A stretch of 64,000 nt of DNA, taken from the NCBI RefSeq assembly GCF_003019035.1, contig NZ_CP027447.1; one strand, written 5' to 3'. The stretch comes from Escherichia coli. Its GTDB lineage: Bacteria > Pseudomonadota > Gammaproteobacteria > Enterobacterales > Enterobacteriaceae. The translations under genes were made by a program, and so were the position numbers. Below the pieces are notes generated by a model. It made no database searches and was not told the origin of the DNA. It worked only from the letters and a program-made list of their open reading frames with translations. Of this stretch, positions 1-64,000 are shown piece after piece; positions within the stretch are counted from its first letter, which is position 1; the number at the start of each line of letters is the position of its first letter.

Positions 1-1870
<1,870 letters not shown>

Positions 1871-1983
1871 GGCCTGCTCCTCACCTGTTTAATTTTTTCT
1901 TTCTGTTTTGCTTTCGTTAAGCAACTTTTAGCTCACTTATTATTTACTATTTGATAACAAATGTTTGGTCTTTCGTGCCATGT

Positions 1984-2006
1984 AAAAAAACCGCCCCGAA
2001 GGGCGG
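1984..2006 (-). terminator. Hairpin (ccgccc-cgaa-gggcgg) followed by a T-run on the minus strand, immediately downstream of fumA
   Basis: Inverted repeat at 1991-2006 with an A7 run on the plus strand (T7 on minus) at 1984-1990. Confidence 0.5.
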
Positions 2007-2012
2007 CTCTGT

Positions 2013-3659
2013 TTATTTCACACAGCGAGTGCACTGTGTGAGTTGTATCTGCTGGAAGAAGTCATTTCCTTTATCATCCACAAGGATAAACGCCGGGAAA
2101 TCTTCCACTTCAATTTTCCAGATGGCTTCCATTCCCAGTTCCGGATATTCAACACATTCCAGGCTCTTAATACTTCCCTGCGCCAATACAGCGGCCGGAC
2201 CACCGATACTGCCAAGGTAGAAGCCGCCGTGTTTTTTACAGGCATCCGTCACCTGCTGGCTGCGGTTGCCTTTCGCCAGCATGATCATACTTCCGCCCTG
2301 CGCTTGCAGTTGATCGACATAAGAATCCATCCGTCCGGCGGTCGTTGGGCCAAGAGAACCGGAGGCATAACCTTCCGGCGTTTTGGCCGGACCCGCGTAG
2401 TAAATCGGATGATCTTTAATGTACTGCGGCAGCCCTTCACCGTTATCCATCCGCTCTTTCAGTTTGGCGTGAGCAATATCACGACCGACGATAATCGTGC
2501 CGTTAAGCGATAAGCGTGTAGAAACGGGATACTGCGACAACTGTGCGAGGATCTCTTTCATCGGACGGTTAAGGTCAACGCGCACCGCTTCGCCTTCTCC
2601 GGCTTTGCGCAGCTCTTCCGGGATATATTTGCCTGGATTATGTTCCAGTTTTTCGATCCAGATCCCCTGACGGTTGATCTTCGCTTTGATATTACGGTCA
2701 GCAGAACAGGAGACGCCCATACCGACCGGGCAGGATGCGCCGTGACGTGGCAGGCGAATCACGCGGATGTCGTGAGCGAAGTATTTACCACCAAACTGCG
2801 CACCCAGACCGAGATTTTGCGCTTCGATCAGCAATTCTTTTTCCAGTTCCACATCGCGGAATGCCTGACCGTGCTCATTCCCTTCCGTTGGCAGTTCGTC
2901 ATAGTATTTAGCGGAAGCCAGTTTCACTGTTTTAAGGTTAGTTTCTGCAGAAGTTCCACCAATTACGAACGCAATATGATACGGAGGACAGGCCGCCGTA
3001 CCCAGCGTGCGCATCTTCTCAACCAGGTAATTTTTCAGTTTCCCCGGCGTTAGTAACGCTTTGGTTTCCTGATAGAGATACGTCTTGTTTGCCGAACCAC
3101 CACCTTTGGCGATACAGAGGAATTTGTACTCGTCGCCATCAACGGCATAAAGATCGATCTGCGCTGGCAGATTGGTGCCGGTATTCACCTCTTTATACAT
3201 ATCCAGCGGCGCGTTTTGCGAGTAGCGCAAATTATCTTCGATATAAGTGTTATAGACACCGCGCGCCAGCGCCGCTTCATCACCACCACCGGTCCATACA
3301 CGCTGCCCTTTTTTACCAACAATAATCGCGGTGCCGGTATCCTGACAGGTTGGCAGAACGCCTTTCGCCGCGATGTCGGAGTTGCGCAGGAATTGCAGCG
3401 CCACATATTTATCATTTTCGCTGGCCTCCGGGTCACGCAGAATGTCGGCCACCTGTTGTTGGTGAGCCGGACGCAGCATAAACGACGCATCATGAAACGC
3501 CTGACGCGCCAACAGAGTTAACGCTTCGGGTGCGACTTTCAAAATCTCCTGCCCTTCAAATTCAGATACGCTAACGTGTTCGCTGGTTAGCAGGTAATAC
3601 TCAGTATCATCTTTTTTGAGTGGAAAAGGAGCCTGATAATGAAAGGGTTTGTTTGACAT
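2013..3659 (-). CDS. fumA: Fumarate hydratase class I (Fe-S dependent)
   Basis: 548-aa ORF with class I fumarase sequence. Confidence 0.95.
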
Positions 3660-3857
3660 TGTTCTCTCACTTACTGCCTGGTTTGGTTATGCTCTGGGCG
3701 GGTGTTCCGTTGCCCTGTTAAAAGCGAGTAACAATATCCTACACACTTTTTTAACAAAAACTGAGACTAGTACGACTTTTTGCGGCTCCAGGTTACTTCC
3801 CGTAGGATTCTTGCTTTAATAGCGGGATTAATTTCCACATTAAAACAGGGATTGATC

Positions 3858-5033
3858 ATGCAAAAACTCATTAACTCAGTGCAAAACTATGCCTGGGGCA
3901 GCAAAACGGCGTTGACTGAACTTTATGGTATGGAAAATCCGTCCAGCCAGCCGATGGCCGAGCTGTGGATGGGCGCACATCCGAAAAGCAGTTCACGGGT
4001 GCAGAATGCCGCCGGAGATATCGTTTCACTGCGTGATGTGATTGAGAGTGATAAATCGACTCTGCTCGGAGAGGCCGTTGCCAAACGCTTTGGCGAACTG
4101 CCTTTCCTGTTCAAAGTATTATGCGCAGCACAGCCACTCTCCATTCAGGTTCATCCAAACAAACACAATTCTGAAATCGGTTTTGCCAAAGAAAATGCCG
4201 CAGGTATCCCGATGGATGCCGCCGAGCGTAACTATAAAGATCCTAACCACAAGCCGGAGCTGGTTTTTGCGCTGACGCCTTTCCTTGCGATGAACGCGTT
4301 TCGTGAATTTTCCGAGATTGTCTCCCTACTCCAGCCAGTCGCAGGTGCACATCCGGCAATTGCTCACTTTTTACAACAGCCACATGCCGAACGTTTAAGC
4401 GAACTGTTCGCCAGCCTGTTGAATATGCAGGGTGAAGAAAAATCCCGCGCGCTGGCGATTTTAAAATCGGCCCTCGATAGCCAGCAGGGTGAACCGTGGC
4501 AAACGATTCGTTTAATTTCTGAATTTTACCCGGAAGACAGCGGTCTGTTCTCCCCACTATTGCTGAATGTGGTGAAATTGAATCCTGGCGAAGCGATGTT
4601 CCTGTTCGCTGAAACACCGCACGCTTACCTGCAAGGCGTGGCGCTGGAAGTGATGGCGAACTCCGATAACGTGCTGCGTGCGGGTCTGACGCCTAAGTAC
4701 ATTGATATTCCGGAACTGGTTGCCAATGTGAAGTTCGAAGCCAAACCGGCTAACCAGTTGTTGACCCAGCCGGTGAAACAAGGTGCAGAACTGGACTTCC
4801 CGATTCCTGTGGATGATTTTGCCTTCTCGCTGCATGATCTTAGTGATAAAGAAACCACCATTAGCCAGCAAAGTGCCGCCATTTTGTTCTGCGTCGAAGG
4901 CGATGCAACGCTGTGTCAAGGTTCTCAGCAGTTACAGCTTAAACCGGGTGAATCAGCGTTTATTGCCGCCAACGAATCACCGGTGACTGTCAAAGGCCAC
5001 GGCCGTTTAGCGCGTGTTTACAACAAGCTGTAA
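3858..5033 (+). CDS. manA: Mannose-6-phosphate isomerase
   Basis: Track ORF 3780..5033 carries an N-terminal extension; the start is taken at the internal ATG 3858 (MQKLINSVQNYAWGSK), giving 391 aa. Confidence 0.93.
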   Translation: MQKLINSVQNYAWGSKTALTELYGMENPSSQPMAELWMGAHPKSSSRVQNAAGDIVSLRDVIESDKSTLLGEAVAKRFGELPFLFKVLCAAQPLSIQVHPNKHNSEIGFAKENAAGIPMDAAERNYKDPNHKPELVFALTPFLAMNAFREFSEIVSLLQPVAGAHPAIAHFLQQPHAERLSELFASLLNMQGEEKSRALAILKSALDSQQGEPWQTIRLISEFYPEDSGLFSPLLLNVVKLNPGEAMFLFAETPHAYLQGVALEVMANSDNVLRAGLTPKYIDIPELVANVKFEAKPANQLLTQPVKQGAELDFPIPVDDFAFSLHDLSDKETTISQQSAAILFCVEGDATLCQGSQQLQLKPGESAFIAANESPVTVKGHGRLARVYNKL

Positions 5034-5090
5034 GAGCTTACTGAAAAAATTAACATCTCTTGCTAAGCTTATTAAAGGCTTATAACACCT

Positions 5091-5120
5091 TCAGGCGGCC
5101 AGTCCGCCTGATTTCATTTT
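5091..5120 (+). terminator. Rho-independent terminator-like hairpin after manA
   Basis: tcaggcgg-ccagt-ccgcctga perfect 8-bp stem followed by tttcatttt. Confidence 0.5.
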
Positions 5121-5133
5121 ATGGATAATCATT

Positions 5134-6642
5134 ATGAATAAATCGCTGGTAGCGGTAGGCGTCATTGTTGCGCTAGGCGTAGTCTGGACAGGCGGCGCAT
5201 GGTATACAGGCAAGAAGATTGAAACCCATCTCGAAGACATGGTCGCGCAGGCGAACGCGCAACTCAAACTGACAGCTCCTGAATCCAACCTGGAAGTGAG
5301 TTATCAAAACTATCATCGCGGCGTATTCAGCAGCCAGTTGCAACTGTTGGTGAAACCCATTGCCGGGAAAGAAAATCCGTGGATTAAAAGCGGTCAGAGC
5401 GTCATCTTCAACGAATCGGTTGATCATGGTCCCTTCCCCCTTGCCCAGCTTAAAAAACTGAACCTGATCCCGTCGATGGCATCAATTCAAACCACGCTGG
5501 TCAATAACGAAGTAAGCAAGCCACTGTTTGATATGGCAAAAGGTGAAACGCCTTTTGAGATTAACTCGCGCATTGGTTACAGCGGTGATTCCAGTTCCGA
5601 TATTTCGCTCAAGCCGCTGAATTACGAGCAAAAGGATGAAAAAGTCGCCTTTAGCGGCGGCGAGTTCCAGTTAAATGCTGACAGAGACGGCAAAGCTATC
5701 TCCCTTTCCGGGGAGGCGCAAAGTGGTCGGATAGACGCAGTTAACGAATACAACCAGAAAGTGCAGTTGACCTTTAATAATCTGAAAACCGACGGTTCCA
5801 GCACGCTGGCAAGTTTTGGTGAGCGCGTAGGAAACCAAAAACTGTCACTGGAAAAAATGACCATTTCAGTGGAAGGCAAAGAACTGGCACTGCTGGAAGG
5901 CATGGAGATCAGCGGTAAATCGGATCTGGTCAATGACGGTAAAACGATCAATAGCCAACTGGATTACTCGCTAAACAGCCTGAAGGTACAGAATCAGGAT
6001 CTGGGCAGCGGCAAGCTGACTTTAAAAGTCGGCCAAATTGATGGCGAAGCCTGGCATCAGTTTAGCCAGCAATATAACGCGCAAACTCAGGCGCTGCTGA
6101 CACAGCCAGAAATTGCCAACAATCCCGAACTTTATCAGGAGAAAGTGACGGAAGCCTTCTTTAGCGCCCTGCCGCTGATGTTGAAAGGCGATCCGGTGAT
6201 TACTATCGCGCCGCTAAGCTGGAAAAACAGTCAGGGTGAAAGTGCGCTGAATCTGTCGCTGTTCCTGAAAGATCCGGCAACGACTAAAGAAGCGCCGCAA
6301 ACGCTGGCGCAGGAAGTAGATCGTTCGGTTAAATCTCTGGATGCGAAACTGACCATTCCGGTGGATATGGCAACTGAGTTTATGACTCAGGTAGCGAAGC
6401 TGGAAGGTTATCAGGAAGATCAAGCGAAAAAACTGGCGAAACAGCAAGTTGAAGGTGCATCAGCAATGGGGCAGATGTTCCGTCTGACCACCTTGCAGGA
6501 CAATACCATCACCACCAGCCTGCAATATGCTAACGGTCAGATAACGTTAAATGGGCAGAAAATGTCGTTAGAAGATTTTGTTGGCATGTTTGCGATGCCA
6601 GCTCTTAACGTTCCGGCTGTACCGGCAATTCCGCAGCAGTAA
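5134..6642 (+). CDS. ydgA: Uncharacterised membrane-anchored protein YdgA
   Basis: 502-aa ORF with an N-terminal hydrophobic segment; K-12 synteny between manA and uidC. Confidence 0.88.
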   Translation: MNKSLVAVGVIVALGVVWTGGAWYTGKKIETHLEDMVAQANAQLKLTAPESNLEVSYQNYHRGVFSSQLQLLVKPIAGKENPWIKSGQSVIFNESVDHGPFPLAQLKKLNLIPSMASIQTTLVNNEVSKPLFDMAKGETPFEINSRIGYSGDSSSDISLKPLNYEQKDEKVAFSGGEFQLNADRDGKAISLSGEAQSGRIDAVNEYNQKVQLTFNNLKTDGSSTLASFGERVGNQKLSLEKMTISVEGKELALLEGMEISGKSDLVNDGKTINSQLDYSLNSLKVQNQDLGSGKLTLKVGQIDGEAWHQFSQQYNAQTQALLTQPEIANNPELYQEKVTEAFFSALPLMLKGDPVITIAPLSWKNSQGESALNLSLFLKDPATTKEAPQTLAQEVDRSVKSLDAKLTIPVDMATEFMTQVAKLEGYQEDQAKKLAKQQVEGASAMGQMFRLTTLQDNTITTSLQYANGQITLNGQKMSLEDFVGMFAMPALNVPAVPAIPQQ

Positions 6643-6652
6643 TTCACGGCCA

Positions 6653-6686
6653 AAACGCCGGAGAATTTTCACTCCGGCGTTTTCAT
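6653..6686 (+). terminator. Hairpin terminator after ydgA
   Basis: aaacgccggag / ctccggcgttt inverted repeat followed by a T-rich tract. Confidence 0.5.
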
Positions 6687-6697
6687 CTGAAAACAAA

Positions 6698-6808
6698 CCA
6701 GAGATTGCCTGATGCGCTACGCTTATCAGGCCTACCTTTTCCTGCAACACTTTGAATTTATGAGTTTTTGTAGGCTGGATAAGGCGTTTACGCCGCATCC
6801 GGCATAAA
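6698..6808. repeat. REP/BIME-type extragenic palindromic elements (two inverted copies)
   Basis: gcctgatgcgctacgcttatcaggcctac and the inverted copy ggcgtttacgccgcatccggca match the enterobacterial REP consensus as I recall it. Confidence 0.6.
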
Positions 6809-6867
6809 AAACGCGCACTTTGTCAACAATCTGAAACGCCGGAGGTTTTTCTCTCCGGCGTTATTTC

Positions 6868-8133
6868 TTACTTCAGCATAAAGTCATACTGAATACTCAT
6901 TTTCACATCCCAGTAATTCAGGCGATCGCCCAGCGCACTGCCATCGCGCTTTTCCCGCCCTTTGTCGGCAGCAAGAAAGAAATTCATCCCTTGTAACGGC
7001 CCTTCGCTGACCCGATAGTTCATACCACCTAAGATACCCGCGCCTTCAATCCGCACATCTCGTTTACTGGATTCATAGCCGCGGGTCACAATCGGTGCAA
7101 ATGTCAGTGTAAATTGCGGAGTTAAACGATAGTTGACGCCCAATTGCCAGGACTGCATTCCTTCACGGTTACGATCAAGACTTAATGAAAAGGGATAGCC
7201 AATGTCGGTATCCACCACGGCACCATTCATTGCATGGCGCAAATAACCACCACTGCCAAATACGCTTCCCCACGGCGCATTCCAGGTCAATTGTCCACTA
7301 ACCAACGCCGTTTCATTGGGCTGGCTGGTATTACGACTTAAACCTTCGAGCTGCGCGTAAAAGCCGAGCAACTCCCCTTTCAACGTATAATTCGGGTCGA
7401 GCGGTATGCTTTTCTCGAGAATACTTTGTATCTGATTGGAAACATCTTTCTGTACCGATGCCCCCAGAGAATAGCGACTGGTATCATCATGCCAACTGGC
7501 GGCTAAAAAAGAACGTGCGCGATGTTTATCGTATTTTCCCGTCTGGCTGTTATACACCCCTTCATCACGAATACCGGTTGTTGAATCAGTCCATAAAAAT
7601 ACTCGTGAACGCCACATTCCCCACAGATCAATATTTGGCGTTAAAGCCCAATAACCTAATGCTCCTTCAGAAACTGTCGGTAATGTACGTTGCGAACTGC
7701 CAGCCATTAACGGAATACGATAAGGTAAGCTACCATAACTATAATCCGTCCCGAAGCGACCTAATTTAAGCAGGCTATTTTCACTGGGTTTTATTTTTAC
7801 TGCCCCCAGGGCAAAGCCAAAACTTTTATCACCATCAAGATACCACCGGGTACTCATATCAGCACGAGCACCTAATTTATAAACATAATATGCCCCGCCT
7901 TCAACGCCAATAATATTGGAATAATAACCACTATTGAAATCGAGCAATCCTCCCTGTACCCATGCGTAAATATCTCTTCCCGCGCCAGCACTGGGCTTAT
8001 CCGCCCTGCGCAATTCGTTTTTCAGTCTGATGCGTAGTCCCGCTTCATCGTCAGCCAGTTGCGCCGCGTAAGCAGAGGTAAGGCCAGAGGCAGCCGTCAG
8101 GCAAATAACGGCCATGGCCACTATTTTTCTCAT
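6868..8133 (-). CDS. uidC: Outer-membrane porin of the glucuronide utilisation operon
   Basis: 421-aa ORF with a signal peptide and C-terminal aromatic residue; downstream of uidB. Confidence 0.9.
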   Translation of the reverse strand: MRKIVAMAVICLTAASGLTSAYAAQLADDEAGLRIRLKNELRRADKPSAGAGRDIYAWVQGGLLDFNSGYYSNIIGVEGGAYYVYKLGARADMSTRWYLDGDKSFGFALGAVKIKPSENSLLKLGRFGTDYSYGSLPYRIPLMAGSSQRTLPTVSEGALGYWALTPNIDLWGMWRSRVFLWTDSTTGIRDEGVYNSQTGKYDKHRARSFLAASWHDDTSRYSLGASVQKDVSNQIQSILEKSIPLDPNYTLKGELLGFYAQLEGLSRNTSQPNETALVSGQLTWNAPWGSVFGSGGYLRHAMNGAVVDTDIGYPFSLSLDRNREGMQSWQLGVNYRLTPQFTLTFAPIVTRGYESSKRDVRIEGAGILGGMNYRVSEGPLQGMNFFLAADKGREKRDGSALGDRLNYWDVKMSIQYDFMLK

Positions 8134-8171
8134 AGTTGCACCTTTGATGTTCTGATTATTTTTATTGAATA

Positions 8172-11742
<3,571 letters not shown>

Positions 11743-12333
11743 TCAGGATGCGGTTAATATACCGCCAATCATCGCGCGTAATCCTTGAGCAAACGACGCT
11801 TCACGCGCCAGATCTTCCGCTTCGATATCGGCCAGTACACCGTAGGTCAGATCCAGCAGTAAACGTGAAGTCATTGCCGTGTTGATATCTGGGCTTATCT
11901 CGCCTTTTTGCTGGGCATCACGCATCCGCTGGGCAACAAATTCCGTGATCGTCATATGCTTATTTTTAAGCATGGCGGCGACCTGTGGGTTACGCATCCC
12001 TTCCGCCATAATTTCGACCACCAGCGCCCGTTGCCCAAAGGCTTCATGGGTGAGAGAGACAATAGACTCGACCATATAGTCAACGAAATGAATCCCTTCA
12101 ATCGGTTCCCGGAAACGGGCCAGCGCCCTCTCCTGGTCCTGTAAGATAATCGCCTGAATCAGGGCTTCTTTGGAGATGAAATGGTGATAGAGCGTCCCGG
12201 GACTAATGGCGCAAGATTTACAGATGGCTTTCATCGAGGCACTGTGAAATCCATTTTCTGAAAAAATCTCTCTGGCAGCATTGAGGATCCGGGTCCGTGT
12301 CGGTTGTGCTTCAGTCTGCATGTTATCCATCAT
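11743..12333 (-). CDS. uidR: TetR-family repressor of the uid operon
   Basis: 196-aa ORF with an N-terminal TetR-type HTH. Confidence 0.9.
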   Translation of the reverse strand: MMDNMQTEAQPTRTRILNAAREIFSENGFHSASMKAICKSCAISPGTLYHHFISKEALIQAIILQDQERALARFREPIEGIHFVDYMVESIVSLTHEAFGQRALVVEIMAEGMRNPQVAAMLKNKHMTITEFVAQRMRDAQQKGEISPDINTAMTSRLLLDLTYGVLADIEAEDLAREASFAQGLRAMIGGILTAS

Positions 12334-12553
12334 AAAACCATTATAGTTAGCGTGAATAACTAGTTTACCGCGTTGTCAGGTGAGCGCCTATCATTGCTGT
12401 TGAATAGTGCGAAGGCACACTCTATTCGTATACTTTTCACTCGGAAATTGGTTAACCAATAGCCGTAATTTGGCTGCCAGTTATTTAGCTGAGACGTTGA
12501 TGAGTTTATCCCGGTAAACAACACATACGGCTGTTTACCGGTCCGTTAGTGTA

Positions 12554-13321
12554 TTAATTGAGCTCCTGTACCCCACCACCGGAGACCGTGAGAATTTGTC
12601 CGCTTACCCAGCTGGCTGCAGGCGAGCAAAGGAACAGCGCCGCGTTAGCAATATCTTGCGGTTGGCCCAGACGTCTGATCGGCGTGTGTTGTAACATTTT
12701 TTGTTCAATTTCTGGTGTAATAACGGATTTCAGGGCATCGGTTAATATTGCCCCCGGCGCAATGCCATTCACCCGAATATTTTTTTCACCCAGGTCAAAT
12801 GCCATATTTCTGACCAGATGACTGGCCGCAGCTTTAGATGATGCATAAGAAGTCATGTTTATATTTTTATTTTCTGCCGCCATAGAAGTGATGGTCAGAA
12901 TAACGCCACCGCCATTTTTTTCCATTTCTGGCGCAACAAGTTGTGACAGATGGAAAAAAGAAAACACATTCAGTTCATAAGCACGGCGAAAATCTGCCAT
13001 TGGCATATCAAATGGTTTAGGACCACCGCCACCGGCGTTGTTAACCAGAATATCAACTTTACCCAGCTTACTGACGGCAAAATCTGCCAGTGCAGAGAGT
13101 TCCTGTTCGGAAGTAATATCACAACGCCAGGCAAATGCCTGACCACCCAGTTGTTGAATTTCATCTACAACATGATTAGCTGCATCGGCATTAATATCAC
13201 TGACCACCACAGATGCGCCAGCTGTCGCGAATGTAATGGCAATTTCTTTACCAATACCTGCACCCGCACCTGTGATGATGGCGCATTTTCCGTCGAGTCT
13301 CAGGTTGTCAGAATTAAACAC
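12554..13321 (-). CDS. hdhA: 7-alpha-hydroxysteroid dehydrogenase (SDR family)
   Basis: 255-aa ORF with the SDR glycine-rich motif TGAGAGIG. Confidence 0.9.
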   Translation of the reverse strand: MFNSDNLRLDGKCAIITGAGAGIGKEIAITFATAGASVVVSDINADAANHVVDEIQQLGGQAFAWRCDITSEQELSALADFAVSKLGKVDILVNNAGGGGPKPFDMPMADFRRAYELNVFSFFHLSQLVAPEMEKNGGGVILTITSMAAENKNINMTSYASSKAAASHLVRNMAFDLGEKNIRVNGIAPGAILTDALKSVITPEIEQKMLQHTPIRRLGQPQDIANAALFLCSPAASWVSGQILTVSGGGVQELN

Positions 13322-13432
13322 ATAAACCTCCTGTGAACTTCAGTAAAAATAAAAGGCACCGCCTGTGTGCCACATTTTTTATCATTAACCTTGAGGAAAG
13401 GACACTACCAGGTATAGCAGATAAAGAGAGGA

Positions 13433-16228
<2,796 letters not shown>

Positions 16229-16237
16229 GGATAAGAT

Positions 16238-17410
16238 ATGTTCGATTTTTCAAAGGTCGTGGATCGTCATGGCACATGGTGTACGCAGTGGGATTATGTC
16301 GCCGACCGTTTCGGCACTGCTGACCTGTTACCGTTCACGATTTCAGACATGGATTTTGCCACTGCCCCCTGCATTATCGAGGCGCTGAATCAGCGTCTGA
16401 TGCACGGCGTGTTTGGCTACAGCCGCTGGAAAAACGATGAGTTTCTCGCGGCTATTGCCCACTGGTTTTCCACCCAGCATTACACCGCCATCGATCCTCA
16501 GTCGGTGGTGTATGGCCCTTCTGTTATCTATATGGTTTCAGAACTGATTCGTCAGTGGTCTGAAACAGGTGAAGGCGTGGTGATCCACACACCCGCCTAT
16601 GACGCATTTTACAAGGCCATTGAAGGTAACCAGCGCACAGTAATGCCCGTTGCTTTAGAGAAGCAGGCTGACGGCTGGTTTTGCGATATGGGCAAGCTGG
16701 AAGCCGTGCTGGCGAAACCAGAATGTAAAATTATGCTCCTGTGTAGCCCACAGAATCCTACCGGGAAAGTGTGGACGTGCGATGAACTGGAGATCATGGC
16801 TGACCTGTGCGAGCGTCATGGTGTGCGGGTTATTTCCGATGAAATCCATATGGATATGGTTTGGGGCGAGCAGCCGCATATTCCCTGGAGTAATGTGGCG
16901 CGCGGAGACTGGGCATTGCTAACGTCGGGATCGAAAAGTTTCAATATTCCCGCCCTGACCGGTGCTTACGGGATTATAGAAAATAGCAGCAGCCGTGATG
17001 CCTATTTATCGGCACTGAAAGGACGTGATGGCCTTTCTTCCCCTTCAGTACTGGCGTTAACTGCCCATATCGCCGCCTATCAGCAAGGCGCGCCGTGGCT
17101 GGATGCCTTACGCGTCTATCTGAAAGATAACCTGACATATATCGCAGATAAAATGAACGCCGCGTTCCCTGAACTCAACTGGCAGATCCCGCAATCCACT
17201 TATCTGGCCTGGATTGATCTACGTCCGTTGAATATTGACGACAACGCGTTGCAAAAAGCGCTTATCGAGCAAGAGAAGGTCGCGATCATGCCGGGATATA
17301 CCTACGGTGAAGAAGGTCGTGGTTTTGTCCGACTCAATGCCGGGTGCCCGCGTTCGAAACTGGAAAAAGGTGTGGCTGGATTAATTAACGCCATCCGCGC
17401 TGTTCGTTAA
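16238..17410 (+). CDS. malY: PLP-dependent cystathionine beta-lyase / MalT-modulating protein
   Basis: 390-aa aminotransferase class I/II-like ORF immediately downstream of malX. Confidence 0.92.
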   Translation: MFDFSKVVDRHGTWCTQWDYVADRFGTADLLPFTISDMDFATAPCIIEALNQRLMHGVFGYSRWKNDEFLAAIAHWFSTQHYTAIDPQSVVYGPSVIYMVSELIRQWSETGEGVVIHTPAYDAFYKAIEGNQRTVMPVALEKQADGWFCDMGKLEAVLAKPECKIMLLCSPQNPTGKVWTCDELEIMADLCERHGVRVISDEIHMDMVWGEQPHIPWSNVARGDWALLTSGSKSFNIPALTGAYGIIENSSSRDAYLSALKGRDGLSSPSVLALTAHIAAYQQGAPWLDALRVYLKDNLTYIADKMNAAFPELNWQIPQSTYLAWIDLRPLNIDDNALQKALIEQEKVAIMPGYTYGEEGRGFVRLNAGCPRSKLEKGVAGLINAIRAVR

Positions 17411-17416
17411 CCCCAA

Positions 17417-17456
17417 TTGCGCAACGTAAAAAATCGTTGCGCAATCGTGGATTTTT
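17417..17456 (+). terminator. Hairpin terminator after malY
   Basis: ttgcgcaacg / cgttgcgcaa 10-bp perfect stem, then a T-rich tract. Confidence 0.5.
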
Positions 17457-17513
17457 ACCCTGCTTTGTTTTTATAATGGTGCGCACTTTTATATCCAGAA
17501 AAAGAGTGCGACC

Positions 17514-18515
17514 ATGATTGATACCACCCTGCCATTAACTGATATCCATCGCCACCTTGATGGCAACATTCGTCCCCAGACCATTCTTGAACTTGGCCGC
17601 CAGTATAATATCTCGCTTCCTGCACAATCCCTGGAAACACTGATTCCCCACGTTCAGGTCATTGCCAACGAACCCGATCTGGTGAGCTTTCTGACTAAAC
17701 TTGACTGGGGCGTTAAAGTTCTCGCCTCTCTTGATGCTTGCCGCCGCGTGGCATTTGAAAACATTGAAGATGCAGCCCGTAACGGCCTGCACTATGTCGA
17801 GCTGCGTTTTTCACCGGGCTACATGGCAATGGCACATCAGCTGCCTGTAGCGGGTGTTGTCGAAGCGGTGATCGATGGCGTACGTGAAGGTTGCCGCACC
17901 TTTGGTGTGCAGGCGAAGCTTATCGGCATTATGAGCCGGACCTTCGGTGAAGCCGCCTGTCAGCAAGAGCTGGAGGCCTTTTTAGCCCACCGTGACCAGA
18001 TTACCGCACTTGATTTAGCCGGTGATGAACTTGGTTTCCCGGGAAGTCTGTTCCTTTCTCAGTTCAACCGCGCGCGTGATGCGGGCTGGCATATTACCGT
18101 CCATGCAGGCGAAGCTGCCGGGCCGGAAAGCATCTGGCAGGCGATTCGTGAACTGGGGGCGGAACGTATTGGACATGGCGTAAAAGCCATTGAAGATCGG
18201 GCGCTGATGGATTTTCTCGCCGAGCAGCAAATTGGTATTGAATCCTGTCTGACCTCCAATATTCAGACCAGCACCGTGGCAGAGCTGGCGGCACATCCGC
18301 TGAAAACGTTCCTTGAGCATGGCATTCGTGCCAGCATTAACACTGACGATCCCGGCGTACAGGGAGTGGATATCATTCACGAATATACCGTTGCCGCGCC
18401 GGCTGCTGGGTTATCCCGCGAGCAAATCCGCCAGGCGCAGATTAATGGTCTGGAAATGGCTTTCCTCAGCGCAGAGGAAAAACGCGCACTGCGAGAAAAA
18501 GTAGCCGCGAAGTAA
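17514..18515 (+). CDS. add: Adenosine deaminase
   Basis: 333-aa ORF with metal-dependent deaminase motifs (HxH near the N-terminus, SINTDDP). Confidence 0.95.
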
Positions 18516-18522
18516 CAAAAAT

Positions 18523-18551
18523 GGATGGTGCTAATTGCACCATCCTCTTTT
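18523..18551. terminator. Hairpin between convergent add and ydgJ (possible bidirectional terminator)
   Basis: ggatggtgc-taatt-gcaccatcc followed by tcttttc. Confidence 0.5.
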
Positions 18552-19591
18552 CACGCAAGGCACAGCGTCGCGCGATGTTTGGCGGATTCGATGCCCAGCT
18601 CAATCAACTCCATTACCTGGATTGCCTGACTTGCCGGAACCGGATTTTCACCATCGCCATTTAACGCATCACGAATAGCCGCATAGTAAGCCGGATAATT
18701 CCCCGGCACCGTCAACAGCGTTTCTTCGACACGTTCCTCACCTTCCACGCGGGTAAGTACGCCATCACGCATATCGTAGCCCCAGTCTTCCTGCGGCAGA
18801 CGCTCGCCATTTTTCAGACGTTCTTCCTGTGGATCGAGGCCATATTTCACATAACTGCCTCGGGATCCATGCACGATATAACGTGCTGACTCAGCGGCTG
18901 CCAGCATGGTGCCGTGTAAAATGACTCGCCGCTGCGGATAGGACAAGATGGCGTGGAAATAATCAGTCGACTGCGCTCCGGGCCGTAACTGTGCCAAATC
19001 AACCGTCATGCTGACCGGTAAACCAAATAGCGTAATGGCCTGATCAAGAAGATGCGGTGCTAAATCGTACCAGATACCGCTGCCAGGACCGCCCTGTTCA
19101 CGCCAACGATCGCGCACCTGCGGACGGAAGCGGTCAAAATGAGACTCAAAGTAAGCAACTTCATCCAGTACGCCTTCCGCGAGCAAACCTTTTAGCGTCA
19201 GGAAATCGCTATCCCAGCGACGGTTATGGAATACAGACAGCACACGCCCCAGGCTTTTTGCCAGCGCTTCCAGCTCGCGCGCTTGTGACAGTGTCACGGT
19301 AAAGGGTTTATCAACGACCACATGTTTACCCGCCTCAAGCGCCGCTTTGGCTAACGGGAAATGGGTATCGTTGGGTGTAGGAATGACAATCAGGTCTATG
19401 TTGGGATCGTTAAACAGATGCTTCGGCTCAGAGACAACCGTAACCGTTGGCCAGTCGGCTTTTACTTTTGTTTCATCACTGCTGGAGATTACCGCCAGTT
19501 CCAGCCCGGGCGTGCCCGCAATCAGTGGCGCATGGAAGGTTTTGCTCGCATAACCATACCCAATCAACCCAACACGGATGTTGTCGCTCAT
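18551..19591 (-). CDS. ydgJ: Gfo/Idh/MocA-family oxidoreductase
   Basis: Track ORF 18551..19630; start preferred at MSDNIRVGLIGYGYASKTFH (346 aa) by Rossmann-fold position. Confidence 0.85.
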   Translation of the reverse strand: MSDNIRVGLIGYGYASKTFHAPLIAGTPGLELAVISSSDETKVKADWPTVTVVSEPKHLFNDPNIDLIVIPTPNDTHFPLAKAALEAGKHVVVDKPFTVTLSQARELEALAKSLGRVLSVFHNRRWDSDFLTLKGLLAEGVLDEVAYFESHFDRFRPQVRDRWREQGGPGSGIWYDLAPHLLDQAITLFGLPVSMTVDLAQLRPGAQSTDYFHAILSYPQRRVILHGTMLAAAESARYIVHGSRGSYVKYGLDPQEERLKNGERLPQEDWGYDMRDGVLTRVEGEERVEETLLTVPGNYPAYYAAIRDALNGDGENPVPASQAIQVMELIELGIESAKHRATLCLA

Positions 19592-19833
19592 GTCATTGCC
19601 TCTCATTGAAGTATAATGGCTATTTGACACTATCCTTTACCCTCGCTCAACAGTTTAATAACCTGCCAGCAATAAGGGATGTTGTTTAACTTAAGTCAAA
19701 AAAATAGCGAATTTTCCAACGACAAAAGCTAAATATCGCAAAAACCTCAGTAAAAATCTTGCTGGAGCTATTATTGCTAAGTAACATTTACCCCCTGAAG
19801 TTAATGGATCAATCAACAGAGATGTGGGCTGTA

Positions 19834-19959
19834 ATGAATCGTCTTATTGAATTAACAGGTTGGATCGTTCTTGTCGTTTCAGTCATTCTTCTTGGCGTGG
19901 CGAGTCACATTGACAACTATCAGCCACCTGAACAGAGTACTACGGTTCAACACAAGTAA
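19834..19959 (+). CDS. blr: Small membrane protein Blr (41 aa)
   Basis: MNRLIELTGWIVLVVSVILLGVASHIDNYQPPEQSTTVQHK lies inside track ORF 19759..19959; single TM helix. Confidence 0.7.
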   Translation: MNRLIELTGWIVLVVSVILLGVASHIDNYQPPEQSTTVQHK

Positions 19960-20231
19960 GCTCTGCGCTTGTAGAGCGACATGCTGCCCGTCCGGGTGCA
20001 TGTTTTCACTTGTCGGATATTAAACCAGGAATTTATTATCTTGTTCGATGTTGTTGGTGATTGTCAGGGATAGTAAAGCGCGTTACTCTTTTCAGAGCAG
20101 TTTTTCATCTCTGAATATTTGCCATCAGCGCATTCTTATTATTGTAATAACACACGCGTTCACTTTTGGTGAAATTTTATCATCACTAATAATACCTACT
20201 CCTTTGGTATTAATTATTTTATGGACCTTTT

Positions 20232-20447
20232 ATGACTGTTCAGGACTACTTATTAAAATTTCGCAAAATCAGTTCACTCGAAAGTCTGGAAAAACTCTAC
20301 GACCATCTTAATTACACTCTGACGGATGATCAGGAACTGATCAATATGTATCGTGCTGCCGATCACCGTCGCGCAGAGCTGGTTTCTGGCGGGCGTTTGT
20401 TTGACCTCGGCCAGGTACCGAAGTCCGTCTGGCACTATGTCCAATAA
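20232..20447 (+). CDS. cnu: Hha-family H-NS co-regulator Cnu (YdgT)
   Basis: 71-aa ORF in the Hha/YmoA family; preceded by an AT-rich region. Confidence 0.85.
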
Positions 20448-20532
20448 AGAAAGTAGCGATCGGTTATAAAAGCCTTATAATAACGCCCCTAAAATTAGAT
20501 TTGCCTGTTTGCGCCGCTATTCTGGAGAACCT

Positions 20533-20973
20533 ATGACCACCACAACGCCACAACGTATTGGAGGCTGGTTGCTTGGCCCATTGGCCTGGCTTTTAGTCGC
20601 TCTGTTAAGTACGACGCTGGCGTTGTTGCTGTATACCGCTGCGTTATCTTCTCCGCAAACATTTCAAACGCTCGGCGGACAAGCACTGACGACACAAATC
20701 TTATGGGGCGTTTCTTTTATTACCGCTATCGCCATGTGGTATTACACACTGTGGTTGACCATCGCTTTCTTTAAACGTCGGCGTTGTGTTCCTAAACACT
20801 ATATTATCTGGCTGCTTATTTCCGTATTGCTGGCAGTAAAAGCGTTCGCTTTTTCACCCGTAGAAGATGGCATAGCCGTTCGCCAGTTGCTGTTTACTTT
20901 GTTGGCAACCGCATTGATCGTCCCCTATTTTAAACGCTCGTCGCGGGTGAAAGCGACGTTTGTGAATCCGTAA
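20533..20973 (+). CDS. ydgK: Inner-membrane protein YdgK
   Basis: Hydrophobic about-146-aa ORF directly upstream of rsxA; start chosen at MTTTTPQR. Confidence 0.8.
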   Translation: MTTTTPQRIGGWLLGPLAWLLVALLSTTLALLLYTAALSSPQTFQTLGGQALTTQILWGVSFITAIAMWYYTLWLTIAFFKRRRCVPKHYIIWLLISVLLAVKAFAFSPVEDGIAVRQLLFTLLATALIVPYFKRSSRVKATFVNP

Positions 20974-21049
20974 TAACCTTACAGTTAACCTGTTGTCGCC
21001 TGCTCTGGATTAACGGATAATAGGCGGCTTTTTTATTTCAGGCCGAAAA

Positions 21050-21630
21050 ATGACTGACTACCTGTTACTGTTTGTCGGAACTGTACTGGTCAATAACTTT
21101 GTACTGGTCAAGTTTCTCGGTCTCTGTCCGTTTATGGGGGTTTCCAAAAAGCTGGAAACCGCGATGGGCATGGGGCTGGCTACAACGTTTGTGATGACGC
21201 TGGCGTCTATTTGCGCCTGGCTTATCGATACGTGGATTTTGATCCCGCTTAATCTGATTTACCTGCGCACCCTGGCGTTTATTCTGGTGATTGCTGTGGT
21301 TGTGCAGTTCACCGAGATGGTGGTGCGCAAAACCAGCCCGGTACTTTACCGTCTGCTGGGGATTTTTTTGCCGCTTATCACCACCAACTGTGCCGTGCTC
21401 GGCGTGGCGTTGCTGAATATCAATCTCGGGCACAATTTCTTGCAGTCAGCGCTGTACGGTTTTTCCGCCGCAGTCGGTTTCTCGCTGGTGATGGTGCTCT
21501 TCGCCGCCATCCGCGAACGCCTTGCTGTGGCTGATGTCCCGGCACCTTTTCGCGGTAATGCCATTGCGTTAATTACCGCAGGTCTTATGTCTCTGGCCTT
21601 TATGGGCTTTAGTGGTTTGGTGAAGTTGTA

Positions 21631-21631
<1 letters not shown>
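21050..21631 (+). CDS. rsxA: Rsx/Rnf electron-transport complex subunit A
   Basis: 193-aa polytopic membrane protein, first gene of the rsx cluster. Confidence 0.95.
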
Positions 21632-24424
<2,793 letters not shown>

Positions 24425-25483
24425 ATGGTATTCAGAATAGCTAGCTCCCCTTATACCCATAACCAGCGCCAAACATCGCGCATTATGCTGTTGGTGTTGC
24501 TCGCAGCCGTGCCAGGAATCGCAGCGCAACTGTGGTTTTTTGGTTGGGGTACTCTCGTTCAGATCCTGTTGGCGTCGGTCAGTGCTCTGTTAGCCGAAGC
24601 TCTCGTACTCAAACTACGCAAGCAGTCGGTAGCCGCAACGTTGAAAGATAACTCAGCATTGCTGACAGGCTTATTGCTGGCGGTAAGTATTCCCCCCCTC
24701 GCGCCATGGTGGATGGTCGTACTGGGTACGGTGTTTGCGGTGATCATCGCTAAACAGTTGTATGGCGGTCTGGGGCAAAACCCGTTTAATCCGGCAATGA
24801 TTGGTTATGTGGTCTTACTGATCTCCTTCCCGGTGCAGATGACCAGCTGGTTACCGCCGCATGAAATTGCGGTCAACATCCCTGGTTTTATCGACGCCAT
24901 ACAGGTTATTTTCAGCGGTCATACCGCCAGTGGTGGTGATATGAACACGCTACGCTTAGGTATTGATGGCATTAGTCAGGCGACACCGCTGGATACATTT
25001 AAAACCTCTGTCCGTGCCGGTCATTCGGTTGAAGAGATTATGCAATATCCGATCTACAGCGGTATGCTGGCGGGCGCTGGTTGGCAATGGGTAAATCTCG
25101 CCTGGCTGGCTGGCGGCGTGTGGTTGCTATGGCAGAAAGCGATTCGCTGGCATATTCCCCTCAGCTTCTTAGTAACGCTGGCGTTATGCGCAACGTTGGG
25201 CTGGTTGTTCTCACCAGATACTCTGGCAGCACCGCAAATTCATCTGCTGTCTGGTGCGACCATGCTCGGCGCATTCTTTATTTTGACTGACCCGGTTACC
25301 GCTTCTACGACCAATCGTGGTCGTCTTATTTTCGGCGCGCTGGCGGGCTTATTAGTCTGGTTGATCCGCAGTTTCGGCGGCTATCCTGACGGCGTTGCTT
25401 TTGCCGTCCTGCTGGCGAACATCACGGTTCCTCTGATCGATTACTACACGCGTCCGCGCGTCTACGGCCATCGCAAAGGGTAA
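24425..25483 (+). CDS. rsxD: Rsx/Rnf complex subunit D
   Basis: 352-aa polytopic membrane protein. Confidence 0.95.
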
Positions 25484-25486
25484 ACC

Positions 25487-26107
25487 ATGCTGAAAACTAT
25501 CCGAAAACACGGCATTACGTTGGCGCTATTTGCAGCGGGTTCAACAGGGTTAACTGCGGCCATCAACCAGATGACCAAAACGACGATTGCTGAACAGGCC
25601 AGTCTGCAACAAAAGGCGTTATTTGATCAGGTGCTGCCAGCCGAACGCTATAACAATGCGCTGGCACAGAGTTGCTATCTGGTCACTGCGCCAGAGTTAG
25701 GTAAAGGTGAGCATCGGGTTTACATCGCCAAACAGGATGACAAACCGGTAGCCGCCGTTCTGGAAACAACCGCGCCAGATGGCTATTCCGGTGCGATTCA
25801 GCTGCTGGTGGGAGCCGATTTTAACGGCACGGTACTTGGCACGCGCGTGACAGAGCACCACGAAACGCCAGGGCTTGGCGATAAAATCGAACTGCGCCTT
25901 TCTGACTGGATCACCCATTTTGCGGGTAAAAAAATCAGTGGTGCGGATGATGCGCACTGGGCGGTGAAGAAAGATGGTGGTGATTTCGACCAGTTCACCG
26001 GCGCGACGATTACTCCCCGCGCGGTGGTTAATGCGGTAAAACGCGCCGGATTGTACGCTCAGACGTTACCGTCACAACTTTCTCAACTTCCTGCCTGTGG
26101 AGAATAA
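25487..26107 (+). CDS. rsxG: Rsx/Rnf complex subunit G (FMN-binding)
   Basis: 206-aa ORF with an N-terminal anchor. Confidence 0.93.
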
Positions 26108-26110
26108 AGC

Positions 26111-26806
26111 GTGAGCGAAATTAAAGACGTTATTGTTCAGGGGTTGTGGAAAAACAACTCTGCGCTGGTCCAGCTGCTCGGCCTCTGTCCGCTATTGGCG
26201 GTCACGTCCACTGCCACTAACGCTCTGGGTTTAGGACTTGCGACTACGCTGGTACTGACGCTGACCAACTTGACCATTTCGACGCTGCGTCACTGGACGC
26301 CAGCCGAGATCCGCATTCCCATTTACGTGATGATCATCGCCTCGGTGGTCAGCGCTGTACAGATGCTGATCAACGCCTACGCCTTTGGCCTGTATCAATC
26401 ATTAGGGATTTTTATTCCGCTGATTGTCACTAACTGTATCGTTGTGGGCCGCGCTGAAGCCTTCGCCGCCAAAAAAGGTCCGGCGCTTTCGGCACTGGAC
26501 GGCTTTTCAATTGGTATGGGCGCAACCTGCGCCATGTTCGTGCTGGGTTCACTACGCGAAATTATCGGCAATGGCACGTTGTTTGACGGTGCAGATGCGC
26601 TGTTAGGTAGCTGGGCGAAAGTATTACGCGTGGAGATTTTCCACACCGACTCCCCTTTCCTGCTGGCGATGCTGCCACCAGGTGCATTTATTGGCCTGGG
26701 ACTGATGCTGGCAGGAAAATACCTGATTGATGAAAAAATGAAAAAGCGCCGTACTGAAGCAGCTGCCGAACGTGCATTGCCAAACGGTGAAACAGGGAAT
26801 GTCTGA
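26111..26806 (+). CDS. rsxE: Rsx/Rnf complex subunit E
   Basis: 231-aa membrane protein, paralogous to rsxA. Confidence 0.93.
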
Positions 26807-27441
26807 TGAACAAAGCAAAACGCCTGGAGATCCTCACTCGCCTGCGTGAGAACAATCCTCATCCCACCACCGAGCTTAATTTCAGTTCGCCTTTTGAATT
26901 GCTGATTGCCGTGCTGCTTTCCGCTCAGGCGACCGATGTCAGTGTTAATAAGGCGACGGCGAAACTCTACCCGGTGGCGAATACACCTGCAGCGATGCTT
27001 GAACTGGGCGTCGAAGGGGTGAAAACCTATATCAAAACCATTGGGCTTTATAACAGCAAAGCAGAAAATATCATCAAAACCTGCCGTATCTTACTGGAAC
27101 AACATAATGGCGAGGTTCCGGAAGATCGTGCTGCGCTTGAAGCCCTGCCTGGCGTAGGTCGTAAAACAGCCAACGTCGTATTAAACACTGCATTCGGCTG
27201 GCCGACTATTGCTGTCGACACGCACATTTTCCGCGTTTGTAATCGTACTCAATTTGCGCCGGGGAAAAACGTCGAACAGGTAGAAGAAAAGCTACTGAAA
27301 GTGGTTCCTGCAGAGTTTAAAGTCGACTGCCACCATTGGTTGATCCTGCACGGGCGTTATACCTGCATTGCCCGCAAGCCCCGCTGTGGCTCTTGTATTA
27401 TTGAAGATCTTTGTGAATACAAAGAGAAAGTTGACATCTGA
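26806..27441 (+). CDS. nth: Endonuclease III (DNA glycosylase/AP lyase)
   Basis: 211-aa ORF with HhH-GPD and a C-terminal Cx6CxxCx5C cluster. Confidence 0.95.
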   Translation: MNKAKRLEILTRLRENNPHPTTELNFSSPFELLIAVLLSAQATDVSVNKATAKLYPVANTPAAMLELGVEGVKTYIKTIGLYNSKAENIIKTCRILLEQHNGEVPEDRAALEALPGVGRKTANVVLNTAFGWPTIAVDTHIFRVCNRTQFAPGKNVEQVEEKLLKVVPAEFKVDCHHWLILHGRYTCIARKPRCGSCIIEDLCEYKEKVDI

Positions 27442-27447
27442 AGAAAA

Positions 27448-27470
27448 GGGGTAACACCGATTACCCCATT
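27448..27470 (+). terminator. Hairpin after nth
   Basis: ggggtaa-caccgat-tacccc inverted repeat; weak T-tract. Confidence 0.4.
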
Positions 27471-28051
27471 GATAACCTTTCTTTATCCTCTTTTAAAACA
27501 TCTTTTTAACGTCAATGATGCCATTGCTTAGCGTTATCATCAGGTAATCCGTTTGCGGATAACCAAAAATGCAGGTTAATTGTTTTTTTAATAGCGAAAT
27601 TTTCTATTCATTCGTGATCAAGATCACGATGCTGTGGCAATGTAAAAACATTGCAAGAACTAGGTTAAAATCATTTAAATTTACACACGCAACAAATATT
27701 GACCTACAAAACATTACACTGGCTATTTTTCAGAAACTGGACTATCTCACTAGGAAAAACGCTAAATAGCAGAACATATCGCCGTTAAGCCATCATCCCC
27801 CTCTCAGGGTAGTGAAAAAATCTGCCGTTACGTTTTTTGAAAAATTTAACGCTGGATAACATTTCCCGGAATGGTTGAATTCCCCGCCTCAGTTATATGT
27901 AACAGATTATTACAAAGGACTTGTCTGAAAGTGCAAGATAGTGAACATTACCTGCCGTTTCCCCTCCCACTATAACAATTGCGCGTATGTTTTTTAGGCA
28001 TAACGCGAGAAAGCACCCCCGTTAATATGGGATGTAAAAAAAGAGGTAAAA

Positions 28052-29554
28052 GTGTCCACTGCAAACCAAAAACCAACTGAAAGCGTCAGTTTGAACGCTT
28101 TCAAACAACCGAAGGCGTTCTATCTCATCTTCTCGATTGAGTTATGGGAACGTTTTGGTTATTACGGCCTACAAGGAATTATGGCTGTTTACCTGGTTAA
28201 ACAACTGGGTATGTCTGAAGCGGATTCAATCACCCTTTTCTCTTCCTTTAGTGCCCTGGTTTATGGTCTGGTCGCTATCGGCGGCTGGTTAGGTGACAAG
28301 GTACTGGGTACTAAACGCGTAATTATGCTTGGCGCTATTGTGCTGGCGATTGGTTATGCTCTGGTGGCCTGGTCTGGTCACGACGCCGGTATCGTTTATA
28401 TGGGTATGGCGGCTATTGCGGTCGGTAACGGCCTGTTTAAAGCTAACCCGTCTTCTCTGCTTTCTACATGCTATGAGAAAAACGACCCGCGTCTGGACGG
28501 TGCATTCACCATGTACTACATGTCCGTCAACATCGGCTCTTTCTTCTCTATGATCGCCACCCCGTGGCTGGCCGCGAAATACGGCTGGAGTGTTGCGTTT
28601 GCGTTGAGCGTTGTAGGCCTGCTGATCACTATCGTTAACTTCGCCTTCTGCCAACGCTGGGTTAAACAGTACGGTTCAAAACCAGACTTCGAGCCTATCA
28701 ACTACCGTAACCTGCTGCTGACCATTATTGGTGTTGTGGCACTGATCGCTATCGCCACCTGGCTGCTTCACAATCAGGAAGTTGCGCGTATGGCGCTGGG
28801 CGTTGTTGCCTTTGGTATCGTGGTTATCTTCGGTAAAGAAGCCTTCGCGATGAAAGGTGCTGCGCGTCGTAAAATGATCGTTGCCTTCATCCTGATGCTC
28901 GAAGCCATTATCTTCTTCGTGCTGTACAGCCAGATGCCAACGTCACTGAACTTCTTTGCGATTCGTAACGTTGAACACACCATTCTGGGCCTGGCCGTAG
29001 AACCTGAGCAGTATCAGGCACTGAACCCGTTCTGGATCATCATTGGTAGCCCGATTCTGGCCGCTATCTATAACAAGATGGGCGATACCCTGCCGATGCC
29101 AACTAAGTTTGCAATCGGTATGGTGATGTGTTCTGGTGCGTTCCTGATTCTGCCGCTGGGTGCAAAATTCGCGTCTGACGCAGGTATCGTGTCTGTAAGC
29201 TGGCTGGTCGCAAGCTATGGCCTGCAGAGTATCGGGGAACTTATGATCTCTGGTCTGGGTCTGGCAATGGTTGCACAACTCGTTCCGCAGCGTCTGATGG
29301 GCTTCATTATGGGTAGCTGGTTCCTGACCACTGCCGGTGCAAACCTGATTGGTGGTTATGTTGCGGGTATGATGGCTGTGCCGGATAACGTTACCGATCC
29401 ACTGATGTCACTGGAAGTCTATGGTCGCGTATTCTTGCAGATTGGTGTTGCTACTGCCGTTATTGCAGTACTGATGCTGCTGACCGCGCCGAAACTGCAC
29501 CGCATGACGCAGGATGACGCTGCAGACAAAGCGGCGAAAGCTGCTGTAGCGTAA
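28052..29554 (+). CDS. dtpA: Proton-dependent di/tripeptide permease (POT family)
   Basis: 500-aa ORF, GTG start; multi-TM POT transporter. Confidence 0.92.
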
Positions 29555-29577
29555 AATTCAGGGAAACTCTTTTACAA

Positions 29578-29611
29578 GCCGCTAACTTTTCGTTAGCGGC
29601 TTTTTTTTTGT
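29578..29611 (+). terminator. Rho-independent terminator after dtpA
   Basis: agccgctaac-ttttc-gttagcggct followed by T9. Confidence 0.75.
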
Positions 29612-29659
29612 TCAGCAACGCACTACCATACTTTAAACCACAGACAAAAGGAGTTACCG

Positions 29660-30265
29660 ATGAAATTGTTCTACAAACCGGGCGCCTGCTCTCTCGCTTC
29701 CCATATCACCCTGCGTGAGAGCGGAAAGGATTTTACGCTCGTCAGTGTGGATTTAATGAAAAAACGTCTCGAAAACGGTGACGATTACTTTGCCGTTAAC
29801 CCTAAGGGACAAGTGCCTGCATTGCTGCTGGACGATGGTACTTTGCTGACGGAAGGCGTAGCAATTATGCAGTATCTTGCCGACAGCGTCCCCGACCGCC
29901 AGTTGCTGGCACCGGTAAACAGTATTTCCCGCTATAAAACCATCGAATGGCTGAATTACATCGCCACCGAGCTGCATAAAGGCTTCACACCTCTGTTTCG
30001 CCCTGATACACCGGAAGAGTACAAACCAACAGTTCGCGCGCAGCTGGAGAAGAAGCTGCAATATGTGAACGATGCTCTGAAGGATGAGCACTGGATCTGC
30101 GGGCAACGATTTACAATTGCTGATGCCTATCTGTTTACGGTTCTGCGCTGGGCATACGCGGTGAAACTGAATCTGGAAGGGTTAGAGCACATTGCGGCAT
30201 TTATGCAACGTATGGCTGAACGTCCGGAAGTACAAGACGCGCTGTCAGCGGAAGGCTTAAAGTAA
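29660..30265 (+). CDS. gstA: Glutathione S-transferase
   Basis: 201-aa GST-fold ORF. Confidence 0.93.
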
Positions 30266-30271
30266 TAGCCA

Positions 30272-30297
30272 TCGGCCCACAGGTCGTTGTGGGCCGA
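30272..30297. terminator. Hairpin between convergent gstA and pdxY
   Basis: cggcccacag-gtcgt-tgtgggccg. Confidence 0.45.
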
Positions 30298-30308
30298 AAT
30301 GAGATATT

Positions 30309-31172
30309 TCAGAGCTTTGTTGCGCTGAAATAATGTTCTGGTTTGGCAATACGATCCTGAGCAGCAACCACTTGCAACTCATATTCCTGCATTGCTTTGG
30401 TGGTCACCATGATTTCGTATACTGCAGCGGTCACATGTTCCAGGGCCTCCTGCAGCGTTGCCCCCTGAAGCAGTTTCACCAGCAGTAAACCGCTCGTCAC
30501 ATCACCAACACCTACCGGCTGGCGCATACCAAAATCCACCAGCGGACGGCTGATATGCCAGGCTTCATCGGCGGTAACCAGCAGCATTTCAAAACGGTCA
30601 CGGCTGTAGCCAGCCCGCGCCAGGTGTTTAACCAACACAATTTGTGGCCCTTGCGCAATGAGTTCACGCGCTGCCAGAACCGCTTCTTCGACGTTATTTA
30701 CCGGATGCTCACAAAGTATCTCCAGCTCAACCAGATTCGGCGCAATGATATCGCTGGCAGGCAAACCGTGACGCACATGAAACTCTGCGACACCCGGTGC
30801 AACGATACAGCCTTTTTCCGGATGACCCATTACCGGATCGCAAAAATATTTCGCCTGCGGATTCGCGGCTTTCACCTGACGGACGATACCGAGGATATGT
30901 TCACCCTGCTCCGCCGATCCCAGATAGCCACTTAATACGGCATCACAGGTGTGTAATTTATCAATGGCGGCAATGCCTTGCACTATTTCGGTTAAATGGC
31001 TGGGCGGCATCACGCAGCCGGTCCATTTGCCGTATTGGGTGTGATTAGAAAATTGAACGGTGTTCAGCGGCCAGACGTTCGCGCCCAGGCGGCGCATCGG
31101 AAACTCTGCCGCACTGTTACCCGCATGACCATAAACAACGTGAGACTGGATAGCGAGAATATTTTTCATCAT
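30309..31172 (-). CDS. pdxY: Pyridoxal kinase 2
   Basis: 287-aa ribokinase-superfamily ORF downstream of tyrS. Confidence 0.93.
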
Positions 31173-31230
31173 GTTCCCTGTATAAAAACCAGGGGGAGTG
31201 ATTTCTCACTCCCCCTTTCCACTTAATGCA

Positions 31231-32505
31231 TTATTTCCAGCAAATCAGACAGTAATTCTTTTTGCCGCGACGCAGTAAGGTAAAACGACCAAACAGACGA
31301 TCTTCTTCTTTAAAGAAGTATTCAGGATCGGACTGTTTTTCACCGTTAATGGTGATGGCATTAGAGGCGATAGTTTTACGCGCCTGACCACGGGAAGGTT
31401 GCAGTTCAGAATCGACCAGCGCCTGCATCAGGTCTGCGCCCTTTTCCATCTCAACCATCGGTACGCCGTCCTGCGCCAGCTGTTCGAAGTCCGCTTCACT
31501 CAGCGCACTCAAAGAACCGCTGAACAGGCATTCGGTAATACGTTTTGCCGCCTGTAAACCTTCTTCACCGTGAACCAGACGAGTCACCTGCTCCGCCAGT
31601 ACATACTGGGCGCGCGGTGCTTTACCGCTGTTTTTATCTTCTTCTTCCAGGGCGTTGATCTCTTCAATGCTCATAAAGGTGAAGAACTTCAGGAAGCGGT
31701 AAACGTCGGCATCCGCAGTGTTAATCCAGAACTGGTAGAATTTGTACGGGCTGGTTTTCTTCGGATCCAACCAGACTGCGCCGCCTTCAGTTTTACCAAA
31801 TTTGGTGCCGTCTGCTTTGGTGATCAGCGGAACGGTCAAGCCAAACACCTGATTCTGATGCAGACGACGGGTCAGGTCGATACCAGAAGTGATGTTACCC
31901 CACTGGTCAGAACCACCAATTTGCAGCACCACACCGTACTGTTTGTTCAGACAGGCGAAGTCATAACCCTGCAACAGGTTGTAGGAAAACTCAGTGAACG
32001 AAATCCCCTGATCTTCACGGTTGAGACGCTGCTTAACCGCTTCTTTGTTGATCATCTGGTTAACGGAGAAGTGTTTGCCAATATCGCGCAGGAAGGTCAG
32101 CACATTCATATTGCCGAACCAGTCATAGTTGTTCGCCGCGATAGCAGAGTTTTCTCCACAGTCGAAATCGAGGAACGGGGCAACCTGCTTGCGGATTTTG
32201 TCCACCCATTCCTGAACAGTTTCTTCGGTGTTCAGCTTACGCTCAGCAGCTTTGAAGCTCGGGTCGCCAATCAGACCCGTCGCGCCGCCTACCAGCGCAA
32301 CCGGCTTGTGGCCCGCCTGCTGGAAGCGTTTCAGGCATAACAATGGAACAAGATGCCCCAAATGCAAGCTGTCAGCGGTAGGATCGAAGCCGCAATAGAG
32401 CGCGATCGGGCCTTGCGCCAGTCGCTCTGCTAACGCTTCCTCGTCCGTCACCTGGGCTACCAGCCCCCGCTCTTGCAATTGTTTAATCAAGTTACTGCTT
32501 GCCAT
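31231..32505 (-). CDS. tyrS: Tyrosine--tRNA ligase
   Basis: HLGH (HIGH) and KFGKT (KMSKS) class I motifs; start taken at [10 protein letters not shown] (track ORF starts 4 codons upstream). Confidence 0.95.
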
Positions 32506-32633
32506 CAAAATCTCCATGTATATAACGACTGCACCTTTGCCGGTACACGACTTTTCGCCAGATGCGAAAGAGACATAGAATAAAGTGCCAGAATCAGGAG
32601 TACCAGCGATTAAAGCAAGATTTTTGCATCTTT

Positions 32634-33290
32634 TCAGGGGGCAAGACGATCAATCTTCCACGCATCATTTTCACGCTGGTACAAAAAGCGGTCATGCAGG
32701 CGATGCTCACCGCCCTGCCAGAACTCAATCTGTTCAAGGCTGACGCGAAAACCGCCCCAAAAACTCGGCAATGGCACTTCGCCCTGTTGAAACTTCTGCT
32801 TCAGCTCCAGGAATTTACTTTCAAGGATACCGCGGGCAGAAATGCGACTGGACTGCTTCGAAACCCATGCACCAATCTGGCTATCACGGGGGCGACTATG
32901 AAAATATTTCATCACTTCGAGAGTCGAAAGTCGTTCCGCTTTACCGATCACCATCACCTGGCGTTCAAGGGTATGCCACGGGAACAGCAGGCTAACGCGC
33001 GGATTATTTTCAATTTGATGTGCTTTACGGCTGCCGAGGTTGGTGTAAAACACCATGCCTTTTTCGTCGTAATGTTTGAGTAAAACGATGCGCTGATAAG
33101 GCTGACCATGTTCATCCACGGTAGCGACCACCATCGCGGTAGGGTCCGCCAGTTTGGCGTCACAAGCCTGAGAGAGCCAACGTTCAAAAAGGGTTAATGG
33201 CTCGGCAGGAAGATCGCGGCGGCGTAACCCGCCTTTGGTGTATTCACGGCGCAGATGCGCGATTTGCTGCAATTCGTCGTTATCAGACAT
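32634..33290 (-). CDS. pdxH: Pyridoxine/pyridoxamine 5'-phosphate oxidase
   Basis: 218-aa FMN-binding oxidase ORF. Confidence 0.95.
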
Positions 33291-33348
33291 GGTTTTCTTT
33301 ACGGATTGTCAGTGGGTGACGCTATTGTGCGCCGCCCCTGGAAAAATC

Positions 33349-33678
33349 TCAACGCTGTGGATTTTGTAACTGACAGTTATTCAAGACGATGCGGTCGCGT
33401 TTATAGACAGTCGCTTCCTCGCCTTTCGACCAGAAAACATAGATCCCGTCGGTGTAACGTGCACCAGACGCAGAAATGCCCTGTTTGAGATGCAATAGTT
33501 GATTATCATAAACAAAACTGACTTCCTGGCGCGGATTATTCAGTTTGACCGTCAACGGTTTTTCATCACACTGGTATTCCAGCGTATCGGTTTGCATGCG
33601 CTCAACCAGTTGATTGAACGCGCTACAGCCGGTGAGAAGGACCGGCAAACAGATCAGTAACAGTTTTTTCATAGACAT
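33349..33678 (-). CDS. mliC: Membrane-bound lysozyme inhibitor of C-type lysozyme (lipoprotein)
   Basis: 109-aa ORF with lipoprotein signal LLTGC. Confidence 0.88.
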
Positions 33679-33775
33679 ATCCCGAAGACTTTCCTGGTCT
33701 GGAGGGCAATACGCCCTCCCTAACGTTCCAAGTGTAACGGCAGACGCGGTAAGAAAAATTCAGTTAACTCTGATA

Positions 33776-34885
33776 TCACGGGTTAGCGGGGAAAATAGCC
33801 CCCAGTACCGTCTCCTGGCTTGCGCCAGTGACGGAAGGCAGATTTCCTGGTAATCCCGCCAGCGTTCGCCAGGCAAGCCAGGCGAACGCCAATGCTTCCA
33901 TGTCATCGCCACTAATGCCAACGGCATCGGTGGTGGTGACTTCTGTGCCTGGCAGTAATGCCGCCAGACGCGCCATGAGTAGCGGATTACGACTTCCTCC
34001 ACCACATACCATCAATCGTTCGCAGCCACCGCTCAACAAAACTTGTTCAGAAATGGTCACGGCGGTTAGTTCTGCCAGTGTCGCCTGTACATCTCGGGGA
34101 TCAACCCCCGGAAAATGGCGCAAATGGCGCTCCAGCCAGCCGTAGTTAAAGTATTCGCGTCCGGTACTTTTCGGTGCAGGTTGCGAGAAATATGGGTCGC
34201 TGAGCATATTTTGCAGCAGTGGGAGAATGACTTTACCCGCCCGTGCCCACTCGGCATCTTTATCGTAAGGTTTACCGGCCTGACGCCAGATCCAGGCATC
34301 CATCAGCATGTTACCAGGGCCGGTATCGTAGCCCCCTACCGGCTGCCCAGGAATGAGCAGTGACAGATTGGCGATGCCACCAATATTGAGCACCATTCGT
34401 CGCTCGGTTGGGTGAGCCAGCAGCGCATGATGGAACGCAGGTACCAGCGGTGCGCCTTGTCCTCCCAAGGCAATATCGCGACGGCGAAAATCACCGACAA
34501 CCGTAATTCCGGTGCGCGCCACAATTTGATTGTTATCGCCAATCTGTAAAGTGTGTGGTGCCACGCCCGTCGGTTCATGCCAGACGGTTTGACCGTGACA
34601 GCCGATCGCAACGATATCTCTCGCCTGCAGGTTTTGTTCCTTAAGCAAGGCATTGACCGCATCAGCAAAAAGTCGCCCGAGTTGAGTATCAAGTTGTCCA
34701 AACTGCGAAAGTGTAAGCTGCTGGCCCTGGCAAATATCCAGTACAGCCTGTTTCAAAGACACCGGGATCGGCCAGCTCAAACTTGCCAGCTGTGCGACCC
34801 GGTGTTCATCAATTGTCGCCAACACAACATCAACACCATCAAGGCTGGTGCCTGACATAACGCCAATAAAGCGGCCCGATTTCAT
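33776..34885 (-). CDS. anmK: Anhydro-N-acetylmuramic acid kinase
   Basis: 369-aa ORF; last conserved host gene before the prophage. Confidence 0.93.
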
Positions 34886-35000
34886 AGTTCATCCTTTTTC
34901 AATCTGACGTTTGCGCACCACTCAAACATAAACTTTTCGTGAATACTATGCGGAATGACCGATTTTTACCGTTGGTAGTAAAACATTATCTTCAAATCAA

Positions 35001-35060
35001 TGATGCGCCGCGCGATAAACGTACCTATTTCCGTGAGATAAATTACATCGCCGCGGCATT
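35001..35060. repeat. Putative prophage terminal sequence (Mu right-end-like, transposase-binding-like repeats)
   Basis: TGATGCGCCGCGCGATAAACG resembles the Mu R-end TGAAGCGGCGCACGAAAAACG (recalled from memory); repeated CGnGATAAA motifs; lies 78 bp beyond the invertase stop. Confidence 0.45.
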
Positions 35061-35078
35061 TCAATATCAGAAAAAGAA

Positions 35079-35651
35079 TTACAACTCAGCTTGAGTTTGA
35101 AGTTCCTCTACAGGGTGATAACGATAAATCGTCGATATACCGATATCGTAAATAATTGCCAACTGTTTCCTGCTATAGCCATTTTTGATCAGCCTTGCTA
35201 TTTGTTCATGTTGCTCTTTTGTCAGTTTCGGACGACGTCCACCAATACGCCCCTGTGCACGTGCTGCTTCAAGTCCGGCCAGTGTTCGTTCGACTATTAA
35301 TTCACGCTCCATTTCCGCTAAAGCCCCCATGACGTGAAAAAAGAAACGTCCCATGGGTGTTGACGTATCAATGCTGTCTGTAAGACTACGGAAGTTAACC
35401 CCTTTTTCCCGCAGTTCCTCAATAAGAGTGATTAGGTGTTTCATGCTTCTGCCCAGCCTGTCCAGCTTCCAGACAACGAGCGTATCTCCTTCTGATAACG
35501 TTCTGAGCAGCTTTTTCAATCCCGGTCGGGCTGACTTTGTTCCGCTGATTTTATCCTCAAAAATCAGTTCACATCCTGCGCAGTTCAGTGCGTTTCGTTG
35601 TAAATCTGTATTCTGGTCATTTGTTGACACACGAATGTAGCCAATTTGCAT
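35079..35651 (-). CDS. Serine-recombinase DNA invertase (Gin/Pin/Hin family)
   Basis: Start taken at MQIGYIRVSTNDQNTDLQRNAL (190 aa); catalytic-Ser N-terminal motif and C-terminal HTH; closest to Pin/Gin by memory. Track ORF 35079..35846 is over-extended. Confidence 0.92.
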   Translation of the reverse strand: MQIGYIRVSTNDQNTDLQRNALNCAGCELIFEDKISGTKSARPGLKKLLRTLSEGDTLVVWKLDRLGRSMKHLITLIEELREKGVNFRSLTDSIDTSTPMGRFFFHVMGALAEMERELIVERTLAGLEAARAQGRIGGRRPKLTKEQHEQIARLIKNGYSRKQLAIIYDIGISTIYRYHPVEELQTQAEL

Positions 35652-35722
35652 GAAAAATATCCTCTTTGTTTTGTTAAAAATACATAGCTGGTATAGGTGG
35701 GAGTTAAGACGAAAACGTTGGT

Positions 35723-36184
35723 TTGGGGGAAGGCTCTGCACTACCTGTTGGTGTGCCTGTTCCATGGCCGTCAGCCACACCGCCAACAGGGTGGCTGAAA
35801 TGTAACGGTGCAGCATTTTCTTCTGAAATGTACCCCAATCTGGCAAAGGCTTACCCCACGAATAAATTACCGGATTTACGGGGCGAATTTATCCGTGGCT
35901 GGGATGACGGACGAGGTATTGATGCAGGACGAGAGATACTTTCATTTCAGGAAGGCACTATCGTCTCCGGTTTTGATGATAATGATACTGGGGATATCAG
36001 TTCACTTAGCTCAACACAATACGGATTTGGTGACACTCTAACCTCTAATCAATGGGGGGCCATAAATGGCAAAAAGTGGATATTTGATGCATCCAGTAAA
36101 GGTGCACAAAAATATGACTGGTGGGCTTATGTATCAGCTCGTCCGCGTAATATTGCATTTAATTACATCGTAAGAGCGGCATAG
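35723..36184 (+). CDS. Tail-fibre C-terminal alternative cassette A (start-less, inverted relative to the fibre gene)
   Basis: Shares the conserved block GEGSALPVGVPVPWPSATPPTGWLKCNGAAFSSE...RGEFIRGWDDGRGID and the conserved end RPRNIAFNYIVRAA with the expressed fibre; no ATG (the track start is an alternative TTG codon). Confidence 0.7.
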   Translation: MGEGSALPVGVPVPWPSATPPTGWLKCNGAAFSSEMYPNLAKAYPTNKLPDLRGEFIRGWDDGRGIDAGREILSFQEGTIVSGFDDNDTGDISSLSSTQYGFGDTLTSNQWGAINGKKWIFDASSKGAQKYDWWAYVSARPRNIAFNYIVRAA

Positions 36185-36194
36185 AAACGTTGGT

Positions 36195-36671
36195 TTGGGG
36201 GAAGGCTCTGCACTGCCCGTTGGTGTACCTGTTCCGTGGCCCTCAGCCACTCCACCAACGGGCTGGCTGAAATGCAACGGCGCAGCATTTTCTTCTGAAG
36301 ATTACCCCAAACTGGCACAGGCTTACCCCGCGAACAAATTACCGGATCTACGGGGTGAATTTATCCGTGGCTGGGATGACGGGCGAGGGATTGATGCAGG
36401 ACGTGCTTTATTAAGCTTTCAAACTGGGATGCTGGAAAAACACCGCCATATTGTTGTAGCTAACGATGGGTATGACACAAAGGATGAATGGGAGTTGGCC
36501 ACAATTTTCAAAAAAACATATACACAAGGACGGGGACTTGATGCCACAAGTACAGGCGGGAGTCTGATCCCATCACCGACACTTCATTCACGAGGGAGTA
36601 TTGGTAACACTGGTGGTAGTGAAACTCGCCCCCGCAATATCGCATTTAACTATATCGTGAGGGCGGCTTAA
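36195..36671 (+). CDS. Tail-fibre C-terminal alternative cassette B (start-less, inverted)
   Basis: Same conserved 5' block and 3' end as cassette A, with a different central region; immediately follows cassette A. Confidence 0.7.
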   Translation: MGEGSALPVGVPVPWPSATPPTGWLKCNGAAFSSEDYPKLAQAYPANKLPDLRGEFIRGWDDGRGIDAGRALLSFQTGMLEKHRHIVVANDGYDTKDEWELATIFKKTYTQGRGLDATSTGGSLIPSPTLHSRGSIGNTGGSETRPRNIAFNYIVRAA

Positions 36672-36677
36672 TTATAC

Positions 36678-37295
36678 TCAACTGGCTGCTGCCAGAGGCA
36701 TTTCCGGCCAGTTGATATCCGGTGCAGTGCTGATGTCAGTCGCATTAAGCGTATCTATGAAATCAAGCACGGCGTTTAGTTTTTCCGTCTCCTGGGGCGT
36801 CAATCGGCGTCCGGCTCGTAGTTTGAGATTAATAAGCTCAACAGATGCCATTGCCTGTTCCTCAAGTTGCTGACGATGCGCTCCGGCAGCTTCCAGTTCT
36901 GCTGCGTGCTGTCGTCTCGTATCTGTCACCCAAATCTCACCATCCCAGACATCATAGATAGTAGCTGGCTGTTTCACCGTCGTATCAGGAGGGTAATCTC
37001 CCGGTTGTGTGATTTGCACAGCGTTACCATTCTCTGTGCTGTAAACCGTTTCGCCTCTGTGGTCTGGAACATATTTCCAGATGTTCTGGTCGGTATCACG
37101 ACAGACAGCGAAGCCGGGGCGTTTTTCTGGTGGCGCGTCAATGCATGAGTGAGCCGGAATTCCAACACCATAAGCGAGATACTCAACAGTGGCAGAGAGA
37201 TATTCACGGTTTTCAGCATCGTAGTTATAAACGGTAATATCGCCTGCAGTTATAGCGATACCATTCTGATCAAGTACTGCAGCAGCATTATTCAT
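36678..37295 (-). CDS. Tail-fibre assembly protein (Mu U / P2 G-like chaperone)
   Basis: 205-aa ORF of the tail-fibre assembly family; its start overlaps the cassette C stop (TAATG). Confidence 0.8.
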   Translation of the reverse strand: MNNAAAVLDQNGIAITAGDITVYNYDAENREYLSATVEYLAYGVGIPAHSCIDAPPEKRPGFAVCRDTDQNIWKYVPDHRGETVYSTENGNAVQITQPGDYPPDTTVKQPATIYDVWDGEIWVTDTRRQHAAELEAAGAHRQQLEEQAMASVELINLKLRAGRRLTPQETEKLNAVLDFIDTLNATDISTAPDINWPEMPLAAAS

Positions 37296-37819
37296 TAAGT
37301 AGCCCTTACAATATAGTTAAACGCAATATTACGGGGGCGGTTTTCCGTTCCTGTATTCCCTCCGTTGGCACCTAATCTATAAACACCACGAGTGCCAATA
37401 GCACGTAGTGAAGATGGAACTTTTACACCTGACTCATCTGTTTTAACAATCCCGCCATCACCGTATGTAGCCAGTATACCAGGGTTTGTTCCTGCACGGG
37501 TGCTGTTTGCGGCAAGCCCTTCACCAGTCCATAACTCCATATAATGAATATGATCTATAACCGAATGTGATTGTGCATTAAGCAAGGAACGCCCTGAATC
37601 AATTCCCCGCCCGTCATCCCAGCCACGAATAAACTCGCCCCGTAAATCCGGTAATTTATTGGTGGGGTAAGCCTTTGCCAGTTTGGGGTACATTTCAGAA
37701 GAAAATGCTGCACCGTTACATTTCAGCCACCCCGTTGGCGGCGTGGCTGAAGGCCATGGAACGGGCACACCAACGGGCAGCGCCGAGCCTTCCCCTAAAC
37801 CAACGTTTTCATGCGGCTC
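37295..37819 (-). CDS. Tail-fibre C-terminal alternative cassette C (start-less, direct orientation)
   Basis: Frame is open from the stop at 37820-37822; encodes ENVGLGEGSALPVGVPVPW...ENRPRNIAFNYIVRAT; no ATG. Confidence 0.7.
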   Translation of the reverse strand, partial: EPHENVGLGEGSALPVGVPVPWPSATPPTGWLKCNGAAFSSEMYPKLAKAYPTNKLPDLRGEFIRGWDDGRGIDSGRSLLNAQSHSVIDHIHYMELWTGEGLAANSTRAGTNPGILATYGDGGIVKTDESGVKVPSSLRAIGTRGVYRLGANGGNTGTENRPRNIAFNYIVRAT

Positions 37820-38351
37820 TTACGATGTAATTGAATGCAACGTTGCGGGGGCGTGTTTCTGCTGTGCCGACAATACTGGTACTCAGTCCTGTCGCTGTTC
37901 GTTTGTTATTTTTATTCCCTTCGATAAGACAGTTGTAATCGTCATTACCAATTAACGAGTTGGTGGCATCAATACCGTCCGGGGACAAGGCATTAGTTGT
38001 GGAACTTAAAGTCAGCATCTCGTCTGAACTTGGAAGATTTTTTAATGGGGTCTCATTACGTGAAATACCCGCATAAAAAAAGGACTCATGCCTGTGCGCT
38101 TCAAAAGAGTCATCCTGAAGACTTAGCAAGGCACGCCCAGCATCCAAGCCACGTCCATCATCCCAGCCACGGATAAATTCACCCCGTAGATCCGGTAATT
38201 TGTTCGCGGGGTAAGCCTGTGCCAGTTTGGGGTAATCTTCAGAAGAAAATGCTGCGCCGTTGCATTTCAGCCAGCCCGTTGGTGGAGTGGCTGAGGGCCA
38301 CGGAACAGGTACACCAACGGGCAGTGCAGAGCCTTCCCCAAACCAACGTTT
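37809..38351 (-). CDS. Tail-fibre C-terminal alternative cassette D (start-less, direct; G-tract one nt shorter than in the others)
   Basis: Conserved 5' block and RPRNVAFNYIVRAA end; the frame begins directly after the fibre gene's TAG stop; ggtttgggg here versus ggtttggggg in the fibre and cassettes A and B. Confidence 0.65.
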   Translation of the reverse strand, partial: KRWFGEGSALPVGVPVPWPSATPPTGWLKCNGAAFSSEDYPKLAQAYPANKLPDLRGEFIRGWDDGRGLDAGRALLSLQDDSFEAHRHESFFYAGISRNETPLKNLPSSDEMLTLSSTTNALSPDGIDATNSLIGNDDYNCLIEGNKNNKRTATGLSTSIVGTAETRPRNVAFNYIVRAA

Positions 38352-39317
38352 CTATGCTGCTCTCACAATGTAGTTAAAGGCGATGTTGCGTGGACGAGTT
38401 ACATTAAAAAAGGACCCACTTAAAGCAGCTTTGGCACGACCAGCGACGTTACCCAGAATTGCATACCATAAATAATCACTCCTGTAATTCGTTGAAAATG
38501 TTTTATCGCCACCGTAATCAATACTATTTCCGTTACTCATATATGAAATATCAACTGCGGCATCATTGTCATCTCTACCACCAACCAAAGTACCTTTCTG
38601 CCACCCAAGCAACTGGCGACCAGGATCAATCCCGCGCCCGTCATCCCAGCCACGGATAAATTCACCCCGTAAATCCGGTAATTTATTGGTGGGGTAAGCT
38701 TTTGCCAGTTTGGGATACATTTCAGAAGAAAATGCTGCACCGTTACATTTCAGCCAGCCCGTTGGTGGTGTTGCTGAGGGCCACGGAACAGGCACACCAA
38801 CGGGCAGCGCAGAGCCTTCCCCCAAACCAAGGTTTTTGACAAACAGCGCAGGATCAGGAATATCTGCGCCGTTCTGGTCTTTAGCCAGCTTTTCCGCCAG
38901 CTTGTTCAGTACCGTAGTCGCAAAGTTTGGATCATTACCGAGAGCGTCAGCCAGCTCTTTAAGCGTATCCAGTGTCTCAGGGGCGCTGCCTGCAAGCGCC
39001 GCAAGTGCTTTGGCCACAAACTCCGTTGTCGCCAGCTTTTTGCTGTTATCGCCATTTGCAGGTGTAGGTGCTGTTGGTGTGCCGGTGAATGTCGGACTGG
39101 CTTTCTGTGCGTACTGGGTATGCGGGTCTGCTGCCGCGATGTGTTTCGCAAGGTCAGCCCCGCCTTTTTCAACCTGTTGCTTCAGGTACAGCGTGCGGCT
39201 GGCCAGTTGTTTACCCTGACGGTTAGAAATTCCGTCAGGTCCGCCCAGAACGGGGTCAGAGACCTCAATCTGGTAGATGCCGTCTTCCCACTGCGGGGTT
39301 TCGGGTAGATTTGCCAT
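38352..39317 (-). CDS. Tail fibre protein (constant N-terminal part plus the currently fused variable C-terminal part)
   Basis: 321-aa ORF; residues from about 165 onward carry the same conserved block and end as the cassettes. Confidence 0.88.
   Translation of the reverse strand: MANLPETPQWEDGIYQIEVSDPVLGGPDGISNRQGKQLASRTLYLKQQVEKGGADLAKHIAAADPHTQYAQKASPTFTGTPTAPTPANGDNSKKLATTEFVAKALAALAGSAPETLDTLKELADALGNDPNFATTVLNKLAEKLAKDQNGADIPDPALFVKNLGLGEGSALPVGVPVPWPSATPPTGWLKCNGAAFSSEMYPKLAKAYPTNKLPDLRGEFIRGWDDGRGIDPGRQLLGWQKGTLVGGRDDNDAAVDISYMSNGNSIDYGGDKTFSTNYRSDYLWYAILGNVAGRAKAALSGSFFNVTRPRNIAFNYIVRAA
38817..38842. promoter_or_regulatory. Candidate invertase crossover site (hix/gix-like 26-bp imperfect palindrome) at the fibre constant/variable junction
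   Basis: TTCCCCCAAACC-AA-GGTTTTTGACAA; the right half matches the hixL half GGTTTTTGATAA at 11 of 12 positions (consensus recalled from memory); an equivalent GGTTTGGGGGAA half-site starts every cassette. Confidence 0.4.
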
Positions 39318-39319
39318 AA

Positions 39320-39898
39320 TTAACTGCTCCCGTGGTTGTAACTACCGTTATAACGGGTAGTACTGTTGTATCGAATGGCGACAGACTGATATTCCAGACT
39401 TGCCAGATGACAGCGAGCCGGAGCAAAGGCAGCAAGCGTCTGACGTAACAGCGCCGCCTGATCGTTAGTGATGGGTTGTTGAAGGATGACGCGATAGACT
39501 GCCCAGGCTTGTGCATCACCATGGACGAAAAGCCCGTTGTACGTGTGTCTGCCGTCATAGCCAATCTGCCCCGTACCTTCAATCAGATCCACTTCGCCGA
39601 AGCCAAAACGGCGGATAATTTCCCGGATTGACCACGGTGTTCCTTTATAGCGGTGTAGCTCGATAGCGGATTTGATAAGCATGCGGCGCACATCGTCCGA
39701 TTCCGCCAGTTCCCAGCCATCGCCGAACAGCGAGAACTGCTCGCCAAGCCATGGCAGCGCGGAACTGTCGACAATATCGACGAGACCGACCATCAGTACG
39801 CTCAGGTCGATGTTATCCAGCCGTCCGGCCAGTCTTCCCAGCGTTCTGAGACTGATATCACCCTCAAGCGGTGGCGGGAGTTGTAGCACCTCAGCCAT
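39320..39898 (-). CDS. Baseplate/tail protein (P2 gpI-like)
   Basis: 192-aa ORF directly upstream of the fibre gene, in the position and of the size of P2 I / Mu gp48. Confidence 0.65.
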   Translation of the reverse strand: MAEVLQLPPPLEGDISLRTLGRLAGRLDNIDLSVLMVGLVDIVDSSALPWLGEQFSLFGDGWELAESDDVRRMLIKSAIELHRYKGTPWSIREIIRRFGFGEVDLIEGTGQIGYDGRHTYNGLFVHGDAQAWAVYRVILQQPITNDQAALLRQTLAAFAPARCHLASLEYQSVAIRYNSTTRYNGSYNHGSS

Positions 39899-39976
39899 CG
39901 GACACCCCGGTCATGTTAAGAGTGATCGCCGTACAGTTTGCCCATTCGTTTTCTGCCACCACCCTCAGTGCCGGTG

Positions 39977-40993
39977 TCACCAGTTCGACCGGTACACCCC
40001 GGAAACGGACAACACGCTGATAATCTGGCTGGGAACAATATCGCGCCCCAGCGTGGCGGTACGGGATGCCACCCAGTTCTGTATGGCGCTGTTAGCGTTG
40101 TCCTTTACCAACCTTGCATCCTGATCACGATAGATCGTAATCCTGGCTTCAATGGTGTAATCCACCTGAACAGGTGTTTTAGCCCGCACGGTATCAGTGA
40201 GTGGTCTGACTTTTTCGTCAGAACAGAAACTCTCTACCAGAGTGAGGATACTGCTGTCCGGCAGACCAGTGCTGAGCAGCGGATACAGCTCGACAGTGCC
40301 GGGAGCGGGAGAAAGAACAGCAACGTCGACAATGCCGGGATGCGCCCCCATAGCATGAAAACGGTATGCACCACGGCTTCCGGCATTGGTGAATGACTCC
40401 GGGGCCAGCCTGATACGCTCCCGGAGTCGGTCATCGTCTTCCTGCTCTGAACCGCCAGAGCTGGCCGTCAGATTGGTCACCAGCAGGTCAATGTTATCAA
40501 TCTCATCGAGTAACTGACTGACCTGCGCCGGTTGCCAGCCGTTGCCAGCGGTACCCGGCTCGGTACAGGTGGCCGTGACATTGACCAGCAGCAATCCGGC
40601 CTTCAGCACCACATCTGTATCGGTGGCAAAAATAATACTGTCGGAAGCGCTGACGCGGGTGCCTGCCGGGATCAGCACATCAATGGCCAGTGCCTCATCC
40701 ACAGAGAACTGAAGTGTGGTGGTGGCAGGCTGCGCAGCAAGGCGGTATACACCGACCAGTTCACCGAGGTAATCAATCATCGGCTCCCGGGAAAAGGCGA
40801 CCAGATTCAGCTTCGCCGCCTCCTGTACCGCCACCCTGACCAGCATTTCGCGATAGGCCCACAGGTCTATCAGCAGACGTTCTGCCTGTGCCGGGTACAA
40901 CGTTTTGCCGGTATCCGCTTCATACTTCGCAATCATTTCTGCCGTGATTTTATCGGCATCGCGTTCAATAAAATCGGGTTCTGTCAGCGCCAT
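39977..40993 (-). CDS. Baseplate protein J-like (P2 gpJ / Mu gp47)
   Basis: 338-aa ORF; overlaps the W-like gene upstream. Confidence 0.75.
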   Translation of the reverse strand: MALTEPDFIERDADKITAEMIAKYEADTGKTLYPAQAERLLIDLWAYREMLVRVAVQEAAKLNLVAFSREPMIDYLGELVGVYRLAAQPATTTLQFSVDEALAIDVLIPAGTRVSASDSIIFATDTDVVLKAGLLLVNVTATCTEPGTAGNGWQPAQVSQLLDEIDNIDLLVTNLTASSGGSEQEDDDRLRERIRLAPESFTNAGSRGAYRFHAMGAHPGIVDVAVLSPAPGTVELYPLLSTGLPDSSILTLVESFCSDEKVRPLTDTVRAKTPVQVDYTIEARITIYRDQDARLVKDNANSAIQNWVASRTATLGRDIVPSQIISVLSVSGVYRSNW

Positions 40994-41331
40994 AGCAGTT
41001 CCTGAGTACGGGGTTGTCCGTCTGAGCCTTTCCAGCTCACCCGGAGCGTAAGATGTTCGCCGTCGACGGCGGGTTTAACCGACATAAGCTGGCAGCGGGG
41101 TTCCCAGCGCCTGATGGCATCGACGGATTCGCGAACCACATGCGGAATGGCCCGGTCGACAGGCCAGTCGATATAAAGGTGCAGATTGCTGCCGAACTCC
41201 GGGCGATGCGGGTCGCTGCCGCGGGGAGTCCGCAGGATGATCTGGATGGACTGCCGGATATCATCCAGCCCCCGGACGATTTCGCCGGGAGCCTGCAGAG
41301 CTGGTTGCCAGAATACTGAGGTCGTTTTCAT
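40984..41331 (-). CDS. Baseplate wedge protein (P2 gpW / T4 gp25-like)
   Basis: 115-aa ORF with a GPW/gp25-like sequence. Confidence 0.75.
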   Translation of the reverse strand: MKTTSVFWQPALQAPGEIVRGLDDIRQSIQIILRTPRGSDPHRPEFGSNLHLYIDWPVDRAIPHVVRESVDAIRRWEPRCQLMSVKPAVDGEHLTLRVSWKGSDGQPRTQELLWR

Positions 41332-41387
41332 GGAGGCAGTATTGCCCCCGGGAAGTAAGCACCGATATTAAAGGCGTTTAAGAAGGT

Positions 41388-41915
41388 TCAATGGGAATGG
41401 TGATTAGAGTTCTGACCATCTGCAAATATGTTACCCGTTGCATGGGCGCTTCCGTTGATTTCCAGATCACCATTGAGTGTCGCGGGGCCGTTGATCGTGG
41501 TAACTCCCGTGAGGTCGAGGTTTTTCCCTTTGAGAGAGATATCAGCGGCAACCTCCACCACGATACGCTCAATACCTCCTCTGACCGTCAGCGTATGGGT
41601 CGCGCGGTTATAACTGAACTCCGCGCCATCAGCGTATTTCGTACCCCGGACGTTTTTATCTCTGAACGGCGGTTTATCGACGTCTGAGTACACCGCGCCC
41701 AGAATAACACCATCCTCGCCGTTGGCATCGAGCAGCACCTCAACCTGCTCCCCCACGTCAGGGAGCCAGTAATCCTTGTTATCCTGGGTATTGCGCTGCA
41801 GCACGTTAAGCCAGTTTGTGCGCAGATTATCGCATTCAGGCAGACGAACGCGGGCCTGAACCCTGTCGGCATCCACGGCACTGACCGTACCGACCTGACG
41901 GGTGACACCAGTCAT
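41388..41915 (-). CDS. Baseplate spike/assembly protein (P2 gpV-like)
   Basis: 175-aa ORF; N-terminal OB-fold-like region followed by a Gly-rich tip. Confidence 0.7.
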   Translation of the reverse strand: MTGVTRQVGTVSAVDADRVQARVRLPECDNLRTNWLNVLQRNTQDNKDYWLPDVGEQVEVLLDANGEDGVILGAVYSDVDKPPFRDKNVRGTKYADGAEFSYNRATHTLTVRGGIERIVVEVAADISLKGKNLDLTGVTTINGPATLNGDLEINGSAHATGNIFADGQNSNHHSH

Positions 41916-43066
41916 TTTTTCTTCTCCTTAATCACCGTCGATGTACTGCCATCCGGGTGATAAACCGTGAGTTTCTGAGTTTTTTGTTTTTTCCCTCTTG
42001 TGACTGGCCCCCGTGCCACTTCCAGCTCTGTGGTGTAGCCGCTGTTACGCTCAAACGCATGGCGGGCAGTGGTTATGAGCCATGGCCCGGATAACTGCCC
42101 AAAGCCCACCAGTTCAATTTTGTTGCCTGCTGTCAGTTGAGGCGTTCCCGTCAGCGTCAGGGAGCCGTTCTGCTGGTATTCGTTATGTCTGGCCAGTGCT
42201 GAATCCGCTTTAATCCGGGCACTGTCCGGGTCGCTGACGCGACTGTTAACTTTAAGTGAGTCAGCGCTGGTAACCTTACCACCTTTGAGCTTTTTGTCGC
42301 TTTCACGGGTACCACCATCAGCTTCGTAGACGATCAGTTTTTTACTGCTGCTTTTCTGGTGTTTTACCTTTGCAGATTTATAGACCCGGTTGATGGTGTC
42401 ACGCAGGGAAAAGCGGGCCACATCCTGCGGTTTTAACTGCCTGACCGGCTCCTGACTGCGCAGTGTGGCCAGATGAGAAAAAATCAGCTGGTCACTGACC
42501 ACTTTCACTGCATAACCATACTCGCTGGCCAGCCGGCGCAGAAAACCCACGTCGGTTTCAGCATACTGGGTCACCCGGTCGATTCTGATGGACTCAATGC
42601 TGCCCACCAGTTTCAGCCGGTGCTTTCTGGCAATCCGCCCCGCAACAGCTGCCAGCGTGGTGTTCTCAAAACCACGGCTGGATTTAGTCCGCAGAGCACT
42701 GTTAACCGAGGTGGCCACCCCACGGATAGCGACAACGGACGCGGGCGAACTCACTTCGATCTCGTCTATTGAGAATGTACCGCAGGACAGCAGTTTCTCG
42801 CCCTGATAACCCATTTTCAGCGTCAGCGTGTCACCCTTGCCCGGATACCACTTATCCAGCCAGCGGCCATCGGTGTCGTCCAGCTCCACCTCAATGGTAT
42901 CGGACTCATTTTTGATGTTATCGCTCCAGACCACACGGGTGACATAAGGCGCGATATCAGAGGTGATGTTTTTCTGCAGATACCACAGAGTGAATACCGG
43001 CGTCAGCACATCGCTGACGCCGGTTAACGCTGATGTGGCTTGCGCAGTACTGTTTATCTCAGCCAT
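41912..43066 (-). CDS. Tail protein gpD-like (late control D / baseplate hub)
   Basis: 384-aa ORF in the position of P2 D / Mu P. Confidence 0.75.
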   Translation of the reverse strand: MAEINSTAQATSALTGVSDVLTPVFTLWYLQKNITSDIAPYVTRVVWSDNIKNESDTIEVELDDTDGRWLDKWYPGKGDTLTLKMGYQGEKLLSCGTFSIDEIEVSSPASVVAIRGVATSVNSALRTKSSRGFENTTLAAVAGRIARKHRLKLVGSIESIRIDRVTQYAETDVGFLRRLASEYGYAVKVVSDQLIFSHLATLRSQEPVRQLKPQDVARFSLRDTINRVYKSAKVKHQKSSSKKLIVYEADGGTRESDKKLKGGKVTSADSLKVNSRVSDPDSARIKADSALARHNEYQQNGSLTLTGTPQLTAGNKIELVGFGQLSGPWLITTARHAFERNSGYTTELEVARGPVTRGKKQKTQKLTVYHPDGSTSTVIKEKKK

Positions 43067-43269
43067 GGGGCAATATCCTCTTCTGTACGGGCATCTTCAG
43101 CCTCAATAACCGGGATCAGTAACAACAACCCGGAGGGCAGCACCGGCGTAATGGCCACGTGCGGATTGGCTGCAATAATCCGGGGATAGCCCAGCGGGTC
43201 ACCGTAGTACTGCCATGCCAGCGAATCCCAGCGCTCTCCGTCACGGGTAATATGTTCAAGAAACATCAC
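43054..43269 (-). CDS. Tail protein X-like (LysM-like)
   Basis: 71-aa ORF in P2 gpX size and position. Confidence 0.65.
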   Translation of the reverse strand: MMFLEHITRDGERWDSLAWQYYGDPLGYPRIIAANPHVAITPVLPSGLLLLIPVIEAEDARTEEDIAPWLR

Positions 43270-44150
43270 ACACTCCTCGTCAGTATTCTGGCGGCCATTG
43301 CACTTAATCCCGGAGACATGCGGTTGAATGCTGTGCCGGCGGCGTTAAGCTGCCCGGAAACGGTATCCAGAGCACCTGCAATATTTCTTTTGTCCACACC
43401 ACTCAGCGCCGACTGCGCCTGCTGTACATACGTGGCTGCCTCACTGGCTGTTCTGGCCAGACTGATGGCATCGGGCATGGATTCAGAGAGTGCATTAAAC
43501 GCCGGAACACTTTTCCCCAGAGCTCCGGATATATTACCCAGTCCGCTCATCAGTCCCGGCACACGGGTCAGCGCGACAACGGGGTTACCCTTCATTTTCT
43601 GCGCCACCCGAACGGCACTGATAGTGGTCTGGAGTACAGACTGCGCCTGTTTCGCATAGTTGACGCCGTTACGGACGAACTGCGCCACCCCGGAAGGCGA
43701 TGGAACAGCACCAGATACGGCCCCGGCACCGGGAACCTGCCTGCGTATTGCCGGCGGTTGCAGAGGATTTTTCGGGTCACCGGTGTATTCCCGGAGAGAC
43801 ACGGTGGCACTGACAGCCAGCACGTTACCGGTGCTGTCTGTCTGCTCGCTGGTTGCGGTCACATCGGTAATCACGAACCAGCCGCGATAGTCACCGTTGC
43901 CGAAGACCAGCGCCAGTGCCTGATGGGCCTTCATGGCTGTTCGCACTCTCGCCAGCTCCACGTCGGGCACACAATAATGCTGATGGAAGACCAGGCTTAT
44001 CTGGATTTCGTCCAGCCTGTCGCCGACGAACTGCAGGCCGGGTTTACCCTCGATGCGGGCATGCTCCGCATAATCGACGCCAAACGTGGCCTCGAAGCCG
44101 TCCCAGTAGGTAATCAGTTCAAACTCAATATCACCCAGTACGGCAAACAT
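43266..44150 (-). CDS. Tail protein, gpU-like N-terminal domain with Ala/Gly/Ser-rich extension
   Basis: 294-aa ORF immediately downstream of the tape measure gene. Confidence 0.55.
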   Translation of the reverse strand: MFAVLGDIEFELITYWDGFEATFGVDYAEHARIEGKPGLQFVGDRLDEIQISLVFHQHYCVPDVELARVRTAMKAHQALALVFGNGDYRGWFVITDVTATSEQTDSTGNVLAVSATVSLREYTGDPKNPLQPPAIRRQVPGAGAVSGAVPSPSGVAQFVRNGVNYAKQAQSVLQTTISAVRVAQKMKGNPVVALTRVPGLMSGLGNISGALGKSVPAFNALSESMPDAISLARTASEAATYVQQAQSALSGVDKRNIAGALDTVSGQLNAAGTAFNRMSPGLSAMAARILTRSV

Positions 44151-46615
44151 CAGCTGTACTCCTTACGTTGTTTCTGAGCCAGCAGACGCTCCAGCATTTT
44201 TTCCAGCTCATGCAGGCTCATATTCAGGGCACCAGCCAGCCCGGCAGGCGCTGCGGTTTCCTTACCATTGAGGAAAAACTGAGGATTAAAGCTGACCTGG
44301 ATACCGCCAGACGCTCCACCGCCGGTTGCCGTTGCGCCACGGCCTGAATATCCGGCAGCCATGATTTCCGGCGACGGGATACGGGGAACATCCGGTGTCA
44401 TTTCAGCGGCCAGACGCTGCCCGGCCAGTGCAGCAAGCGGAGTGGTCCGTTGCAGGCCAATGGCGGCACCCTGCGCGATATTGTCACCAAAGCCTATAAA
44501 CACGCGACTCGGTGAATGGATGCCCAGCTTTTCGCTGAACCAGTCACTGATGCTGTCACCCATTCCGGTTATGCTGGTTTTCAGTGACTCCCATTTGTTT
44601 CTGATGCCATTTATCAGCCCGTCAATAAGATGACCACCGAAGTCGGTGAATTTCGCCGGCAAATCAACGCCGAGATATTTCAGCGCAGCCGCAAAGGCTT
44701 TATAAAGCAGACCTGCCGGAGACCAGTTAACCAGCAGTTTACCAATTCCCGCGATACCGCCGTTAAAGGCTTCCTGAATGTCAGCCCAGCGCTGTTTAAA
44801 CCAGCTACTGACCGCGCCCCAGTTGCGGTAGATAAGGTAAGCTGCTGCCGCGACGGCGGTGATAGCGAGACCGATGGGATTCATCATCAGCGCCCGGCCA
44901 ATCCAGAGAACGGCACGCCCGGCGCTCATAATTCCGCGAACCAGCCCCCCTGAGAGCACACCCCCCAGTGTTCTGGCTCCTCTGGCGACGGCACCAAAGC
45001 CTGTCACCAGCCAGCGGAGTTTACCGCCTTCCCCCAGTGCGAGCATCAGACGAAGCCAGTTGGCCCGAAGTAAAACAGCATTTTTCCAGACGCTTACAAA
45101 GGGGGAAATAAGGAGATTCAGCCCAAACTTGAGACCGATAGTGGCCATCCTGAAAGCGAGTAATGCGCCCACAACCTTTATGGTGCTGCTGACGAGCTGC
45201 GGATTTGCCGCTATCCATTTGCCGACGCTGTCCATTAAAGGAATAAATGTTTCACCCAACTGGAGCAAAGCCGGACGCAAGGATTGCCCGATGCTGATAG
45301 CAGAATCATTAAAGCCGATCTGCATTCTGCGCCAGCGACCTTCAAGCGTATCATTCTGCTTTGCAGCATCCTTATCCAGGGTAGACATTGCAGCCGGAGC
45401 ATTCATTTCCTGCTTACTGGAAAGGTATTTATCCCAGCCCTGTCGCATTGACAGTAAATGGTTGACAGTCTGAATATCGGTAAAGACCTCAGCCAGACCA
45501 AATGACTCCATGAGTTTCTGCTGACCTTCCTGATCGCCTCTTGCTCCTGCAGCTTTCCATTGCTGCAAAAACGCTTTGCCTTTACTGTCGATAAAACGGT
45601 TGGCAATCATCAGTGAAGCTTCGTACTGCGAAAAACCCTGAGCGACGTAATTCTGCATTGACCCCGGGTAATCCACCCCGGCTTTAGCATATTTCTGGAT
45701 GGTATCTCCGCGGCCCATTGCTGCCAGCCAGTTGGACATATTGGTGACCGCTTCCTCTGCAGAGCCACTACCTTTACCGACCTCCAGACTGGCAACAATC
45801 TGGGTAATCGCATCTTTTCCATAAATACCACGAGCAGCGAAGGCTTTAGCCATACCGGGTAATGCTTTTGCCATATCCTTCAGCTCAAATGACCCAAGTT
45901 TGGCTCCTGTTGCCGCAATACCAAATGCCTGTTCAAGTTCTTTCGCATCAGTGATTCTGAGTGCATCGCTGAAGGCATAAGTCATTTTGGCAAGGTCGGT
46001 CATATCGGCTTTGGTTGCTGTAGCGGTCTTTCCAAGCATCTCTGCAAACGTTGCTGCCCGTTCGGGGGCCATACCATCAGCAACTAATTGTCCGACTCCC
46101 CCTAACAGAGACTCCTGCAGTTGGTTAACCTTCAGCGAGGCCTGTCTGATAGCCAGGCCAATTGCACGTTCCTGTTTTGCATCCAGGTCTCCTGTGACAC
46201 TGATATCCCGTAACTGTGATTCAAACGAGGCATATTGTTTAACCGAGGCCATGACCGGTGCGCCCAGCGTTCTGCCAATAGCATAGGTTTCTGCACCCTG
46301 ACCATAGAGCGCCAGGCGGTTAGCCTTCAACGCATCACCGGTGGCTGATACTGCTGACAGACGGCGCTGCTGACGTTCAATTTGCTCCATGGTGCGGCTT
46401 ACCCGCAGCAACTCGCTGTTGAGATGCTGCATCCGGGAAGAACCCAGTTGACCATAACGTTCTGTTGCCCGGGTTAAGGCATTCTGGCGTTCCTGCAGAC
46501 GGCGGGAGGTATCACCAAGGGAATCAAGGGCGCGTCGGGTGCCACTGACGGCTGAGCGGAAGCTGCTCCCGACAATGCCGCCAATAATGACGCCGACTGA
46601 AAATTCACTGGCCAC
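44150..46615 (-). CDS. Tail tape measure protein
   Basis: 821-aa ORF; long helical/Ala-rich protein with hydrophobic central segments, in the canonical position after the chaperone pair. Confidence 0.88.
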   Translation of the reverse strand: MASEFSVGVIIGGIVGSSFRSAVSGTRRALDSLGDTSRRLQERQNALTRATERYGQLGSSRMQHLNSELLRVSRTMEQIERQQRRLSAVSATGDALKANRLALYGQGAETYAIGRTLGAPVMASVKQYASFESQLRDISVTGDLDAKQERAIGLAIRQASLKVNQLQESLLGGVGQLVADGMAPERAATFAEMLGKTATATKADMTDLAKMTYAFSDALRITDAKELEQAFGIAATGAKLGSFELKDMAKALPGMAKAFAARGIYGKDAITQIVASLEVGKGSGSAEEAVTNMSNWLAAMGRGDTIQKYAKAGVDYPGSMQNYVAQGFSQYEASLMIANRFIDSKGKAFLQQWKAAGARGDQEGQQKLMESFGLAEVFTDIQTVNHLLSMRQGWDKYLSSKQEMNAPAAMSTLDKDAAKQNDTLEGRWRRMQIGFNDSAISIGQSLRPALLQLGETFIPLMDSVGKWIAANPQLVSSTIKVVGALLAFRMATIGLKFGLNLLISPFVSVWKNAVLLRANWLRLMLALGEGGKLRWLVTGFGAVARGARTLGGVLSGGLVRGIMSAGRAVLWIGRALMMNPIGLAITAVAAAAYLIYRNWGAVSSWFKQRWADIQEAFNGGIAGIGKLLVNWSPAGLLYKAFAAALKYLGVDLPAKFTDFGGHLIDGLINGIRNKWESLKTSITGMGDSISDWFSEKLGIHSPSRVFIGFGDNIAQGAAIGLQRTTPLAALAGQRLAAEMTPDVPRIPSPEIMAAGYSGRGATATGGGASGGIQVSFNPQFFLNGKETAAPAGLAGALNMSLHELEKMLERLLAQKQRKEYS

Positions 46616-46707
46616 GGTGGCTATCCTCTGAAAGCAAAAAAACGGAAGGGAAGTGTCTGAACCCCATGCAGAACAGCCGCGACTGGCGGCTGTTAAGTGA
46701 TACGTTG

Positions 46708-46965
46708 TTACTGATTGTCGCCGAACTCGCTTTTGATTTGCTCTTCAGCCTGCTCCAGCCACATCTCCAGATCGTCAGTATCGAGGGCATCAATCTCCCC
46801 CGGCTGAAACCTGAACCATCTCGCCAGCAGGCCCTGCGCCTGCATCAGTGTTTTTGTCGCTCTTGCCCAGCCCAGTGATTTTCTGAAATCGTTTCTGCAG
46901 CTCCATATAGTCGGCAAGATCCATGTTATCGAGGTCTTCCGGGAGGATACCGGTGCTACGGGCAA
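46708..46965 (-). CDS. Overlapping frame of the tail assembly chaperone (frameshift extension product, P2 E+E'-like)
   Basis: 85-aa ORF in the +1 frame, overlapping the 3' end of the 46790..47131 ORF; a GGGGGAG run sits 3 codons before the upstream ORF's stop. Confidence 0.5.
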   Translation of the reverse strand: MPVAPVSSRKTSITWILPTIWSCRNDFRKSLGWARATKTLMQAQGLLARWFRFQPGEIDALDTDDLEMWLEQAEEQIKSEFGDNQ

Positions 46966-47131
46966 TCAGTGGTTCGTCCCAGTCTGCCGGGTCTTTGTTG
47001 ATTTTGCGCACCTGCTTCAGGTCTTTAACTGTCAGGCGTTTCAGTTCAATCTGTTCAATTCTGGTACCTGCAGCAGTGGTGAAAGGATAAGACAGCGTAA
47101 AAGTATCGGACTGGGTCTGTGACATGATCAT
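46790..47131 (-). CDS. Tail assembly chaperone (P2 gpE-like)
   Basis: 113-aa acidic ORF between the tube and tape measure genes. Confidence 0.7.
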   Translation of the reverse strand: MIMSQTQSDTFTLSYPFTTAAGTRIEQIELKRLTVKDLKQVRKINKDPADWDEPLIARSTGILPEDLDNMDLADYMELQKRFQKITGLGKSDKNTDAGAGPAGEMVQVSAGGD

Positions 47132-47222
47132 ACTCCTTTGTAAATTCAGAGCAGTATGTCTGGCGGTGGACGTGACGGATATTAAAGGGGATTAAGAAGA
47201 AGGGGCCGGAGCCCCTGTGATG

Positions 47223-47504
47223 TCAGCAAGTGCGAAAACCCTTGCAGTTACGCAGGAAAGCGATGAGAAGCGCCTTTCCCTCAGATTTGCCGATGCCGGA
47301 GAACCAGTGGTCGGGCGGCTCCCATGCTTCAATCAAATCGGCCAGTTTTCGGGCCTTTGAACGTGTGCAGTCAATCGGGTCATTGGTTTTACGGGTATTA
47401 AAAAGGGTTTCCACCCCCGGAATATCAAGGAGGGTAAACCACGTACCATTTGACATGCCCAGTGACGCACATCGCCCTCCTTTGTCAGTCAGTTCAACAC
47501 TCAC
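47223..47504 (-). CDS. Hypothetical Cys-containing small protein
   Basis: 93-aa ORF between tube and chaperone; no recognisable domain. Confidence 0.35.
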   Translation of the reverse strand: MSVELTDKGGRCASLGMSNGTWFTLLDIPGVETLFNTRKTNDPIDCTRSKARKLADLIEAWEPPDHWFSGIGKSEGKALLIAFLRNCKGFRTC

Positions 47505-47506
47505 CG

Positions 47507-48028
47507 TCAGCCCCCGATATTGATCCGATAGTCAGTCAGTTGATCAACGCCACCGACGCGGAAGATGTTGGCCAGATAGTCCAGTTGCAGCAACTCTTCA
47601 CCATCCAGTACCTGTCTGATATACGTGCAGGTGAAGCTACTGGAGAACTCGGCGTTCTCGTGCTGTTTAAACGTCCCCAGCGGGTTCTTCTTGAACATAA
47701 TTGTCAGGAAGGTGACCAGCGGGATTTCGTCGATCAGCCCCTGCGAGCTGTAGCGCTGGACGCTGGAGCGACACTGCAGCGCCAGCGACCTGTACGGGTT
47801 CGCGGCAGACAGCATCGCATCGCGGTAAAAGCTGTTCCATTTGATTTCGCCTTCCAGTTTGTCAAAACCAGCCGGGAGTTCCACCTTACCCACCATCCCC
47901 AGTGCCTTGTGCTCCTGCATAATCATGGAGACATCGGGGAGTTTAACCTCCTCAGCCCGTCCCAGCAGGTTAGTACCATCCAGATAGATGTTGGCATTCG
48001 TGATTCGGTTTATCTCAATCTTTGACAT
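47507..48028 (-). CDS. Tail tube protein (Mu gpM-like)
   Basis: 173-aa ORF immediately downstream of the sheath gene. Confidence 0.85.
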   Translation of the reverse strand: MSKIEINRITNANIYLDGTNLLGRAEEVKLPDVSMIMQEHKALGMVGKVELPAGFDKLEGEIKWNSFYRDAMLSAANPYRSLALQCRSSVQRYSSQGLIDEIPLVTFLTIMFKKNPLGTFKQHENAEFSSSFTCTYIRQVLDGEELLQLDYLANIFRVGGVDQLTDYRINIGG

Positions 48029-49455
48029 CAGTTGCCCCCTTTCAGGGTTAACAGGTATTCCGAGGTGATCTCAGTCTCAAACGTCAGTCGCTCCAGCGGC
48101 GGTGGTGGCGTATATTTGTAGCTCAGCAACAGGTGCCCGGCGGCCAGCTCCGTTTCCGGATTGCGGGCCGGATCAAACCAGCAACGGAAGCCCAGTACCG
48201 CGCCATCACCAGTCATTTTGCGACCGTAAGCGTTGACCGACTCCGTCAGTGCATCAATCAGCGCCTGAGTAATCGGCATGTCGATGTACTGCTGGCTGAA
48301 GTAACGAATGGACTCATTGATCACATCACCGGTGCGGCGAACGTTCTCAAAGTTACGCATATGGGTGACCGTTGGCCATGCTGCCGTCCGGTTACCCCAC
48401 AGACGAAGGCCGCTGCCGTAACTGCTGAATACCGTGGTGATCCCCTGTTCGTTAAGCAGGTTCACCTCGCTCTGCGGATCGTCAATCATTGCCGACAGCT
48501 GGCGCTCCACGCCGGTGATCCCCAGAATCTCCTGATTGGAGGATGACCACCAGTACCCTTTGTCCAGGTCGACTCTGGCACGCAGGCCCGCCGCACGCTG
48601 GCTCAGTGGCTCCAGACGCTCCGTGTTCGTCACCGGGTCATATACCTTCACATGCGGGTAGCACAGGCGGACACGGTCAGAGCTGGTATTAAAGTTAATG
48701 GTGCCTTCCGGGCCACGTCCCGCCAGAGCCTGCGCAAAAGTGGTACCAACCGGCGCATCAATATAGGTTACTGCTCCCAGTTTCTCAGCCATGGCGATAA
48801 GCTCAACCGAGACGCTGTTCTGGGTGCAGAATACCGGAGCAATCAGGATTTTGGCGAAGTAGCCAAACAGGTTAAAACTGTCGTTAAGCAGCTTCATGCC
48901 GGTACGGTTGCCTGCAGCGTTAACGGTACCGATGATATCAGCCGGGGTGACTTTGGTCGGATCAGCATAGTTATAGCTGGCCTTCACCGTTGCATCTGCA
49001 GCAATGCTTTTACCCAGGTTAGTAATCACCCCGGTCTGTGCATCAAGCGAGTAGTCCTGACCTTCAACATAAGGCTGACCGTCGCTGTCCGGTTTCAGTA
49101 CCAGCTGCGCGACCACCGGATTAGCCAGCCGGGCTCTGCCTGTCGCCTTGTCGAACGACACATTCTCACTGACCACAGCGGTTTTATGCACAGACGGATC
49201 GAGTACGTTAATGACCAGAACGGTGCCTGCACCATGGTCATAAATCGCATCCAGCGCCTGCGGAATGGTAAAGCCGGTGAACTGGCTGCCAAATGCCGCT
49301 GCGTCTTTCTCAGACAGGCACTGTACCAGCGTATTGACATCCCCCATTGGTGCGGTACCAATCAGGCCAATAACGGCAGATTTCACCGTTTTAACCGGGC
49401 GGGCACCGTTTTCCACTTCAATGGTTTCGACGCCATGCAGATAGTTAGCTGCCAT
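48028..49455 (-). CDS. Contractile tail sheath protein (Mu gpL-like)
   Basis: 475-aa ORF in the sheath family. Confidence 0.9.
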   Translation of the reverse strand: MAANYLHGVETIEVENGARPVKTVKSAVIGLIGTAPMGDVNTLVQCLSEKDAAAFGSQFTGFTIPQALDAIYDHGAGTVLVINVLDPSVHKTAVVSENVSFDKATGRARLANPVVAQLVLKPDSDGQPYVEGQDYSLDAQTGVITNLGKSIAADATVKASYNYADPTKVTPADIIGTVNAAGNRTGMKLLNDSFNLFGYFAKILIAPVFCTQNSVSVELIAMAEKLGAVTYIDAPVGTTFAQALAGRGPEGTINFNTSSDRVRLCYPHVKVYDPVTNTERLEPLSQRAAGLRARVDLDKGYWWSSSNQEILGITGVERQLSAMIDDPQSEVNLLNEQGITTVFSSYGSGLRLWGNRTAAWPTVTHMRNFENVRRTGDVINESIRYFSQQYIDMPITQALIDALTESVNAYGRKMTGDGAVLGFRCWFDPARNPETELAAGHLLLSYKYTPPPPLERLTFETEITSEYLLTLKGGN

Positions 49456-49699
49456 GGGAGTCCTCCGTTTTCACTTCGCTGTCACTGCTGCTTCTGCGCT
49501 TTGGTGACTGCACTGCCGGTGTGACGGCGGGTTTAGTATCTTCTGGTACCGGCGTCAGATGCTTCAGCGCCACCAGTACCTTCACGTAGTCATGCTCCTC
49601 CGGCAGGGAAACCGTCTTCCCCGGCCAGAGCAGGATTTCGGTTCCGTCCCACAGCGTGACGCCGCTGGCCGGGCCGGAATAGCGGTATTCTTTCATCAC
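49445..49699 (-). CDS. Hypothetical small protein (Mu gp38 position)
   Basis: 84-aa ORF upstream of the sheath gene. Confidence 0.45.
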   Translation of the reverse strand: MMKEYRYSGPASGVTLWDGTEILLWPGKTVSLPEEHDYVKVLVALKHLTPVPEDTKPAVTPAVQSPKRRSSSDSEVKTEDSHGS

Positions 49700-50160
49700 T
49701 CGCTTTCCTCATAGTTCACTTCGGTTAACAGCGGGCCGGACGGTAAATCGCTGTCTTCGATAAAGACGCTTTCAGTCGCGAAGTCGAGGGCGTATTGCCA
49801 CAGCCCCCTGACTTCACCGATGAACACCTCGCGGGTCAGCCAGATACGGCGGCGGCAGCCGGGCGGGGTGTGGCCGCCGAGAATGCGGCGGACAGCATCC
49901 AGGACATTAATCGCCCCTTTTTTACCGTTGAGCTGGCGGAAGACCACCGTGACGCAGAGCTGGATAGTCTGAGACTGGATCACCGCACCGGTATCATCCG
50001 GCCTGTCAAAGCGCGAACCGGCATAGCTCAGCAGCAACGCGCCAACCGGATGGTTCAGGCGATATTCAGCCGGTTTCTCCGGGAAGTACTCCACCTGCAG
50101 TTGCGGCAGCTTCTCGCGTAACCGGGCCAGTACCGCATCAAGGACGGGCAGAACGTTCAT
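49696..50160 (-). CDS. Putative tail completion protein (Mu gp37-like)
   Basis: 154-aa ORF in the Mu gp37 position. Confidence 0.5.
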   Translation of the reverse strand: MNVLPVLDAVLARLREKLPQLQVEYFPEKPAEYRLNHPVGALLLSYAGSRFDRPDDTGAVIQSQTIQLCVTVVFRQLNGKKGAINVLDAVRRILGGHTPPGCRRRIWLTREVFIGEVRGLWQYALDFATESVFIEDSDLPSGPLLTEVNYEESE

Positions 50161-50606
50161 CAGTATTTCTCCAGTAAACCGTCACGACCGCCGAAAGTGG
50201 CCAGGCGGCTGCGTACACGAAACTCGCCAGGCTCAGGCACATCTTTCTGAGTGGACGGCAGCCCCAGCGTGAGCCTGTTATCACGTAACTCCCTGAGTTG
50301 CCGCAGCGCTTCTTTGTGGTCATCCTTCACCGTATCCGGGAGGTCACCTTCCGGGCGGCGGGCGTAGAGCCGGTAACGGACCAGCGTGATGGCAATGTCC
50401 CGCAGAACAGTCGGTATCTCTGCCAGTGGCAGGATATAGCGTCCGCGCAGATGGGCATCAATCAGCTCGTCGGCATAGCGGATACAGCTGTCCACCACAC
50501 GGGTATTCACTGTTGCAGGCGAGTCGAAGTCCATCTCTTCACTGGTGAGCTCGATCAGCGTTCGTTCCGGCACCTGCGCAAGCAAATCCTCCAGGGTGCA
50601 GTACAT
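50160..50606 (-). CDS. Putative head-tail connector protein (Mu gp36-like)
   Basis: Start chosen at MYCTLEDLLAQV to avoid overlap with the upstream ORF; track ORF runs to 50768. Confidence 0.5.
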   Translation of the reverse strand: MYCTLEDLLAQVPERTLIELTSEEMDFDSPATVNTRVVDSCIRYADELIDAHLRGRYILPLAEIPTVLRDIAITLVRYRLYARRPEGDLPDTVKDDHKEALRQLRELRDNRLTLGLPSTQKDVPEPGEFRVRSRLATFGGRDGLLEKY

Positions 50607-50607
50607 G

Positions 50608-50946
50608 TCACACCCCGCGCAGGATACGAATGACGTCGCCTTCACCCCCGGCTTCATCAAGTGCAATACCACAGGATTTACCGTCGCCGGACTGCGGCAC
50701 GGCTCTGGCCTGAGCATCTGACTGAACAGCCACACCACGGCTGACCGCAGCACCGGCCTCAACAGCAATAATGCCCAGAACGCTCACCGGCGTGCTGTCG
50801 CCGGTAACAGCATCCACATCGGCAACCCCGAGCGCTGCGGCACCGGCTTTACAGGGGGTATTATCTGCCCCGACAAAACGCTGCTGTGCCAGTTCTGCCC
50901 CTGCCGTTACGGTTGTAATCAGAATGACCTGCTGAGTGGTTCCCAT
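50608..50946 (-). CDS. Hypothetical head-associated protein
   Basis: 112-aa Ala/Gly/Val-rich ORF directly downstream of the major head gene. Confidence 0.45.
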   Translation of the reverse strand: MGTTQQVILITTVTAGAELAQQRFVGADNTPCKAGAAALGVADVDAVTGDSTPVSVLGIIAVEAGAAVSRGVAVQSDAQARAVPQSGDGKSCGIALDEAGGEGDVIRILRGV

Positions 50947-50955
50947 AACGCCTCC

Positions 50956-51909
50956 TTATTTACTGATACCGGTGATGAGATACCCGGCATCGCCACCAAC
51001 CACGGCGACTTTGTAGATATCGGTATAACGGCAGTACTTCACCTTGCCACCGGCTCCGTCGTATTTGTCAGCAACAGGCATCCCCTTACGACGCAGAGTG
51101 TAGCCGAAGGACGGCTCGTTCTCGTCCGCGCTGTCCGCCCCGGGCTGCGGTTTGCCGACATAGTGCAGCATCAGGTTGTCTCCCCAGATATCCGCCGGCA
51201 CGCTGTTTTTATCCATTGCCGCTTTCATGGATGGCAGGGAAACAGGAGCACCGATGACGATCTCTTCGATCTGAAAGAGGTCCTGCAGGATCTCCGTGGT
51301 GATGCGCTTACGCTCGTTGGCTCCGATGGCTGCCTGAAGTGCTGGATGGAACTTCAGCAGCGCCATCACGCCGGCACCCATGGTCATCAGGTTAGGACGC
51401 AGCCCTGTGGCCGTACGGACCGCTTCCATACCGGCTTCAATCACCCCGATGGGGTCACCCTTACCACCGGCCCAGCGGTCGCCGGACGTCAGTTTTTTGA
51501 CGTGTCCGGTACGGTAGACCTTTTCATCCTGAGCCAGACGGGCAGCGATAAGTTCACGGCGCAGGTTCACGCCATTCGTGGCGCGACGGATGGCCTTGCT
51601 CTCCTCGTTAAACATGGACTCCGCCTGTTCGCGGTAATCCACCGGCGCTGCCAGATCGTGTTCACCCAGCACCAGATCAAGCGTGTCGGTTTTCTCACGG
51701 ACCAGAACATTGCTGTCCGCCCCGACGGCGCGCTCGGTGTCATATTCCACAAAGGCGGTTTTCCCGAAGGTCGGTACACGCACGCCTTCCTTGTCCGTCA
51801 GCACGACGGGGAAAATACGTTCGCCGATGAATGCGGCATTTTTATAGCCACGGGCGATACTGGTCAGTACCGGATCAACGACACGTTTACCTTTTAAGTA
51901 ATCAGACAT
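50956..51909 (-). CDS. Major head subunit (Mu gpT-like)
   Basis: 317-aa ORF downstream of the protease/scaffold gene. Confidence 0.85.
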   Translation of the reverse strand: MSDYLKGKRVVDPVLTSIARGYKNAAFIGERIFPVVLTDKEGVRVPTFGKTAFVEYDTERAVGADSNVLVREKTDTLDLVLGEHDLAAPVDYREQAESMFNEESKAIRRATNGVNLRRELIAARLAQDEKVYRTGHVKKLTSGDRWAGGKGDPIGVIEAGMEAVRTATGLRPNLMTMGAGVMALLKFHPALQAAIGANERKRITTEILQDLFQIEEIVIGAPVSLPSMKAAMDKNSVPADIWGDNLMLHYVGKPQPGADSADENEPSFGYTLRRKGMPVADKYDGAGGKVKYCRYTDIYKVAVVGGDAGYLITGISK

Positions 51910-51923
51910 GATTTCTCCTTAAA

Positions 51924-53039
51924 TTACAGGCAGCGTGCGACAGCAGCCTCATAGCTGATGCCTTCTTTTTTGGACAGGGCCACTGCTTTCTGATGCAGGG
52001 CCAGACGCTCAGGATCGGCTTCCGCAAACTCCGCCACATCCACCTTCACCGTGTCGCCGACACGCTCTTTTGTGGCCTGTTCGGCGAAATTCATCACCGG
52101 CTCCCCGTCGGAGAGCAATGAACGAAAGGCGGTGGCCAGCGGTGTGCGGCTTTCCCCCTCAGCAAACTCCACCGGCTTGTCGCCACCGGCGACGGCATCC
52201 AGCAGGGCAACCACCACGGAGGAGGCGCGGGGAGCCAGACGGCCCTCTGCGACAAGTTTTTCTGCAAAGGCCACATTGTCCTTATGCAGTTGCTCCTGTC
52301 TGACCTGTGCATCACGCGCATCGCGATCAGCAGCCTGCTGCTTCAGGCGGCGGTTCTCCTCCTGAAGGGCTTCAATCTCTTCTTTTGTCATCGATGATTC
52401 CTCGTTACTTGCGGAAGACGGCCCCGGGCCTGTCTCACTGAATTGGGCACCTGCTGCATCCTGCGACAGTGTGTCGCGGTACGCCTCTTCGCGCAGACTG
52501 TTGAGCTGCCATTCCGGCAGGACTTTTTCTGCCTCGTCCAGACTGAAGCGGGCGATCAGAAAATCGCGCAGCTTTCCCCACAGGGAGGCATTCGTGATGG
52601 CCTGCCAGTCGGCGAACTCCACCACACCTTCTTCCTGCTCACTGAAGGACACCTGTTTCAGCCCCTTGACGGAAGGTGGCTGTGCCCCGAGAAAGCCCAC
52701 ATGGCGCAGGTAGAGCACGCCGGGCTTCGGATTGGACGGTGAATCCGGGAGGTAGAAAGAGGCGGACACTTTTTTGAATCGTCCGTCGGTGACCATCTCA
52801 GCAAACTGCGGGTCCAGCTGGGCAGGCTCTGCCATCAGATCGACGCCGCTGAGCGACAGGGCTTTCACCCAGCCCCACGCCGGGTCTTCCGTTCTGGGAT
52901 GACCAATCACGAGTGGTGCTTCATGGACGGACGGGTCATAGGCTTTCACGCAGGCGGCAAGATCGTCTGGCGTGAACGGCAGTTTTTTGCCGTGCATATC
53001 GGTATGAGTACCGGCTTTAAAAATGTGAATGGCTGACAT
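51924..53039 (-). CDS. Head maturation protease / scaffold (Mu gpI-like)
   Basis: 371-aa ORF; N-terminal protease-like domain and C-terminal coiled, charged scaffold-like region. Confidence 0.85.
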   Translation of the reverse strand: MSAIHIFKAGTHTDMHGKKLPFTPDDLAACVKAYDPSVHEAPLVIGHPRTEDPAWGWVKALSLSGVDLMAEPAQLDPQFAEMVTDGRFKKVSASFYLPDSPSNPKPGVLYLRHVGFLGAQPPSVKGLKQVSFSEQEEGVVEFADWQAITNASLWGKLRDFLIARFSLDEAEKVLPEWQLNSLREEAYRDTLSQDAAGAQFSETGPGPSSASNEESSMTKEEIEALQEENRRLKQQAADRDARDAQVRQEQLHKDNVAFAEKLVAEGRLAPRASSVVVALLDAVAGGDKPVEFAEGESRTPLATAFRSLLSDGEPVMNFAEQATKERVGDTVKVDVAEFAEADPERLALHQKAVALSKKEGISYEAAVARCL

Positions 53040-53253
53040 TTTGCTGTCCCGCGTTATGTTGTCGGAGACAGTTTGTGAGAAATGCAGGCCCGGCGATTTT
53101 AATCTGCTTTAGAAAACATCAGGGGAGAAGGACAGGGAAAGCAATGCGGTGAACCGGAAGCGGTTATAAAACAGAGGCTGTAAAGCCTTTATAAAGGTAA
53201 TACAGCCCCTCATTCGCTGGCAATGATAAATCACCCGCCTGAAGAGAGAAAAC

Positions 53254-53712
53254 TCAGCGACGGGCCGCTGATTCAAGATGGCGGACAATGGTATCGAGGA
53301 TGGGGATTACCACTTCAGGCTGTAGTTCTCCATCCCCCGTCACCGGCAGGAACGGGCGGGCCGGAAGTTCAACAGACTCATTACGCCCCGTTTTACCCCC
53401 GAACTGGTGAATGGCACCGTAAACAACGTTGGTCCCCACAACAGCCTGCCGGGCGTCATGGTCGGTTGATACTGACCCCATCAGACGCCCGGTATCCTGC
53501 AGTGTCTGCCCGTCACGTTCTTCCGCTGCCAGCGAGGGCATCCACCCCGGACGCCCCTCATCAAGAAAGTTAAACTGTGTTTCCGCCAGCAGGGTTCCGG
53601 CGATTTTGCGCATCGCGGGCTCCAGGTCTGTGGCAGCAAGATCCAGCGCACGGAGGCTCCGGCGCAGGGATTTATCGTTAATGGTGATACTGACCAGGTT
53701 ATCGGAAGCCAT
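53254..53712 (-). CDS. Virion morphogenesis protein (Mu gpG-like)
   Basis: 152-aa ORF between the F-like and I-like genes. Confidence 0.7.
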   Translation of the reverse strand: MASDNLVSITINDKSLRRSLRALDLAATDLEPAMRKIAGTLLAETQFNFLDEGRPGWMPSLAAEERDGQTLQDTGRLMGSVSTDHDARQAVVGTNVVYGAIHQFGGKTGRNESVELPARPFLPVTGDGELQPEVVIPILDTIVRHLESAARR

Positions 53713-53714
53713 TG

Positions 53715-54536
53715 TTATCCTCTCAGTTCCTGTTGTGCCAGTGGCTGAAGCGTACCCTGATAGCGGGCCAGGTCGGGACGGTATGCTGCCCCCGGTGCAT
53801 AAGACCAGCCGACGTCGGTGGTCACCTTCGTGGTGCCGGTATTAAAGGTGGCCACGTTCCGCATTTCGCCGGTTTTCTCTGAGACCAGTTTCAGTTCCTG
53901 GCCCATGGCAGAGCCGGAGCTGATAACCTTCAGGCCCCGGGCACGTACATCCGCCGCACTCAGGGCAATCACACTACAGCGGCAGCGCCAGCCGTTCGGC
54001 GGGTAAAATGCCTGCCAGAACGGGTCATCCCAGCGCAGCACCAGACCATGCAGCGCCAGATGGCTCCTGCGGGTATGGCTGTCGTTGATGCCGGTATACA
54101 TCCAGTACGGCCTGTCGTCGACGTTTTCCATCTGCTCCGCCCAACGACCGGCGCTGTAGAGTACGGACATATTGGTGCGAAAGATGGTGTCGAGCCGCCA
54201 CGGGCTGCCCTGCTGAATGGTGACCGGCTCACCCGTTACCGGGTCAGTCGTGTCACGTGGTCCCCACCATCCCTTACGCTTCAGCACCGGCTCCAGCTCC
54301 TGCCGGAACCAGCGATCGGTTTTTCCTTCATCGACAGCCTGCTGCAGTGCCCCGCGAATATCTTCCAGAATATCCAGGCGGGTCACTTTAGCGACGGTAA
54401 AGGCGCGGGCATGGGCTTCCTGCCACATTTCTTCCCAGTCCCAGGTAATCTGATACCCTTTGGACTTCAGGTAACTGACTGCCCGCTTCGGGGGAAGCGT
54501 CATGCAGTACGCCAGTTCAGCCGTTGTCACGCTCAT
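53715..54536 (-). CDS. Minor head protein (Mu F-like head morphogenesis)
   Basis: Start chosen at MSVTTAELAY; overlaps the portal gene's 3' end. Confidence 0.8.
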   Translation of the reverse strand: MSVTTAELAYCMTLPPKRAVSYLKSKGYQITWDWEEMWQEAHARAFTVAKVTRLDILEDIRGALQQAVDEGKTDRWFRQELEPVLKRKGWWGPRDTTDPVTGEPVTIQQGSPWRLDTIFRTNMSVLYSAGRWAEQMENVDDRPYWMYTGINDSHTRRSHLALHGLVLRWDDPFWQAFYPPNGWRCRCSVIALSAADVRARGLKVISSGSAMGQELKLVSEKTGEMRNVATFNTGTTKVTTDVGWSYAPGAAYRPDLARYQGTLQPLAQQELRG

Positions 54537-56013
54537 GCAGACGCCCCCGGATATTTGCCACAAAGAGAATGCGGGCCAGCCGCTCCTGCAGATCGTCCGT
54601 GTTCATCTGAGGGTAGAGCTCCGCCAGTTCGCCCAGCAGCTCAGACGGGTTAACCCCGTTTTCGACCCGCTTAAACAGAGGTGCCAGGACGGGTTCCAGC
54701 GTGCCATTTAACACACCTCCGTTCATCAGAATGTCCAGTGCGTCGTCAAGCTGCTGTTGAGCCTGAATATCGGCATCAATCGCCTCGGCAAATGACAGCG
54801 GCAGCATGTTCTTCTCGCGTTCTGACGGTGGTGTCTCGTCAATATCGCCGTCCTGCAGCTGGTACTCACGCTTGAAGTATTGCGGGGTCAGACGCAGACC
54901 CGCCCGGGTGAGTTTTTCGTCGCGGGTGGCACGGGTGTCATCAATGGCCTCCTGTTCCCACATGGCCCAGACCGGACACGGCACATCGCCGAAGTTCAGG
55001 GTGACCACCGTTCTTATGACCTGATTCACTGCCGCCTGAATGATGTCCGCATCCGCATCGCGGATATCAGCCGTCACCTCCAGCCCGGCCTGTGCAGAGG
55101 CCTTGTTACTGTTCGCTTCCGTGGTCTGATTCTGACCGAGTAATGCAATGGAGATCTCACTGCGTGACAGTGTGATCAGCTCGCGGAATACCTCGCTGCT
55201 GTCCGCCTTGCCATCCGCTGCTTTGAGTTCGATACTGCTGTCATCGGGGATGGCGGCCACCGCGTCCTCCACCATCTGCTCCATGGAGTCCAGCAGTTTT
55301 TCAATCTCTGCATCATTTGCACCCCTCGGGTGCTTACCGATCACCCACGGGGAGCCAAACTTTTCGGCAAAGCGGAGCCAGAATTTCATCCCGCCTTTCT
55401 TGAAGGCGACCGGCCAGAAGCACATGGACAGGTCCGGGAAACCGTAAGGATTGTCATAGGATGCATCCTGTGCCGGCACCACGAATTTTGACGGTGACAG
55501 CAGCTCACCCTCCACACCCGCATCACGCGCCCGGAAGCGCAGGCAGTTGTCCGTATCAAACTGGAACCACTCAGGTGGTTTGCCGACAATATCCGTCACC
55601 GCCCACGCCCTGACCGAACGGCCCCACATGATTTCACAGGGCTGATACCCGTAGAGCACGGCATCGCTCATCTCACCGATGATGCGGGACAGATCCAGAT
55701 CGTCGAGCATGTCGCGGATGAAACGGAAGACCCGGGCAGAAGCGTGACCGCGCTCCAGTCCACGCTCCAGCGATTTGAGCGCTGCTTTACGTCTGCGGAT
55801 ACAGCCCCCGACCAGCGGGTCGGTGCGCAGTTCGCGGTAGATACGGATATCCCGTCCCTGAGCCTTGAGAATGGGATCAGGATTGGGCAGATACATGCCC
55901 AGTCCGTAAAAGTCGATCGCGCGGCTGCGGGAGGCAATCTGCGCGGTCAGTGATTTCTGAGGCTCAGAAAAAGCAACAAATTCATCGGGTGAAACCCAGA
56001 TACCCCTCGCCAT
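54517..56013 (-). CDS. Portal protein (Mu gp29-like, DUF935-type)
   Basis: 498-aa ORF immediately after the large terminase gene. Confidence 0.85.
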   Translation of the reverse strand: MARGIWVSPDEFVAFSEPQKSLTAQIASRSRAIDFYGLGMYLPNPDPILKAQGRDIRIYRELRTDPLVGGCIRRRKAALKSLERGLERGHASARVFRFIRDMLDDLDLSRIIGEMSDAVLYGYQPCEIMWGRSVRAWAVTDIVGKPPEWFQFDTDNCLRFRARDAGVEGELLSPSKFVVPAQDASYDNPYGFPDLSMCFWPVAFKKGGMKFWLRFAEKFGSPWVIGKHPRGANDAEIEKLLDSMEQMVEDAVAAIPDDSSIELKAADGKADSSEVFRELITLSRSEISIALLGQNQTTEANSNKASAQAGLEVTADIRDADADIIQAAVNQVIRTVVTLNFGDVPCPVWAMWEQEAIDDTRATRDEKLTRAGLRLTPQYFKREYQLQDGDIDETPPSEREKNMLPLSFAEAIDADIQAQQQLDDALDILMNGGVLNGTLEPVLAPLFKRVENGVNPSELLGELAELYPQMNTDDLQERLARILFVANIRGRLHERDNG

Positions 56014-57329
56014 CAGAATCCCTCCAGTATATGACCAGCCTCACGGCGGTGACGCGAACGGGCCATCACCGGCCCTGACGGTCCGTCAGTGGCGTTTATT
56101 GCCAGAAAACAGGCCCATGTGCGGTCGGCGTGACCTGCTGCATCACTTTCGGCCACAAAGCGGGGAGTTCCGGTAGGCCCGGTAACCTTGCGAAGTTTAT
56201 GCAGATCACTGCGCAGGACCACATCTCCCGCCGGAATACGCAGGCGGCGGTCCTCAAACATCTCCCTGCCACGGGTCGCGAGGGTGAGCTTGTTCGGGCT
56301 GTTAAATATCACCCCCTCCACACGGCTTCTGCCATGGCGACCCTGTGCATCCTCCACCGGCTTTTCTCCCATCCCGGTCTGATCCATACAGCAGCGCAGC
56401 ACGCGGTAACGGAAAAATACGTCATCCAGCAAAGCATCCTGCTCAGCAAAGGTGGCCCGTTTACGGGTGATGATTTCCCGGGTCCAGTAGACATCCCCCA
56501 CCTGTTCAAGCACCCAGATGACAAACAGGTCATTACGAACAGCAATATCCACCCCCACAAAGCAGGGGCCACCCGTATAGTGCACCGGCAGCCCGGCAGC
56601 ATCGTGCTCCACGCCGTCAATCAGTTCAAACGTCAGCCAGGCCGATGCCTCATCCAGCCACTTCAGTTCAAACTCCTGTGCCCAGGCGTCATCATCGTTG
56701 AGCGCCTGTCGCATCTGTGCAATATCCCGCGGCAGACCATCACGCACGGCACGGTAAATATCCACGATGTGACGTGACCAGACATTTTCAAGGGCGTTGC
56801 TGGTCATCAGTTCATAAAACTTGTTTCCCTTGCCGTTCGGTGTCGATGTCACACGCAGTCTGTAGCCGTTGGAAATGACCGGAAACAGAGCGGTCCAGAT
56901 TTTGCGACTGTCGGCATGGAAGGCGAACTCATCCAGAAAGACGTTAGCCGCAAACCCACGAGCCGTGTCGGGATTCGCCGGCAGGGCCGTGATACGGGAG
57001 CCGCCGGGTAACTCCACCTCAAGCATGGTGTAGCGTTCGCCGCTTTCAGCACGGTAATAACTTTCCACCTCACGGGCCGCCATCCGGTAGGCGCTGCAGT
57101 GTTTTTTCACCCCCTCCACCATGGCTTCTTTTGCCTGACGCTCCCCGCGCGAGAGGATCACCCAGCGTGTACGTCCCCCTGAGGCCTCCGTTTCAAAACA
57201 GTCATCAACCAGTTCCAGCGTGGTGGTGAACGTCTTGCCCGTCTGACGGGCAAACATACCAATCTTGAAACGGGCACGATCCAGAAACCACGACTGCTGA
57301 TAGGGATACAGCTGAATGGCCGCTGTCAT
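56013..57329 (-). CDS. Terminase large subunit
   Basis: 438-aa ORF with Walker A-like ARQTGKT near the N-terminus and a C-terminal nuclease-like domain. Confidence 0.88.
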   Translation of the reverse strand: MTAAIQLYPYQQSWFLDRARFKIGMFARQTGKTFTTTLELVDDCFETEASGGRTRWVILSRGERQAKEAMVEGVKKHCSAYRMAAREVESYYRAESGERYTMLEVELPGGSRITALPANPDTARGFAANVFLDEFAFHADSRKIWTALFPVISNGYRLRVTSTPNGKGNKFYELMTSNALENVWSRHIVDIYRAVRDGLPRDIAQMRQALNDDDAWAQEFELKWLDEASAWLTFELIDGVEHDAAGLPVHYTGGPCFVGVDIAVRNDLFVIWVLEQVGDVYWTREIITRKRATFAEQDALLDDVFFRYRVLRCCMDQTGMGEKPVEDAQGRHGRSRVEGVIFNSPNKLTLATRGREMFEDRRLRIPAGDVVLRSDLHKLRKVTGPTGTPRFVAESDAAGHADRTWACFLAINATDGPSGPVMARSRHRREAGHILEGF

Positions 57330-57880
57330 GAGATCACCCCGTAAATCTGTTCCCGCACCATCTTCAGGGTTTCCAGACTCAGGCGGGTGTCGCCGGACTT
57401 CGCCTGTTTTTCCAGAGCATTCATCCGCGCCTCAATTTTTGCCAGCACCTCGGCCCGGAATCGCTTGTGGGTCACCGAAGCCCGTACCAGTGTGGCTATA
57501 CTTTCCGAAGCAGTGGCCAGCAGTTTTGCGCGTTTTGCAGGATCATCACTTTCCCCGATTTCCTGCAGACGCATCAGAACATCCAGCATCTCGGTCTGAA
57601 TCAGTGCCATCATCCCGGCAGAACGATCGTCCGCCTCGTCACCGGCTTCCTGCGCCATCAGACGCGCGGCCTCGGTGGCGGCGCGGATGCGGGCCAGTTG
57701 TCGCTCCATTTTGTAGCCAAACCGCTGCAGGGAAGAGCGGGTGATGACGTATCCCTTCTCCTTCAGCAGGGCTTCCAGCCGGGCATATCCACTGAAGTTA
57801 TTCTCCGTCAGTGCCCGCTCCAGCCAGCGGCGGACCTCCGTCGGCAGAGAATCAATGCTGCTGCGACGTCCCATAATCAC
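57326..57880 (-). CDS. Putative terminase small subunit (Mu gp27-like)
   Basis: 184-aa ORF whose stop overlaps the large terminase start. Confidence 0.65.
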   Translation of the reverse strand: MIMGRRSSIDSLPTEVRRWLERALTENNFSGYARLEALLKEKGYVITRSSLQRFGYKMERQLARIRAATEAARLMAQEAGDEADDRSAGMMALIQTEMLDVLMRLQEIGESDDPAKRAKLLATASESIATLVRASVTHKRFRAEVLAKIEARMNALEKQAKSGDTRLSLETLKMVREQIYGVIS

Positions 57881-58188
57881 TCACTCCAGTATTTTTCCGG
57901 GCGGGCAATACCCGGGCCGCATTCCACGGTGTATTCCACAATATCCACACCAAGGCGACTCAGATCGGCAAACCAGTCACCGGACGGTCTCTTCTCCAGC
58001 TCCACCATTTTGCGATCTGCCAGATAATCAAGCTCCCGGCGCAGCTCCAGTTGCGTGGTGTCCGGGTAGATGGCACGGGACACGTCCAGCAGCAACGTTT
58101 CGCTGGCGGTGTAAGGGCGGGTTTTGTTCAGGGCAACCAGCAGACTCCAGCGCAGGGATTCGCGGCGTACCCGGGTAATATCGACCAT
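57877..58188 (-). CDS. Hypothetical protein (Mu gp26 position)
   Basis: 103-aa ORF. Confidence 0.4.
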   Translation of the reverse strand: MVDITRVRRESLRWSLLVALNKTRPYTASETLLLDVSRAIYPDTTQLELRRELDYLADRKMVELEKRPSGDWFADLSRLGVDIVEYTVECGPGIARPEKYWSE

Positions 58189-58514
58189 TATTGACCTCCG
58201 GTATTGCGGTACTGCTGTACCACTTCCAGTTTGTTGTAAAGTGCGTCCAGTTTGGCCTCGATGACTGTCTGGCCACGGATATAATCCTCGCGACGGACAT
58301 AATTCAGCGGTAAATCCGCTTTAAATCGCATAAATTCCTTTTCCAGCTCGCCCCAGTTGGAGGCGGACTGTTGCAGGGCCTGTTCAAGGGAGGCGAATCG
58401 TGCCGCCTGGCGTTCTTCTGTTTTACTGAACAACCATTTGGCGAGCCCTCCAACAAACCCCATGAAGGTGAGCAGAAAACTCACCACCGTCCAGAATTCA
58501 ACCTGCAGTGTCAT
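58188..58514 (-). CDS. Hypothetical membrane protein (Mu gp25 position)
   Basis: 108-aa ORF with one N-terminal TM helix. Confidence 0.4.
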   Translation of the reverse strand: MTLQVEFWTVVSFLLTFMGFVGGLAKWLFSKTEERQAARFASLEQALQQSASNWGELEKEFMRFKADLPLNYVRREDYIRGQTVIEAKLDALYNKLEVVQQYRNTGGQ

Positions 58515-59164
58515 TTCTGTAATCCTTCCCGTTCATCCAGCAGCGCGTTTATCTGGTTTCGCCAGCGACGACATTGCCCTGCGTTGTCGATGATGTTGGC
58601 GAGGACGTCACGCTGGGAGACACCCGAATTGCGTAACCGGGCGTCAGCGGTTTCAGGTTGCCCGGTCGCTGCGCCAGTGCCGGTGCCAGCGGCGGCAGTT
58701 GCGTCTGAATGACCGGTGTCGACGGATGCGTTGTCATACCCGAGTGCGGCGTTGTACTGGCGCACGAAACCGCGAGTAAACACGCACTCAATGGGATGGC
58801 TCTTACCTTTTTCATCAATCCAGCGCTGTGTGACATCGTTAATTTGCCCCTGTAGTTGTTTGTTCAGGCTCTCCAGTTGAGCAATCTGCTCAAGATAACC
58901 GGCTTCAGCCCGCTGCCCGGCGGCCACCTGCTCCTGATACCGTTTTGCCCATGCTCGCAACGCAGCGTTCTCAAGCATTGCCTGCTCCGTTTTGTATGTG
59001 TCGAATGCTGACTGCAACTCACTGATCGCCTTATCGCCGTCGCGCGTGGCGTTTTCATGCCCGCTTTTGTAGCCCAGGTAATAAAGTCCAATCAGAAAAG
59101 CATTTATGAGCACAGCCAGCAGCAGACTGCGCCACGGCAGATTTTTTAGCAGGTTAGTCCACAC
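58511..59164 (-). CDS. Rz-like inner-membrane spanin
   Basis: 217-aa ORF with an N-terminal TM helix and coiled-coil periplasmic region; contains an embedded +1-frame lipoprotein ORF. Confidence 0.65.
   Translation of the reverse strand: MWTNLLKNLPWRSLLLAVLINAFLIGLYYLGYKSGHENATRDGDKAISELQSAFDTYKTEQAMLENAALRAWAKRYQEQVAAGQRAEAGYLEQIAQLESLNKQLQGQINDVTQRWIDEKGKSHPIECVFTRGFVRQYNAALGYDNASVDTGHSDATAAAGTGTGAATGQPETADARLRNSGVSQRDVLANIIDNAGQCRRWRNQINALLDEREGLQK
58549..58815 (-). CDS. Rz1-like outer-membrane lipoprotein spanin, embedded in the Rz-like gene
   Basis: MKKVRAIPLSACLLAVSC signal/lipobox followed by a Pro-rich sequence; ATG at 58813-58815 checked by hand. Confidence 0.6.
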   Translation of the reverse strand: MKKVRAIPLSACLLAVSCASTTPHSGMTTHPSTPVIQTQLPPLAPALAQRPGNLKPLTPGYAIRVSPSVTSSPTSSTTQGNVVAGETR

Positions 59165-59882
59165 AGCTGCCGCCCCCCCATGTCAGATAACGGGGGGCCA
59201 GTTCGTGCAGGATGCGCTGCGGATAATGGCGGTTCTCCCGCCAGCTGGCAGCATTGCGTCCGGCATTCACCGTGGCGACATGCCCGAACCAGCGGGTACT
59301 GTCCAGGCCTTTCTGTGATGCTAGCTGCCTGTCCCGTTGTACCCAGCCCAGACCACCGTTATAGCCCGACAGTGTCATGGCCATACGTTCGCAGTCACTG
59401 GCGGCGCTGACGCGCTGCCACAGCCAGCGGTCATAGCTGACCAGCGCCCGGATGGCCCATGCCGGATTAAACGGCTCACGGCTGTTAAGCCCCGGCATCA
59501 GCTGACTTATCCAGTCAGCAGTGGCGGGCATGAACTGCGCCAGTCCCTGAGCGCCAGCCGGCGAGACCGCATCAGGTCGCCAGCCGCTTTCCTGATGCAG
59601 TTGCGCAGCGAAATCGGCCACCGGCGCAGACAGTCCCCATTCAAGCCGGGCATTACGGATCACATCATCGCGATACTGCAGCGCAGCCTGCGGAGGCTGC
59701 GCTGCGCGGGCCTGACTGAAGAAGCCGCCACACCAGAGCAGCCAGACAATCACCAGGTTGCCAGCAAGCTGCCACCAGAAGCTGTATTTATCGTTACGTG
59801 GTTCTCCGTGTCTGATGGCGGTTACGCCCAGACCAAAGGCGAACAGAATAATGAGGGTGATTTGAGGCCAGTTCATGGTCAC
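59154..59882 (-). CDS. Lytic transglycosylase (SLT-domain) endolysin with N-terminal hydrophobic segments
   Basis: 242-aa ORF; SLT catalytic region LHQESGW...GLAQFMPAT; two N-terminal hydrophobic stretches. Confidence 0.8.
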   Translation of the reverse strand: MTMNWPQITLIILFAFGLGVTAIRHGEPRNDKYSFWWQLAGNLVIVWLLWCGGFFSQARAAQPPQAALQYRDDVIRNARLEWGLSAPVADFAAQLHQESGWRPDAVSPAGAQGLAQFMPATADWISQLMPGLNSREPFNPAWAIRALVSYDRWLWQRVSAASDCERMAMTLSGYNGGLGWVQRDRQLASQKGLDSTRWFGHVATVNAGRNAASWRENRHYPQRILHELAPRYLTWGGGSCVD

Positions 59883-60262
59883 AGTCCTGTTGCCACAGCC
59901 AGACAGACCGCTGCAACAATCAGTGCACGGCGGATTAACGCAGCAGAAAATACAAGGTGAAGGCCGGTCTGCACAGGGAAACGCCCTTCAGCCATCAGCC
60001 TGTCTTCATGTTTCAGGTACTGACCGGGACGGGCTTTGGGGAAGAGTGAACGGTCAAGCCAGTAACCCAGCACTGCTGCCAGCGTGATGAGTGCCAGCTT
60101 GTAGATCACAACAGGCAGCTGCTGTGGCGAGACCAGAGCGATGGTGCCCAGCAACAGCACTGAGGTCAGCAGCCAGCCGCTGAGGCGAGGTTTTTTAACA
60201 GGGGGAATGAATTTTTTCAGGTTTTTCATGTGTGTCTCCTTGTCTGGTGGAGACAGCATCAC
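59879..60262 (-). CDS. Putative holin / lysis-associated membrane protein
   Basis: 127-aa ORF with about 3 predicted TM helices, first gene of the lysis cluster. Confidence 0.45.
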   Translation of the reverse strand: MMLSPPDKETHMKNLKKFIPPVKKPRLSGWLLTSVLLLGTIALVSPQQLPVVIYKLALITLAAVLGYWLDRSLFPKARPGQYLKHEDRLMAEGRFPVQTGLHLVFSAALIRRALIVAAVCLAVATGL

Positions 60263-60359
60263 AAATACAGGGCGCGAAGGATTTTAAAGCGCGTTAAGAG
60301 AGCCGGGGATACGGGATGTGCAGGATAAACGATGAATTATTCACAGAGGAGAATACGAT

Positions 60360-60785
60360 ATGACGCAGACACTGAATCCGGTCATCACTGTCACCGTGTC
60401 CGGTCCTGTGGGCAGCGGTAAAAGTTACGTACTGGCGCGGATAGAAGAGATGGTGAAACAGGAACCCGGAAACAGCGTCATTGTCGATGCTGCTGACGTG
60501 GAGAATGAGCGCCGTATGAGTGGGGATGATCTGAGCACATGGCAGAAACCACAGGCAGGTACAATTATCCGACTGGAAGAATACACTGAGCGGGTAACTC
60601 TATCATATAGTGAGGAGCGCATTTGCCTGACGAATGCACTGCTGGAAGTTATATGTCCCGAAGGCAAGAGCCCCTGGATACTACCCGATGCTGTACATGC
60701 CGCAATTGCTGCATTGTTCGTATTATACGATCAGGAGCTGGTTTTAATGGAGTTATGTAAGGTTATTAAAGCTACAGAAAAGTAA
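60360..60785 (+). CDS. Small P-loop (Walker A GPVGSGKS) protein, hypothetical
   Basis: 141-aa plus-strand ORF with a good Shine-Dalgarno (gaggag); oriented opposite to the late operon. Confidence 0.5.
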   Translation: MTQTLNPVITVTVSGPVGSGKSYVLARIEEMVKQEPGNSVIVDAADVENERRMSGDDLSTWQKPQAGTIIRLEEYTERVTLSYSEERICLTNALLEVICPEGKSPWILPDAVHAAIAALFVLYDQELVLMELCKVIKATEK

Positions 60786-60860
60786 AAATATTATCGGTAT
60801 CCTGTGGATGATAAAAACACGCTACCCACAGGATTACTTGTATAAAACCGTGGATAACAA

Positions 60861-61355
60861 CTAGATAAAACCATCATAGAAGTCATCCCTCTTACGAGAC
60901 CTGATACGAACTGGATTTGGCTCTCCTTTCAACCATACAGCACTGTTTTGACCACAAACCGGACACATGCAAAAACTGTCTTTTCGTATATGCAGGATAC
61001 TTTTCAGGTTTTTGGAATCAAAACAAGTCTGGCAAATATAATGTTCAGTTTCATCGTTTCCCGTATAACGATAAGCATAGAAGCCTTTTTCTTCACTCAG
61101 TAACGTCAGTTTATAATTACCGCGAAAGTTAAGAAGGTCTTCCAGAGAGCGAATTTTCTCTTCCAGATTGGTAATGGTTTTTTGCTGTTCTCCTAGCTTG
61201 CTCGTTACCTCAAAGAACTGCCCCTGTGCTTCAATAATTTTACTCTGTAATTCACTGGTCAAAGCGGCCTGTTTTATTTGATCACGCTCTTTTATTATTT
61301 TCTGAGCAGTACTGCTGATATAGCCAAGAGCTGTTAATAAAGCGTTTGTATCCAT
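60861..61355 (-). CDS. Hypothetical coiled-coil protein with C-terminal Cys4 zinc-ribbon-like motif
   Basis: Start chosen at MDTNALLTALGY; ends CQTCF...CMCPVCG; sits in a visibly AT-rich stretch (about 60800-61400). Confidence 0.5.
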   Translation of the reverse strand: MDTNALLTALGYISSTAQKIIKERDQIKQAALTSELQSKIIEAQGQFFEVTSKLGEQQKTITNLEEKIRSLEDLLNFRGNYKLTLLSEEKGFYAYRYTGNDETEHYICQTCFDSKNLKSILHIRKDSFCMCPVCGQNSAVWLKGEPNPVRIRSRKRDDFYDGFI

Positions 61356-61557
61356 AGCACCCCGATATCCTCTAAACCACATTAACAGAAATCACTTCAT
61401 CCCTGCCGCATCATGAAAGAACGACCAGCCCGGCACCCGAAAGCCGGGCTGGTCATCGTCCCACAGGAATGCACTGTGAGCCGACCGAGGTTCAGTCAGT
61501 CTCGCGAGACCAGACTAGCCTGCCATATTTTTAATAATTGTAAAAGGCTTACAGATT

Positions 61558-62322
61558 ATGAAAATGCAGTCATTACCCATCGTTCCATGGATTGGTGGCA
61601 AACGCCGCCTTGCAAAACACATTCTGCCGCTGTTTCCGGCGCATGAATGTTATGTGGAGCCGTTTTGTGGGGCAGCAGCGCTCTATTTTCTTAAGACACC
61701 CGGCAAGATCGAAGTCATTAATGATATCAACGGTGAACTGGTGAATCTGTACCGGGTGGTAAAGCATCACCTGGAAGAATTTGTCCACCAGTTCAAATGG
61801 GCGCTGGTCAGCCGTCAGATCTACAAGTGGCTGCAGATCACCCCGGAAGAAACACTGACGGATATCCAGCGTGCAGCACGGTTCTACTACCTCCAGAAGC
61901 AGGCGTTTGGCGGCAAGGTAGCAGAACACAGCTTCGGTACCTCCACCACATCCCCGCCACGCTTCAACCTGCTGCGTATTGAAGAAGAACTGTCAGCGGC
62001 ACACCTGCGACTTTCCAGAACAGTCATAGAACACATGGACTGGCAACAGTGCATTGAGCGCTATGATCGTCCGCACACGCTGTTCTACTGTGATCCGCCG
62101 TATCTGGGTACGGAAGGCTATGGTGTGGATTTTCCTGAAGGGAACTACTCGCGGCTGGCAGAGCTGGCCCGGTGCATCAGAGGAAAAATGATAATTTCGG
62201 TGAACGACATCCCGCAGATGCGCGAGGTGTTCACTGGACTGAACATACAGACAGTGAATATCAACTACAGTCTGGCGGGGAAACCCACGCCGCGCCGTGA
62301 ACTGATAATCTGCAACTTCTGA
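61558..62322 (+). CDS. DNA adenine methyltransferase (Dam / D12 class N6-adenine MTase)
   Basis: 254-aa ORF with an N-terminal AdoMet-binding region and the DPPY catalytic motif (YCDPPYLGTEGYG). Confidence 0.85.
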   Translation: MKMQSLPIVPWIGGKRRLAKHILPLFPAHECYVEPFCGAAALYFLKTPGKIEVINDINGELVNLYRVVKHHLEEFVHQFKWALVSRQIYKWLQITPEETLTDIQRAARFYYLQKQAFGGKVAEHSFGTSTTSPPRFNLLRIEEELSAAHLRLSRTVIEHMDWQQCIERYDRPHTLFYCDPPYLGTEGYGVDFPEGNYSRLAELARCIRGKMIISVNDIPQMREVFTGLNIQTVNINYSLAGKPTPRRELIICNF

Positions 62323-62329
62323 AACAGAA

Positions 62330-62352
62330 CCGGAAAGCACAATGCTTTCCGG
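62330..62352. terminator. Perfect 10-bp stem hairpin between the convergent methylase and repressor genes
   Basis: ccggaaagca-caa-tgctttccgg; no strong T-tract. Confidence 0.4.
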
Positions 62353-62438
62353 TAAATCAGCCCATTCCTGCCATGCTACTGACGGCGCTTTCTGAAAGCG
62401 TCCAGATCAACCACCTGTCCTTTGTGTCCGGGTCAGAA

Positions 62439-62786
62439 TCAGCCTGTAAATTTACTTGGTTTGGGTTGAGTATAGAATCGCCCAACCTCAAGAAATGAGC
62501 GTCGTTGTTCCGGAGTCATTTCATCAAATGCGTCCATTAATTTTTGTTTTTCTGGTGACATTTTTGGGACAACATTGGTCATTACATCCCCTCTCTGTCC
62601 TGTAACAACGTAAAGCACGTCAAGCCCTAAAGTAGCCCAAATTGCCAAAGCATCTGCTCCGGGAGCGGATTCATCCTTTTCCCACCGCAATTGGCTTTTA
62701 TAGGATGCCCCCACCAATTCAGCAAACTCAGACTGACTAAATCCTAGGCGGTTTCGTTCTTCTTTTAATCGTGAGCCAAGTGACAT
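62439..62786 (-). CDS. HTH (XRE-family) phage repressor-like protein
   Basis: Start preferred at MSLGSRLKEERNRLGFSQSEFAELVGASYKSQLRWE; divergent from a Cro/Ner-like gene. Confidence 0.7.
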   Translation of the reverse strand: MSLGSRLKEERNRLGFSQSEFAELVGASYKSQLRWEKDESAPGADALAIWATLGLDVLYVVTGQRGDVMTNVVPKMSPEKQKLMDAFDEMTPEQRRSFLEVGRFYTQPKPSKFTG

Positions 62787-62878
62787 TTTTGTCCAATACC
62801 TATTTACATGTCCCATTTTTGGGATAATAATCTAACATATATAGAGCAAACATCATTGCGTTAATAAAGGAGGCAACA
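62787..62878. promoter_or_regulatory. Divergent promoter/operator region of the putative lysogeny switch
   Basis: 92-bp AT-rich gap between the divergent HTH genes, with a strong Shine-Dalgarno (aaggagg) for the plus-strand gene. Confidence 0.4.
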
Positions 62879-63067
62879 ATGACTGCAGAGCAGGTCAAAG
62901 CCCATTTCCGCCGCAACGGAATCACCTTTACCCAGTGGGCAAAACAGAACAACTACACCCGAGCAGAGGTTTACCGCGTACTGAATGGACAGGTAAAAGC
63001 GAACTATGGCAAAGCCCATGAAATCGCCGTCAAGCTGGGATTAAAAACCATCACTGACGCCGCTTAA
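62879..63067 (+). CDS. Small DNA-binding protein, Ner/Cro-like
   Basis: 62-aa basic ORF with an HTH-like segment, divergent from the repressor. Confidence 0.55.
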   Translation: MTAEQVKAHFRRNGITFTQWAKQNNYTRAEVYRVLNGQVKANYGKAHEIAVKLGLKTITDAA

Positions 63068-63113
63068 AAAGATACAGCATGCGAAAAAGATTATCACATA
63101 TTGAAAAAGAGGT

Positions 63114-63428
63114 ATGCAGATGAGTAAGACGAATGTTTCAAGCTCCGGCAGTCGTATCCTCCGGGTACTCAAAGCGCTGCGCGGTCATGCCCTGAACGGT
63201 ATTTCCAACGGTGAACTGGCAGCAGCACTGCACGAGTCACCGGCAAACATCAACCGGGCACTCAACACCCTCATTGAAGAAGGGCTGGCCCTGAAACTGG
63301 AGAATGGACGTTTTGCTCCTGGCATCCAGTTACTGCAGATCGCCATGGCTCACAGTAACGAGATGGCACGAGCGCAGGATCGTATTAACGAAATCAACCA
63401 ACGTGTCATTTCAGGTAGTCGTTTGTAA
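63114..63428 (+). CDS. Hypothetical early protein with N-terminal winged-HTH-like segment
   Basis: 104-aa ORF (SRILRVLKALRGHALNGISNGELAAAL). Confidence 0.4.
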   Translation: MQMSKTNVSSSGSRILRVLKALRGHALNGISNGELAAALHESPANINRALNTLIEEGLALKLENGRFAPGIQLLQIAMAHSNEMARAQDRINEINQRVISGSRL

Positions 63429-63438
63429 GGAGTAATCA

Positions 63439-64000
63439 ATGGGACGCACTAAATCACCAATGACCACAGATCTGAATGCTGAGGTGCCGCTTTCTGATGA
63501 TCTCAACGTCAGCCTGAATACCATGACACAGCATCGTATGGAGATCATGCAGCAGTTCGGCGACGGCCTGCCCTATGAACGTAATCGCATCGTTCACGAA
63601 GCTCGGTTTTATATGGACCAGAGTGCGGAGGCTATGCTGGAGGCAGGTAAACGTTTGGTTATCCTGAAGGAAAATGAACCTCATGGAGAATACGTACAAA
63701 TCGTCAAAGAACAGTTGAACCTTGAGCCACGCATAGCCCAAAAAATGGCCCAAGCTGCTCTGAAGTTTTTATCTCCAGAGCTGACATCAAAAGCGAAAAC
63801 GTTTTCGCATTTGGGAAGATCAAAACTGTACGAATTGATGTTAGAGGATGATGAAGACCTTGCCGAACTGGCCGACGGTGGCACAGTTGCCGGCCTGACG
63901 CTTGACGACGTTGATCGCATGTCAGTACGTGAATTGCGTCAGTCTCTTCGCGAAGCCCGCGAAACCAACGCAGCACAACAGCGCGTACTCGCCGACAAAA
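63439..64000 (+). CDS. Hypothetical early protein (3' end lies outside the window)
   Basis: ATG at 63439 preceded by aaggag; frame open to the window end; absent from the ORF track because there is no stop. Confidence 0.4.
   Translation, partial: MGRTKSPMTTDLNAEVPLSDDLNVSLNTMTQHRMEIMQQFGDGLPYERNRIVHEARFYMDQSAEAMLEAGKRLVILKENEPHGEYVQIVKEQLNLEPRIAQKMAQAALKFLSPELTSKAKTFSHLGRSKLYELMLEDDEDLAELADGGTVAGLTLDDVDRMSVRELRQSLREARETNAAQQRVLADK

What the first reader, a model, noticed from the sequence alone, without database searches (positions are those of the whole stretch)
46708..47131. Tail assembly chaperone with a probable +1 programmed frameshift at GGGGGAG
The 113-aa chaperone ORF and an 85-aa ORF overlap in the position where tailed phages make the G/GT or E/E+E' pair. 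The second frame is +1 (or -2) relative to the first, not the usual -1. A run ccggggga lies three codons before the first ORF's TGA (around 46795-46803), where a Gly-tRNA could shift +1 onto GGG; this would add about 30 residues ending ...LEMWLEQAEEQIKSEFGDNQ.
Basis: partly seen in the sequence, partly recalled or inferred. Interest (0 to 1): 0.5.

Follow-up and report, generated by a model that had tools for sequence, protein, structure and literature searches.

The report
Tail chaperone +1 frameshift, different site
The two overlapping tail-chaperone reading frames are real and almost certainly joined by a +1 ribosomal frameshift, but at an invariant CGA-TTT-C about 28 codons upstream of the proposed G-run, which makes this a P2 E/E+E'-type pair that shifts forward instead of backward.

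Summary
On the minus strand, a tail assembly chaperone gene (47131/47125..46790, Pfam PF10109) overlaps an ORF in the +1 frame that ends at 46708. The pair sits between the tail tube and tape-measure genes of a BcepMu-like (Mu head, P2 tail) E. coli prophage.

In 126 related loci (87 unique sequences, from Enterobacterales to Burkholderia, Ralstonia and Pseudomonas), the second frame is +1 in 125.

The GGGGG run is not the conserved shift site:
- It exists in only 29 of 85 unique sequences.
- It is reachable from the chaperone frame in only 15 of them.
- The conserved +1 peptide (…GW…LLARWFRFQP…) lies upstream of it.

Stop codons in both frames, plus a conserved +1-frame Trp, confine the shift to about 18 nt around the conserved Phe codon that ends the chaperone domain. 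That codon is TTT followed by C in 87 of 87 sequences (window 46888..46885), even in GC-rich hosts that prefer TTC.

UUU_Y is a documented +1 shift-prone site in bacteria. The predicted 138-aa product aligns end to end with P2 gpE+E', and its junction falls within 3 residues of P2's −1 site.

This is a new variant of a known kind. It is not annotated as a frameshift in RefSeq or in the BcepMu record. There is no experimental proof.

The parts
46790..47131 (-). Tail assembly chaperone gene (P2 gpE-like), frame 0. It is 113 aa from the ATG at 47131. The likely true start is the ATG at 47125 (111 aa), with an AAGGAG Shine-Dalgarno sequence 7 nt upstream.
   Evidence: PF10109 Phage_TAC_7, E=1.5e-22, residues 10-84. 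phrog_166 'tail protein', 1.7e-32. PGAP calls it 'phage tail assembly protein', 111 aa, in a 99.8%-identical E. coli genome.
46885..46891 (-). Proposed +1 shift site CGA_TTT_C. TTT (Phe82, or Phe80 from the ATG at 47125) is at 46888..46886 and C at 46885. In the model, P-site tRNA-Phe re-pairs from UUU to UUC.
   Evidence: TTTC is invariant in 87/87 unique homologous sequences, while flanking bases vary. TTT is only 6-31% of Phe codons in the GC-rich clades. The preceding Arg codon is CGA in 72/72 cases although CGA is 8-20% of Arg codons. Stop codons and the conserved +1-frame Trp confine the shift to about -8..+9 nt around TTT. UUU_Ynn is documented as +1 shift-prone in bacteria (PMC5009743).
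46708..46884 (-). E'-like extension in the +1 frame: 58 codons (RKSLGWARATKTLMQAQGLLARWFRFQPGEIDALDTDDLEMWLEQAEEQIKSEFGDNQ) plus TAA at 46710..46708. The predicted fusion is 138 aa (140 aa from the first ATG).
   Evidence: The +1 peptide is conserved in 125/126 loci. phrog_8286, 1e-31. PF06528 Phage_P2_GpE scores 17.4 bits, below the 23-bit cut-off. hhalign of the fused family against P2 gpE+E' gives probability 94%, E=1.5e-7, collinear over 124 columns.
46797..46801 (-). It arises from +1-frame codons CCG GGG GAG (Pro-Gly-Glu) and is not the conserved shift site.
   Evidence: Present in 29 of 85 unique sequences. Frame 0 reaches it in only 15. Synonymous CCT/CCA/GGA variants break it, and distant clades have CCG AGT GAG.
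44150..46615 (-). Tape measure protein gene (821 aa), immediately downstream of the chaperone pair.
   Evidence: PF10145 PhageMin_Tail, 1.6e-15. Annotated as tape measure in relatives.
47507..48028 (-). Tail tube protein gene (P2 FII-like, 173 aa), upstream of the pair.
   Evidence: PF04985 Phage_tube, 2.9e-53.
48028..49455 (-). Tail sheath gene (475 aa).
   Evidence: Annotated as tail sheath in relatives. Position.

Best explanation
The locus is the gpE / gpE+E' tail assembly chaperone pair of a BcepMu-like myovirus prophage.

Most ribosomes translate frame 0 and make a 111-aa chaperone, which ends in a variable and apparently dispensable tail.

A minority shift +1 at CGA_UUU_C (window 46891..46885). 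With UUU in the P site, tRNA-Phe (anticodon GAA) gives up its G·U wobble pairing on UUU and re-pairs by Watson-Crick pairing on the overlapping UUC. Translation then continues in the +1 frame from AGA (46884) to TAA (46708).

The result is a 138-aa fusion: the chaperone domain (80 aa) plus a 58-aa E'-like domain. By analogy with lambda G/GT and P2 E/E+E', the shared N-terminal domain would coat the tape measure protein and the rare extension would recruit the tube protein.

Shown here: the frames, the conservation pattern, the confinement of the shift window, the invariance of TTTC, and homology of the fused product to P2 gpE+E'.

Inferred: that ribosomes actually shift there, the efficiency, and the protein functions.
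For: (1) Position and domains fit. The pair lies between the tube and tape-measure genes and carries PF10109.

(2) The E' frame is +1 in 125 of 126 loci spanning several genera of Gamma- and Betaproteobacteria.

(3) The frame of selection switches at the Phe codon. Frame 0 shows synonymous variation up to F. The +1 frame shows it from about +13 nt onward, including an invariant Trp (examples).

(4) Bounds on the shift position:
- A +1-frame TGA lies at -11..-9 nt in 21 of 87 unique sequences, from the Ralstonia-type and Pseudomonas Komp-type clades.
- Frame-0 stops occur as early as 10 codons after F in the phage Bise clade.
- The conserved +1-frame Trp is only 3-6 residues after F.

(5) TTTC is invariant in 87/87 sequences, while the next amino acid varies among Q, H, L and R, all encoded by C-starting codons. 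TTT is the minority Phe codon in the GC-rich clades. The product over 7 clades of P(TTT) is 7e-5, and C follows Phe codons only 19% of the time.

(6) UUU_Ynn is described as especially prone to +1 frameshifting in bacteria and as the likely YopN-TyeA site. UCC_UUU_CGU is the influenza PA-X +1 cassette (PMC5009743). BcepMu itself has TCC TTT CGC.

(7) The fused product has the same length and architecture as P2 gpE+E' (138-140 vs 142 aa; PF10109 then PF06528). It aligns collinearly with P2 gpE+E' (hhalign 94%). P2's annotated -1 site is GGT TTT TTG at Phe84, and Vibrio phage Valp1 has G_GGT_TTT. Both fall at the Phe codon that ends the chaperone domain, within about 3 residues in the alignment.

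(8) No start codon is conserved in the E' frame.
Against: - There is no experimental evidence of any kind: no proteomics, ribosome profiling or reporter data.
- No conserved stimulator was found. There is no downstream RNA structure, no conserved upstream Shine-Dalgarno-like element, and the frame-0 A-site codon (CAG, CAA, CTG or CGG) is not generally rare. Efficiency may therefore be low.
- The residues immediately after the junction are poorly conserved in both frames, so conservation alone does not fix the site to the nucleotide.
- The match of the extension to PF06528 is below Pfam's gathering score.
- The sequences are phylogenetically related, so the 87/87 count overstates the number of independent observations.
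- In the window's own lineage, frame 0 does run through the G-run, so an additional minor shift there cannot be excluded.
Confidence: 0.78

Rival explanations
1. One reading: a +1 (or Mu-like -2) shift of tRNA-Gly on the GGGGG run at 46801..46797, three codons before the TGA, adding only about 29 residues.
For: The run exists and lies in frame 0 in the window. G-runs are shift-prone. Phage Mu, reported to use a -2 shift (PMC2628397, PMC5009743), has a CGGGGGC run 8 codons before the gp41 stop. Some database ORFs are fused exactly at this run (...VSAGEIDALD...), though these look like homopolymer indels or sequencing errors.
Against: The run is present in only 29 of 85 unique relatives and is reachable from frame 0 in only 15. 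Close relatives end frame 0 at GTT TAG four codons before the run, and others have CCT/CCA/GGA or AGT in its place. The +1 frame is conserved, with synonymous-type substitutions, for about 25 codons upstream of the run, including in the window's own clade. A product shifted here would lack the conserved GW...LLARWFRFQP segment that aligns with P2 E'.
Confidence: 0.05
2. The second ORF is a separate small gene with its own start. This is how PGAP annotates some copies ('GpE family phage tail protein', 45 aa from ATG) and how the BcepMu record treats gp42. No frameshift is involved.
For: The window has an in-frame ATG (…TL-M-QAQGLL…). PGAP annotates this 45-aa ORF in E. coli Ecol_542. BcepMu gp42 is annotated from an internal ATG.
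Against: An ATG in the E' frame is absent in about 40% of unique sequences, and where present its position varies; PhiKM-type relatives have ACG there. The +1 frame is conserved upstream of that ATG, with an invariant Trp and Leu. An independent start does not explain the invariant TTTC or the CGA bias. In P2 the homologous segment is annotated as made only as a fusion.
Confidence: 0.08
3. The frameshift is real but occurs at another position or by another mechanism within the permitted window (for example a -2 shift, or a different site in each clade), or the overlap is a decaying remnant with no function.
For: Conservation cannot resolve the junction to the nucleotide, because the residues just after F vary in both frames. 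Different lineages of this family demonstrably use different solutions: -1 at A_AAG_GGA in Pasteurella phage AFS-2018a, and -1 at G_GGT_TTT in Vibrio phage Valp1.
Against: Within -8..+9 nt no other shift-prone string is shared between clades. -2 re-pairing from any codon here gives mismatches (sequence). Purifying selection on the +1 frame across many genera argues against a remnant.
Confidence: 0.07

Closest known systems
Bacteriophage P2 gpE / gpE+E' (essential tail genes; -1 frameshift at T_TTT_TTG)
   Same: Same gene position (tube, then E/E', then tape measure). Same Pfam domains in the same order (PF10109 then PF06528). Same product sizes (91/142 aa vs 111/138 aa). The fused proteins align collinearly (hhalign 94%). 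In both, the shift falls at the Phe TTT codon that ends the chaperone domain.
   Different: The direction is +1 instead of -1. The site is the tetranucleotide UUU_C (extended CGA_UUU_C) rather than a heptanucleotide. Frame 0 continues 22-31 codons past the site instead of 6. E' does not overlap the tape-measure start; there is a 92-nt gap.
Phage Mu gp41/gp42-frame pair (-2 frameshift; Xu, Hendrix & Duda 2004, as cited in PMC2628397 and PMC5009743)
   Same: A tail chaperone of a transposable myovirus whose second frame is +1/-2.
   Different: In the present family the G-run is not conserved and lies inside the conserved extension. The chaperone here is of the P2 E type.
Lambda gpG / gpGT (-1 frameshift, about 30:1 ratio)
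   Same: Same logic: two products share an N-terminus. The chaperone part binds the tape measure and the rare extension binds the tube subunit. Neither product is in the virion (PMC5009743).
   Different: No detectable sequence similarity was tested or claimed. Lambda uses a -1 heptamer and is a siphovirus.
UUU_Y +1 shift-prone sites (E. coli argI error site, Yersinia YopN-TyeA, influenza A PA-X UCC_UUU_CGU)
   Same: A P-site UUU followed by a pyrimidine, allowing tRNA-Phe to re-pair on UUC/UUY, with no need for an adjacent stop codon (PMC5009743). BcepMu's TCC TTT CGC nearly matches the PA-X cassette.
   Different: Here the site would be used constitutively in a phage morphogenesis gene and is conserved across many genera. 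The A-site codon is usually CAG, not a rare codon.

Membership tests
Tail assembly chaperone frameshift pair (lambda G/GT, P2 E/E+E' class) | Located between the major tail/tube gene and the tape measure gene, on the same strand | tested here: met
   Tube gene 48028..47507, chaperone 47131..46790, tape measure 46615..44150, all on the minus strand. One extra small ORF (DUF7739) lies between the tube and the chaperone.
Tail assembly chaperone frameshift pair (lambda G/GT, P2 E/E+E' class) | First ORF is a recognised tail assembly chaperone domain | tested here: met
   PF10109 Phage_TAC_7, 79.8 bits against a 25-bit cut-off.
Tail assembly chaperone frameshift pair (lambda G/GT, P2 E/E+E' class) | Second ORF overlaps the 3' end of the first in another frame, is conserved, and has no conserved start of its own | tested here: met
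   The +1 frame holds in 125/126 loci. Selection acts on the +1 frame. An ATG is absent or variably placed.
Tail assembly chaperone frameshift pair (lambda G/GT, P2 E/E+E' class) | Conserved slippery sequence inside the overlap | tested here: met
It is not a canonical -1 X_XXY_YYZ heptamer.
Tail assembly chaperone frameshift pair (lambda G/GT, P2 E/E+E' class) | Two products with a common N-terminus made in a fixed ratio, both required for tail assembly | not testable with these tools
   Requires protein analysis and genetics.
P2 gpE' extension (Pfam PF06528 Phage_P2_GpE) | Extension scores above the family's gathering threshold | tested here: not met
   17.4 bits (E=0.0032) against a 23-bit cut-off for the window's fusion, and 13.3 bits for the Ralstonia homologue. 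P2 itself scores 76.3 bits.
P2 gpE' extension (Pfam PF06528 Phage_P2_GpE) | Profile-level homology of the whole fused protein to P2 gpE+E', collinear through the junction | tested here: met
   hhalign probability 94%, E=1.5e-7, 124 aligned columns (3-127 vs 2-135). Shared F.[FW].P.SE[IL]...L....W..A motif.
Mu-type -2 frameshift on a G-run | G-run lying in frame 0 and conserved among relatives that keep the two-frame arrangement | tested here: not met
   G5 is present in 29/85 unique sequences and reachable from frame 0 in 15/85.
UUU_Y +1 P-site slippage sites | Frame-0 UUU followed by a pyrimidine, so that tRNA-Phe can re-pair on UUY in the +1 frame | tested here: met
   CGA TTT CAG at 46891..46883. 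TTTC is invariant.
UUU_Y +1 P-site slippage sites | Measured +1 frameshifting at the site | not testable with these tools
   Needs a reporter assay or mass spectrometry.

The most novel reading that the evidence does not exclude
A whole clade of P2-type tail chaperone genes (BcepMu-like and related prophages of Enterobacterales, Burkholderiales and Pseudomonas, present in about 12% of complete E. coli genomes) uses a stimulator-free +1 programmed frameshift at an invariant (CGA_)UUU_C. It sits at the same Phe codon where P2 and Vibrio phage Valp1 shift -1. The direction of a programmed frameshift would then have flipped in evolution on one pivot codon. This recoding event is currently unannotated, and in the BcepMu record it is annotated differently.
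Probability: 0.45. Interest if true: 0.6.

Novelty: new variant of a known kind. Interest (0 to 1): 0.45.

Why it matters
Tail-chaperone frameshifting is the most widespread recoding event in tailed phages, but nearly all documented cases are -1.

A conserved +1 shift on the minimal UUU_C signal would have three consequences:
- It would add a natural, widespread bacterial example of utilised UUU_Y slippage, without a stop codon or known stimulator.
- It would show that one pivot Phe codon can serve either direction (-1 in P2 and Valp1, +1 here).
- It would correct annotation. RefSeq/PGAP lists the extension as a separate 'GpE family' or 'head-tail connector' mini-gene, or omits it. The BcepMu record assigns the G/T roles to other ORFs.

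Tried and rejected
- 'Site A' (GCA GGG GCT, a G4 run 33 nt upstream of the G5 run) was considered. I rejected it because the window itself has GGG CCT, other relatives have GGG TCT / GGG ACT / AAT GGC GCT, and +1-frame conservation extends further upstream.
- A +1 slip of tRNA-Val at GTT TAG, prfB-like at the early stop, was rejected. That stop is present in only part of one clade, and re-pairing there is poor.
- Searching distant relatives with a 9-sequence alignment failed because no stretch was conserved enough. It was replaced by a 4-sequence alignment on genome contigs and three single-protein viral scans.
- A conserved RNA structure downstream of the site was sought with RNAalifold on 14 sequences. 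It found only a 4-bp helix with no covariation.
- NCBIfam gave no hits, and a PDB sequence-profile search gave no hits.
- I looked for naturally in-frame fused genes as proof of the junction. Fused ORFs exist, but their junctions sit at homopolymer runs (A5, G3, G5) in scattered assemblies. They are most likely indel or sequencing errors and are uninformative.
- Literature: no paper held here describes a +1 shift in BcepMu-like chaperones. Christie et al. 2002 (PMC135442) is not held, and Xu et al. 2004 could not be read, so prior description cannot be excluded.
- Transcriptional slippage was rejected because there is no homopolymer longer than 3 at the site.

Full report
OBSERVATION

The genes lie on the minus strand. 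ORF1 runs 47131..46790 and is 113 aa from the first ATG. The ATG at 47125 lies 7 nt after AAGGAG and gives the 111-aa protein that PGAP annotates in a 99.8%-identical E. coli genome. ORF2 is open from 46965 to the TAA at 46710..46708. Codon phases (1 vs 0 mod 3) make it +1, equivalently -2, relative to ORF1.

The G-run is GGGGG at 46801..46797, in the context GCC GGG GGA GAT TGA. A shift there would add 29 residues.

CONTEXT

ORF1 is a Phage_TAC_7 chaperone (PF10109, E=1.5e-22). Upstream lie a P2 FII-type tube gene (PF04985) and a sheath gene. Downstream lies an 821-aa tape measure gene (PF10145).

The closest phage records are Escherichia phage PhiKM (classified in Bcepmuvirus) and Klebsiella phage KP12. 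This is a BcepMu-like prophage, with Mu-like head genes and a P2-like tail. The locus is found in 640 of 5,426 complete E. coli genomes.

ORF2 gives a weak match to Phage_P2_GpE (PF06528), which is the E' part of P2 gpE+E'. It gives a strong match to phrog_8286.

THE G-RUN IS NOT THE CONSERVED SHIFT SITE

I collected 126 homologous loci, which reduce to 87 unique sequences of the region. They come from IMG/VR, GTDB genomes and GenBank phages. Hosts include:
- Enterobacterales: Escherichia, Klebsiella, Salmonella, Citrobacter, Pectobacterium, Brenneria, Dickeya, Lonsdalea, Serratia
- Burkholderiales: Ralstonia, Pandoraea, Undibacterium, Burkholderia (phiE255)
- Pseudomonas

BcepMu itself was inspected separately.

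The E'-like peptide is in the +1 frame in 125 of 126 loci. Pasteurella phage AFS-2018a has it in the -1 frame. Three lines of evidence argue against the G-run:
- In about half of the window's own clade, frame 0 stops at GTT TAG, four codons before the run.
- The run is broken by synonymous +1-frame variants (CCT/CCA GGG, GGA) in some close relatives. It is replaced by CCG AGT GAG (Pro-Ser-Glu) in all other clades. G5 is present in 29 of 85 unique sequences and reachable from frame 0 in 15.
- The +1-frame peptide …S[LR]GWA[RK]ATKTL.QAQGLLARWFRFQP… lies upstream of the run. Substitutions in it are synonymous in +1 and non-synonymous in frame 0. For example, GAC AAA AAC ACT / GAC GAA AAC GCT / AAC GAA GAC GCT all read Thr-Lys-Thr in the +1 frame.

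A shift at the run would skip this conserved segment.

WHERE THE SHIFT MUST BE

A codon-wise count on 51 ungapped unique sequences shows where selection acts. Frame 0 is under selection up to the conserved Phe that ends the chaperone domain (…LQKRF). The +1 frame is under selection from about 13 nt after it, including an invariant Trp.

Three independent bounds confine the shift:
- In 21 of 87 unique sequences, from the Ralstonia-type and Pseudomonas Komp-type clades, the +1 frame has a TGA at -11..-9 nt from the Phe codon.
- In the Pseudomonas phage Bise clade, frame 0 stops 10 codons after it.
- In the phiE255 / Pseudomonas Komp clade, the conserved +1-frame Trp is only three residues after it.

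If the family shares one site, it lies within about -8..+9 nt of the Phe codon.

In that window the only invariant bases are T-T-T-C, in 87 of 87 sequences. The following amino acid varies among Gln, His, Leu and Arg, but its codon always starts with C. TTT is only 6-31% of Phe codons in the GC-rich clades and 41-50% in the enteric ones. C follows Phe codons in 19% of cases. The product over seven clades of the chance of TTT alone is 7e-5.

Where the preceding residue is Arg (72 unique sequences, four clades), its codon is always CGA, although CGA is 8-20% of Arg codons in these loci. In window coordinates the motif CGA_TTT_C is 46891..46885.

MECHANISM

[quoted passage not shown] It is thought to be the YopN-TyeA site, and UCC_UUU_CGU is the influenza PA-X cassette (PMC5009743, read). 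BcepMu has TCC TTT CGC.

The inferred event has P-site tRNA-Phe (anticodon GAA) moving from UUU (G·U wobble) to the overlapping UUC (G-C). The next codon read is AGA at 46884.

The products would be:
- a 111-aa frame-0 protein, whose tail after the Phe is variable and often truncated
- a 138-aa fusion (80 + 58 aa)

No conserved downstream RNA structure was found, and there is no conserved Shine-Dalgarno-like element. Efficiency is therefore probably low. That would fit this class, since the lambda G:GT ratio is about 30:1 (PMC5009743).

The invariant CGA may weaken E-site pairing through its I·A wobble. This is speculation.

HOMOLOGY TO P2 gpE+E'

P2's annotated -1 site is GGT TTT TTG at Phe84-Leu85, giving E (91 aa) and E+E' (142 aa). 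The two fused proteins compare as follows:
- The window's fusion carries PF10109 at 10-86 and PF06528 at 102-134.
- P2 E+E' carries them at 7-85 and 104-139.
- A 19-sequence alignment of predicted fusions aligns with P2 E+E' in one collinear block: probability 94%, E=1.5e-7, 124 columns.
- The window's Phe falls within three residues of P2's slip codons.

Vibrio phage Valp1 reaches its E' frame by -1 at G_GGT_TTT (…KGF|T). Pasteurella phage AFS-2018a does so by -1 at A_AAG_GGA. The family thus keeps the two-product design but changes the direction. In P2, Valp1 and the present clade the pivot is the Phe TTT codon at the domain boundary.

RIVALS

- Independent initiation of ORF2 is how PGAP treats some copies ('GpE family phage tail protein') and how the BcepMu record treats gp42. 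It is unlikely. The ATG is missing in about 40% of unique sequences and moves when present, conservation extends upstream of it, and it leaves TTTC unexplained.
- The G-run model is contradicted as described above. A minor extra shift there in the window's own lineage cannot be excluded.
- In-frame fused ORFs in the protein database have junctions at homopolymers (A5, G3, G5). They look like indel errors, so they decide nothing.

NOVELTY AND LIMITS

Tail-chaperone frameshifting is well known, as is the fact that -1, -2 or +1 can be used (PMC5009743). UUU_Y slippage is also known. What appears new is their combination as a conserved, clade-wide +1 site in P2-type chaperones. It is unannotated in RefSeq and annotated differently in BcepMu.

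I could not read Xu et al. 2004, Summer et al. 2004 or Christie et al. 2002, so prior description cannot be excluded. All evidence here is comparative, and no protein-level data were available. Hence the verdict: a new variant of a known kind, of moderate interest.

Noticed in passing
window 47223..47504 (minus strand) and hairpin 47201..47216: A 93-aa ORF (DUF7739, PF24881 at 25.7 bits, just under the cut-off; phrog_1239, 5e-48) sits between the tube and chaperone genes. It is followed by a terminator-like GC hairpin with a T-rich tail (AGGGGCTCCGGCCCCT TCTTCTTAAT). It is present in the E. coli and Klebsiella relatives but absent in the Salmonella SARB27 prophage, where the chaperone follows the tube directly. 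It may be a moron-like insertion inside the tail operon.
   Followed up: partly
window 46672..46694 (minus strand), between the E' stop (46708) and the tape-measure start (46615): A perfect 9-bp inverted repeat, AACAGCCGC-CAGTC-GCGGCTGTT, lies in the 92-nt gap. It is followed about 30 nt later by a T7 run just upstream of the tape-measure Shine-Dalgarno sequence and GTG start. In P2 the E' frame overlaps the T gene start instead. Its function is unknown.
   Followed up: no
L130 (BcepMu AY539836, 24602..25363): The BcepMu GenBank record annotates gp41 as 'conserved protein'. It annotates gp42 (the E'-frame ORF from an internal ATG) as the 'lambda G' equivalent, and gp43 as an 'alternative gene42 C-terminus produced by ribosomal slippage'. 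The comparative data here suggest instead that gp41 plus the gp42 frame are the E/E+E' pair, joined at TCC TTT CGC.
   Followed up: partly
L005, L031, L032 (E. coli MLI114-type prophages): Frame 0 of the chaperone has a TAG 11 codons after the Phe codon, and PGAP flags the gene as a pseudogene ('internal stop'). The E' frame is intact and the frame-0 tail is variable elsewhere, so this truncation may be harmless. In MLI114 the neighbouring DUF7739 gene is also frameshifted, so the prophage may simply be decaying.
   Followed up: partly
proteins P0001-P0010: Public assemblies contain 138-aa in-frame 'fusions' of the two frames, with junctions at the A5 run (…GKSDK|TLMQ…), at a G-rich spot (…ESNQ|ALTQ…) or at the G5 run (…VSAG|EIDAL…). 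These are probably homopolymer indels or sequencing errors. The G5-run version recurs in several contigs.
   Followed up: partly
L063 (Pasteurella phage AFS-2018a) and L131 (Vibrio phage Valp1): Relatives of the same chaperone family reach the E'-like frame by -1, at A_AAG_GGA two codons before the stop (Pasteurella) and at G_GGT_TTT (Vibrio). Neither frameshift is annotated in its record.
   Followed up: partly

Follow-up and report, generated by a model that had tools for sequence, protein, structure and literature searches.

How a phage-encoded SLT-type lytic transglycosylase that begins with two hydrophobic segments is exported, and whether these segments stay attached to the enzyme, is the question raised by a lysis gene block near the end of the window, the whole 64,000-nucleotide stretch of Escherichia coli DNA that was analysed. 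A sequence-only reading of this block had described a lysin with two N-terminal hydrophobic segments and an AxA-like site, followed by an Rz-like gene containing an embedded lipoprotein frame. All of these elements were found in place, on the minus strand. The cassette and its spanin arrangement are textbook knowledge from the type phage BcepMu, and the earlier observation alone adds little. It missed that the two segments form a module from a protein family of its own, which has been fused to the lysin, and that the lysis module extends upstream to a holin and downstream to a membrane protein in the position of BcepMu gp25. The features are as follows.

59879..60229, minus strand: holin, 116 aa from the ATG at 60229 (MKNLKK...); Pfam PF13272 Holin_2-3 and phrog_1528
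59154..59876, minus strand: SLT-type lytic transglycosylase endolysin precursor, 240 aa; PF01464 and phrog_669
59703..59876, minus strand: two-TMD hairpin module, lysin residues 1-58; phrog_5479
59700..59711, minus strand: predicted signal peptidase I site A56-R57-A58 / A59; conserved small-x-small pattern
59310..59600, minus strand: SLT catalytic domain (Pfam match), with the candidate catalytic Glu E96 at 59591-59589 in the motif HQESGW
58511..59164, minus strand: Rz-like i-spanin, 217 aa; phrog_1403 'Rz-like spanin' at 8.1e-88
58549..58836, minus strand: Rz1-like o-spanin, wholly inside Rz in the +1 frame; lipobox LLAVS/C
58188..58514, minus strand: gp25-position membrane protein, 108 aa; phrog_462 at 1.6e-36

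Genetic context of the lysis cassette

The gene order on the minus strand is holin, SLT endolysin, Rz with the embedded Rz1, gp25-position membrane protein, gp26-like protein, TerS and TerL, and it is fully syntenic with BcepMu gp21-gp28. PhiKM, a related phage, has been placed in Bcepmuvirus. A 100% match of the rsx operon identifies the host as E. coli. On balance, the block probably represents the late lysis operon of a transposable, BcepMu-like prophage (Bcepmuvirus) in the E. coli chromosome and, as part of the same joint explanation, the lysin precursor is probably cleaved in the manner set out below. Of 5426 complete E. coli genomes, 637 (~12%) carry the cassette, strains B7A and ATCC 43896 among them, which makes the proposal directly testable.

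As the cassette lies in a chromosome, it might also be a decaying prophage remnant, in which the fused lysin and the embedded ORF are not expressed as functional proteins. Such decay is very improbable, given that the reading frames from holin to TerL are all intact and tightly coupled, that the same architecture is kept in the 637 E. coli genomes and, at 65-98% identity and with length preserved, in many other Enterobacterales, and that the sequenced phages KP12 and PhiKM carry near-identical cassettes.

The holin gene begins at an ATG with AAGGAG 7 nt upstream, within an open frame that mechanically reaches up to 60262, and it ends in a stop codon that overlaps or directly adjoins the start of the lysin. 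The product matches PF13272 Holin_2-3 at 1.5e-40 (138 bits against a cut-off of 27) and the phrog_1528 holin at 1e-53, and occupies the same position as BcepMu gp21. It is a small protein with three hydrophobic stretches and adjoins the endolysin, as the Holin_2-3 criteria describe. Late promoters of Mu-like phages are expected to be activator-dependent, and the failure to find a sigma-70 promoter upstream of the holin is therefore uninformative.

At the other end of the cassette, the start of the 108-aa gp25-position protein overlaps the Rz stop (ATGA). This protein is syntenic with BcepMu gp25 and with gp23 of the Pseudomonas phage JBD67, and it probably belongs to the lysis operon. It consists of an N-terminal TMD, predicted to be N-out/C-in, and a cytoplasmic helical domain. 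The position and topology described for the Mu releasin (PMC9239132) are found in this protein (MTLQVE-TMD-KWLFSKTEERQAAR, two genes downstream of the lysin). On sequence, however, it was rejected as a Mu gp25-type releasin, since no BLASTP alignment was obtained, it falls into phrog_462 and not phrog_736, and the hhalign probability was 8.7%; a search for PF10805 (DUF2730) in the protein gave no match at E up to 10.

Catalytic domain and start of the endolysin

The lysin ORF runs from 59882 or 59876 to 59154 and encodes 242 or 240 aa, a GTG at 59882 being the alternative to the ATG at 59876. The ATG is the likely start, because free-standing homologues of the N-terminal hairpin begin with M-x-x-P-Q; the 240-aa form is also the one annotated in KP12, and residues are numbered here from this ATG.

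The protein matches Pfam SLT PF01464 with an E-value of 1.4e-14 (54.1 bits against the curated cut-off of 21.3) and the phrog_669 endolysin at 5.7e-70. Its E96 aligns with Glu478 of E. coli Slt70 (1sly/1qsa), which we take to be the catalytic residue of that enzyme, and E96 (in HQESGW) as well as GLAQFMP and GYNGGLGW are invariant in 61 homologues. These data point to an SLT-type lytic transglycosylase, as had been proposed from the sequence alone.

Rz and the embedded Rz1

The Rz-like protein occupies the same position as BcepMu gp23. Its TMD comprises residues 13-31 (59128-59072) and is predicted to be N-in, with K7 and R12 before it. In an AF2 model with a low overall pLDDT of 60, a helix at 11-113 (pLDDT 76-85 at 40-100) and a second helix at 184-216 flank a disordered region at 140-179, the linker between the helices being of the Gly/Ala/Thr type.

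The embedded frame has two candidate starts, the ATG at 58836 (MSHSAGLMKKV...) and the ATG at 58815 (MKKVRAIPLSACLLAVSC). Its length was rejected as evidence for an Rz1, as 1478 of 5000 synonymous Rz recodings (30%) reach the observed 104 codons. Since an open +1 frame of this length is not unusual, the lipoprotein signal and its conservation were used instead. An ORF with a lipoprotein signal in an alternative frame is uncommon: it arose in 32 of 3000 synonymous Rz recodings, and such a signal occurs in 2 of 52 long ORFs in the window. The predicted lipoprotein has the lipobox MKKVRAIPLSACLLAVS/C-A-S (a slash marks the cut), with the Cys at 58764-58762 and with Ala and no Asp at +2, consistent with outer-membrane sorting; the mature form has 71 aa, of which 14-16% are Pro. 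The first Cys of the frame (PLSA/C) was rejected as the lipidated residue, as only the second Cys is conserved in relatives and basic residues and a Pro lie too close to the first.

Some 60 related loci and BcepMu gp24 retain the ORF, its frame, its position and the lipobox Cys, together with the motifs [AS][ST]TTP, LPPLP and L[TI]PGYA, and the wobble-position divergence of Rz falls from 0.53 to 0.32 inside the overlap. In units of the Rz length (L), the Rz1 frame extends from 0.50-0.53 to 0.94. Embedded spanins begin at ~0.4-0.5 L and finish at 0.9-1 L in about 70% of cases (PMC6139136); the end of the frame is thus within the typical range and its start at the upper edge. Rz has two periplasmic Cys, C126 and C198, and mature Rz1 has none, with at least one periplasmic Cys present in 507 of 528 spanin systems, and both BcepMu and B3/JBD67 are listed among the embedded two-component spanin families (PMC6139136). 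Together with the phrog_1403 match, the conserved +1-frame lipobox and the recoding control argue for the classical embedded two-component spanin that the earlier reading had recognised. An embedded Rz1 is already annotated in BcepMu. In the records of KP12, PhiKM and E. coli A20 the embedded o-spanin is unannotated, and Rz is entered as 'putative lipoprotein' or 'hypothetical protein'.

The N-terminal hairpin of the endolysin

As judged by hydropathy, both hydrophobic segments at the N-terminus of the lysin are real. TM1 covers approximately residues 6-21 (59861-59814) and TM2 approximately residues 33-53 (59780-59718); the loop RHGEPRNDKYS lies between them, and SQARA forms the c-region after TM2. 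The pair is more than a chance occurrence, since residues 3-56 match the full 53-position phrog_5479 profile (positions 1-53, E 1.6e-13). The PQ and GGFF motifs of phrog_5479 are present, and W3, Q5, L47, G50, G51, F52 and F53 are invariant. Judged by this profile match, residues 1-56 of the lysin are a member of phrog_5479, a large, uncharacterised family of small phage membrane proteins with two TMDs.

An exhaustive profile search with the hairpin yielded 2253 clusters. Among the best 150 of these, 96 were free-standing (<=80 aa), at least 32 were tandem doubles and only 2 were full SLT fusions. The free-standing proteins typically have 53-60 aa, whereas the hairpin of the window is a domain of a 240-aa lysin. 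One of them, JBD67 gp20 (52 aa), is encoded between holin and endolysin and matches phrog_5479 at 1.8e-29. A word-indexed homologue search with the 58-aa hairpin retrieved fragments of the same lysin only, and Pfam and NCBIfam scans of hairpin proteins matched no family.

The loop has a mean K+R of 2.57 against 0 in the N-tail, from which an N-out/C-out topology with a cytoplasmic loop is predicted. Two further possibilities were rejected: an internal in-frame start giving a second product that begins at the loop, as there is no in-frame ATG, GTG or TTG between TM1 and TM2, and a lipobox at LLWC in TM2, which has Trp at -1. Free-standing hairpin genes are located mostly in replication or early modules and not in lysis cassettes; hence, a lysis role of the hairpin itself is no more than putative. 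No account of a two-TMD SLT endolysin was found in the literature, of which coverage was incomplete, and this is a weak sign of novelty.

The junction and the exchange of export signals

The AxA-like site that had been noticed after the hydrophobic segments, SQARA/A, is present and conserved. Of 56 distinct fused junctions, 52 have Ala at position -3 and 54 have Ala at position -1, and position -2 is the most variable column (entropy 2.92 bits). A strict AxA occurs in 52 of the 56 SLT fusions, as compared with none of 36 hairpin-hairpin tandem junctions. The c-region has five residues and is followed at +1 by Ala, and not by Pro. Together, the loop RHGEPRNDKYS, TM2 and SQARA/A have the build of a Sec-type signal, with a basic n-region, an h-region, a c-region within the range of 3-7 residues and small residues at -3 and -1. 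This signal is not at the extreme N-terminus, as TM1 (residues 6-21) precedes it, so it would at best be an internal one.

Orthologous lysins swap the hairpin for classical signal peptides, lipoboxes or collapsed single TMDs, and all of the swapped N-termini end in a small-x-small motif directly before the conserved mature N-terminus. The export signals found in place of the hairpin include MRVLIAFVVALLGAAAPVAA/Q in BcepMu, MANRIRNNDPGTGLLLLLFILLLVGALDSDA/A and MRHLLITLLVSPMLFSATVCA/D in others, and the lipobox LLSA/C in JBD67, and in 3 of 5 collapsed single-TMD derivatives an Arg was gained in the N-tail. Both observations favour the predicted C-out topology, with the SLT domain in the periplasm. 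As the best reading of these data, we infer that the precursor is inserted by Sec/YidC and cut by signal peptidase I after A58, so that the lysin becomes periplasmic and the hairpin stays in the membrane. The conservation of A-x-A-A-Q-P-P could be due in part to descent from an ancestral signal-peptide c-region and not to present selection. An AlphaFold model of the lysin built from the 61-sequence alignment (pLDDT 59.7) was too poor for a fold search or for an assessment of contacts between the hairpin and the catalytic domain, and lends no structural support.

A soluble periplasmic lysin made before the holin triggers would need some further restraint. Avoidance of premature lysis would be explained if, alternatively, the hairpin were an uncleaved bitopic anchor, with the SLT domain either active while attached, like host MltG, or held inactive until the holin reorganises the membrane. 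Both segments are more hydrophobic and far less Gly/Ala-rich than a proven SAR domain. The family-specific motifs of the hairpin (WPQ, the HG.P..GK loop and GGFF) are kept in the fused form, which suggests more than a disposable signal, and they might serve a permanent anchor or a regulator that acts while attached. Such a stable tether is rather unlikely, as only SLT fusions show the (-3,-1) pattern with a hypervariable -2, and hairpin-hairpin junctions lack it. In addition, close orthologues (~70-80% identical overall to the window lysin) use cleavable signal peptides or lipoboxes, which argues that the enzyme works without an inner-membrane hairpin anchor.

The sequence-only reading had called the N-terminus compatible with a signal-anchor-release (SAR) endolysin, in which the N-terminus holds the enzyme inactive in the membrane and exits the bilayer uncleaved on depolarisation by a pinholin. 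A SAR domain consists of one weakly hydrophobic segment at the N-terminus, which is rich in Gly/Ala/Ser/Thr and lacks a peptidase site. In favour of this reading, TM2 has only moderate hydrophobicity (Kyte-Doolittle 1.43 over 19 residues) and includes Gly-Gly, and the N-out/C-in membrane protein downstream recalls the releasin of Mu. A SAR domain in Mu gp22 was shown by experiment, with Mu gp25 as the releasin, and SAR transglycosylases have been reported in Pseudomonas Mu-like siphophages (PMC9239132). However, the window lysin has two segments, and release of TM2 would force the basic loop and TM1 across the membrane too. The share of Gly/Ala/Ser/Thr is 21% in TM2 and 32% in TM1, as compared with 53-67% in the Mu gp22 SAR domain, and the conserved peptidase site AxA/A is present. 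The signal peptides of the orthologues are Leu-rich and not SAR-like. The Cys of TM2 is not conserved (C in 43, S in 9 and W in 3 of 56), so a thiol switch of the P1 Lyz type is unlikely, and the downstream protein is without DUF2730 homology by the hhalign comparison given above. Taken together, these properties make a SAR endolysin improbable, and a cleaved signal, contrary to that proposal, appears the more likely outcome for the second segment.

Proposed route of export and lysis

From the observed sequence features a route can be outlined in which cleavage, topology, holin dependence and every functional step remain conditional. The endolysin would be made as a precursor, the first 58 residues of which are a two-helix hairpin recruited from widespread small phage membrane proteins. 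The uncharged N-tail would pass to the periplasm and the basic loop would stay in the cytoplasm, whereupon TM2 and the loop would act as an internal Sec-type signal and place the SLT domain in the periplasm. A cut by signal peptidase I after A56-x-A58 would then release a soluble 182-aa lytic transglycosylase with the N-terminus AQPPQAALQYR and leave a hairpin of ~58 aa in the inner membrane, equivalent to the free-standing protein of B3-like phages encoded between holin and endolysin. The periplasmic enzyme would cause no lysis before triggering of the PF13272 holin collapses the membrane potential, after which the complex of Rz (inner membrane) and Rz1 (outer-membrane lipoprotein) would disrupt the outer membrane.

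What appears to be new is that the export signal of the endolysin is exchanged as a cassette among close orthologues, and that in the dominant enterobacterial form this cassette is a small membrane protein that was recruited and is linked to the enzyme by a conserved signal-peptidase site. Cleavage at this site would provide a rare bacterial or phage case in which an internal signal sequence splits a fusion protein, and it would caution against labelling every hydrophobic endolysin N-terminus 'SAR', as was done for T4 RI (PMC8385771). A more far-reaching and doubtful possibility is that the lysin is a natural 'polyprotein', in which host signal peptidase separates a soluble transglycosylase in the periplasm from a 58-residue hairpin that remains in the membrane and has a function of its own. 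The hairpin might tune holin triggering, or might couple lysin release to energisation through PMF-dependent insertion of the N-tail. If true, this would constitute a third route of endolysin export and control beside the holin-gated and SAR routes, and would open a first functional approach to an unannotated family of small phage membrane proteins that comprises more than 2000 clusters.

Comparison with known lysis systems

BcepMu (NC_005882) has the same order and families from holin to TerL (gp21 holin, gp22 SLT endolysin, gp23 Rz, gp24 Rz1, gp25), including an SLT endolysin with an N-terminal export signal and a Pro-rich Rz1 embedded in the +1 frame with the motif L[IT]PGYA. It differs in the export signal of gp22, which is one short signal peptide (MRVLIAFVVALLGAAAPVAA/Q), where the window lysin has the 58-residue two-TMD hairpin, a member of another family.

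Pseudomonas B3-like phages (JBD67 gp19-gp23) likewise encode a holin, a hairpin, an SLT endolysin, an Rz with a +1-frame o-spanin ORF and a phrog_462 protein, and the catalytic domain of the JBD67 endolysin is ~60% identical to that of the window lysin. In JBD67, however, the hairpin has a gene of its own (gp20, 52 aa), the stop of which overlaps the endolysin start, and the endolysin bears its own lipobox signal LLSA/C, whereas hairpin and lysin of the window form one frame via the AxA. The JBD67 lipoprotein ORF also ran 7 nt beyond the annotated Rz stop, although B3/JBD67 are listed as embedded (PMC6139136).

The spanin genes resemble Rz/Rz1 of lambda in the N-terminal TMD and helical periplasmic segments of the i-spanin and in a Pro-rich lipoprotein encoded in the +1 frame within the second half of Rz (PMC6139136). 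There is no detectable sequence similarity to the lambda proteins, which belong to a different PHROG. Mature lambda Rz1 has 40 aa as against 71 aa in the window, where Rz1 lacks a periplasmic Cys and Rz has two. For the catalytic domain, E. coli Slt70 and the family 1 lytic transglycosylases (PF01464) have motifs in common with the lysin, including the E-S motif at Glu478, but the match to Slt70 is distant (E 3e-6) and confined to the catalytic lobe, and the window lysin is without the large superhelical domains.

With the SAR endolysins (P1 Lyz, phage 21 R, and Mu gp22 with its releasin gp25; PMC9239132) the window lysin has in common a predicted Sec export via an N-terminal hydrophobic region and not through holin holes, as well as the Mu-like phage context with a single-TMD protein in the gp25 position. 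Unlike them, it has two TMDs that are not Gly/Ala-rich, a conserved peptidase site and a transglycosylase in place of a muramidase domain, and it is accompanied by a holin and by a gp25-position protein that is not a DUF2730 member.

For Lys44 of Oenococcus phage fOg44, lysis timing is set by holin-driven loss of membrane potential. Lys44 and the T4 antiholin RI (PMC8385771) undergo Sec export and subsequent processing by signal peptidase, as is predicted here for the window lysin. Their signals lie at the extreme N-terminus, whereas the predicted signal of the window lysin is internal, with a TMD before it, and the leftover peptide represents an independent protein family.

Lysis gene run

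The sequence-only reading had placed a lysis module, made up of an SLT-type lysin and an Rz gene with an embedded Rz1, at 58511-59882, and this placement proved accurate by ORF and family scans. The module is part of the following gene run.

Genes from the holin to TerL (window positions)
60229-59879, minus, holin, 116 aa; PF13272 (1.5e-40), phrog_1528
59882/59876-59154, minus, lysin, 242 or 240 aa; SLT PF01464 (1.4e-14), phrog_669 endolysin (5.7e-70)
59164-58511, minus, Rz-like protein, 217 aa; phrog_1403 'Rz-like spanin' (8.1e-88)
58836-58549, minus, ORF embedded in the +1 frame of Rz, 95 aa
58514-58188, minus, membrane protein, 108 aa
58188-57877, minus, unnamed protein, 103 aa
57880-57326, minus, TerS, 184 aa; Mu gp27 family
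57329-56013, minus, TerL, 438 aa; Terminase_6N/6C

Adjacent genes in this tightly packed run abut or share 1-11 nt, which fits a single operon. The region is 88-94% identical to its counterparts in Klebsiella phage KP12, Escherichia phage PhiKM (genus Bcepmuvirus) and Phi06_2974 B, and 637 of the 5426 complete E. coli genomes contain it. E. coli chromosomal DNA makes up the left part of the window, where the rsx operon is 100% identical to that of strain SCU-301.

Upstream of the holin, a prophage D12-class N6-adenine DNA methyltransferase (61558-62322, plus; PF02086 3e-29, PADLOC MTase_II 2e-111) seems to be an orphan of the Dam type, which related phages also carry. The two ORFs between it and the holin, one of 141 aa with a weakly P-loop-like N-terminus (60360-60785, plus) and one of 173 aa with a coiled coil and CxxC...CxxC (60861-61382, minus), gave no score above noise against defence or Pfam families. 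As KP12, PhiKM and E. coli A20 carry other genes here, the slot may be an accessory ('moron') position.

The lysin and its N-terminal hairpin

The PF01464 match is joined by an alignment of the catalytic part of the lysin to the C-terminal Slt70 domain of E. coli, in which the invariant E96 (HQESGW) falls on Glu478, the catalytic residue of Slt70; by sequence, the enzyme is a lytic transglycosylase of the SLT type, as first read. The motifs GLAQFMP and GYNGGLGW are likewise invariant. The RefSeq lysin start is an upstream GTG; the ATG at 59876, from which residues are numbered here, instead fits the M-x-x-P-Q start of the family described below.

Residues 1-58 (59703-59876, minus) comprise a predicted hairpin of two transmembrane segments (TM1 and TM2) separated by a basic loop, and end in SQARA. 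Residues 3-56 cover the entire 53-position profile of the unannotated family phrog_5479 (E 1.6e-13). A member of this family, gp20 of phage JBD67 (52 aa, MGAPQIIWIML...VWWGGFFG-stop), is encoded by a free-standing gene between holin and endolysin, its stop overlapping the endolysin start. Xanthomonas phage FoX2 gp47 (MHTPQLIYLALMFVGFGITVSKHGQPETGKHNAWFALIANALVVTLLWWGGFFSQP, then stop) is 44% identical to the lysin N-terminus and ends exactly where the AxA site of the lysin begins. The 31-aa FoX2 gp46 downstream of it (L087:2668-2763), named 'putative lytic murein transglycosylase', is without SLT sequence, and its name was probably transferred from hairpin-SLT fusion proteins.

An exhaustive profile search recovered 2253 hairpin-family clusters at E <=1e-3, and neither Pfam nor NCBIfam holds a model matching them. 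Among the best 150 of these, 96 are free-standing (<=80 aa, mostly stopping 1-5 residues past GGFF). Tandem doubles of ~110 aa account for at least 32 others, and full-length SLT fusions for only two. The three free-standing genes that were located lie not in lysis cassettes but in replication/early modules, beside DnaB, RusA, DUF669 and the pol III beta clamp. Fused lysins keep the family motifs invariant (W-P-Q in the N-tail, HG.P..GK in the loop, and LLW.GGFF). As judged by profile and motifs, the N-terminal part of the lysin belongs to a distinct protein family that has been joined to the enzyme.

Predicted topology and export of the lysin

Lys and Arg average 0.00 in the hairpin N-tail and 2.57 in the loop. 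By the positive-inside rule, this predicts an N-out, loop-in, C-out hairpin with a periplasmic SLT domain, which is also where orthologues with signal peptides must place it. The two invariant cysteines, C162 and C238, would agree with such an oxidising location.

The loop, TM2 and SQARA by themselves have the n-, h- and c-region layout of a Sec signal peptide. Over 56 distinct fused lysins, Ala occupies position -3 in 52 (entropy 0.44 bits), -1 in 54 (0.22 bits) and +1 in 51 (0.61 bits), while -2 is the most variable column (N/H/R/A/Q/S/D/C; 2.92 bits). Both the two hydrophobic segments and the AxA-like site of the sequence-only reading are present; strict AxA is shared by 52/56 SLT fusions but by 0/36 hairpin-hairpin junctions of tandem proteins. 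Such a pattern is what selection on a signal peptidase I site would be expected to produce, and it favours cleavage after A58. Cleavage would release a soluble lysin beginning AQPP and leave behind a hairpin corresponding to the free-standing family members. A precedent for signal peptidase cutting an internal signal sequence is the cytochrome b-c1 precursor of Bradyrhizobium. The main rival, a stable membrane tether, is possible but rather doubtful.

The N-termini of close orthologues (about 65-98% identical overall) and more distant phage homologues were compared in 112 sequences, 77 of which carry the hairpin. Some (L058, L066, L073, P0054 and P0114) have a 'collapsed' single segment that runs from the first part of TM1 straight into the last part of TM2, for example MIMNWRQMIGIMLLWCGGLVSPVLA followed by DEPP; of five collapsed versions, three have acquired Arg in the N-tail. 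Such proteins resemble internal deletions, and one- and two-segment export signals seem to interconvert readily. Others carry classical signal peptides (MANRIRNNDPGTGLLLLLFILLLVGALDSDA before AQPP, MRHLLITLLVSPMLFSATVCA before DTIP, and ...APVAA before QVP in BcepMu), lipoboxes (LLSA before Cys in JBD67, LLSG before Cys in P0111) or, in P0065 and P0112, a second two-segment N-terminus unrelated to the hairpin. All types finish with a small-x-small motif abutting the conserved mature start [AD][QE]PP. In the inspected loci the holin gene lies directly upstream, and no separate hairpin gene was found.

The lysin had also been read as a signal-anchor-release (SAR) endolysin, which is improbable and less likely than a stable tether. 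A SAR domain is one uncleaved segment rich in Gly/Ala, whereas the lysin has two segments, with G/A/S/T contents of 32% (TM1) and 21% (TM2) against 53-67% in the experimentally shown SAR domain of Mu gp22 (PMC9239132), as crude composition and scale sums rather than predictor output. Exit of TM2 would pull the basic loop and the strongly hydrophobic TM1 through the membrane, and a P1-type thiol switch is unlikely since the TM2 Cys is not conserved among fused lysins. The conserved peptidase site and the signal-peptide orthologues also argue otherwise. As T4 RI illustrates, a presumed SAR domain can prove to be a cleaved signal peptide (PMC8385771). The original observation stands, as does its interpretation as an SLT lysin with an embedded spanin, while the SAR assignment is not supported.

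If cleaved, the lysin would be free in the periplasm before triggering, and some restraint on it would be required. The secreted endolysin Lys44 depends on depolarisation of the membrane for its action and, by analogy, the holin would supply the trigger.

Rz and the embedded Rz1

The length of the +1 ORF is unremarkable: when Rz was recoded synonymously 5000 times, 1478 of the versions had >=104 consecutive codons free of stops. However, an alternative-frame ORF with a lipoprotein signal (start codon, basic n-region, hydrophobic stretch, lipobox and >=40 further codons) is rare, being found in 32 of 3000 Rz recodings and in 2 of 52 long window ORFs, one of them Rz. The other, a 435-aa antisense ORF inside rsxC (23222-24529, minus), most likely matched by chance and was used as a background rate. 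In ~60 related IMG/VR loci and BcepMu, the frame and position of Rz1 are kept, as are its second Cys (LL[AVL][AV]S before Cys, then [AS][ST]TTP) and, in a body rich in Pro, the motifs LPPLP and L[TI]PGYA. Third-position divergence among 65 Rz genes is 0.53 ahead of the overlap and drops to 0.32 inside it, consistent with double coding, although conservation of the overlap region is higher in general as well. The embedded Pro-rich lipoprotein ORF of the sequence-only reading is borne out by the lipobox control and this conservation, and Rz1 is real. Given the Asp+2 retention rule for lipoproteins, the Ala following the lipobox Cys predicts that Rz1 should be sorted to the outer membrane.

In Rz, K7 and R12 precede the N-terminal transmembrane segment. 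Its AlphaFold model, of modest quality, shows a long helix up to residue 113 (pLDDT 76-85 at residues 40-100), a disordered Gly/Ala/Thr linker (140-179), across which Rz1 is encoded, and a C-terminal helix. Of the two proteins, only Rz carries periplasmic Cys, two in number, as is often the case among spanins. The KP12, PhiKM and E. coli A20 records leave Rz1 unannotated and name Rz 'putative lipoprotein' or 'hypothetical protein'; missed annotation is common, affecting 196 of 528 o-spanins in the spanin census (PMC6139136).

Comparison with known lysis cassettes

The 108-aa protein (58188-58514, minus) has an N-terminal transmembrane segment, a predicted N-out/C-in topology and a helical cytoplasmic part, and shares slot and predicted topology with the Mu releasin gp25. 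It was rejected as a gp25 homologue, having no DUF2730 match, a different PHROG and an hhalign probability of 8.7%. The phrog_462 label 'lipoprotein' is inapplicable, as the protein has no Cys.

The window block matches BcepMu gp21-gp28 gene for gene. GenBank labels gp22 'putative soluble lytic murein transglycosylase', gp23 'Rz' and gp24 'Rz1, out of frame, embedded proline-rich protein', and the census counts both BcepMu and B3/JBD67 as families with embedded two-component spanins (PMC6139136). Neither the lysis cassette nor its embedded spanin architecture is therefore new. For the hairpin-SLT lysin fusion no description was found in the searchable literature; with its conserved putative peptidase site, it would provisionally be a new variant of this cassette, and E. 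coli strains in which it can be tested directly are available.

What the first reader, a model, noticed from the sequence alone, without database searches (positions are those of the whole stretch)
60263..62438. Accessory island between the lysis genes and the lysogeny switch
Between the uniformly minus-strand late operon and the repressor lie three genes of mixed orientation. One is a 141-aa protein with a Walker A motif, too short for a standard kinase or ATPase fold. One is a 173-aa coiled-coil protein ending in a Cys4 zinc-ribbon, in a clearly AT-rich stretch that suggests separate acquisition. The third is a Dam-family methyltransferase. Positions like this in temperate phages often carry anti-restriction, superinfection-exclusion or anti-phage defence cargo. 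The zinc-ribbon protein could alternatively be an Ogr/Delta-style late activator, since it lies just upstream of the late genes on the same strand.
Basis: partly seen in the sequence, partly recalled or inferred. Interest (0 to 1): 0.7.

Follow-up and report, generated by a model that had tools for sequence, protein, structure and literature searches.

The report
Rip1-family defence gene in prophage
The three genes are real, but only the zinc-ribbon gene is rare imported cargo: it is a divergent relative of Rip1, a recently solved prophage defence protein that senses the small-terminase ring of an invading phage. The other two genes are common parts of this E. coli prophage type.

Summary
Window 60263-62438 carries three genes of mixed orientation in a BcepMu-like transposable prophage of E. 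coli.

1. The zinc-ribbon protein (60861-61355, minus strand) is 164 aa from the start codon the family supports, not 173. It belongs to the Rip1 ("ring interacting pore 1") family. It shares PHROG 1244 with phage HK446 Rip1. A family profile hits PDB 9oox (Rip1 bound to the T6 small terminase) at E 4.6e-30. A confident AlphaFold model has 9oox as its only significant fold match. The gene sits in a 599-bp, 38% GC cassette found in 1 of 5,426 complete E. coli genomes, while the prophage backbone is in 635. It is best read as single-gene anti-phage cargo.

2. The 141-aa Walker A protein belongs to a mosaic family restricted to Enterobacteriaceae (PHROG 3787, function unknown) and is present in 569 genomes. 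Its short form is a natural, selected isoform, not debris.

3. The Dam-family methylase is a backbone gene, present in 526 genomes.

The Ogr/Delta late-activator idea is not supported. Verdict: a new, divergent member of a known family, of modest interest.

The parts
60861..61355 (-). Rip1-family gene. It encodes 164 aa: an N-terminal helix, a long helix at residues 26-79, a beta-hairpin, a Cys4 zinc ribbon and a charged, largely basic tail. The longest ORF runs to 61382 (173 aa), but the family supports a start at 61355.
   Evidence: PHROG 1244 at E 1.5e-24; HK446 Rip1 falls in the same PHROG at 2.2e-53. A family profile hits PDB 9oox Rip1 at E 4.6e-30. Pairwise BLASTP gives 28% identity, E 5e-9. 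The AF2 model has pLDDT 88. Foldseek puts 9oox first: probability 1.00, TM 0.53/0.67. Conserved Y81, Y95, H105, C108, C111, L121 and C131 are shared with Rip1. dN/dS is 0.145 against an 88%-identical homologue.
60761..61359 (.). AT-rich replacement cassette (GC 0.38) carrying the Rip1-family gene. In most related prophages this position instead holds about 600 bp encoding the C-terminal extension of the 247-aa form of the neighbouring gene plus a 71-aa gene.
   Evidence: Pairwise blastn breakpoints against four relatives. GC values. The cassette is found only in E. coli JB2 among 5,426 complete genomes. The right junction lies about 5 nt upstream of the Rip1-like ATG, inside a remnant of the 3' end of the 71-aa gene.
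60360..60785 (+). 141-aa protein with a Walker A motif (GPVGSGKS) and a Walker B-like VIVD. It is a member of PHROG 3787, function unknown, and is the short isoform of a mosaic family restricted to Enterobacteriaceae.
   Evidence: PHROG 3787 at E 1.8e-74, matching profile positions 1-136 of 242. Pfam gives only weak hits over the Walker A region, E >= 0.002. Family lengths run from 78 to 255 aa. The C-terminus ...LYDQELVLMELCKVIKATEK is shared with Salmonella homologues. dN/dS is 0.18 between two 141-aa alleles at dS 0.32. The gene is present in 569 of 5,426 E. coli genomes.
61558..62322 (+). Dam-family N6-adenine DNA methyltransferase, 254 aa. It is a backbone gene of this prophage type.
   Evidence: TIGR00571 scores 116.7 bits against a cutoff of 114.85. 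PADLOC MTase_II hits at 2.2e-111. The closest solved relatives are DpnM and E. coli Dam, E 1e-17 to 1e-14. The DPPY motif is present. The gene is in 526 of 5,426 genomes, at the same position in every relative examined.
61413..61464 (-). Strong conserved hairpin followed by a U-rich tail on the Rip1-sense strand, about 60 nt upstream of the Rip1-like start codon. It looks like a terminator or insulator.
   Evidence: RNA fold gives -37.1 kcal/mol, z -5.2. The stem is kept through compensatory changes in relatives with and without the Rip1-like gene.
62329..62353 (-). Terminator-like hairpin between the convergent ends of the Dam gene and the repressor gene.
   Evidence: Consensus scan: 11-bp stem followed by a T-rich tail. 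This is a pattern match only.

Best explanation
The region is the junction between the late operon and the immunity region of a BcepMu-like transposable prophage of E. coli. Two of its three genes, the P-loop-motif gene next to the holin and the Dam-family methylase, are common backbone of this prophage type. The third gene, on a 599-bp AT-rich cassette, encodes a divergent member of the Rip1 (ring interacting pore 1) family.

By homology with HK446 Rip1, the most likely mechanism is as follows. The protein is made at a low level in the lysogen. When a superinfecting phage assembles its small-terminase ring late in infection, the C-terminal beta-hairpin/zinc-ribbon modules of about a dozen Rip1-like protomers dock onto that ring. 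The helical N-terminal parts then come together into a membrane-damaging pore, and the cell dies or stops supporting the phage before progeny are released.

Shown here: family membership, fold, conserved zinc ligands, cargo status, purifying selection, and a recurring position in this prophage slot. Inferred from the homologue only: terminase-ring sensing, 12-mer assembly, pore formation and the defence phenotype. Which phages trigger this 28%-identical member is unknown.
For: Homology to Rip1:
- Same PHROG (1244) as HK446 Rip1.
- A profile of 80 family members hits 9oox chain L, 'ring interacting pore 1 (Rip1)', at E 4.6e-30 over nearly the full length. The single-sequence phmmer hit is 4e-5 and BLASTP gives 5e-9 at 28% identity.
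- The AF2 model (pLDDT 88) has 9oox, 'HK446 Rip1 in complex with T6 small terminase', as its only significant PDB fold hit.
- The invariant or near-invariant Y, Y, H, CxxC and C residues are shared.

Published function of Rip1:
- A prophage protein that blocks incoming phage. [quoted passage not shown]
- It is listed among defence systems that sense the small terminase subunit (bioRxiv 10.64898/2026.04.30.721860).

Cargo behaviour:
- The cassette is present in 1 of 5,426 genomes, against 635 for the backbone.
- GC is 0.38.
- HK446 Rip1 and the Pseudomonas Casadabanvirus homologues are likewise single genes set antisense within phage operons, and are annotated as accessory ORFs.

The gene is maintained: dN/dS is 0.145. 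Homologues at 46-88% identity occupy the same slot in E. coli and Citrobacter prophages.
Against: - Identity to the characterised Rip1 is only 28%.
- The Gly/Ala-rich hydrophobic N-terminal segment of HK446 Rip1 (Kyte-Doolittle mean 1.49 over 15 residues) corresponds to a shorter, less hydrophobic segment here (about 0.83, my own hand calculation). This protein also has a charged, largely basic C-terminal tail that Rip1 lacks.
- No convincing sigma-70 promoter was found between the upstream hairpin and the start codon, so expression in the lysogen is assumed rather than shown.
- PADLOC (2023) has no model for the family, so there is no independent defence-database call.
- I could not read the primary Rip1 paper. 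The mechanism rests on a PDB title, a meeting report and one citing sentence.
- Family members sit next to lysis or terminase genes in several transposable phages. That leaves room for a role in the phage's own cycle.
Confidence: 0.7

Rival explanations
1. The zinc-ribbon protein is an Ogr/Delta-style (or Mu C/Mor-style) activator of the late operon just downstream on the same strand.
For: It has a Cys4 zinc-binding motif and lies on the same strand as the late genes, upstream of them. In one distant relative (L017) the family member is co-directional with the lysis and packaging genes.
Against: There is no Ogr_Delta, Mor or other regulator hit in Pfam, NCBIfam or PHROGs. At 164 aa with a long helical region, it does not resemble the short Ogr/Delta proteins (size from general knowledge). 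The gene is absent from 634 of the 635 E. coli genomes that carry the related prophage segment, and those prophages must still activate late genes. The plus-strand P-loop gene separates it from the holin promoter region. The strong homology is to Rip1 instead.
Confidence: 0.03
2. The zinc-ribbon protein is a Com-like or other nucleic-acid-binding regulator of the adjacent, divergently oriented Dam gene, by analogy with Mu Com and Mom.
For: It lies next to and divergent from a DNA-modification gene, and it has a zinc ribbon plus a charged, largely basic C-terminal tail.
Against: The Dam gene is present and intact in 526 genomes, and only one of them has the zinc-ribbon gene. There is no Pfam match to Com-type zinc fingers. 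Family members in HK446 and in the Casadabanviruses are not next to methylases.
Confidence: 0.04
3. The Rip1-like protein serves the resident phage's own cycle rather than defence. For example, it could couple assembly of the phage's own terminase ring to membrane permeabilisation or lysis timing, or it could modulate packaging.
For: In BcepMu-like prophages, family members recur just upstream of the lysis/terminase operon across 36-99% identity. In Casadabanviruses they lie between a DNA-binding, TerS-position gene and TerL. The characterised homologue binds a terminase ring and is named a pore.
Against: The gene is dispensable for this prophage type, being absent in nearly all E. coli relatives. 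It is annotated as an accessory ORF in H70. In HK446 it sits antisense in the early-left operon next to N, far from the packaging genes. Its reported phenotype is blocking incoming phage. The resident TerS is of the Mu gp27 type (PHROG 426 on the window protein; Pfam PF11985 on its counterpart in relatives). The solved complex contains the TerS of phage T6, which I take to be unrelated without having tested it.
Confidence: 0.1
4. One reading: the 141-aa P-loop protein and the zinc-ribbon protein, with or without Dam, form one acquired multi-gene defence island or a two-gene system.
For: In E. coli the 141-aa allele always accompanies the Rip1-like gene (window, JB2, L009-L011). Both are under purifying selection. 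P-loop proteins are common in defence systems.
Against: The P-loop gene occurs in 569 genomes without the Rip1-like gene. In Citrobacter, and in relatives 46% identical, the Rip1-like gene sits beside an unrelated protein or beside longer P-loop variants. HK446 Rip1 and the Pseudomonas homologues have no such partner. The co-occurrence is explained by physical linkage at the cassette junction. PADLOC gives only noise-level hits.
Confidence: 0.07

Closest known systems
Rip1 (ring interacting pore 1) of Escherichia phage HK446, gene HK446_037; PDB 9oox, in complex with the T6 small terminase
   Same: Same PHROG (1244). Both are 164 aa, with the same order of elements: N-terminal helix, long helix, beta-hairpin, then His-x2-CxxC...CxxC zinc ribbon. 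The fold match is significant. Both are single genes in a temperate phage, set as accessory cargo near the immunity region.
   Different: Identity is only 28%. The N-terminal segment here is shorter and less hydrophobic. This protein has an extra cysteine (C129) and a charged, largely basic C-terminal tail of about 30 residues. The carrier is a BcepMu-like transposable prophage rather than a lambdoid phage. The trigger and the phenotype are untested here.
orf25-type accessory proteins of Pseudomonas Casadabanviruses (D3112 orf25, LPB1 ORF25, H70_029, and homologues in DMS3, JBD30 and MP38)
   Same: Same PHROG 1244 family. They are also carried by transposable (Mu-like) phages as a lone gene antisense to its neighbours, and are annotated as an accessory ORF.
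   Different: Identity is about 27%. They lie between a TerS-position DNA-binding protein and TerL, not between the holin and Dam. To my knowledge and in these records they are uncharacterised.
Other defence proteins that sense the phage packaging machinery: TerI (small terminase) and Avs1-3 (large terminase)
   Same: The same logic of detecting a conserved late structural or packaging protein of the invader and then killing or arresting the cell.
   Different: There is no sequence or architectural similarity. Avs proteins are large STAND NTPases, whereas this is a 164-aa protein with no enzymatic domain.
Dam-family orphan methyltransferases (E. coli Dam, DpnM, T4 Dam)
   Same: The 254-aa protein passes the TIGR00571 Dam model and has the DPPY motif. 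DpnM and E. coli Dam are its closest solved relatives.
   Different: It scores far below the E. coli Dam equivalog model (66.7 bits against a cutoff of 441). GATC specificity is therefore not established.

Membership tests
Rip1 (ring interacting pore 1) family / PHROG 1244 | Significant sequence homology to the characterised HK446 Rip1 | tested here: met
   Both proteins fall in PHROG 1244. The family profile hits 9oox at E 4.6e-30. phmmer gives 4e-5. BLASTP gives 28% identity, E 5e-9.
Rip1 (ring interacting pore 1) family / PHROG 1244 | Same fold as the solved Rip1 protomer | tested here: met
   The AF2 model has pLDDT 88. Foldseek against the PDB ranks 9oox_M and 9oox_L first and second, with probability 1.00 and TM 0.53/0.67. 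The next hit has E 0.5.
Rip1 (ring interacting pore 1) family / PHROG 1244 | Conserved C-terminal module: two aromatic beta-strands, His, and CxxC...CxxC zinc ligands | tested here: met
   Y81, Y95, H105, C108, C111, L121, C131 and C134 are present. Y81, C108 and C111 are invariant and the others are at least 90% conserved or nearly so across 80 family members and in HK446 Rip1.
Rip1 (ring interacting pore 1) family / PHROG 1244 | Stand-alone accessory gene of a temperate phage | tested here: met
   There is no conserved partner across HK446, the Casadabanviruses and the BcepMu-like prophages. The cassette is in 1 of 5,426 genomes against 635 for the backbone.
Rip1 (ring interacting pore 1) family / PHROG 1244 | Binds the small-terminase ring of an invading phage as a ring of about 12 protomers | not testable with these tools
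   Known only for HK446 Rip1 with T6 TerS. No multimer prediction or binding assay is available here.
Rip1 (ring interacting pore 1) family / PHROG 1244 | Forms a membrane pore and protects the lysogen from superinfecting phage | not testable with these tools
   This needs experiments. The N-terminal segment here is less hydrophobic than in HK446 Rip1, so the feature cannot be assumed.
Ogr/Delta late transcription activators | Homology to the Ogr_Delta zinc-finger family | tested here: not met
   There is no such hit in Pfam-A for the protein or for any of 80 family members, and none in NCBIfam or PHROGs.
Ogr/Delta late transcription activators | Required for late transcription, and therefore conserved among related phages | tested here: not met
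   Among 5,426 complete E. coli genomes, only JB2 has the gene, while 635 carry the related prophage segment.
Dam-family N6-adenine DNA methyltransferase | Passes the curated family model and has the catalytic DPPY motif and an N-terminal SAM-binding motif | tested here: met
   TIGR00571 scores 116.7 bits against a cutoff of 114.85. YCDPPY and EPFCGAAA are in the sequence. Relatives carry PF02086.
Dam-family N6-adenine DNA methyltransferase | GATC target specificity | not testable with these tools
   Homology to DpnM and E. coli Dam is only distant, and the protein falls below the E. coli Dam equivalog cutoff. A methylome experiment is needed.
P-loop NTPase | Walker A motif GxxxxGK[ST] after a beta-strand | tested here: met
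   ITVTVSGPVGSGKS is present. G15-S22 are invariant among the E. coli sequences, and G15 and K21 stay invariant when Salmonella homologues are added.
P-loop NTPase | Walker B motif and a complete alpha/beta core recognisable as a known P-loop family | tested here: inconclusive
   A Walker B-like VIVD at residues 40-43 is conserved. However, every Pfam hit covers only about 40 residues around Walker A, with E >= 0.002. The AF2 model of the 247-aa relative was unusable, with pLDDT 40.

The most novel reading that the evidence does not exclude
The stretch between the holin and the repressor of BcepMu-like enterobacterial prophages may be an undescribed hotspot for defence cargo. Two things would make this interesting. 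First, the Rip1-like clade found there, with its less hydrophobic N-terminus and a clade-specific charged, largely basic tail, may sense a different ring-shaped phage protein or act differently from HK446 Rip1. Second, the adjacent mosaic protein may itself be a new kind of minimal P-loop defence or counter-defence factor. It has a roughly 50-residue module (strand, Walker A, helix, then a strand ending in an acidic residue) whose N- and C-terminal modules are swapped between relatives.
Probability: 0.15. Interest if true: 0.55.

Novelty: new member of a known kind. Interest (0 to 1): 0.3.

Why it matters
The result gives a function-level hypothesis for a protein that genome records label 'hypothetical'. 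It extends the newly described Rip1 family into BcepMu-like transposable prophages of E. coli and Citrobacter at only 28% identity, which is useful for mapping how terminase-ring sensors diversify their specificity. It also shows that two-thirds of the supposed island is ordinary prophage backbone. That saves effort on the Dam gene and narrows the open question to one small mosaic P-loop protein. For the field as a whole the increment is modest, because the family, its structure and its mode of action have already been reported.

Tried and rejected
- PADLOC gave only noise-level hits for both small proteins: LmuB 2e-4, mad8, SngB and HerA. The LmuB hit and the archaeal SMC-related hit cover the long helix plus CxxC. 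I treat them as coiled-coil bias, not as evidence for a Rad50/SMC zinc hook, because Rip1 explains the whole length far better.
- Pfam gave nothing significant for either small protein or for any of 80 Rip1-family members beyond coiled-coil families.
- The AlphaFold model of the 247-aa relative of the P-loop protein, built on a shallow 14-sequence alignment, failed (pLDDT 40). I ran no fold search on it.
- A profile search for distant P-loop relatives found only Enterobacteriaceae proteins with no useful annotation. The names 'ABC transporter ATPase' and 'KAP family NTPase' rest on the Walker A motif alone.
- My first reading, that the 141-aa protein is a gene truncated by the cassette insertion, I withdrew. 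Salmonella homologues end at the same C-terminal sequence, and two diverged 141-aa alleles show dN/dS 0.18.
- Rfam found nothing in 59800-63200.
- The promoter scan found no convincing promoter for the Rip1-like gene.
- Literature searches for the primary Rip1 paper failed. Only a meeting report and one citing preprint were found.
- Other cargo proteins at this slot in relatives have no PADLOC hit and only 'unknown function' PHROGs.
Full report
**Setting**

The window is E. coli DNA. Its left part matches the fumB-manA-ydgA region at 99-100% identity. Its right part is a BcepMu-like transposable prophage.

Downstream of the finding, on the minus strand, lie a holin (PHROG 1528), an SLT endolysin, an Rz-like spanin, a lipoprotein, a Mu gp27-type small terminase (PHROG 426), the large terminase and the portal. 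On the other side lie an XRE-type repressor (62439-62816, minus), a BcepMu gp16-family DNA-binding protein and an IclR-like HTH protein. In relatives these are followed by DUF3102 and the DDE transposase. The closest isolated phage, PhiKM, is classified as a Bcepmuvirus. The 3.7-kb stretch around the finding matches 635 of 5,426 complete E. coli genomes.

**Observation**

All three ORFs exist as described. The Walker A motif, the long helix followed by Cys4, the AT-rich stretch (GC 0.38 against 0.50-0.56) and the Dam assignment (TIGR00571 above its cutoff, DPPY present) are all confirmed. There are three small corrections:

- The zinc-ribbon gene most likely starts at 61355, giving 164 aa. Family members start at the equivalent Met-Asp, and RefSeq annotates the JB2 copy that way.
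- A tail of about 30 residues follows the zinc ribbon.
- The holin is probably 116 aa.

**Which parts are cargo**

Pairwise alignment with four relatives shows that homology is lost only between about 60760 and 61359.

| Feature | Complete E. coli genomes of 5,426 |
|---|---|
| 3.7-kb segment around the finding (59800-63500) | 635 |
| Conserved part of the P-loop gene | 569 |
| Dam gene | 526 |
| 599-bp cassette / zinc-ribbon gene | 1 (strain JB2) |

The cassette count stays at one even under sensitive blastn. In most relatives the same position holds about 600 bp that encode a C-terminal extension of the neighbouring gene plus a 71-aa gene. The right junction lies about 5 nt upstream of the zinc-ribbon start codon, inside a remnant of the 3' end of the 71-aa gene. 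The 'island' is therefore a backbone carrying one swapped-in cassette.

**The zinc-ribbon protein**

PHROGs places it in family 1244, function unknown. An exhaustive search of 1.84 billion cluster representatives found 240 relatives, mostly 140-180 aa.

An alignment of 80 of them shows an N-terminal helical half. This is followed by a conserved module, R-Y-x-L ... G-x-F-A-Y ... E-P-x-H-x-x-C-Q-x-C-F-D ... K-S-V-L ... C-P-x-C, with Y81, C108 and C111 invariant. A profile built from that alignment hits a single solved protein convincingly: PDB 9oox chain L, 'ring interacting pore 1 (Rip1)', 164 aa, E 4.6e-30 over nearly the full length.

The AlphaFold model is confident (pLDDT 88). It shows helices at 2-22 and 26-79, then a small beta/zinc module. 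Its only significant PDB fold matches are the two 9oox Rip1 chains, from 'Cryo-EM structure of the Escherichia phage HK446 Rip1 in complex with the Enterobacteria phage T6 small terminase' (probability 1.00, TM 0.53/0.67, 26-27% identity).

HK446 Rip1 (HK446_037) scores 2.2e-53 against the same PHROG. It aligns directly with the window protein at 28% identity, E 5e-9, and shares the conserved residues.

**What Rip1 is**

I could not find the primary paper in the library. Two sources describe it:

[quoted passage not shown] - A 2026 preprint lists Rip1 with TerI among defence systems that sense the small terminase subunit (10.64898/2026.04.30.721860).

The PDB entry holds 12 Rip1 chains, which agrees with this.

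**Context of the family**

- In HK446, the gene lies antisense inside the early-left operon, beside gene N and close to the repressor. This is a typical accessory-gene position.
- In Pseudomonas Casadabanviruses (D3112 orf25, LPB1 ORF25, H70_029, and DMS3, JBD30, MP38 among others), a family member lies antisense between a DNA-binding protein at the TerS position and TerL. It is annotated as an 'accessory ORF'.
- In BcepMu-like prophages of E. coli and Citrobacter, homologues at 88%, 62% and 46% identity occupy exactly the slot seen in the window. A 36% homologue lies just upstream of the lysis genes of another such phage.

Window against the 88% homologue gives dN/dS 0.145 at dS 0.37, so the gene is maintained by selection.

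**Mechanism proposed, and its limits**

By homology, this is a single-protein sensor-effector. The zinc-ribbon/beta module docks onto the small-terminase ring of a superinfecting phage. Oligomerisation on that ring assembles the helical parts into a membrane-damaging pore, and the infection aborts.

Only membership, fold, motif conservation, cargo status and selection are shown here. Several points counsel caution:

- Identity is low.
- The N-terminal segment is less hydrophobic than the Gly/Ala-rich one of HK446 Rip1.
- This clade has its own charged, largely basic tail and an extra cysteine.
- No convincing promoter lies between the strong conserved hairpin at 61413-61464 and the start codon.

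The resident phage's own TerS is of the Mu gp27 type (PHROG 426; PF11985 in relatives). The only known Rip1 trigger is the TerS of phage T6, which I take to be unrelated without having tested it. Whether the resident TerS escapes recognition is untested.

**The Walker A protein**

It matches PHROG 3787 (function unknown), covering positions 1-136 of a 242-position profile. Pfam gives only weak hits of about 40 residues around the P-loop.

Most E. coli relatives are 242-247 aa. Forms of 141, 143, 158, 182, 212 and 219 aa also exist. I first took the 141-aa form for a truncation caused by the cassette. Two results argue against that:

- Salmonella homologues of 205-255 aa, and others of 145-148 aa with an unrelated N-terminus, end with the same sequence (...HAxIAALFVLYDQELVxMELxK...) at the same point.
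- Two diverged 141-aa alleles show dN/dS 0.18 at dS 0.32.

The family is mosaic. A conserved N-terminal module of about 50 residues runs strand, GPxGSGKS, helix, then a strand ending in D/E. After it come an optional middle part, a conserved helical C-terminal module and an optional 106-aa extension. In Citrobacter an unrelated protein takes this position.

The structure prediction failed (pLDDT 40). The function remains unknown. The motif is genuine, but the protein cannot be filed under any known NTPase family. Its constant pairing with the Rip1-like gene in E. coli is explained by linkage at the junction, because 568 genomes have the gene without Rip1.

**The methylase**

It is a Dam-family enzyme distantly related to DpnM and E. 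coli Dam. It sits at the same place in every relative examined. It is backbone, not island cargo. Its target sequence cannot be read from the sequence.

**Alternatives**

- The Ogr/Delta idea fails on homology, on size and on conservation.
- A Com-like role for Dam fails because Dam is nearly always present without the zinc-ribbon gene.
- A role in the phage's own packaging or lysis cannot be excluded, given the family's recurrent position near lysis and terminase genes. It is made unlikely by the gene's dispensability and by the reported phenotype of Rip1.

**Verdict**

That gene belongs to a family already described and structurally solved in 2026. It is a new, divergent member of a known kind. 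The remaining unknown is the small mosaic P-loop protein.

Noticed in passing
window 61413-61464 (minus strand): A very stable hairpin (-37 kcal/mol, z -5.2) with a U-rich tail on the minus strand, between the Dam start and the Rip1-like start. It is conserved, with compensatory stem changes, in relatives both with and without the Rip1-like gene. It may be a terminator that insulates this slot from leftward transcription.
   Followed up: partly
window 60360-60785; proteins P0187, P0190, P0200, P0201; L012:5486-6274: The gene next to the holin is a mosaic family. The P-loop N-terminal module, a middle insert, a conserved helical C-terminal module and a 106-aa extension occur in different combinations. 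Some relatives replace the P-loop module with an unrelated N-terminus also seen in the Citrobacter protein at this position.
   Followed up: partly
L002:3980-5270; L009:2529-3981; L015:3160-3928 (relatives; no counterpart in the window at about 62323-62438): There is a second variable slot between Dam and the repressor in related prophages. JB2 has a 114-aa membrane protein plus a 297-aa protein there, and other relatives have sets of 98/197/177 aa or 135/115 aa. None has a PADLOC hit, and PHROGs give only 'unknown function'. The window has no cargo at this slot.
   Followed up: partly
L005:3935-4441 (LPB1), L006 (H70), and D3112, DMS3, JBD30 and MP38 hits: Rip1-family genes are common in Pseudomonas Casadabanviruses. 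They always lie antisense between a PHROG 756 DNA-binding protein (at the TerS position) and the large terminase gene. This is a notable location for a protein whose homologue binds terminase rings.
   Followed up: partly
window 62439-63428 compared with L002, L003, L009, L010 and L015: The immunity region is itself mosaic among relatives. Repressors differ (125 aa here; 138, 118 and 150 aa elsewhere). One relative has a Mor-family gene beside the repressor, and the similarity of L002 and L003 to the window is lost or drops across the repressor segment.
   Followed up: no
window 36000-64000 against 1-30000: GATC is more depleted in the prophage part (observed/expected 0.64) than in the host part (0.81), even though the prophage carries its own Dam-family methylase.
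   Followed up: no
window 60786-60860: The 75-bp gap between the convergent ends of the P-loop gene and the Rip1-like gene contains a 9-bp inverted repeat (ATCCTGTGG...CCACAGGAT). It folds modestly better than shuffled sequence on both strands (z -2.3 to -2.7) and may be a shared terminator that came in with the cassette.
   Followed up: partly

Follow-up and report, generated by a model that had tools for sequence, protein, structure and literature searches.

A DNA adenine methyltransferase gene carried by a prophage in Escherichia coli, a host with a Dam enzyme of its own, raises the question of what such an enzyme would methylate and at which stage of the phage life it would do so. The gene was noticed in a 64,000-nucleotide stretch of E. 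coli DNA (contig NZ_CP027447.1), which is referred to here as the window. The features on which the argument rests are collected in Table 1.

The open reading frame occupies exactly 61558-62322 on the plus strand, from an ATG to the stop codon, which is counted in, and encodes 254 amino acids. A longer N-terminus, as in the 284-aa annotation of the PhiKM copy, is ruled out here by an in-frame TAA at 61534, 24 nt upstream of the ATG. The product matches Pfam PF02086 (MethyltransfD12) over profile positions 1-248 of 253 (E = 3e-29, 102.9 bits, cutoff 22), PHROG_56 (E = 2e-99) and the PADLOC model MTase_II PDLC03253 (E = 2e-111). It scores marginally above the cutoff of the NCBIfam subfamily model TIGR00571, "Dam family" (116.7 versus 114.85 bits), and below that of the host-Dam equivalog model NF008152 (66.7 versus 441 bits). 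An AlphaFold2 model of the protein has a pLDDT of 93.6, and its best PDB matches by Foldseek are EcoDam (E = 1e-17, TM 0.79-0.81), DpnM and T4 Dam. These profile and fold matches are far beyond chance. The motifs are arranged in the alpha order, with an N-terminal WxGGK followed by motif I, motif II, the recognition domain (approximately residues 60-150) and DPPY. Invariance and column counts were taken from an alignment of 65 diverse relatives, in which G13 and K15 of the N-terminal motif, E34 and G38 of motif I, the acidic residue D56 of motif II and the DPPY motif are invariant, and F36 is nearly so. Motif I itself reads F36-C-G38-A-A40, an FxGxA variant of FxGxG that is the consensus of the family. 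Sequence and predicted fold together place the product among the D12-class (alpha-group) AdoMet-dependent N6-adenine DNA methyltransferases, as an intact member.

Table 1. Coordinates, strand and basis of the features at the methylase locus (positions are those of the window).
Feature	Position	Strand	Basis
Start of the lysis cassette: SLT transglycosylase (59154-59882), holin (59879-60262)	59154-60262	-	
Truncated phage protein (phrog_3787), 141 aa	60360-60785	+	PHROGs, blastn, prophage comparison
Rare variable-slot gene, divergent from the methylase	60861-61382	-	Profile, homologue and structure searches
Conserved methylase cassette	61354-62563		blastn, alignment of upstream 200 bp
Strong, conserved hairpin 104 nt ahead of the methylase ATG	61423-61454		Folding
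Methyltransferase CDS, 254 aa, D12-class (alpha-group) N6-adenine	61558-62322	+	ORF, profile matches, predicted structure
N-terminal motif P-W-I-G-G-K-R-R-L, residues 10-18	61585-61611	+	Alignment, 65 family members
AdoMet-binding motif I, V-E-P-F-C-G-A-A-A, residues 33-41	61654-61680	+	Alignments
Hairpin of the target-recognition domain, residues 113-134	61894-61959	+	hhalign, column counts
Catalytic motif IV, D-P-P-Y, residues 179-182	62092-62103	+	Sequence; invariant in 65 relatives
Hairpin just past the methylase stop codon	62329-62353		Terminator scan, folding
HTH repressor gene, convergent with the methylase	62439-62816	-	Pfam, NCBIfam, PHROGs, blastn
Ner-like DNA-binding protein, BcepMu gp16 family, first gene of the early operon	62879-63067	+	TIGR04111, E = 6e-28

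The carrier is a BcepMu-like transposable prophage (genus Bcepmuvirus) adjoining anmK in the E. coli chromosome. Its tail, head and lysis genes share 90-96% DNA identity with Escherichia phage PhiKM, which is classified in Bcepmuvirus, and host genes are found at its left flank. Syntenic prophage copies have genes for a DDE transposase, Gam and Mor in the part that lies beyond the window edge. The protein of phrog_3787, truncated here, is full length (242-247 aa) in other copies of the prophage. By blastn, the block designated as the methylase cassette matches PhiKM and SCU-105 at 94-95% identity, with non-homologous DNA on either side. The block has hairpins on both sides of the gene and a terminator shared with the convergent repressor gene. 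The stem of the upstream hairpin measures 12-15 bp, with a folding energy of -30 to -33 kcal/mol (z -6.1). Read on the minus strand the hairpin has a U-rich tail, and the SCU-105 stem carries a compensatory C:G to A:T change. The downstream hairpin, read from 62353 to 62329, was scored as a minus-strand terminator that would end the repressor transcript; the methylase transcript probably stops there as well. An Rfam scan of 58000-64000 returned zero matches, which places the flanking hairpins outside any described RNA family. The promoter and terminator scan of 60200-63200 gave nothing for the methylase above the shuffle background and no convincing upstream sigma-70 promoter, the terminator at 62353-62329 being its one informative call. 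The repressor gene is itself a mosaic: the conserved cassette takes in its 3' end, and in the 5' part and the operator region it is unlike other prophage copies.

The gene is neither rare nor new. It differs at three of 254 residues from WP_000783854.1 of the E. coli ST131 strain EC958 (251 identical, 98.8%), through the conservative changes S5T, H77R and I250L. We take WP_000783854.1 to be, very likely, the methylase listed in REBASE as M.EcoMIV (EC958_1101, prophage Phi2), because it is a D12 methylase inside an EC958 prophage and fits the published description of M.EcoMIV. Judged by its sequence, the window methylase is an allele of that catalogued enzyme. The same gene is present in 526 of 5,426 complete E. 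coli genomes (about 10%) and occurs widely among ExPEC, with ST131 clades B and C among the lineages that carry it; EC958, JJ2434, SCU-105 and PhiKM have it in one and the same slot of one prophage type, and the copies in E. coli and PhiKM are always annotated as DNA adenine methylase. Codon comparison with the EC958, JJ2434 and PhiKM copies gave 16 synonymous and 3 non-synonymous differences, and with SCU-105 15 and 4, respectively. This preponderance of synonymous changes indicates purifying selection on an intact gene.

The methylase also appears to be an orphan. Searches of the flanking ORFs against Pfam, NCBIfam, PHROGs and PADLOC found no nuclease family, and the flanking genes change from one prophage copy to another around a constant methylase. 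As regards membership in a type II restriction-modification system, there is no adjacent endonuclease gene that co-occurs with the methylase, the nearest neighbour being present in one genome against 526 for the methylase. Four of five distant relatives sampled lie on evident mobile elements (phage or conjugative/integrative), and no neighbour at any of the five loci belongs to a restriction-enzyme Pfam family; deduction of the specificity from such neighbours was therefore dropped. An earlier note, made from the letters of the window, had described a complete, prophage-encoded D12-class N6-adenine methyltransferase with a DPPY motif and no adjacent endonuclease. Each part of that description is borne out, by the full-length ORF with its Pfam match and DPPY motif, by the PhiKM identity and the gp16-family gene, and by variable neighbours devoid of nuclease matches together with relatives on mobile elements that lack restriction genes.

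We propose, as the probable overall reading, that this is an intact orphan cargo methylase in a self-contained cassette, which is quiet in lysogeny and marks DNA during lytic growth. The target adenine would be flipped into the DPPY pocket while F117 intercalates in the manner of Y119 in EcoDam, and the site would be read by a shortened hairpin with a conserved lysine or arginine at position 120. In the lysogen the methylase would be kept quiet, since the gene is convergent with a constitutively transcribed repressor gene and the near-identical EC958 copy is transcribed well below dam. In that lysogen, RT-PCR on mid-log cells in LB placed M.EcoMIV transcription significantly below dam (PMC4659465). 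On the lytic switch the enzyme would be expressed and could methylate phage DNA as it replicates rapidly, leaving packaged genomes fully marked; such marking may then shield them, in the present host and the next, against restriction and MutH-type nicking. The lytic timing is suggested by the gene orientation and, from another strain, by a single RT-PCR condition. Lysogeny does not always mean silence, given that RNA-seq found a 65%-identical homologue of phage phi1026b to be transcribed in a lysogen (PMC2920897). If the target were GATC, the methylase would duplicate host Dam, which counts against the proposed lytic-phase role, as do the failure to find a convincing upstream promoter and, considered below, the GATC depletion of the prophage and the loss of specificity residues.

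The description of the enzyme as Dam-like, also made in the earlier note, holds for family and fold (TIGR00571, TM about 0.8 to EcoDam) but does not extend to the target. GATC is a candidate target and no more, because identity to EcoDam is 24%, the score falls short of the NF008152 cutoff and the GATC-contact residues are absent by alignment. In the hhalign comparison, whose loop alignment is uncertain, N120 of EcoDam is replaced by G118, L122 by K120, R124 by A122, P134 by S129 and K9 by P10, the recognition hairpin is about 5 residues shorter, and the intercalating Y119 is kept as F117. The roles of these residues in GATC contacts have been described for EcoDam, with R124 as the key discriminator (PMC4417163). 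In 52 of the 65 family members position 120 holds a lysine or an arginine, and such a residue could, from its conservation, stand in for the lost contacts. Hairpin residues 121-125 are widely variable across the family. The observed/expected ratio of GATC is 0.64 in the prophage and 0.83 in the host part of the window, a depletion that is typical of phages without a Dam of their own and is weak evidence on specificity, because E. coli mobile elements generally show it (PMC4659465). A limited literature search found no published recognition site for phiE125 gp27, VP882, phiO18P or the Yersinia prophage Dam. REBASE listed M.EcoMIV as putatively type IIA, with an asymmetric site, and had no recognition site on record for any homologue of >65% identity (PMC4659465). 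Any GATC activity would be invisible in a Dam-positive lysogen, as it would be masked by host Dam. Weighing these observations, we consider GATC or a close relative about an even chance as the target, another specific site appreciably less likely, and relaxed specificity less likely again, with the small remainder left to an inactive enzyme or some other outcome.

Several of the same observations could be read differently, the methylase being a non-GATC or relaxed-specificity anti-restriction enzyme, an analogue of Mu Mom or of Hia5/Hin1523 that gives BcepMu-like phage DNA broad protection. The replaced contact residues, R124 above all, the shorter hairpin with its variable residues and the REBASE assignment all point that way, as does the GATC depletion of the prophage. 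Strong purifying selection in a Dam-positive host would imply a function beyond that of host Dam, and there is a precedent in that the methylases at the mom position of Mu-like prophages are non-specific (PMC3299994). On the other hand, the protein passes the Dam-family cutoff, and the solved structures nearest to it all belong to GATC enzymes. The gene lies away from the mom position and the window prophage has no com gene. Similarity to gp53 of the Haemophilus Mu-like phage SuMu, a probable member of the Hia5 family that served as its proxy, is not significant (BLASTP E = 0.02, motifs only), and the Pfam D12 scores are far apart (103 bits for the window methylase versus 23 bits for SuMu gp53); membership in the family of Hia5/Hin1523, as judged through this proxy, was dropped. 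SMRT data for EC958 contain no new motif either, though expression is low there. We consider this alternative rather unlikely, and hold the same view of its wider form, in which M.EcoMIV-type methylases, the window allele included, would recognise a non-GATC, possibly asymmetric or relaxed adenine site and protect BcepMu-like and other temperate phages broadly against restriction. If true, it would explain the purifying selection in Dam-positive hosts, and the role would be that of Mom or Hia5 in other Mu-like phages.

The enzyme might instead serve lysogenic conversion, the second option of the earlier note, being expressed from the prophage and adding to or overriding host Dam, with effects on gene regulation, mismatch repair or virulence. 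The cassette has a moron-like architecture, and the lysogen transcript of the phi1026b homologue and the spread of the gene in ExPEC would fit such a role. In EC958, however, M.EcoMIV is transcribed significantly less than dam, and the SMRT data gave no additional motif that could be assigned to it (PMC4659465). In the window, the methylase is convergent with the repressor transcript and has no clear promoter. These points make lysogenic conversion improbable, and the suggestion of the earlier note that the enzyme acts on top of host Dam in the lysogen is unsupported for the near-identical EC958 copy.

That the methylase of this prophage forms a restriction or defence pair with the adjacent, divergent gene at 60861-61382 we regard as very improbable. 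As an open reading frame this gene has 173 aa; its homologues have 162-164 aa, so its likely start is 61355. A homologue of it lies beside the D12 methylase wherever flanking sequence was available, in 6 of 7 listed places in E. coli and Citrobacter prophages, the contig ending beside the gene in the seventh, and the methylase often occurs without the small gene, an asymmetry as expected for an R gene. However, searches with the small gene in Pfam, NCBIfam, PHROGs and PADLOC gave no nuclease match. Its predicted structure, a single 75-residue helix with a small Cys-rich domain, is of low confidence (pLDDT 70), and a fold search with this model found no PDB match. Cargo confined to a variable slot beside the methylase explains the co-location equally well, and among 5,426 complete E. 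coli genomes the gene was found in a single one. As neither homologues, context, the weak model nor the fold search gave nuclease evidence, the neighbour was provisionally rejected as a restriction enzyme. That the methylase is an inactive relic is hardly credible either, for although M.EcoMIV has no attributed methylation (PMC4659465) and motif I departs from FxGxG, the ORF is full length with every family-invariant catalytic and cofactor residue in place (G13, K15, E34, G38, D56, D179-P-P-Y182), the family consensus is itself FxGxA, synonymous outnumber non-synonymous changes by 16:3 and the structure model is of high confidence.

The lytic-phase cargo methylase thus remains our preferred reading. 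The gene as such is already routine, being found in about one tenth of complete E. coli genomes and named both in REBASE and in the ST131 methylome study, and is of little import as it stands. A modest interest attaches to the DNA sequence that this widespread phage-borne subfamily methylates, since that specificity would show whether carriers, ST131 ExPEC among them, hold a latent second methylation specificity that is switched on at prophage induction.

We have compared the window methylase with known enzymes. With EcoDam and DpnM it shares the fold (TM about 0.8), the alpha-class motif order, the DPPY motif and an aromatic residue at the intercalator position (F117 versus Y119). Identity to these enzymes is only 24-27% (24% to EcoDam), and the window gene is phage-borne and not a core gene. 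T4 and T2 Dam and P1 Dmt are likewise orphan D12-class phage adenine methylases in Dam-positive hosts, and are thought to hold phage DNA fully methylated through rapid replication (PMC8541194). T4 Dam is 16-19% identical in structural alignment (TM 0.67-0.70). These phage enzymes act on GATC, which for the window enzyme is a candidate target. Hia5, Hin1523 and Nma1821 resemble it as orphan DPPY adenine methylases on transposable Mu-like prophages and as presumed anti-restriction devices; Drozdz et al. 2012 found them to be non-specific m6A methylases, and their likeness to Dam is remote (15% identity to M.MboIA, third PSI-BLAST iteration) (PMC3299994). Their genes occupy the mom position, after com in SuMu (gp52 com, gp53), whereas the window gene is central, between the lysis cassette and the repressor.

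The closer relatives are full-length homologues of 62-66% identity in Burkholderia phages phiE125 (gp27), phi1026b and KS9 (gp25), Vibrio phage VP882 and Halomonas phage phiHAP-1, together with a homologue of about 85% identity in Klebsiella phage KP12. Several hosts of these phages, Burkholderia for example, are not known to have a Dam. The first five phages carry the same subfamily, also as temperate-phage cargo without restriction partners, but they are siphoviruses, linear plasmid prophages and P2-like phages, in contrast to the BcepMu-like carrier here. The nearest known system is M.EcoMIV of EC958. It is a different allele, its prophage adjoins ycaL instead of anmK, and the immunity region and the neighbouring small cargo genes are not alike. 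In both strains, nevertheless, an orphan D12 methylase is found at the same place in a BcepMu-like prophage of the same type, with the lysis cassette on one side and the repressor on the other.

The gene that the earlier note called a prophage-encoded orphan Dam-like adenine methyltransferase is confirmed as a D12-class (alpha-group) N6-adenine DNA methyltransferase gene. An in-frame TAA lies 24 nt 5' of its ATG, and the D12-class model PF02086 matches the 254-aa product over its full length in Pfam (E=3e-29, 102.9 bits, gathering score 22). In NCBIfam, the Dam-family subfamily model TIGR00571 is narrowly passed (116.7 vs 114.85) and the housekeeping-Dam equivalog model is failed (66.7 vs 441). 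PHROG_56 "DNA methyltransferase" (2e-99) and, along the whole length, the type II methyltransferase model of PADLOC (2e-111) are also matched. An AlphaFold2 model with 65 diverse relatives as input has a mean pLDDT of 93.6; E. coli Dam (TM 0.79-0.81, identity 23-24%), DpnM, Mcbe1 and T4 Dam are its best matches in the PDB. G13, K15, E34, G38, D56 and D179-Y182 are invariant in the alignment of this family, and the window methylase folds like Dam, has its motifs in alpha-class order and lacks none of the residues for cofactor binding and catalysis. The open reading frame, the profile matches and the model thus bear out a complete D12-class methylase with DPPY; the earlier annotation was correct and its interpretation reasonable.

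Features of the window around the methylase gene (window positions)
Feature	Position	Strand	Remark
pdxY, tyrS, pdxH, anmK	30309-34885		chromosomal
anmK	33776-34885		
Gin-like serine invertase	35079-35846		prophage DNA from here to window end
SLT	59154-59882	-	lysis cassette
Holin	59879-60262	-	lysis cassette
Apparently truncated ORF	60360-60785	+	141 aa; P-loop-like GPVGSGKS motif
Rare divergent neighbour	60861-61382	-	likely start 61355; homologues 162-164 aa
5' hairpin	61423-61454		
Methylase ORF	61558-62322	+	254 codons plus stop
DPPY motif	62092-62103		residues 179-182
3' hairpin	62329-62353	-	called as terminator
HTH repressor	62439-62816	-	
BcepMu gp16-family Ner-like gene	62879-63067	+	early operon then starts

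This methylase is a catalogued, widespread phage cargo gene and is already known. Of 5,426 complete E. coli genomes, 526 contain its DNA; identity is mostly 95-98%, and the annotation is "DNA adenine methylase" every time. The methylase of Escherichia phage PhiKM is 98.8% identical in protein sequence, and a prophage of this type in E. coli EC958 (ST131) has methylase WP_000783854.1 at the corresponding position. Of the codon changes that the nineteen nucleotide differences from EC958 produce, 16 are synonymous and 3 are not (S5T, H77R and I250L). We infer that WP_000783854.1 is M.EcoMIV (EC958_1101, prophage Phi2; Forde et al. 2015, PMC4659465), the prophage-borne D12 methylase of EC958, from its D12 domain, its place in an EC958 prophage and its fit to the published description rather than from a shared locus tag. 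According to PMC4659465, M.EcoMIV is an orphan of type II, shares its sequence with >80 annotated E. coli proteins and was listed in REBASE as putatively type IIA; no homologue >65% identical had a known recognition site, and none of the SMRT motifs could be assigned to M.EcoMIV. In the papers searched from after Forde et al. 2015, mentions of M.EcoMIV go no further than distribution, and a later ST101 methylome preprint still gives prophage "Dam-like" orphans as of unknown specificity. The family comprises 652 representative clusters at E<=1e-30. Seven very large homologues (about 1,000 to 2,500 aa), each with 2-4 separate stretches matching the methylase, appear to be multi-methylase fusion proteins.

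The carrier is a BcepMu-like transposable prophage. Chromosomal E. coli DNA makes up the left half of the window, its rsxC 100% identical to that of strain SCU-301; in the prophage, the DNA of the tail, head and lysis genes is 90-96% identical to PhiKM (Bcepmuvirus). The lysis cassette is followed by two small variable genes, the methylase, the HTH repressor, the Ner-like gene and the early operon, which in syntenic copies runs on to the DDE transposase, Gam and Mor. Insertion is beside anmK in the window and beside ycaL in EC958, a difference expected for a transposing phage. In the stretch 34886-35846, the left prophage end falls between anmK and the Gin-like invertase, and tail-fibre and collar-domain ORFs come after the invertase, which suggests an invertible host-range segment.

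The block conserved among prophage copies, 61354-62563, holds the methylase and about 200 bp on either side, and beyond it the DNA is non-homologous to the other copies. The repressor gene is a mosaic: about 40 codons at its 3' end lie inside the block, and its HTH-encoding 5' part and the operator/promoter region, together placed at 62563-62815, are non-homologous to PhiKM, EC958 and strain SCU-105, which have other repressor types, e.g. AlpA-family. Immunity has been swapped here, with the breakpoint within the gene. In some related prophages, three genes for 98, 197 and 177 aa, of which one has a weak Flk_N match, take the place of the repressor between the methylase and the ner-like gene; this position forms a second variable slot, on the side of the methylase away from the holin.

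Between holin and methylase, the small genes in the slot differ among SCU-105, EC958/JJ2434 and PhiKM, and searches of Pfam, NCBIfam, PHROGs and PADLOC gave no nuclease-family match for any of the flanking ORFs; both results support the claim that no restriction partner adjoins the methylase. For the 141-aa product at 60360-60785, the match to phrog_3787 ends at position 136 of 242; EC958, SCU-105 and PhiKM carry the whole gene (242-247 aa), and the copy in the window looks truncated through insertion of the neighbouring 164-aa gene. The latter is rare: it is found in 9 protein clusters and, among 5,426 complete E. coli genomes, in strain JB2 alone. Wherever flanks are available, it adjoins the D12 methylase divergently, in the holin-methylase slot of E. 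coli and Citrobacter BcepMu-like prophages. That it encodes a restriction enzyme is very improbable: it lacks a nuclease signature, and its model (pLDDT 70), a 75-residue helix with a small Cys-rich C-terminal domain, has no fold match in the PDB. Several of its cysteines are conserved (C108, C111, C129, C131 and C134). We read the gene as cargo confined to the variable slot. Homologues of the methylase with 62-66% identity are cargo in Burkholderia phiE125-like phages, KS9, Vibrio VP882 and Halomonas phiHAP-1, and Klebsiella phage KP12 has one of about 85% identity. Five distant relatives (38-49% identity) were sampled: a restriction-enzyme Pfam neighbour is absent from all of them, and four clearly belong to P2-like prophages or conjugative/integrative elements.

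Two very stable hairpins flank the methylase, the 5' one of -30 to -33 kcal/mol (z -6.1), in which SCU-105 has A:T in place of a C:G pair, a compensatory change, and the 3' one of -19 to -22 kcal/mol. The U-rich tails of both are on the minus strand, and the region has no Rfam match. They look like tandem terminators at which the repressor transcript, running leftward, would end short of the lysis genes, so that the lysis operon would be shielded from it. Expression of the methylase, whose gene converges on that of the repressor, would then be poor in the lysogen. This fits the EC958 RT-PCR result, in which M.EcoMIV transcription was significantly below that of dam in mid-log LB (PMC4659465). 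No convincing sigma-70 promoter was found 5' of the methylase, which is compatible with activator dependence but does not prove it. A 65%-identical gene of phi1026b, identified with probability only since its numbering differs between records, is transcribed in the lysogen (PMC2920897), which counts against silence in lysogeny as a general rule. Most likely the window gene encodes an active orphan m6A methylase and stays quiet in the lysogen. As to timing and purpose, which we infer for a methylase whose identification is firm, it would fully mark phage DNA during lytic, replicative-transposition growth before packaging, and such marking would protect the packaged DNA from restriction.

How far the protein is Dam-like was judged from a profile alignment with EcoDam, the host GATC methylase, using residue roles from PMC4417163. 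The intercalator Y119 is retained as F117. The base-hydrogen-bonding N120 is replaced by G118, the base contacts L122 and P134 by K120 and S129, K9, which contacts the first base pair, by P10, and the key guanine discriminator R124 by A122; the recognition hairpin falls short of EcoDam's by about five residues. In EcoDam the contact made by R124 comes first and discriminates most, and in R124A discrimination is lost at the fourth base pair (PMC4417163). At position 120, 52 of the 65 family sequences have K or R, with residues 121-125 free to vary, so one may speculate that the basic residue still reads a guanine. Among palindromic tetramers, GATC ranks second in depletion in the prophage (36000-64000; 87 observed, 137 expected, O/E 0.64; O/E 0.83 in the host part, 1-33000). 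Such depletion is usual in E. coli mobile elements (PMC4659465), and it shows no sign of relaxation by a phage GATC methylase despite the prophage's own Dam-family gene. "Dam-like" holds for fold, motif order and catalytic residues but, by this alignment, which is uncertain in the loop, not for the GATC-reading residues apart from the intercalator position. Given the altered hairpin residues and the depletion, we put GATC as the target at about even; a non-GATC or relaxed specificity is somewhat unlikely.

In Mu-like prophages of Haemophilus and Neisseria, the mom-position methylases are non-specific m6A enzymes with no more than a remote relation to Dam (Drozdz et al. 2012, PMC3299994). As a stand-in for Hia5 of this family we compared the mom-position methylase (after com) of Haemophilus phage SuMu, which fits the description of Drozdz et al. 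(DPPY near residue 190, weak D12 score of 23 bits). Its similarity to the window protein is not significant, and membership of the Hia5 family is unsupported. Unlike Hia5-type methylases, the window gene sits elsewhere than the mom position; a Hia5-like role for its product is conceivable.

Follow-up and report, generated by a model that had tools for sequence, protein, structure and literature searches.

Which kind of prophage occupies the right-hand part of this Escherichia coli sequence, and how is its lysogeny controlled? The window, a stretch of 64,000 nt from contig NZ_CP027447.1 (GCF_003019035.1), ends in a divergent pair of regulatory genes and two further plus-strand ORFs that head away from a minus-strand late operon. 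A preliminary description had set this arrangement apart from that of phage Mu, likened it to the divergent early/late layout of BcepMu-type transposable phages and expected a transposase beyond 64000. Our results indicate that the stretch from 35001 to about 72270 is very probably an apparently intact transposable prophage of the BcepMu/B3 type, with two gene clusters diverging from a central control region. This reading is built on gene content, order and orientation, on homology with BcepMu, on the ends of the element and on the insertion of its relatives at many sites. The divergent early/late architecture is already known for the BcepMu/B3 group, and the element belongs with the enterobacterial BcepMu-like transposable prophages, a kind of which many members are already known. 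Its exact sequence is already present in public assemblies.

Lysogeny switch and first early genes

Six-frame ORF listing and reading of the sequence confirmed the presence of all four ORFs described for the region 62439-64000:

62439-62816, minus strand: repressor ORF of 125 aa, or of 115 aa from the ATG at 62786
62879-63067, plus strand: first early gene, encoding a 62-aa HTH protein (phrog_925 'HTH DNA binding protein', E=2e-31)
63114-63428, plus strand: IclR-like winged-helix protein of 102-104 aa (Pfam HTH_IclR, E=3e-6; phrog_1368, E=9e-45)
63439 to beyond 64000, plus strand: 5' part of a DUF3102 gene, 187 of 303 codons (Pfam DUF3102; phrog_1748, E=1e-85)

BLASTP against Burkholderia phage BcepMu (AY539836) matched the repressor ORF to gp17 (36% identity, E=6e-10), the 62-aa protein to gp16 (48%, E=5e-16), and identified the IclR-like and DUF3102 proteins as homologues of gp12 (34%, E=2e-14) and gp10 (39% over 299 aa). 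The four genes stand in the same order and relative orientation as their BcepMu counterparts, bearing out the proposed BcepMu-type divergent layout, and 32 ORFs of the window are collinear with gp10-gp52. Judged by the profile matches, the four ORFs are real conserved phage genes and chance ORFs are excluded.

Pfam matches of the repressor ORF to HTH_3 and HTH_31 were weak and under their cutoffs, whilst PHROG transcriptional repressor/regulator families were matched at E=1e-12. Homology to gp17 and the N-terminal HTH together identify 62439-62816 as the predicted immunity repressor. The protein is probably 115 aa long, starting at 62786, as a start at 62816 (125 aa) would extend the gene into the predicted early promoter. 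The shorter start is also supported by exact-protein look-ups, in which the 115-aa reading found contigs and the 125-aa reading found no match. Contigs were likewise found with a 141-aa ORF to the left of the switch, and none with a neighbouring 173-aa ORF. The public sequence collection lists the exact 115-aa repressor in 1686 blocks, and PGAP annotates the repressor of E. coli A20 at 115 aa. The 62-aa protein is, by homology, the counterpart of gp16 and, by position, a Ner/Cro analogue. Its earlier designation as 'Ner-Cro-like' holds for position only: BLASTP did not match the protein to Mu Ner.

The early operon beyond 64000 and the ends of the element

Relatives of the element were collected by megablast (PhiKM, E. 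coli chromosomes) and by exact-protein look-ups, the latter giving about 30 loci. One of these, L020 (GCA_025065395.1), is 100% identical to window positions 50360-64000 over 13,641 nt. The genes given here past 64000 were taken from L020 and not read in the source genome itself. The plus strand of L020 continues with the rest of the DUF3102 gene, to window-equivalent 64350, followed by a 593-aa rve transposase at window-equivalent 64354-66135, which starts 354 nt past the end of the window. In L020 the expected transposase is thus present beyond 64000 and on the plus strand, and gene orientation in the window and in L020 shows the early genes running opposite to the late operon, as had been proposed. 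After the transposase come a 388-aa AAA+ ATPase, an 89-aa ORF, Gam, several small ORFs, DUF2786, GemA and Mor.

The only Pfam match of the transposase was rve, whilst the ATPase matched AAA_22 and Gam matched Phage_Mu_Gam. Identity to BcepMu was 68% for the transposase (gp09), 59% for the ATPase (gp08), 44% for GemA (gp02) and 56% for Mor (gp01). Through L020, the element thus has the gp09-type (Tn552/IS1604) rve transposase and gp08-type ATPase of the BcepMu group. A tblastn search of 50,697 phage records with the transposase returned BcepMu-like (about 69%) and B3-like (about 57%) phages and did not return Mu. Gene order was the same across the approximately 30 loci, in which the only transposase lies downstream of the switch on the plus strand.

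Shortly past 64000, where the window ends, the early operon could be broken, leaving a truncated or rearranged remnant in which the switch has no working transposase. Disrupted early genes do occur among the relatives: L003 and L010 carry, for example, a split DUF3102, ATPase or GemA gene. By contrast, L020, L022 and L023, the loci nearest to the window (99.5-100% identical over its last 13.6 kb), have an uninterrupted early operon, and all window ORFs are intact and full length relative to BcepMu. A remnant is accordingly very unlikely, and we proceed with the reading of an intact prophage.

The left boundary was placed by comparison with other E. coli genomes. Positions 28000-35000 are host chromosome (dtpA, gstA, pdxY, tyrS, pdxH, mliC and anmK), a stretch that 5425 of 5426 complete genomes share. 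At about 35001-35004 the homology to E. coli genomes ends, with the last host base on the anmK side at 35000, and strain SCU-301 has the empty site, the anmK-slyB intergenic region. The prophage therefore extends from 35001 to beyond the end of the window. The prophage was found at the anmK-slyB site in no complete E. coli RefSeq genome. The end itself reads as follows:

35001-35060: left end of the prophage, 5'-TGATGCGCCGCGCGATAAACG...CGTGAGATAAAT, with a TG terminus

This stretch holds repeats of the GATAAA(T/C)G type, which are candidate transposase-binding sites. The window (at 35001) and E. coli A20 share the left end 5'-TGATGCGCCGCGCGATAAA beside unrelated host DNA. At the other extremity, the right ends of 24 relatives read ...CATTTATCTCA(T/C)GTC(TGAT/CCTT)CA and then pass into a different host sequence in each. 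The host flanks differ in essentially every relative's locus, amounting to more than 20 different chromosomal sites, and in A20 a 6-bp target duplication, TGCCGG, was seen (a single example). The TG...CA ends together with the differing host flanks indicate transposition rather than site-specific integration.

Locus L025, which is 100% identical to the L020 tail, has its right end at window-equivalent ~72271. The element is thus about 37.3 kb long (35001 to ~72270, the part past 64000 taken from identical relatives), and the switch lies about 9.4 kb from its right end and 27.8 kb from its left. If the operon is intact in the source genome, the right end of the window's element would read ...TCTGATCA (TGATCA), followed by an AATCAA repeat and slyB.

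At first sight, the cI/cro-like divergent pair and the P2-like tail look lambdoid or P2-like, as they would in a non-transposing temperate phage in which an ordinary cI/cro pair is followed by replication genes and integration is site-specific. Against such a phage stand the rve DDE transposase, AAA+ partner, Gam and Mor of the element. Neither a tyrosine nor a large serine integrase occurs, the sole recombinase being a small Gin-type invertase beside the fibre cassettes. The relatives have TG...CA termini at more than 20 different host sites, and the insertion in this genome is intergenic rather than in a tRNA or att-type site. A site-specific-integrase phage has next to no probability and was rejected, as it is already contradicted by the transposase genes, the ends and the varied sites. 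The reading as a transposable prophage stands.

The late operon, the accessory segment and the tail-fibre end

Leftward of the switch, the remaining features of the element are:

61558-62322, plus strand: D12-class Dam methyltransferase (Pfam MethyltransfD12, E=3e-29)
60861-61382, minus strand: 173-aa ORF of the accessory segment
60360-60785, plus strand: 141-aa ORF of the accessory segment
60360-62322: variable accessory segment between the late operon and the switch
38352-60262, minus strand: late operon, reading leftward from the centre of the element
35713-38835: multi-cassette invertible tail-fibre region
36678-37295, minus strand: tail-fibre assembly gene
35079-35651, minus strand: serine DNA invertase (Gin/Pin-like), 190 aa from an internal ATG

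The late operon encodes a holin (Pfam Holin_2-3, E=1.5e-40), an SLT endolysin, a spanin-like gene, the small and large terminase, a Mu-type portal, Mu F and G, a protease/scaffold, the capsid, a P2-type tail and baseplate, and a tail fibre. The minus strand carries the whole set of lysis, head and tail genes, which extends from the holin (59879-60262) to the tail fibre (38352-39317). BLASTP placed 28 late ORFs collinear with BcepMu gp21-gp52 at 24-78% amino-acid identity, and the combination of a Mu-type head and terminase with a P2-type tail, collinear over gp27-gp52, is that of the BcepMu group. The preliminary description was correct in assigning the late genes to the minus strand. As a refinement to it, the switch does not adjoin them directly, as the accessory segment of 2.2 kb separates the two. 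The content of this segment varies among relatives; PHROG matches in it were to phrog_3787 and phrog_1244.

At the left end, the invertase matched Pfam Resolvase (E=3.6e-51) and HTH_7 (E=2e-13), and its counterpart in A20 is a 573-bp gene annotated as a recombinase. The adjoining region holds five alternative fibre C-terminal cassettes, three on the minus and two on the plus strand, and five gix-like crossover sites, CCCAAACCAACGTTT. This layout was read from Pfam Collar and Caudo_TAP domains, long inverted repeats and the cassette translations. The element is mildly unusual only in points apart from the main finding, namely its invertible region of five fibre cassettes, its Mu-type Gam and its central Dam methylase.

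The two ends bear on whether the element could be collinear in the manner of Mu, with 62439-64000 as an internal regulatory module and the true c-ner-A-B genes on the minus strand at the other end. In Mu (AF083977), every annotated CDS lies on one strand save c, in agreement with the preliminary description. Nothing speaks positively for such a layout in our element, although resemblance to Mu is seen in many head genes (Portal_Mu, Phage_Mu_F) and in Gam (63% identity to the Mu protein). The other end, at 35001, holds the invertase and tail-fibre cassettes, without a transposase and without a Mu-type ner-A-B, and the sole transposase of all relatives is downstream of the switch on the plus strand. 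Compared by BLASTP with Mu c, Ner, A and B, neither the transposase and ATPase nor the repressor and 62-aa protein gave a match at E<0.05. A Mu-type collinear layout is refuted by the gene map and was rejected; we give it a vanishingly small probability. Two marks of Muvirus, a left-end c-ner-A-B with genes in one direction and a MuA-family transposase with a Ner-family regulator, are accordingly absent, and the switch is internal. Further marks of the BcepMu group were found instead: divergent clusters with the gp17/gp16 pair at their interface (62439-63067), and TG...CA termini at many unrelated sites. The group is also marked by virion DNA that carries variable host sequence at its two ends, a hallmark of replicative transposition; the present analysis covered prophage sequences.

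Predicted control sequences and relation to known phages

The predicted control elements of the switch and of the late operon are:

62803-62831, plus strand: predicted early promoter Pe, TTTACA / 17-nt spacer / AATAAT
62811-62824: candidate operator O1, palindrome TCCCA-TTTT-TGGGA within the Pe spacer, read from the sequence
62781-62792: candidate operator, related palindrome GACA-TTTT-TGTC over the start codon of the 115-aa repressor
62556-62568: candidate operator, third related palindrome GACATTTTTGGGA
62329-62353: candidate terminator, hairpin ACCGGAAAGCA-TTG-TGCTTTCCGGT in the gap where the dam and repressor genes converge
60230-60359, minus strand: intergenic region upstream of the holin gene, putative Mor-dependent late promoter

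The Pe site is the best promoter-like site of the region, with 10 of 12 matches. Generic scans of the region for sigma-70 promoters and terminators returned no more than in shuffled sequence, and such matches were used only jointly with comparative conservation. The 150 nt upstream of the 62-aa gene were aligned across four immunity types, which proved conserved from the -10 onward and unrelated upstream of it. At the Pe position, the three other types have a consensus-like -35, a 17-18-nt spacer and (A/C)ATAAT. Each type thus keeps a -35 at 17-18-nt spacing in otherwise unrelated sequence. This gives good comparative support to the prediction of an early promoter, Pe, whose -35 and spacer would be covered by operators specific to each immunity type. 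Three of the seven copies of the CATTTTTG motif in the 64-kb window are clustered within 263 bp at the switch. Window-wide, the motif is not over-represented (7 copies against 4.65 expected), and only this local clustering is notable.

The call of a terminator at 62329-62353 is only suggestive, as pattern matches of this kind are no commoner than in shuffled sequence. Rfam found no RNA family in window positions 34000-64000. The candidate late promoter has a TAAAAT -10, no -35 match and, 18 nt upstream, a ATCCCCGG box similar to the CCATAACCCC boxes found at Mu C-dependent promoters (AF083977). That Mor acts upstream of the holin gene is a guess from this resemblance; a search for a late-promoter motif shared upstream of holin by this element and BcepMu found only a weak TTAAAA similarity.

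We propose the following course of regulation. In the lysogen, the repressor (62439-62786) would bind the palindromic operators through their CATTTTTG core. Two of these overlap the -35 and spacer of Pe and the repressor's own start codon, so that binding would shut Pe. On derepression, Pe would drive a single rightward early operon, ending near the right end of the element and comprising the 62-aa HTH protein (the Ner/Cro analogue), the IclR-like wHTH protein, DUF3102, the rve DDE transposase, the AAA+ target-DNA ATPase (a presumed MuB analogue), Gam, several small genes, GemA and Mor. The transposase would then act on the TG...CA ends in replicative transposition. Mor, as the last early product, would switch on the late promoter that lacks a -35 match (~60230-60359), which would drive the leftward operon of lysis, head, tail, tail-fibre and invertase genes to the left end.

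The closest known systems include BcepMu (Bcepmuvirus) and phiE255. The BcepMu genome comprises two clusters, genes 1-13 on the bottom strand with regulators and transposase, and genes 17-52 on the top strand, with lysogeny control (genes 16 and 17) at their interface (PMC2771037). The layout invoked in the preliminary description matches this account. The BcepMu transposase belongs to the Tn552-IS1604 family and is unrelated to MuA, and the phage has P2-like tails and terminal CA dinucleotides (PMC2771037). Our element shares with BcepMu an early operon that runs gp16, gp12, gp10, gp09 transposase and gp08 ATPase and closes with GemA and Mor, the late cluster of holin, SLT, terminase, Mu-type head and P2-type tail, and the TG...CA termini. 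At only 24-78% amino-acid identity, it is by sequence a distant enterobacterial lineage. Unlike BcepMu, it has a Mu-type Gam in place of SSB and HU genes, a central Dam methylase and other accessory genes, and, at the late end where BcepMu has an acyltransferase, five tail-fibre cassettes with a Gin-like invertase. BcepMu was reported without a tail-fibre inversion system (PMC2771037).

Escherichia phage PhiKM (PQ738613) and the BcepMu-like prophages of E. coli (strains A20 and ABU 83972, for example) belong to the same lineage as our element, with 88-97% nucleotide identity over the region and the same gene order. They differ in the accessory genes between holin and dam, in carrying several different immunity (repressor/operator) alleles and in their insertion sites. 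Pseudomonas phage B3 and the B3-like transposable siphoviruses share a homologous transposase (57%) and the inverted early operon. Relative to Mu, the B3-like organisation has its early-gene operon inverted, and the two encode different transposition proteins (PMC5977238). B3 is a siphovirus (PMC2771037, PMC5977238), whereas our element has a P2-type contractile-tail module with sheath and tube homologues of BcepMu gp39 and gp40. Mu resembles the element in being transposable with TG...CA ends, in its homologous Gam, GemA, Mor/C, portal, F and G head genes and in a Gin-type invertase beside the tail-fibre genes at the late end. The Mu switch lies at the left end beside A and B, in contrast to the internal switch and inverted early operon of our element, which also lacks a mom gene.

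The genus Bcepmuvirus, in the strict ICTV sense, requires about 70% nucleotide identity across the genome. Given protein identities of 24-78%, our element is unlikely to reach 70% nucleotide identity to BcepMu. Its close relative PhiKM is placed in Bcepmuvirus by the NCBI taxonomy. We think it improbable, though not negligibly so, that the enterobacterial BcepMu branch is a distinct variant lacking a proper description, marked by the inverted BcepMu/B3-type early operon and transposase, a Mu-type Gam with a five-cassette Gin-like invertase, and a three-palindrome switch. In that variant, the palindrome 225-255 bp from the other two would permit repressor looping. If its switch were also a transposition enhancer, as the Mu operators are, it would have to act over far longer distances, 9-28 kb to the ends.

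The region thus holds the immunity switch and predicted early promoter of a family of transposable prophages that is widespread in E. coli, and the value of recognising it lies mainly in correct annotation: assignment to the BcepMu/B3 type rather than the Mu type indicates where the transposase, Mor and the ends of the element should be sought. The swappable immunity alleles and the conserved -10 region of Pe could also aid prophage typing or the construction of inducible derivatives.

Immunity alleles and accessory genes

Comparison of positions 62560-62827 with four related loci from public contigs (L003, L027, L028 and L029) identified this interval as an immunity-swap hot spot. Homology among the relatives breaks exactly over the part of the repressor gene encoding the N-terminal HTH and over the -35 element and spacer of the inferred early promoter, Pe. 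Identity remains at 83-97% across the C-terminal part of the repressor, the -10 element of Pe, the 5' leader and the 62-aa first early gene. There are at least four repressor/operator alleles, with called lengths of 112-153 aa that vary by assembly. Alongside some of these alleles, dam is replaced by an extra Flk_N-like gene of 328 aa.

Set against related loci L002-L018, the accessory segment at 60360-61557 is mosaic. Its 141-aa ORF (60360-60785) is a truncated phrog_3787 protein, covering profile positions 1-136 of 242, whilst most relatives carry a 247-aa protein. In the window, the 134-aa and 71-aa genes of relatives with the 247-aa protein are replaced by a 173-aa ORF (60861-61382, minus strand) assigned to phrog_1244, with an additional weak RING-finger-like match.

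In L020, a contig identical to the window over 50360-64000, a Gam gene lies at 17253-17783, equivalent to window positions 67612-68142. Mu Gam is 63% identical to the Gam of this lineage. By contrast, BcepMu has no Gam counterpart, and SSB and HU genes occupy the corresponding part of its early operon. The presence of a Mu-like Gam without a BcepMu counterpart suggests that enterobacterial phages of the Mu and BcepMu types have exchanged modules of the early region.

Insertion site and target duplication

The prophage interrupts the 274 bp of intergenic DNA that separate anmK from slyB, two divergent host genes (window 34996-35001; 8490-8510 in the compared locus L036). The insertion point lies 115 nt upstream of the start codon of anmK. 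The upstream regions of the two genes are therefore separated, and expression of both could be altered. No complete RefSeq E. coli genome carries a prophage at this site. In E. coli A20, the sole complete relative examined, the related prophage is flanked by a 6-bp target-site duplication, TGCCGG (L002 27256-27275, L035 6114-6125). This single example differs from the 5-bp duplication of Mu.

Invertase and tail-fibre cassettes

A multiple-inversion tail-fibre region with an invertase gene occupies the late end of the prophage (35079-38835) and contains five alternative fibre C-terminal cassettes.

Features of the late-end inversion region
35079-35651, minus strand, serine invertase, Gin/Pin-like
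35723-36184, plus strand, fibre cassette
36195-36671, plus strand, fibre cassette
36678-37295, minus strand, tail-fibre assembly gene (one copy)
37295-37768, minus strand, fibre cassette
37809-38147, minus strand, fibre cassette
38352-38835, minus strand, fibre cassette, at present joined to the expressed fibre gene

A gix-like site, CCCAAACCAACGTTT, stands before every cassette; three of these sites are oriented one way and two the other. A tail-fibre inversion system is reported to be absent from BcepMu (PMC2771037). In E. coli A20, the tail-fibre region is arranged differently from that of the window.
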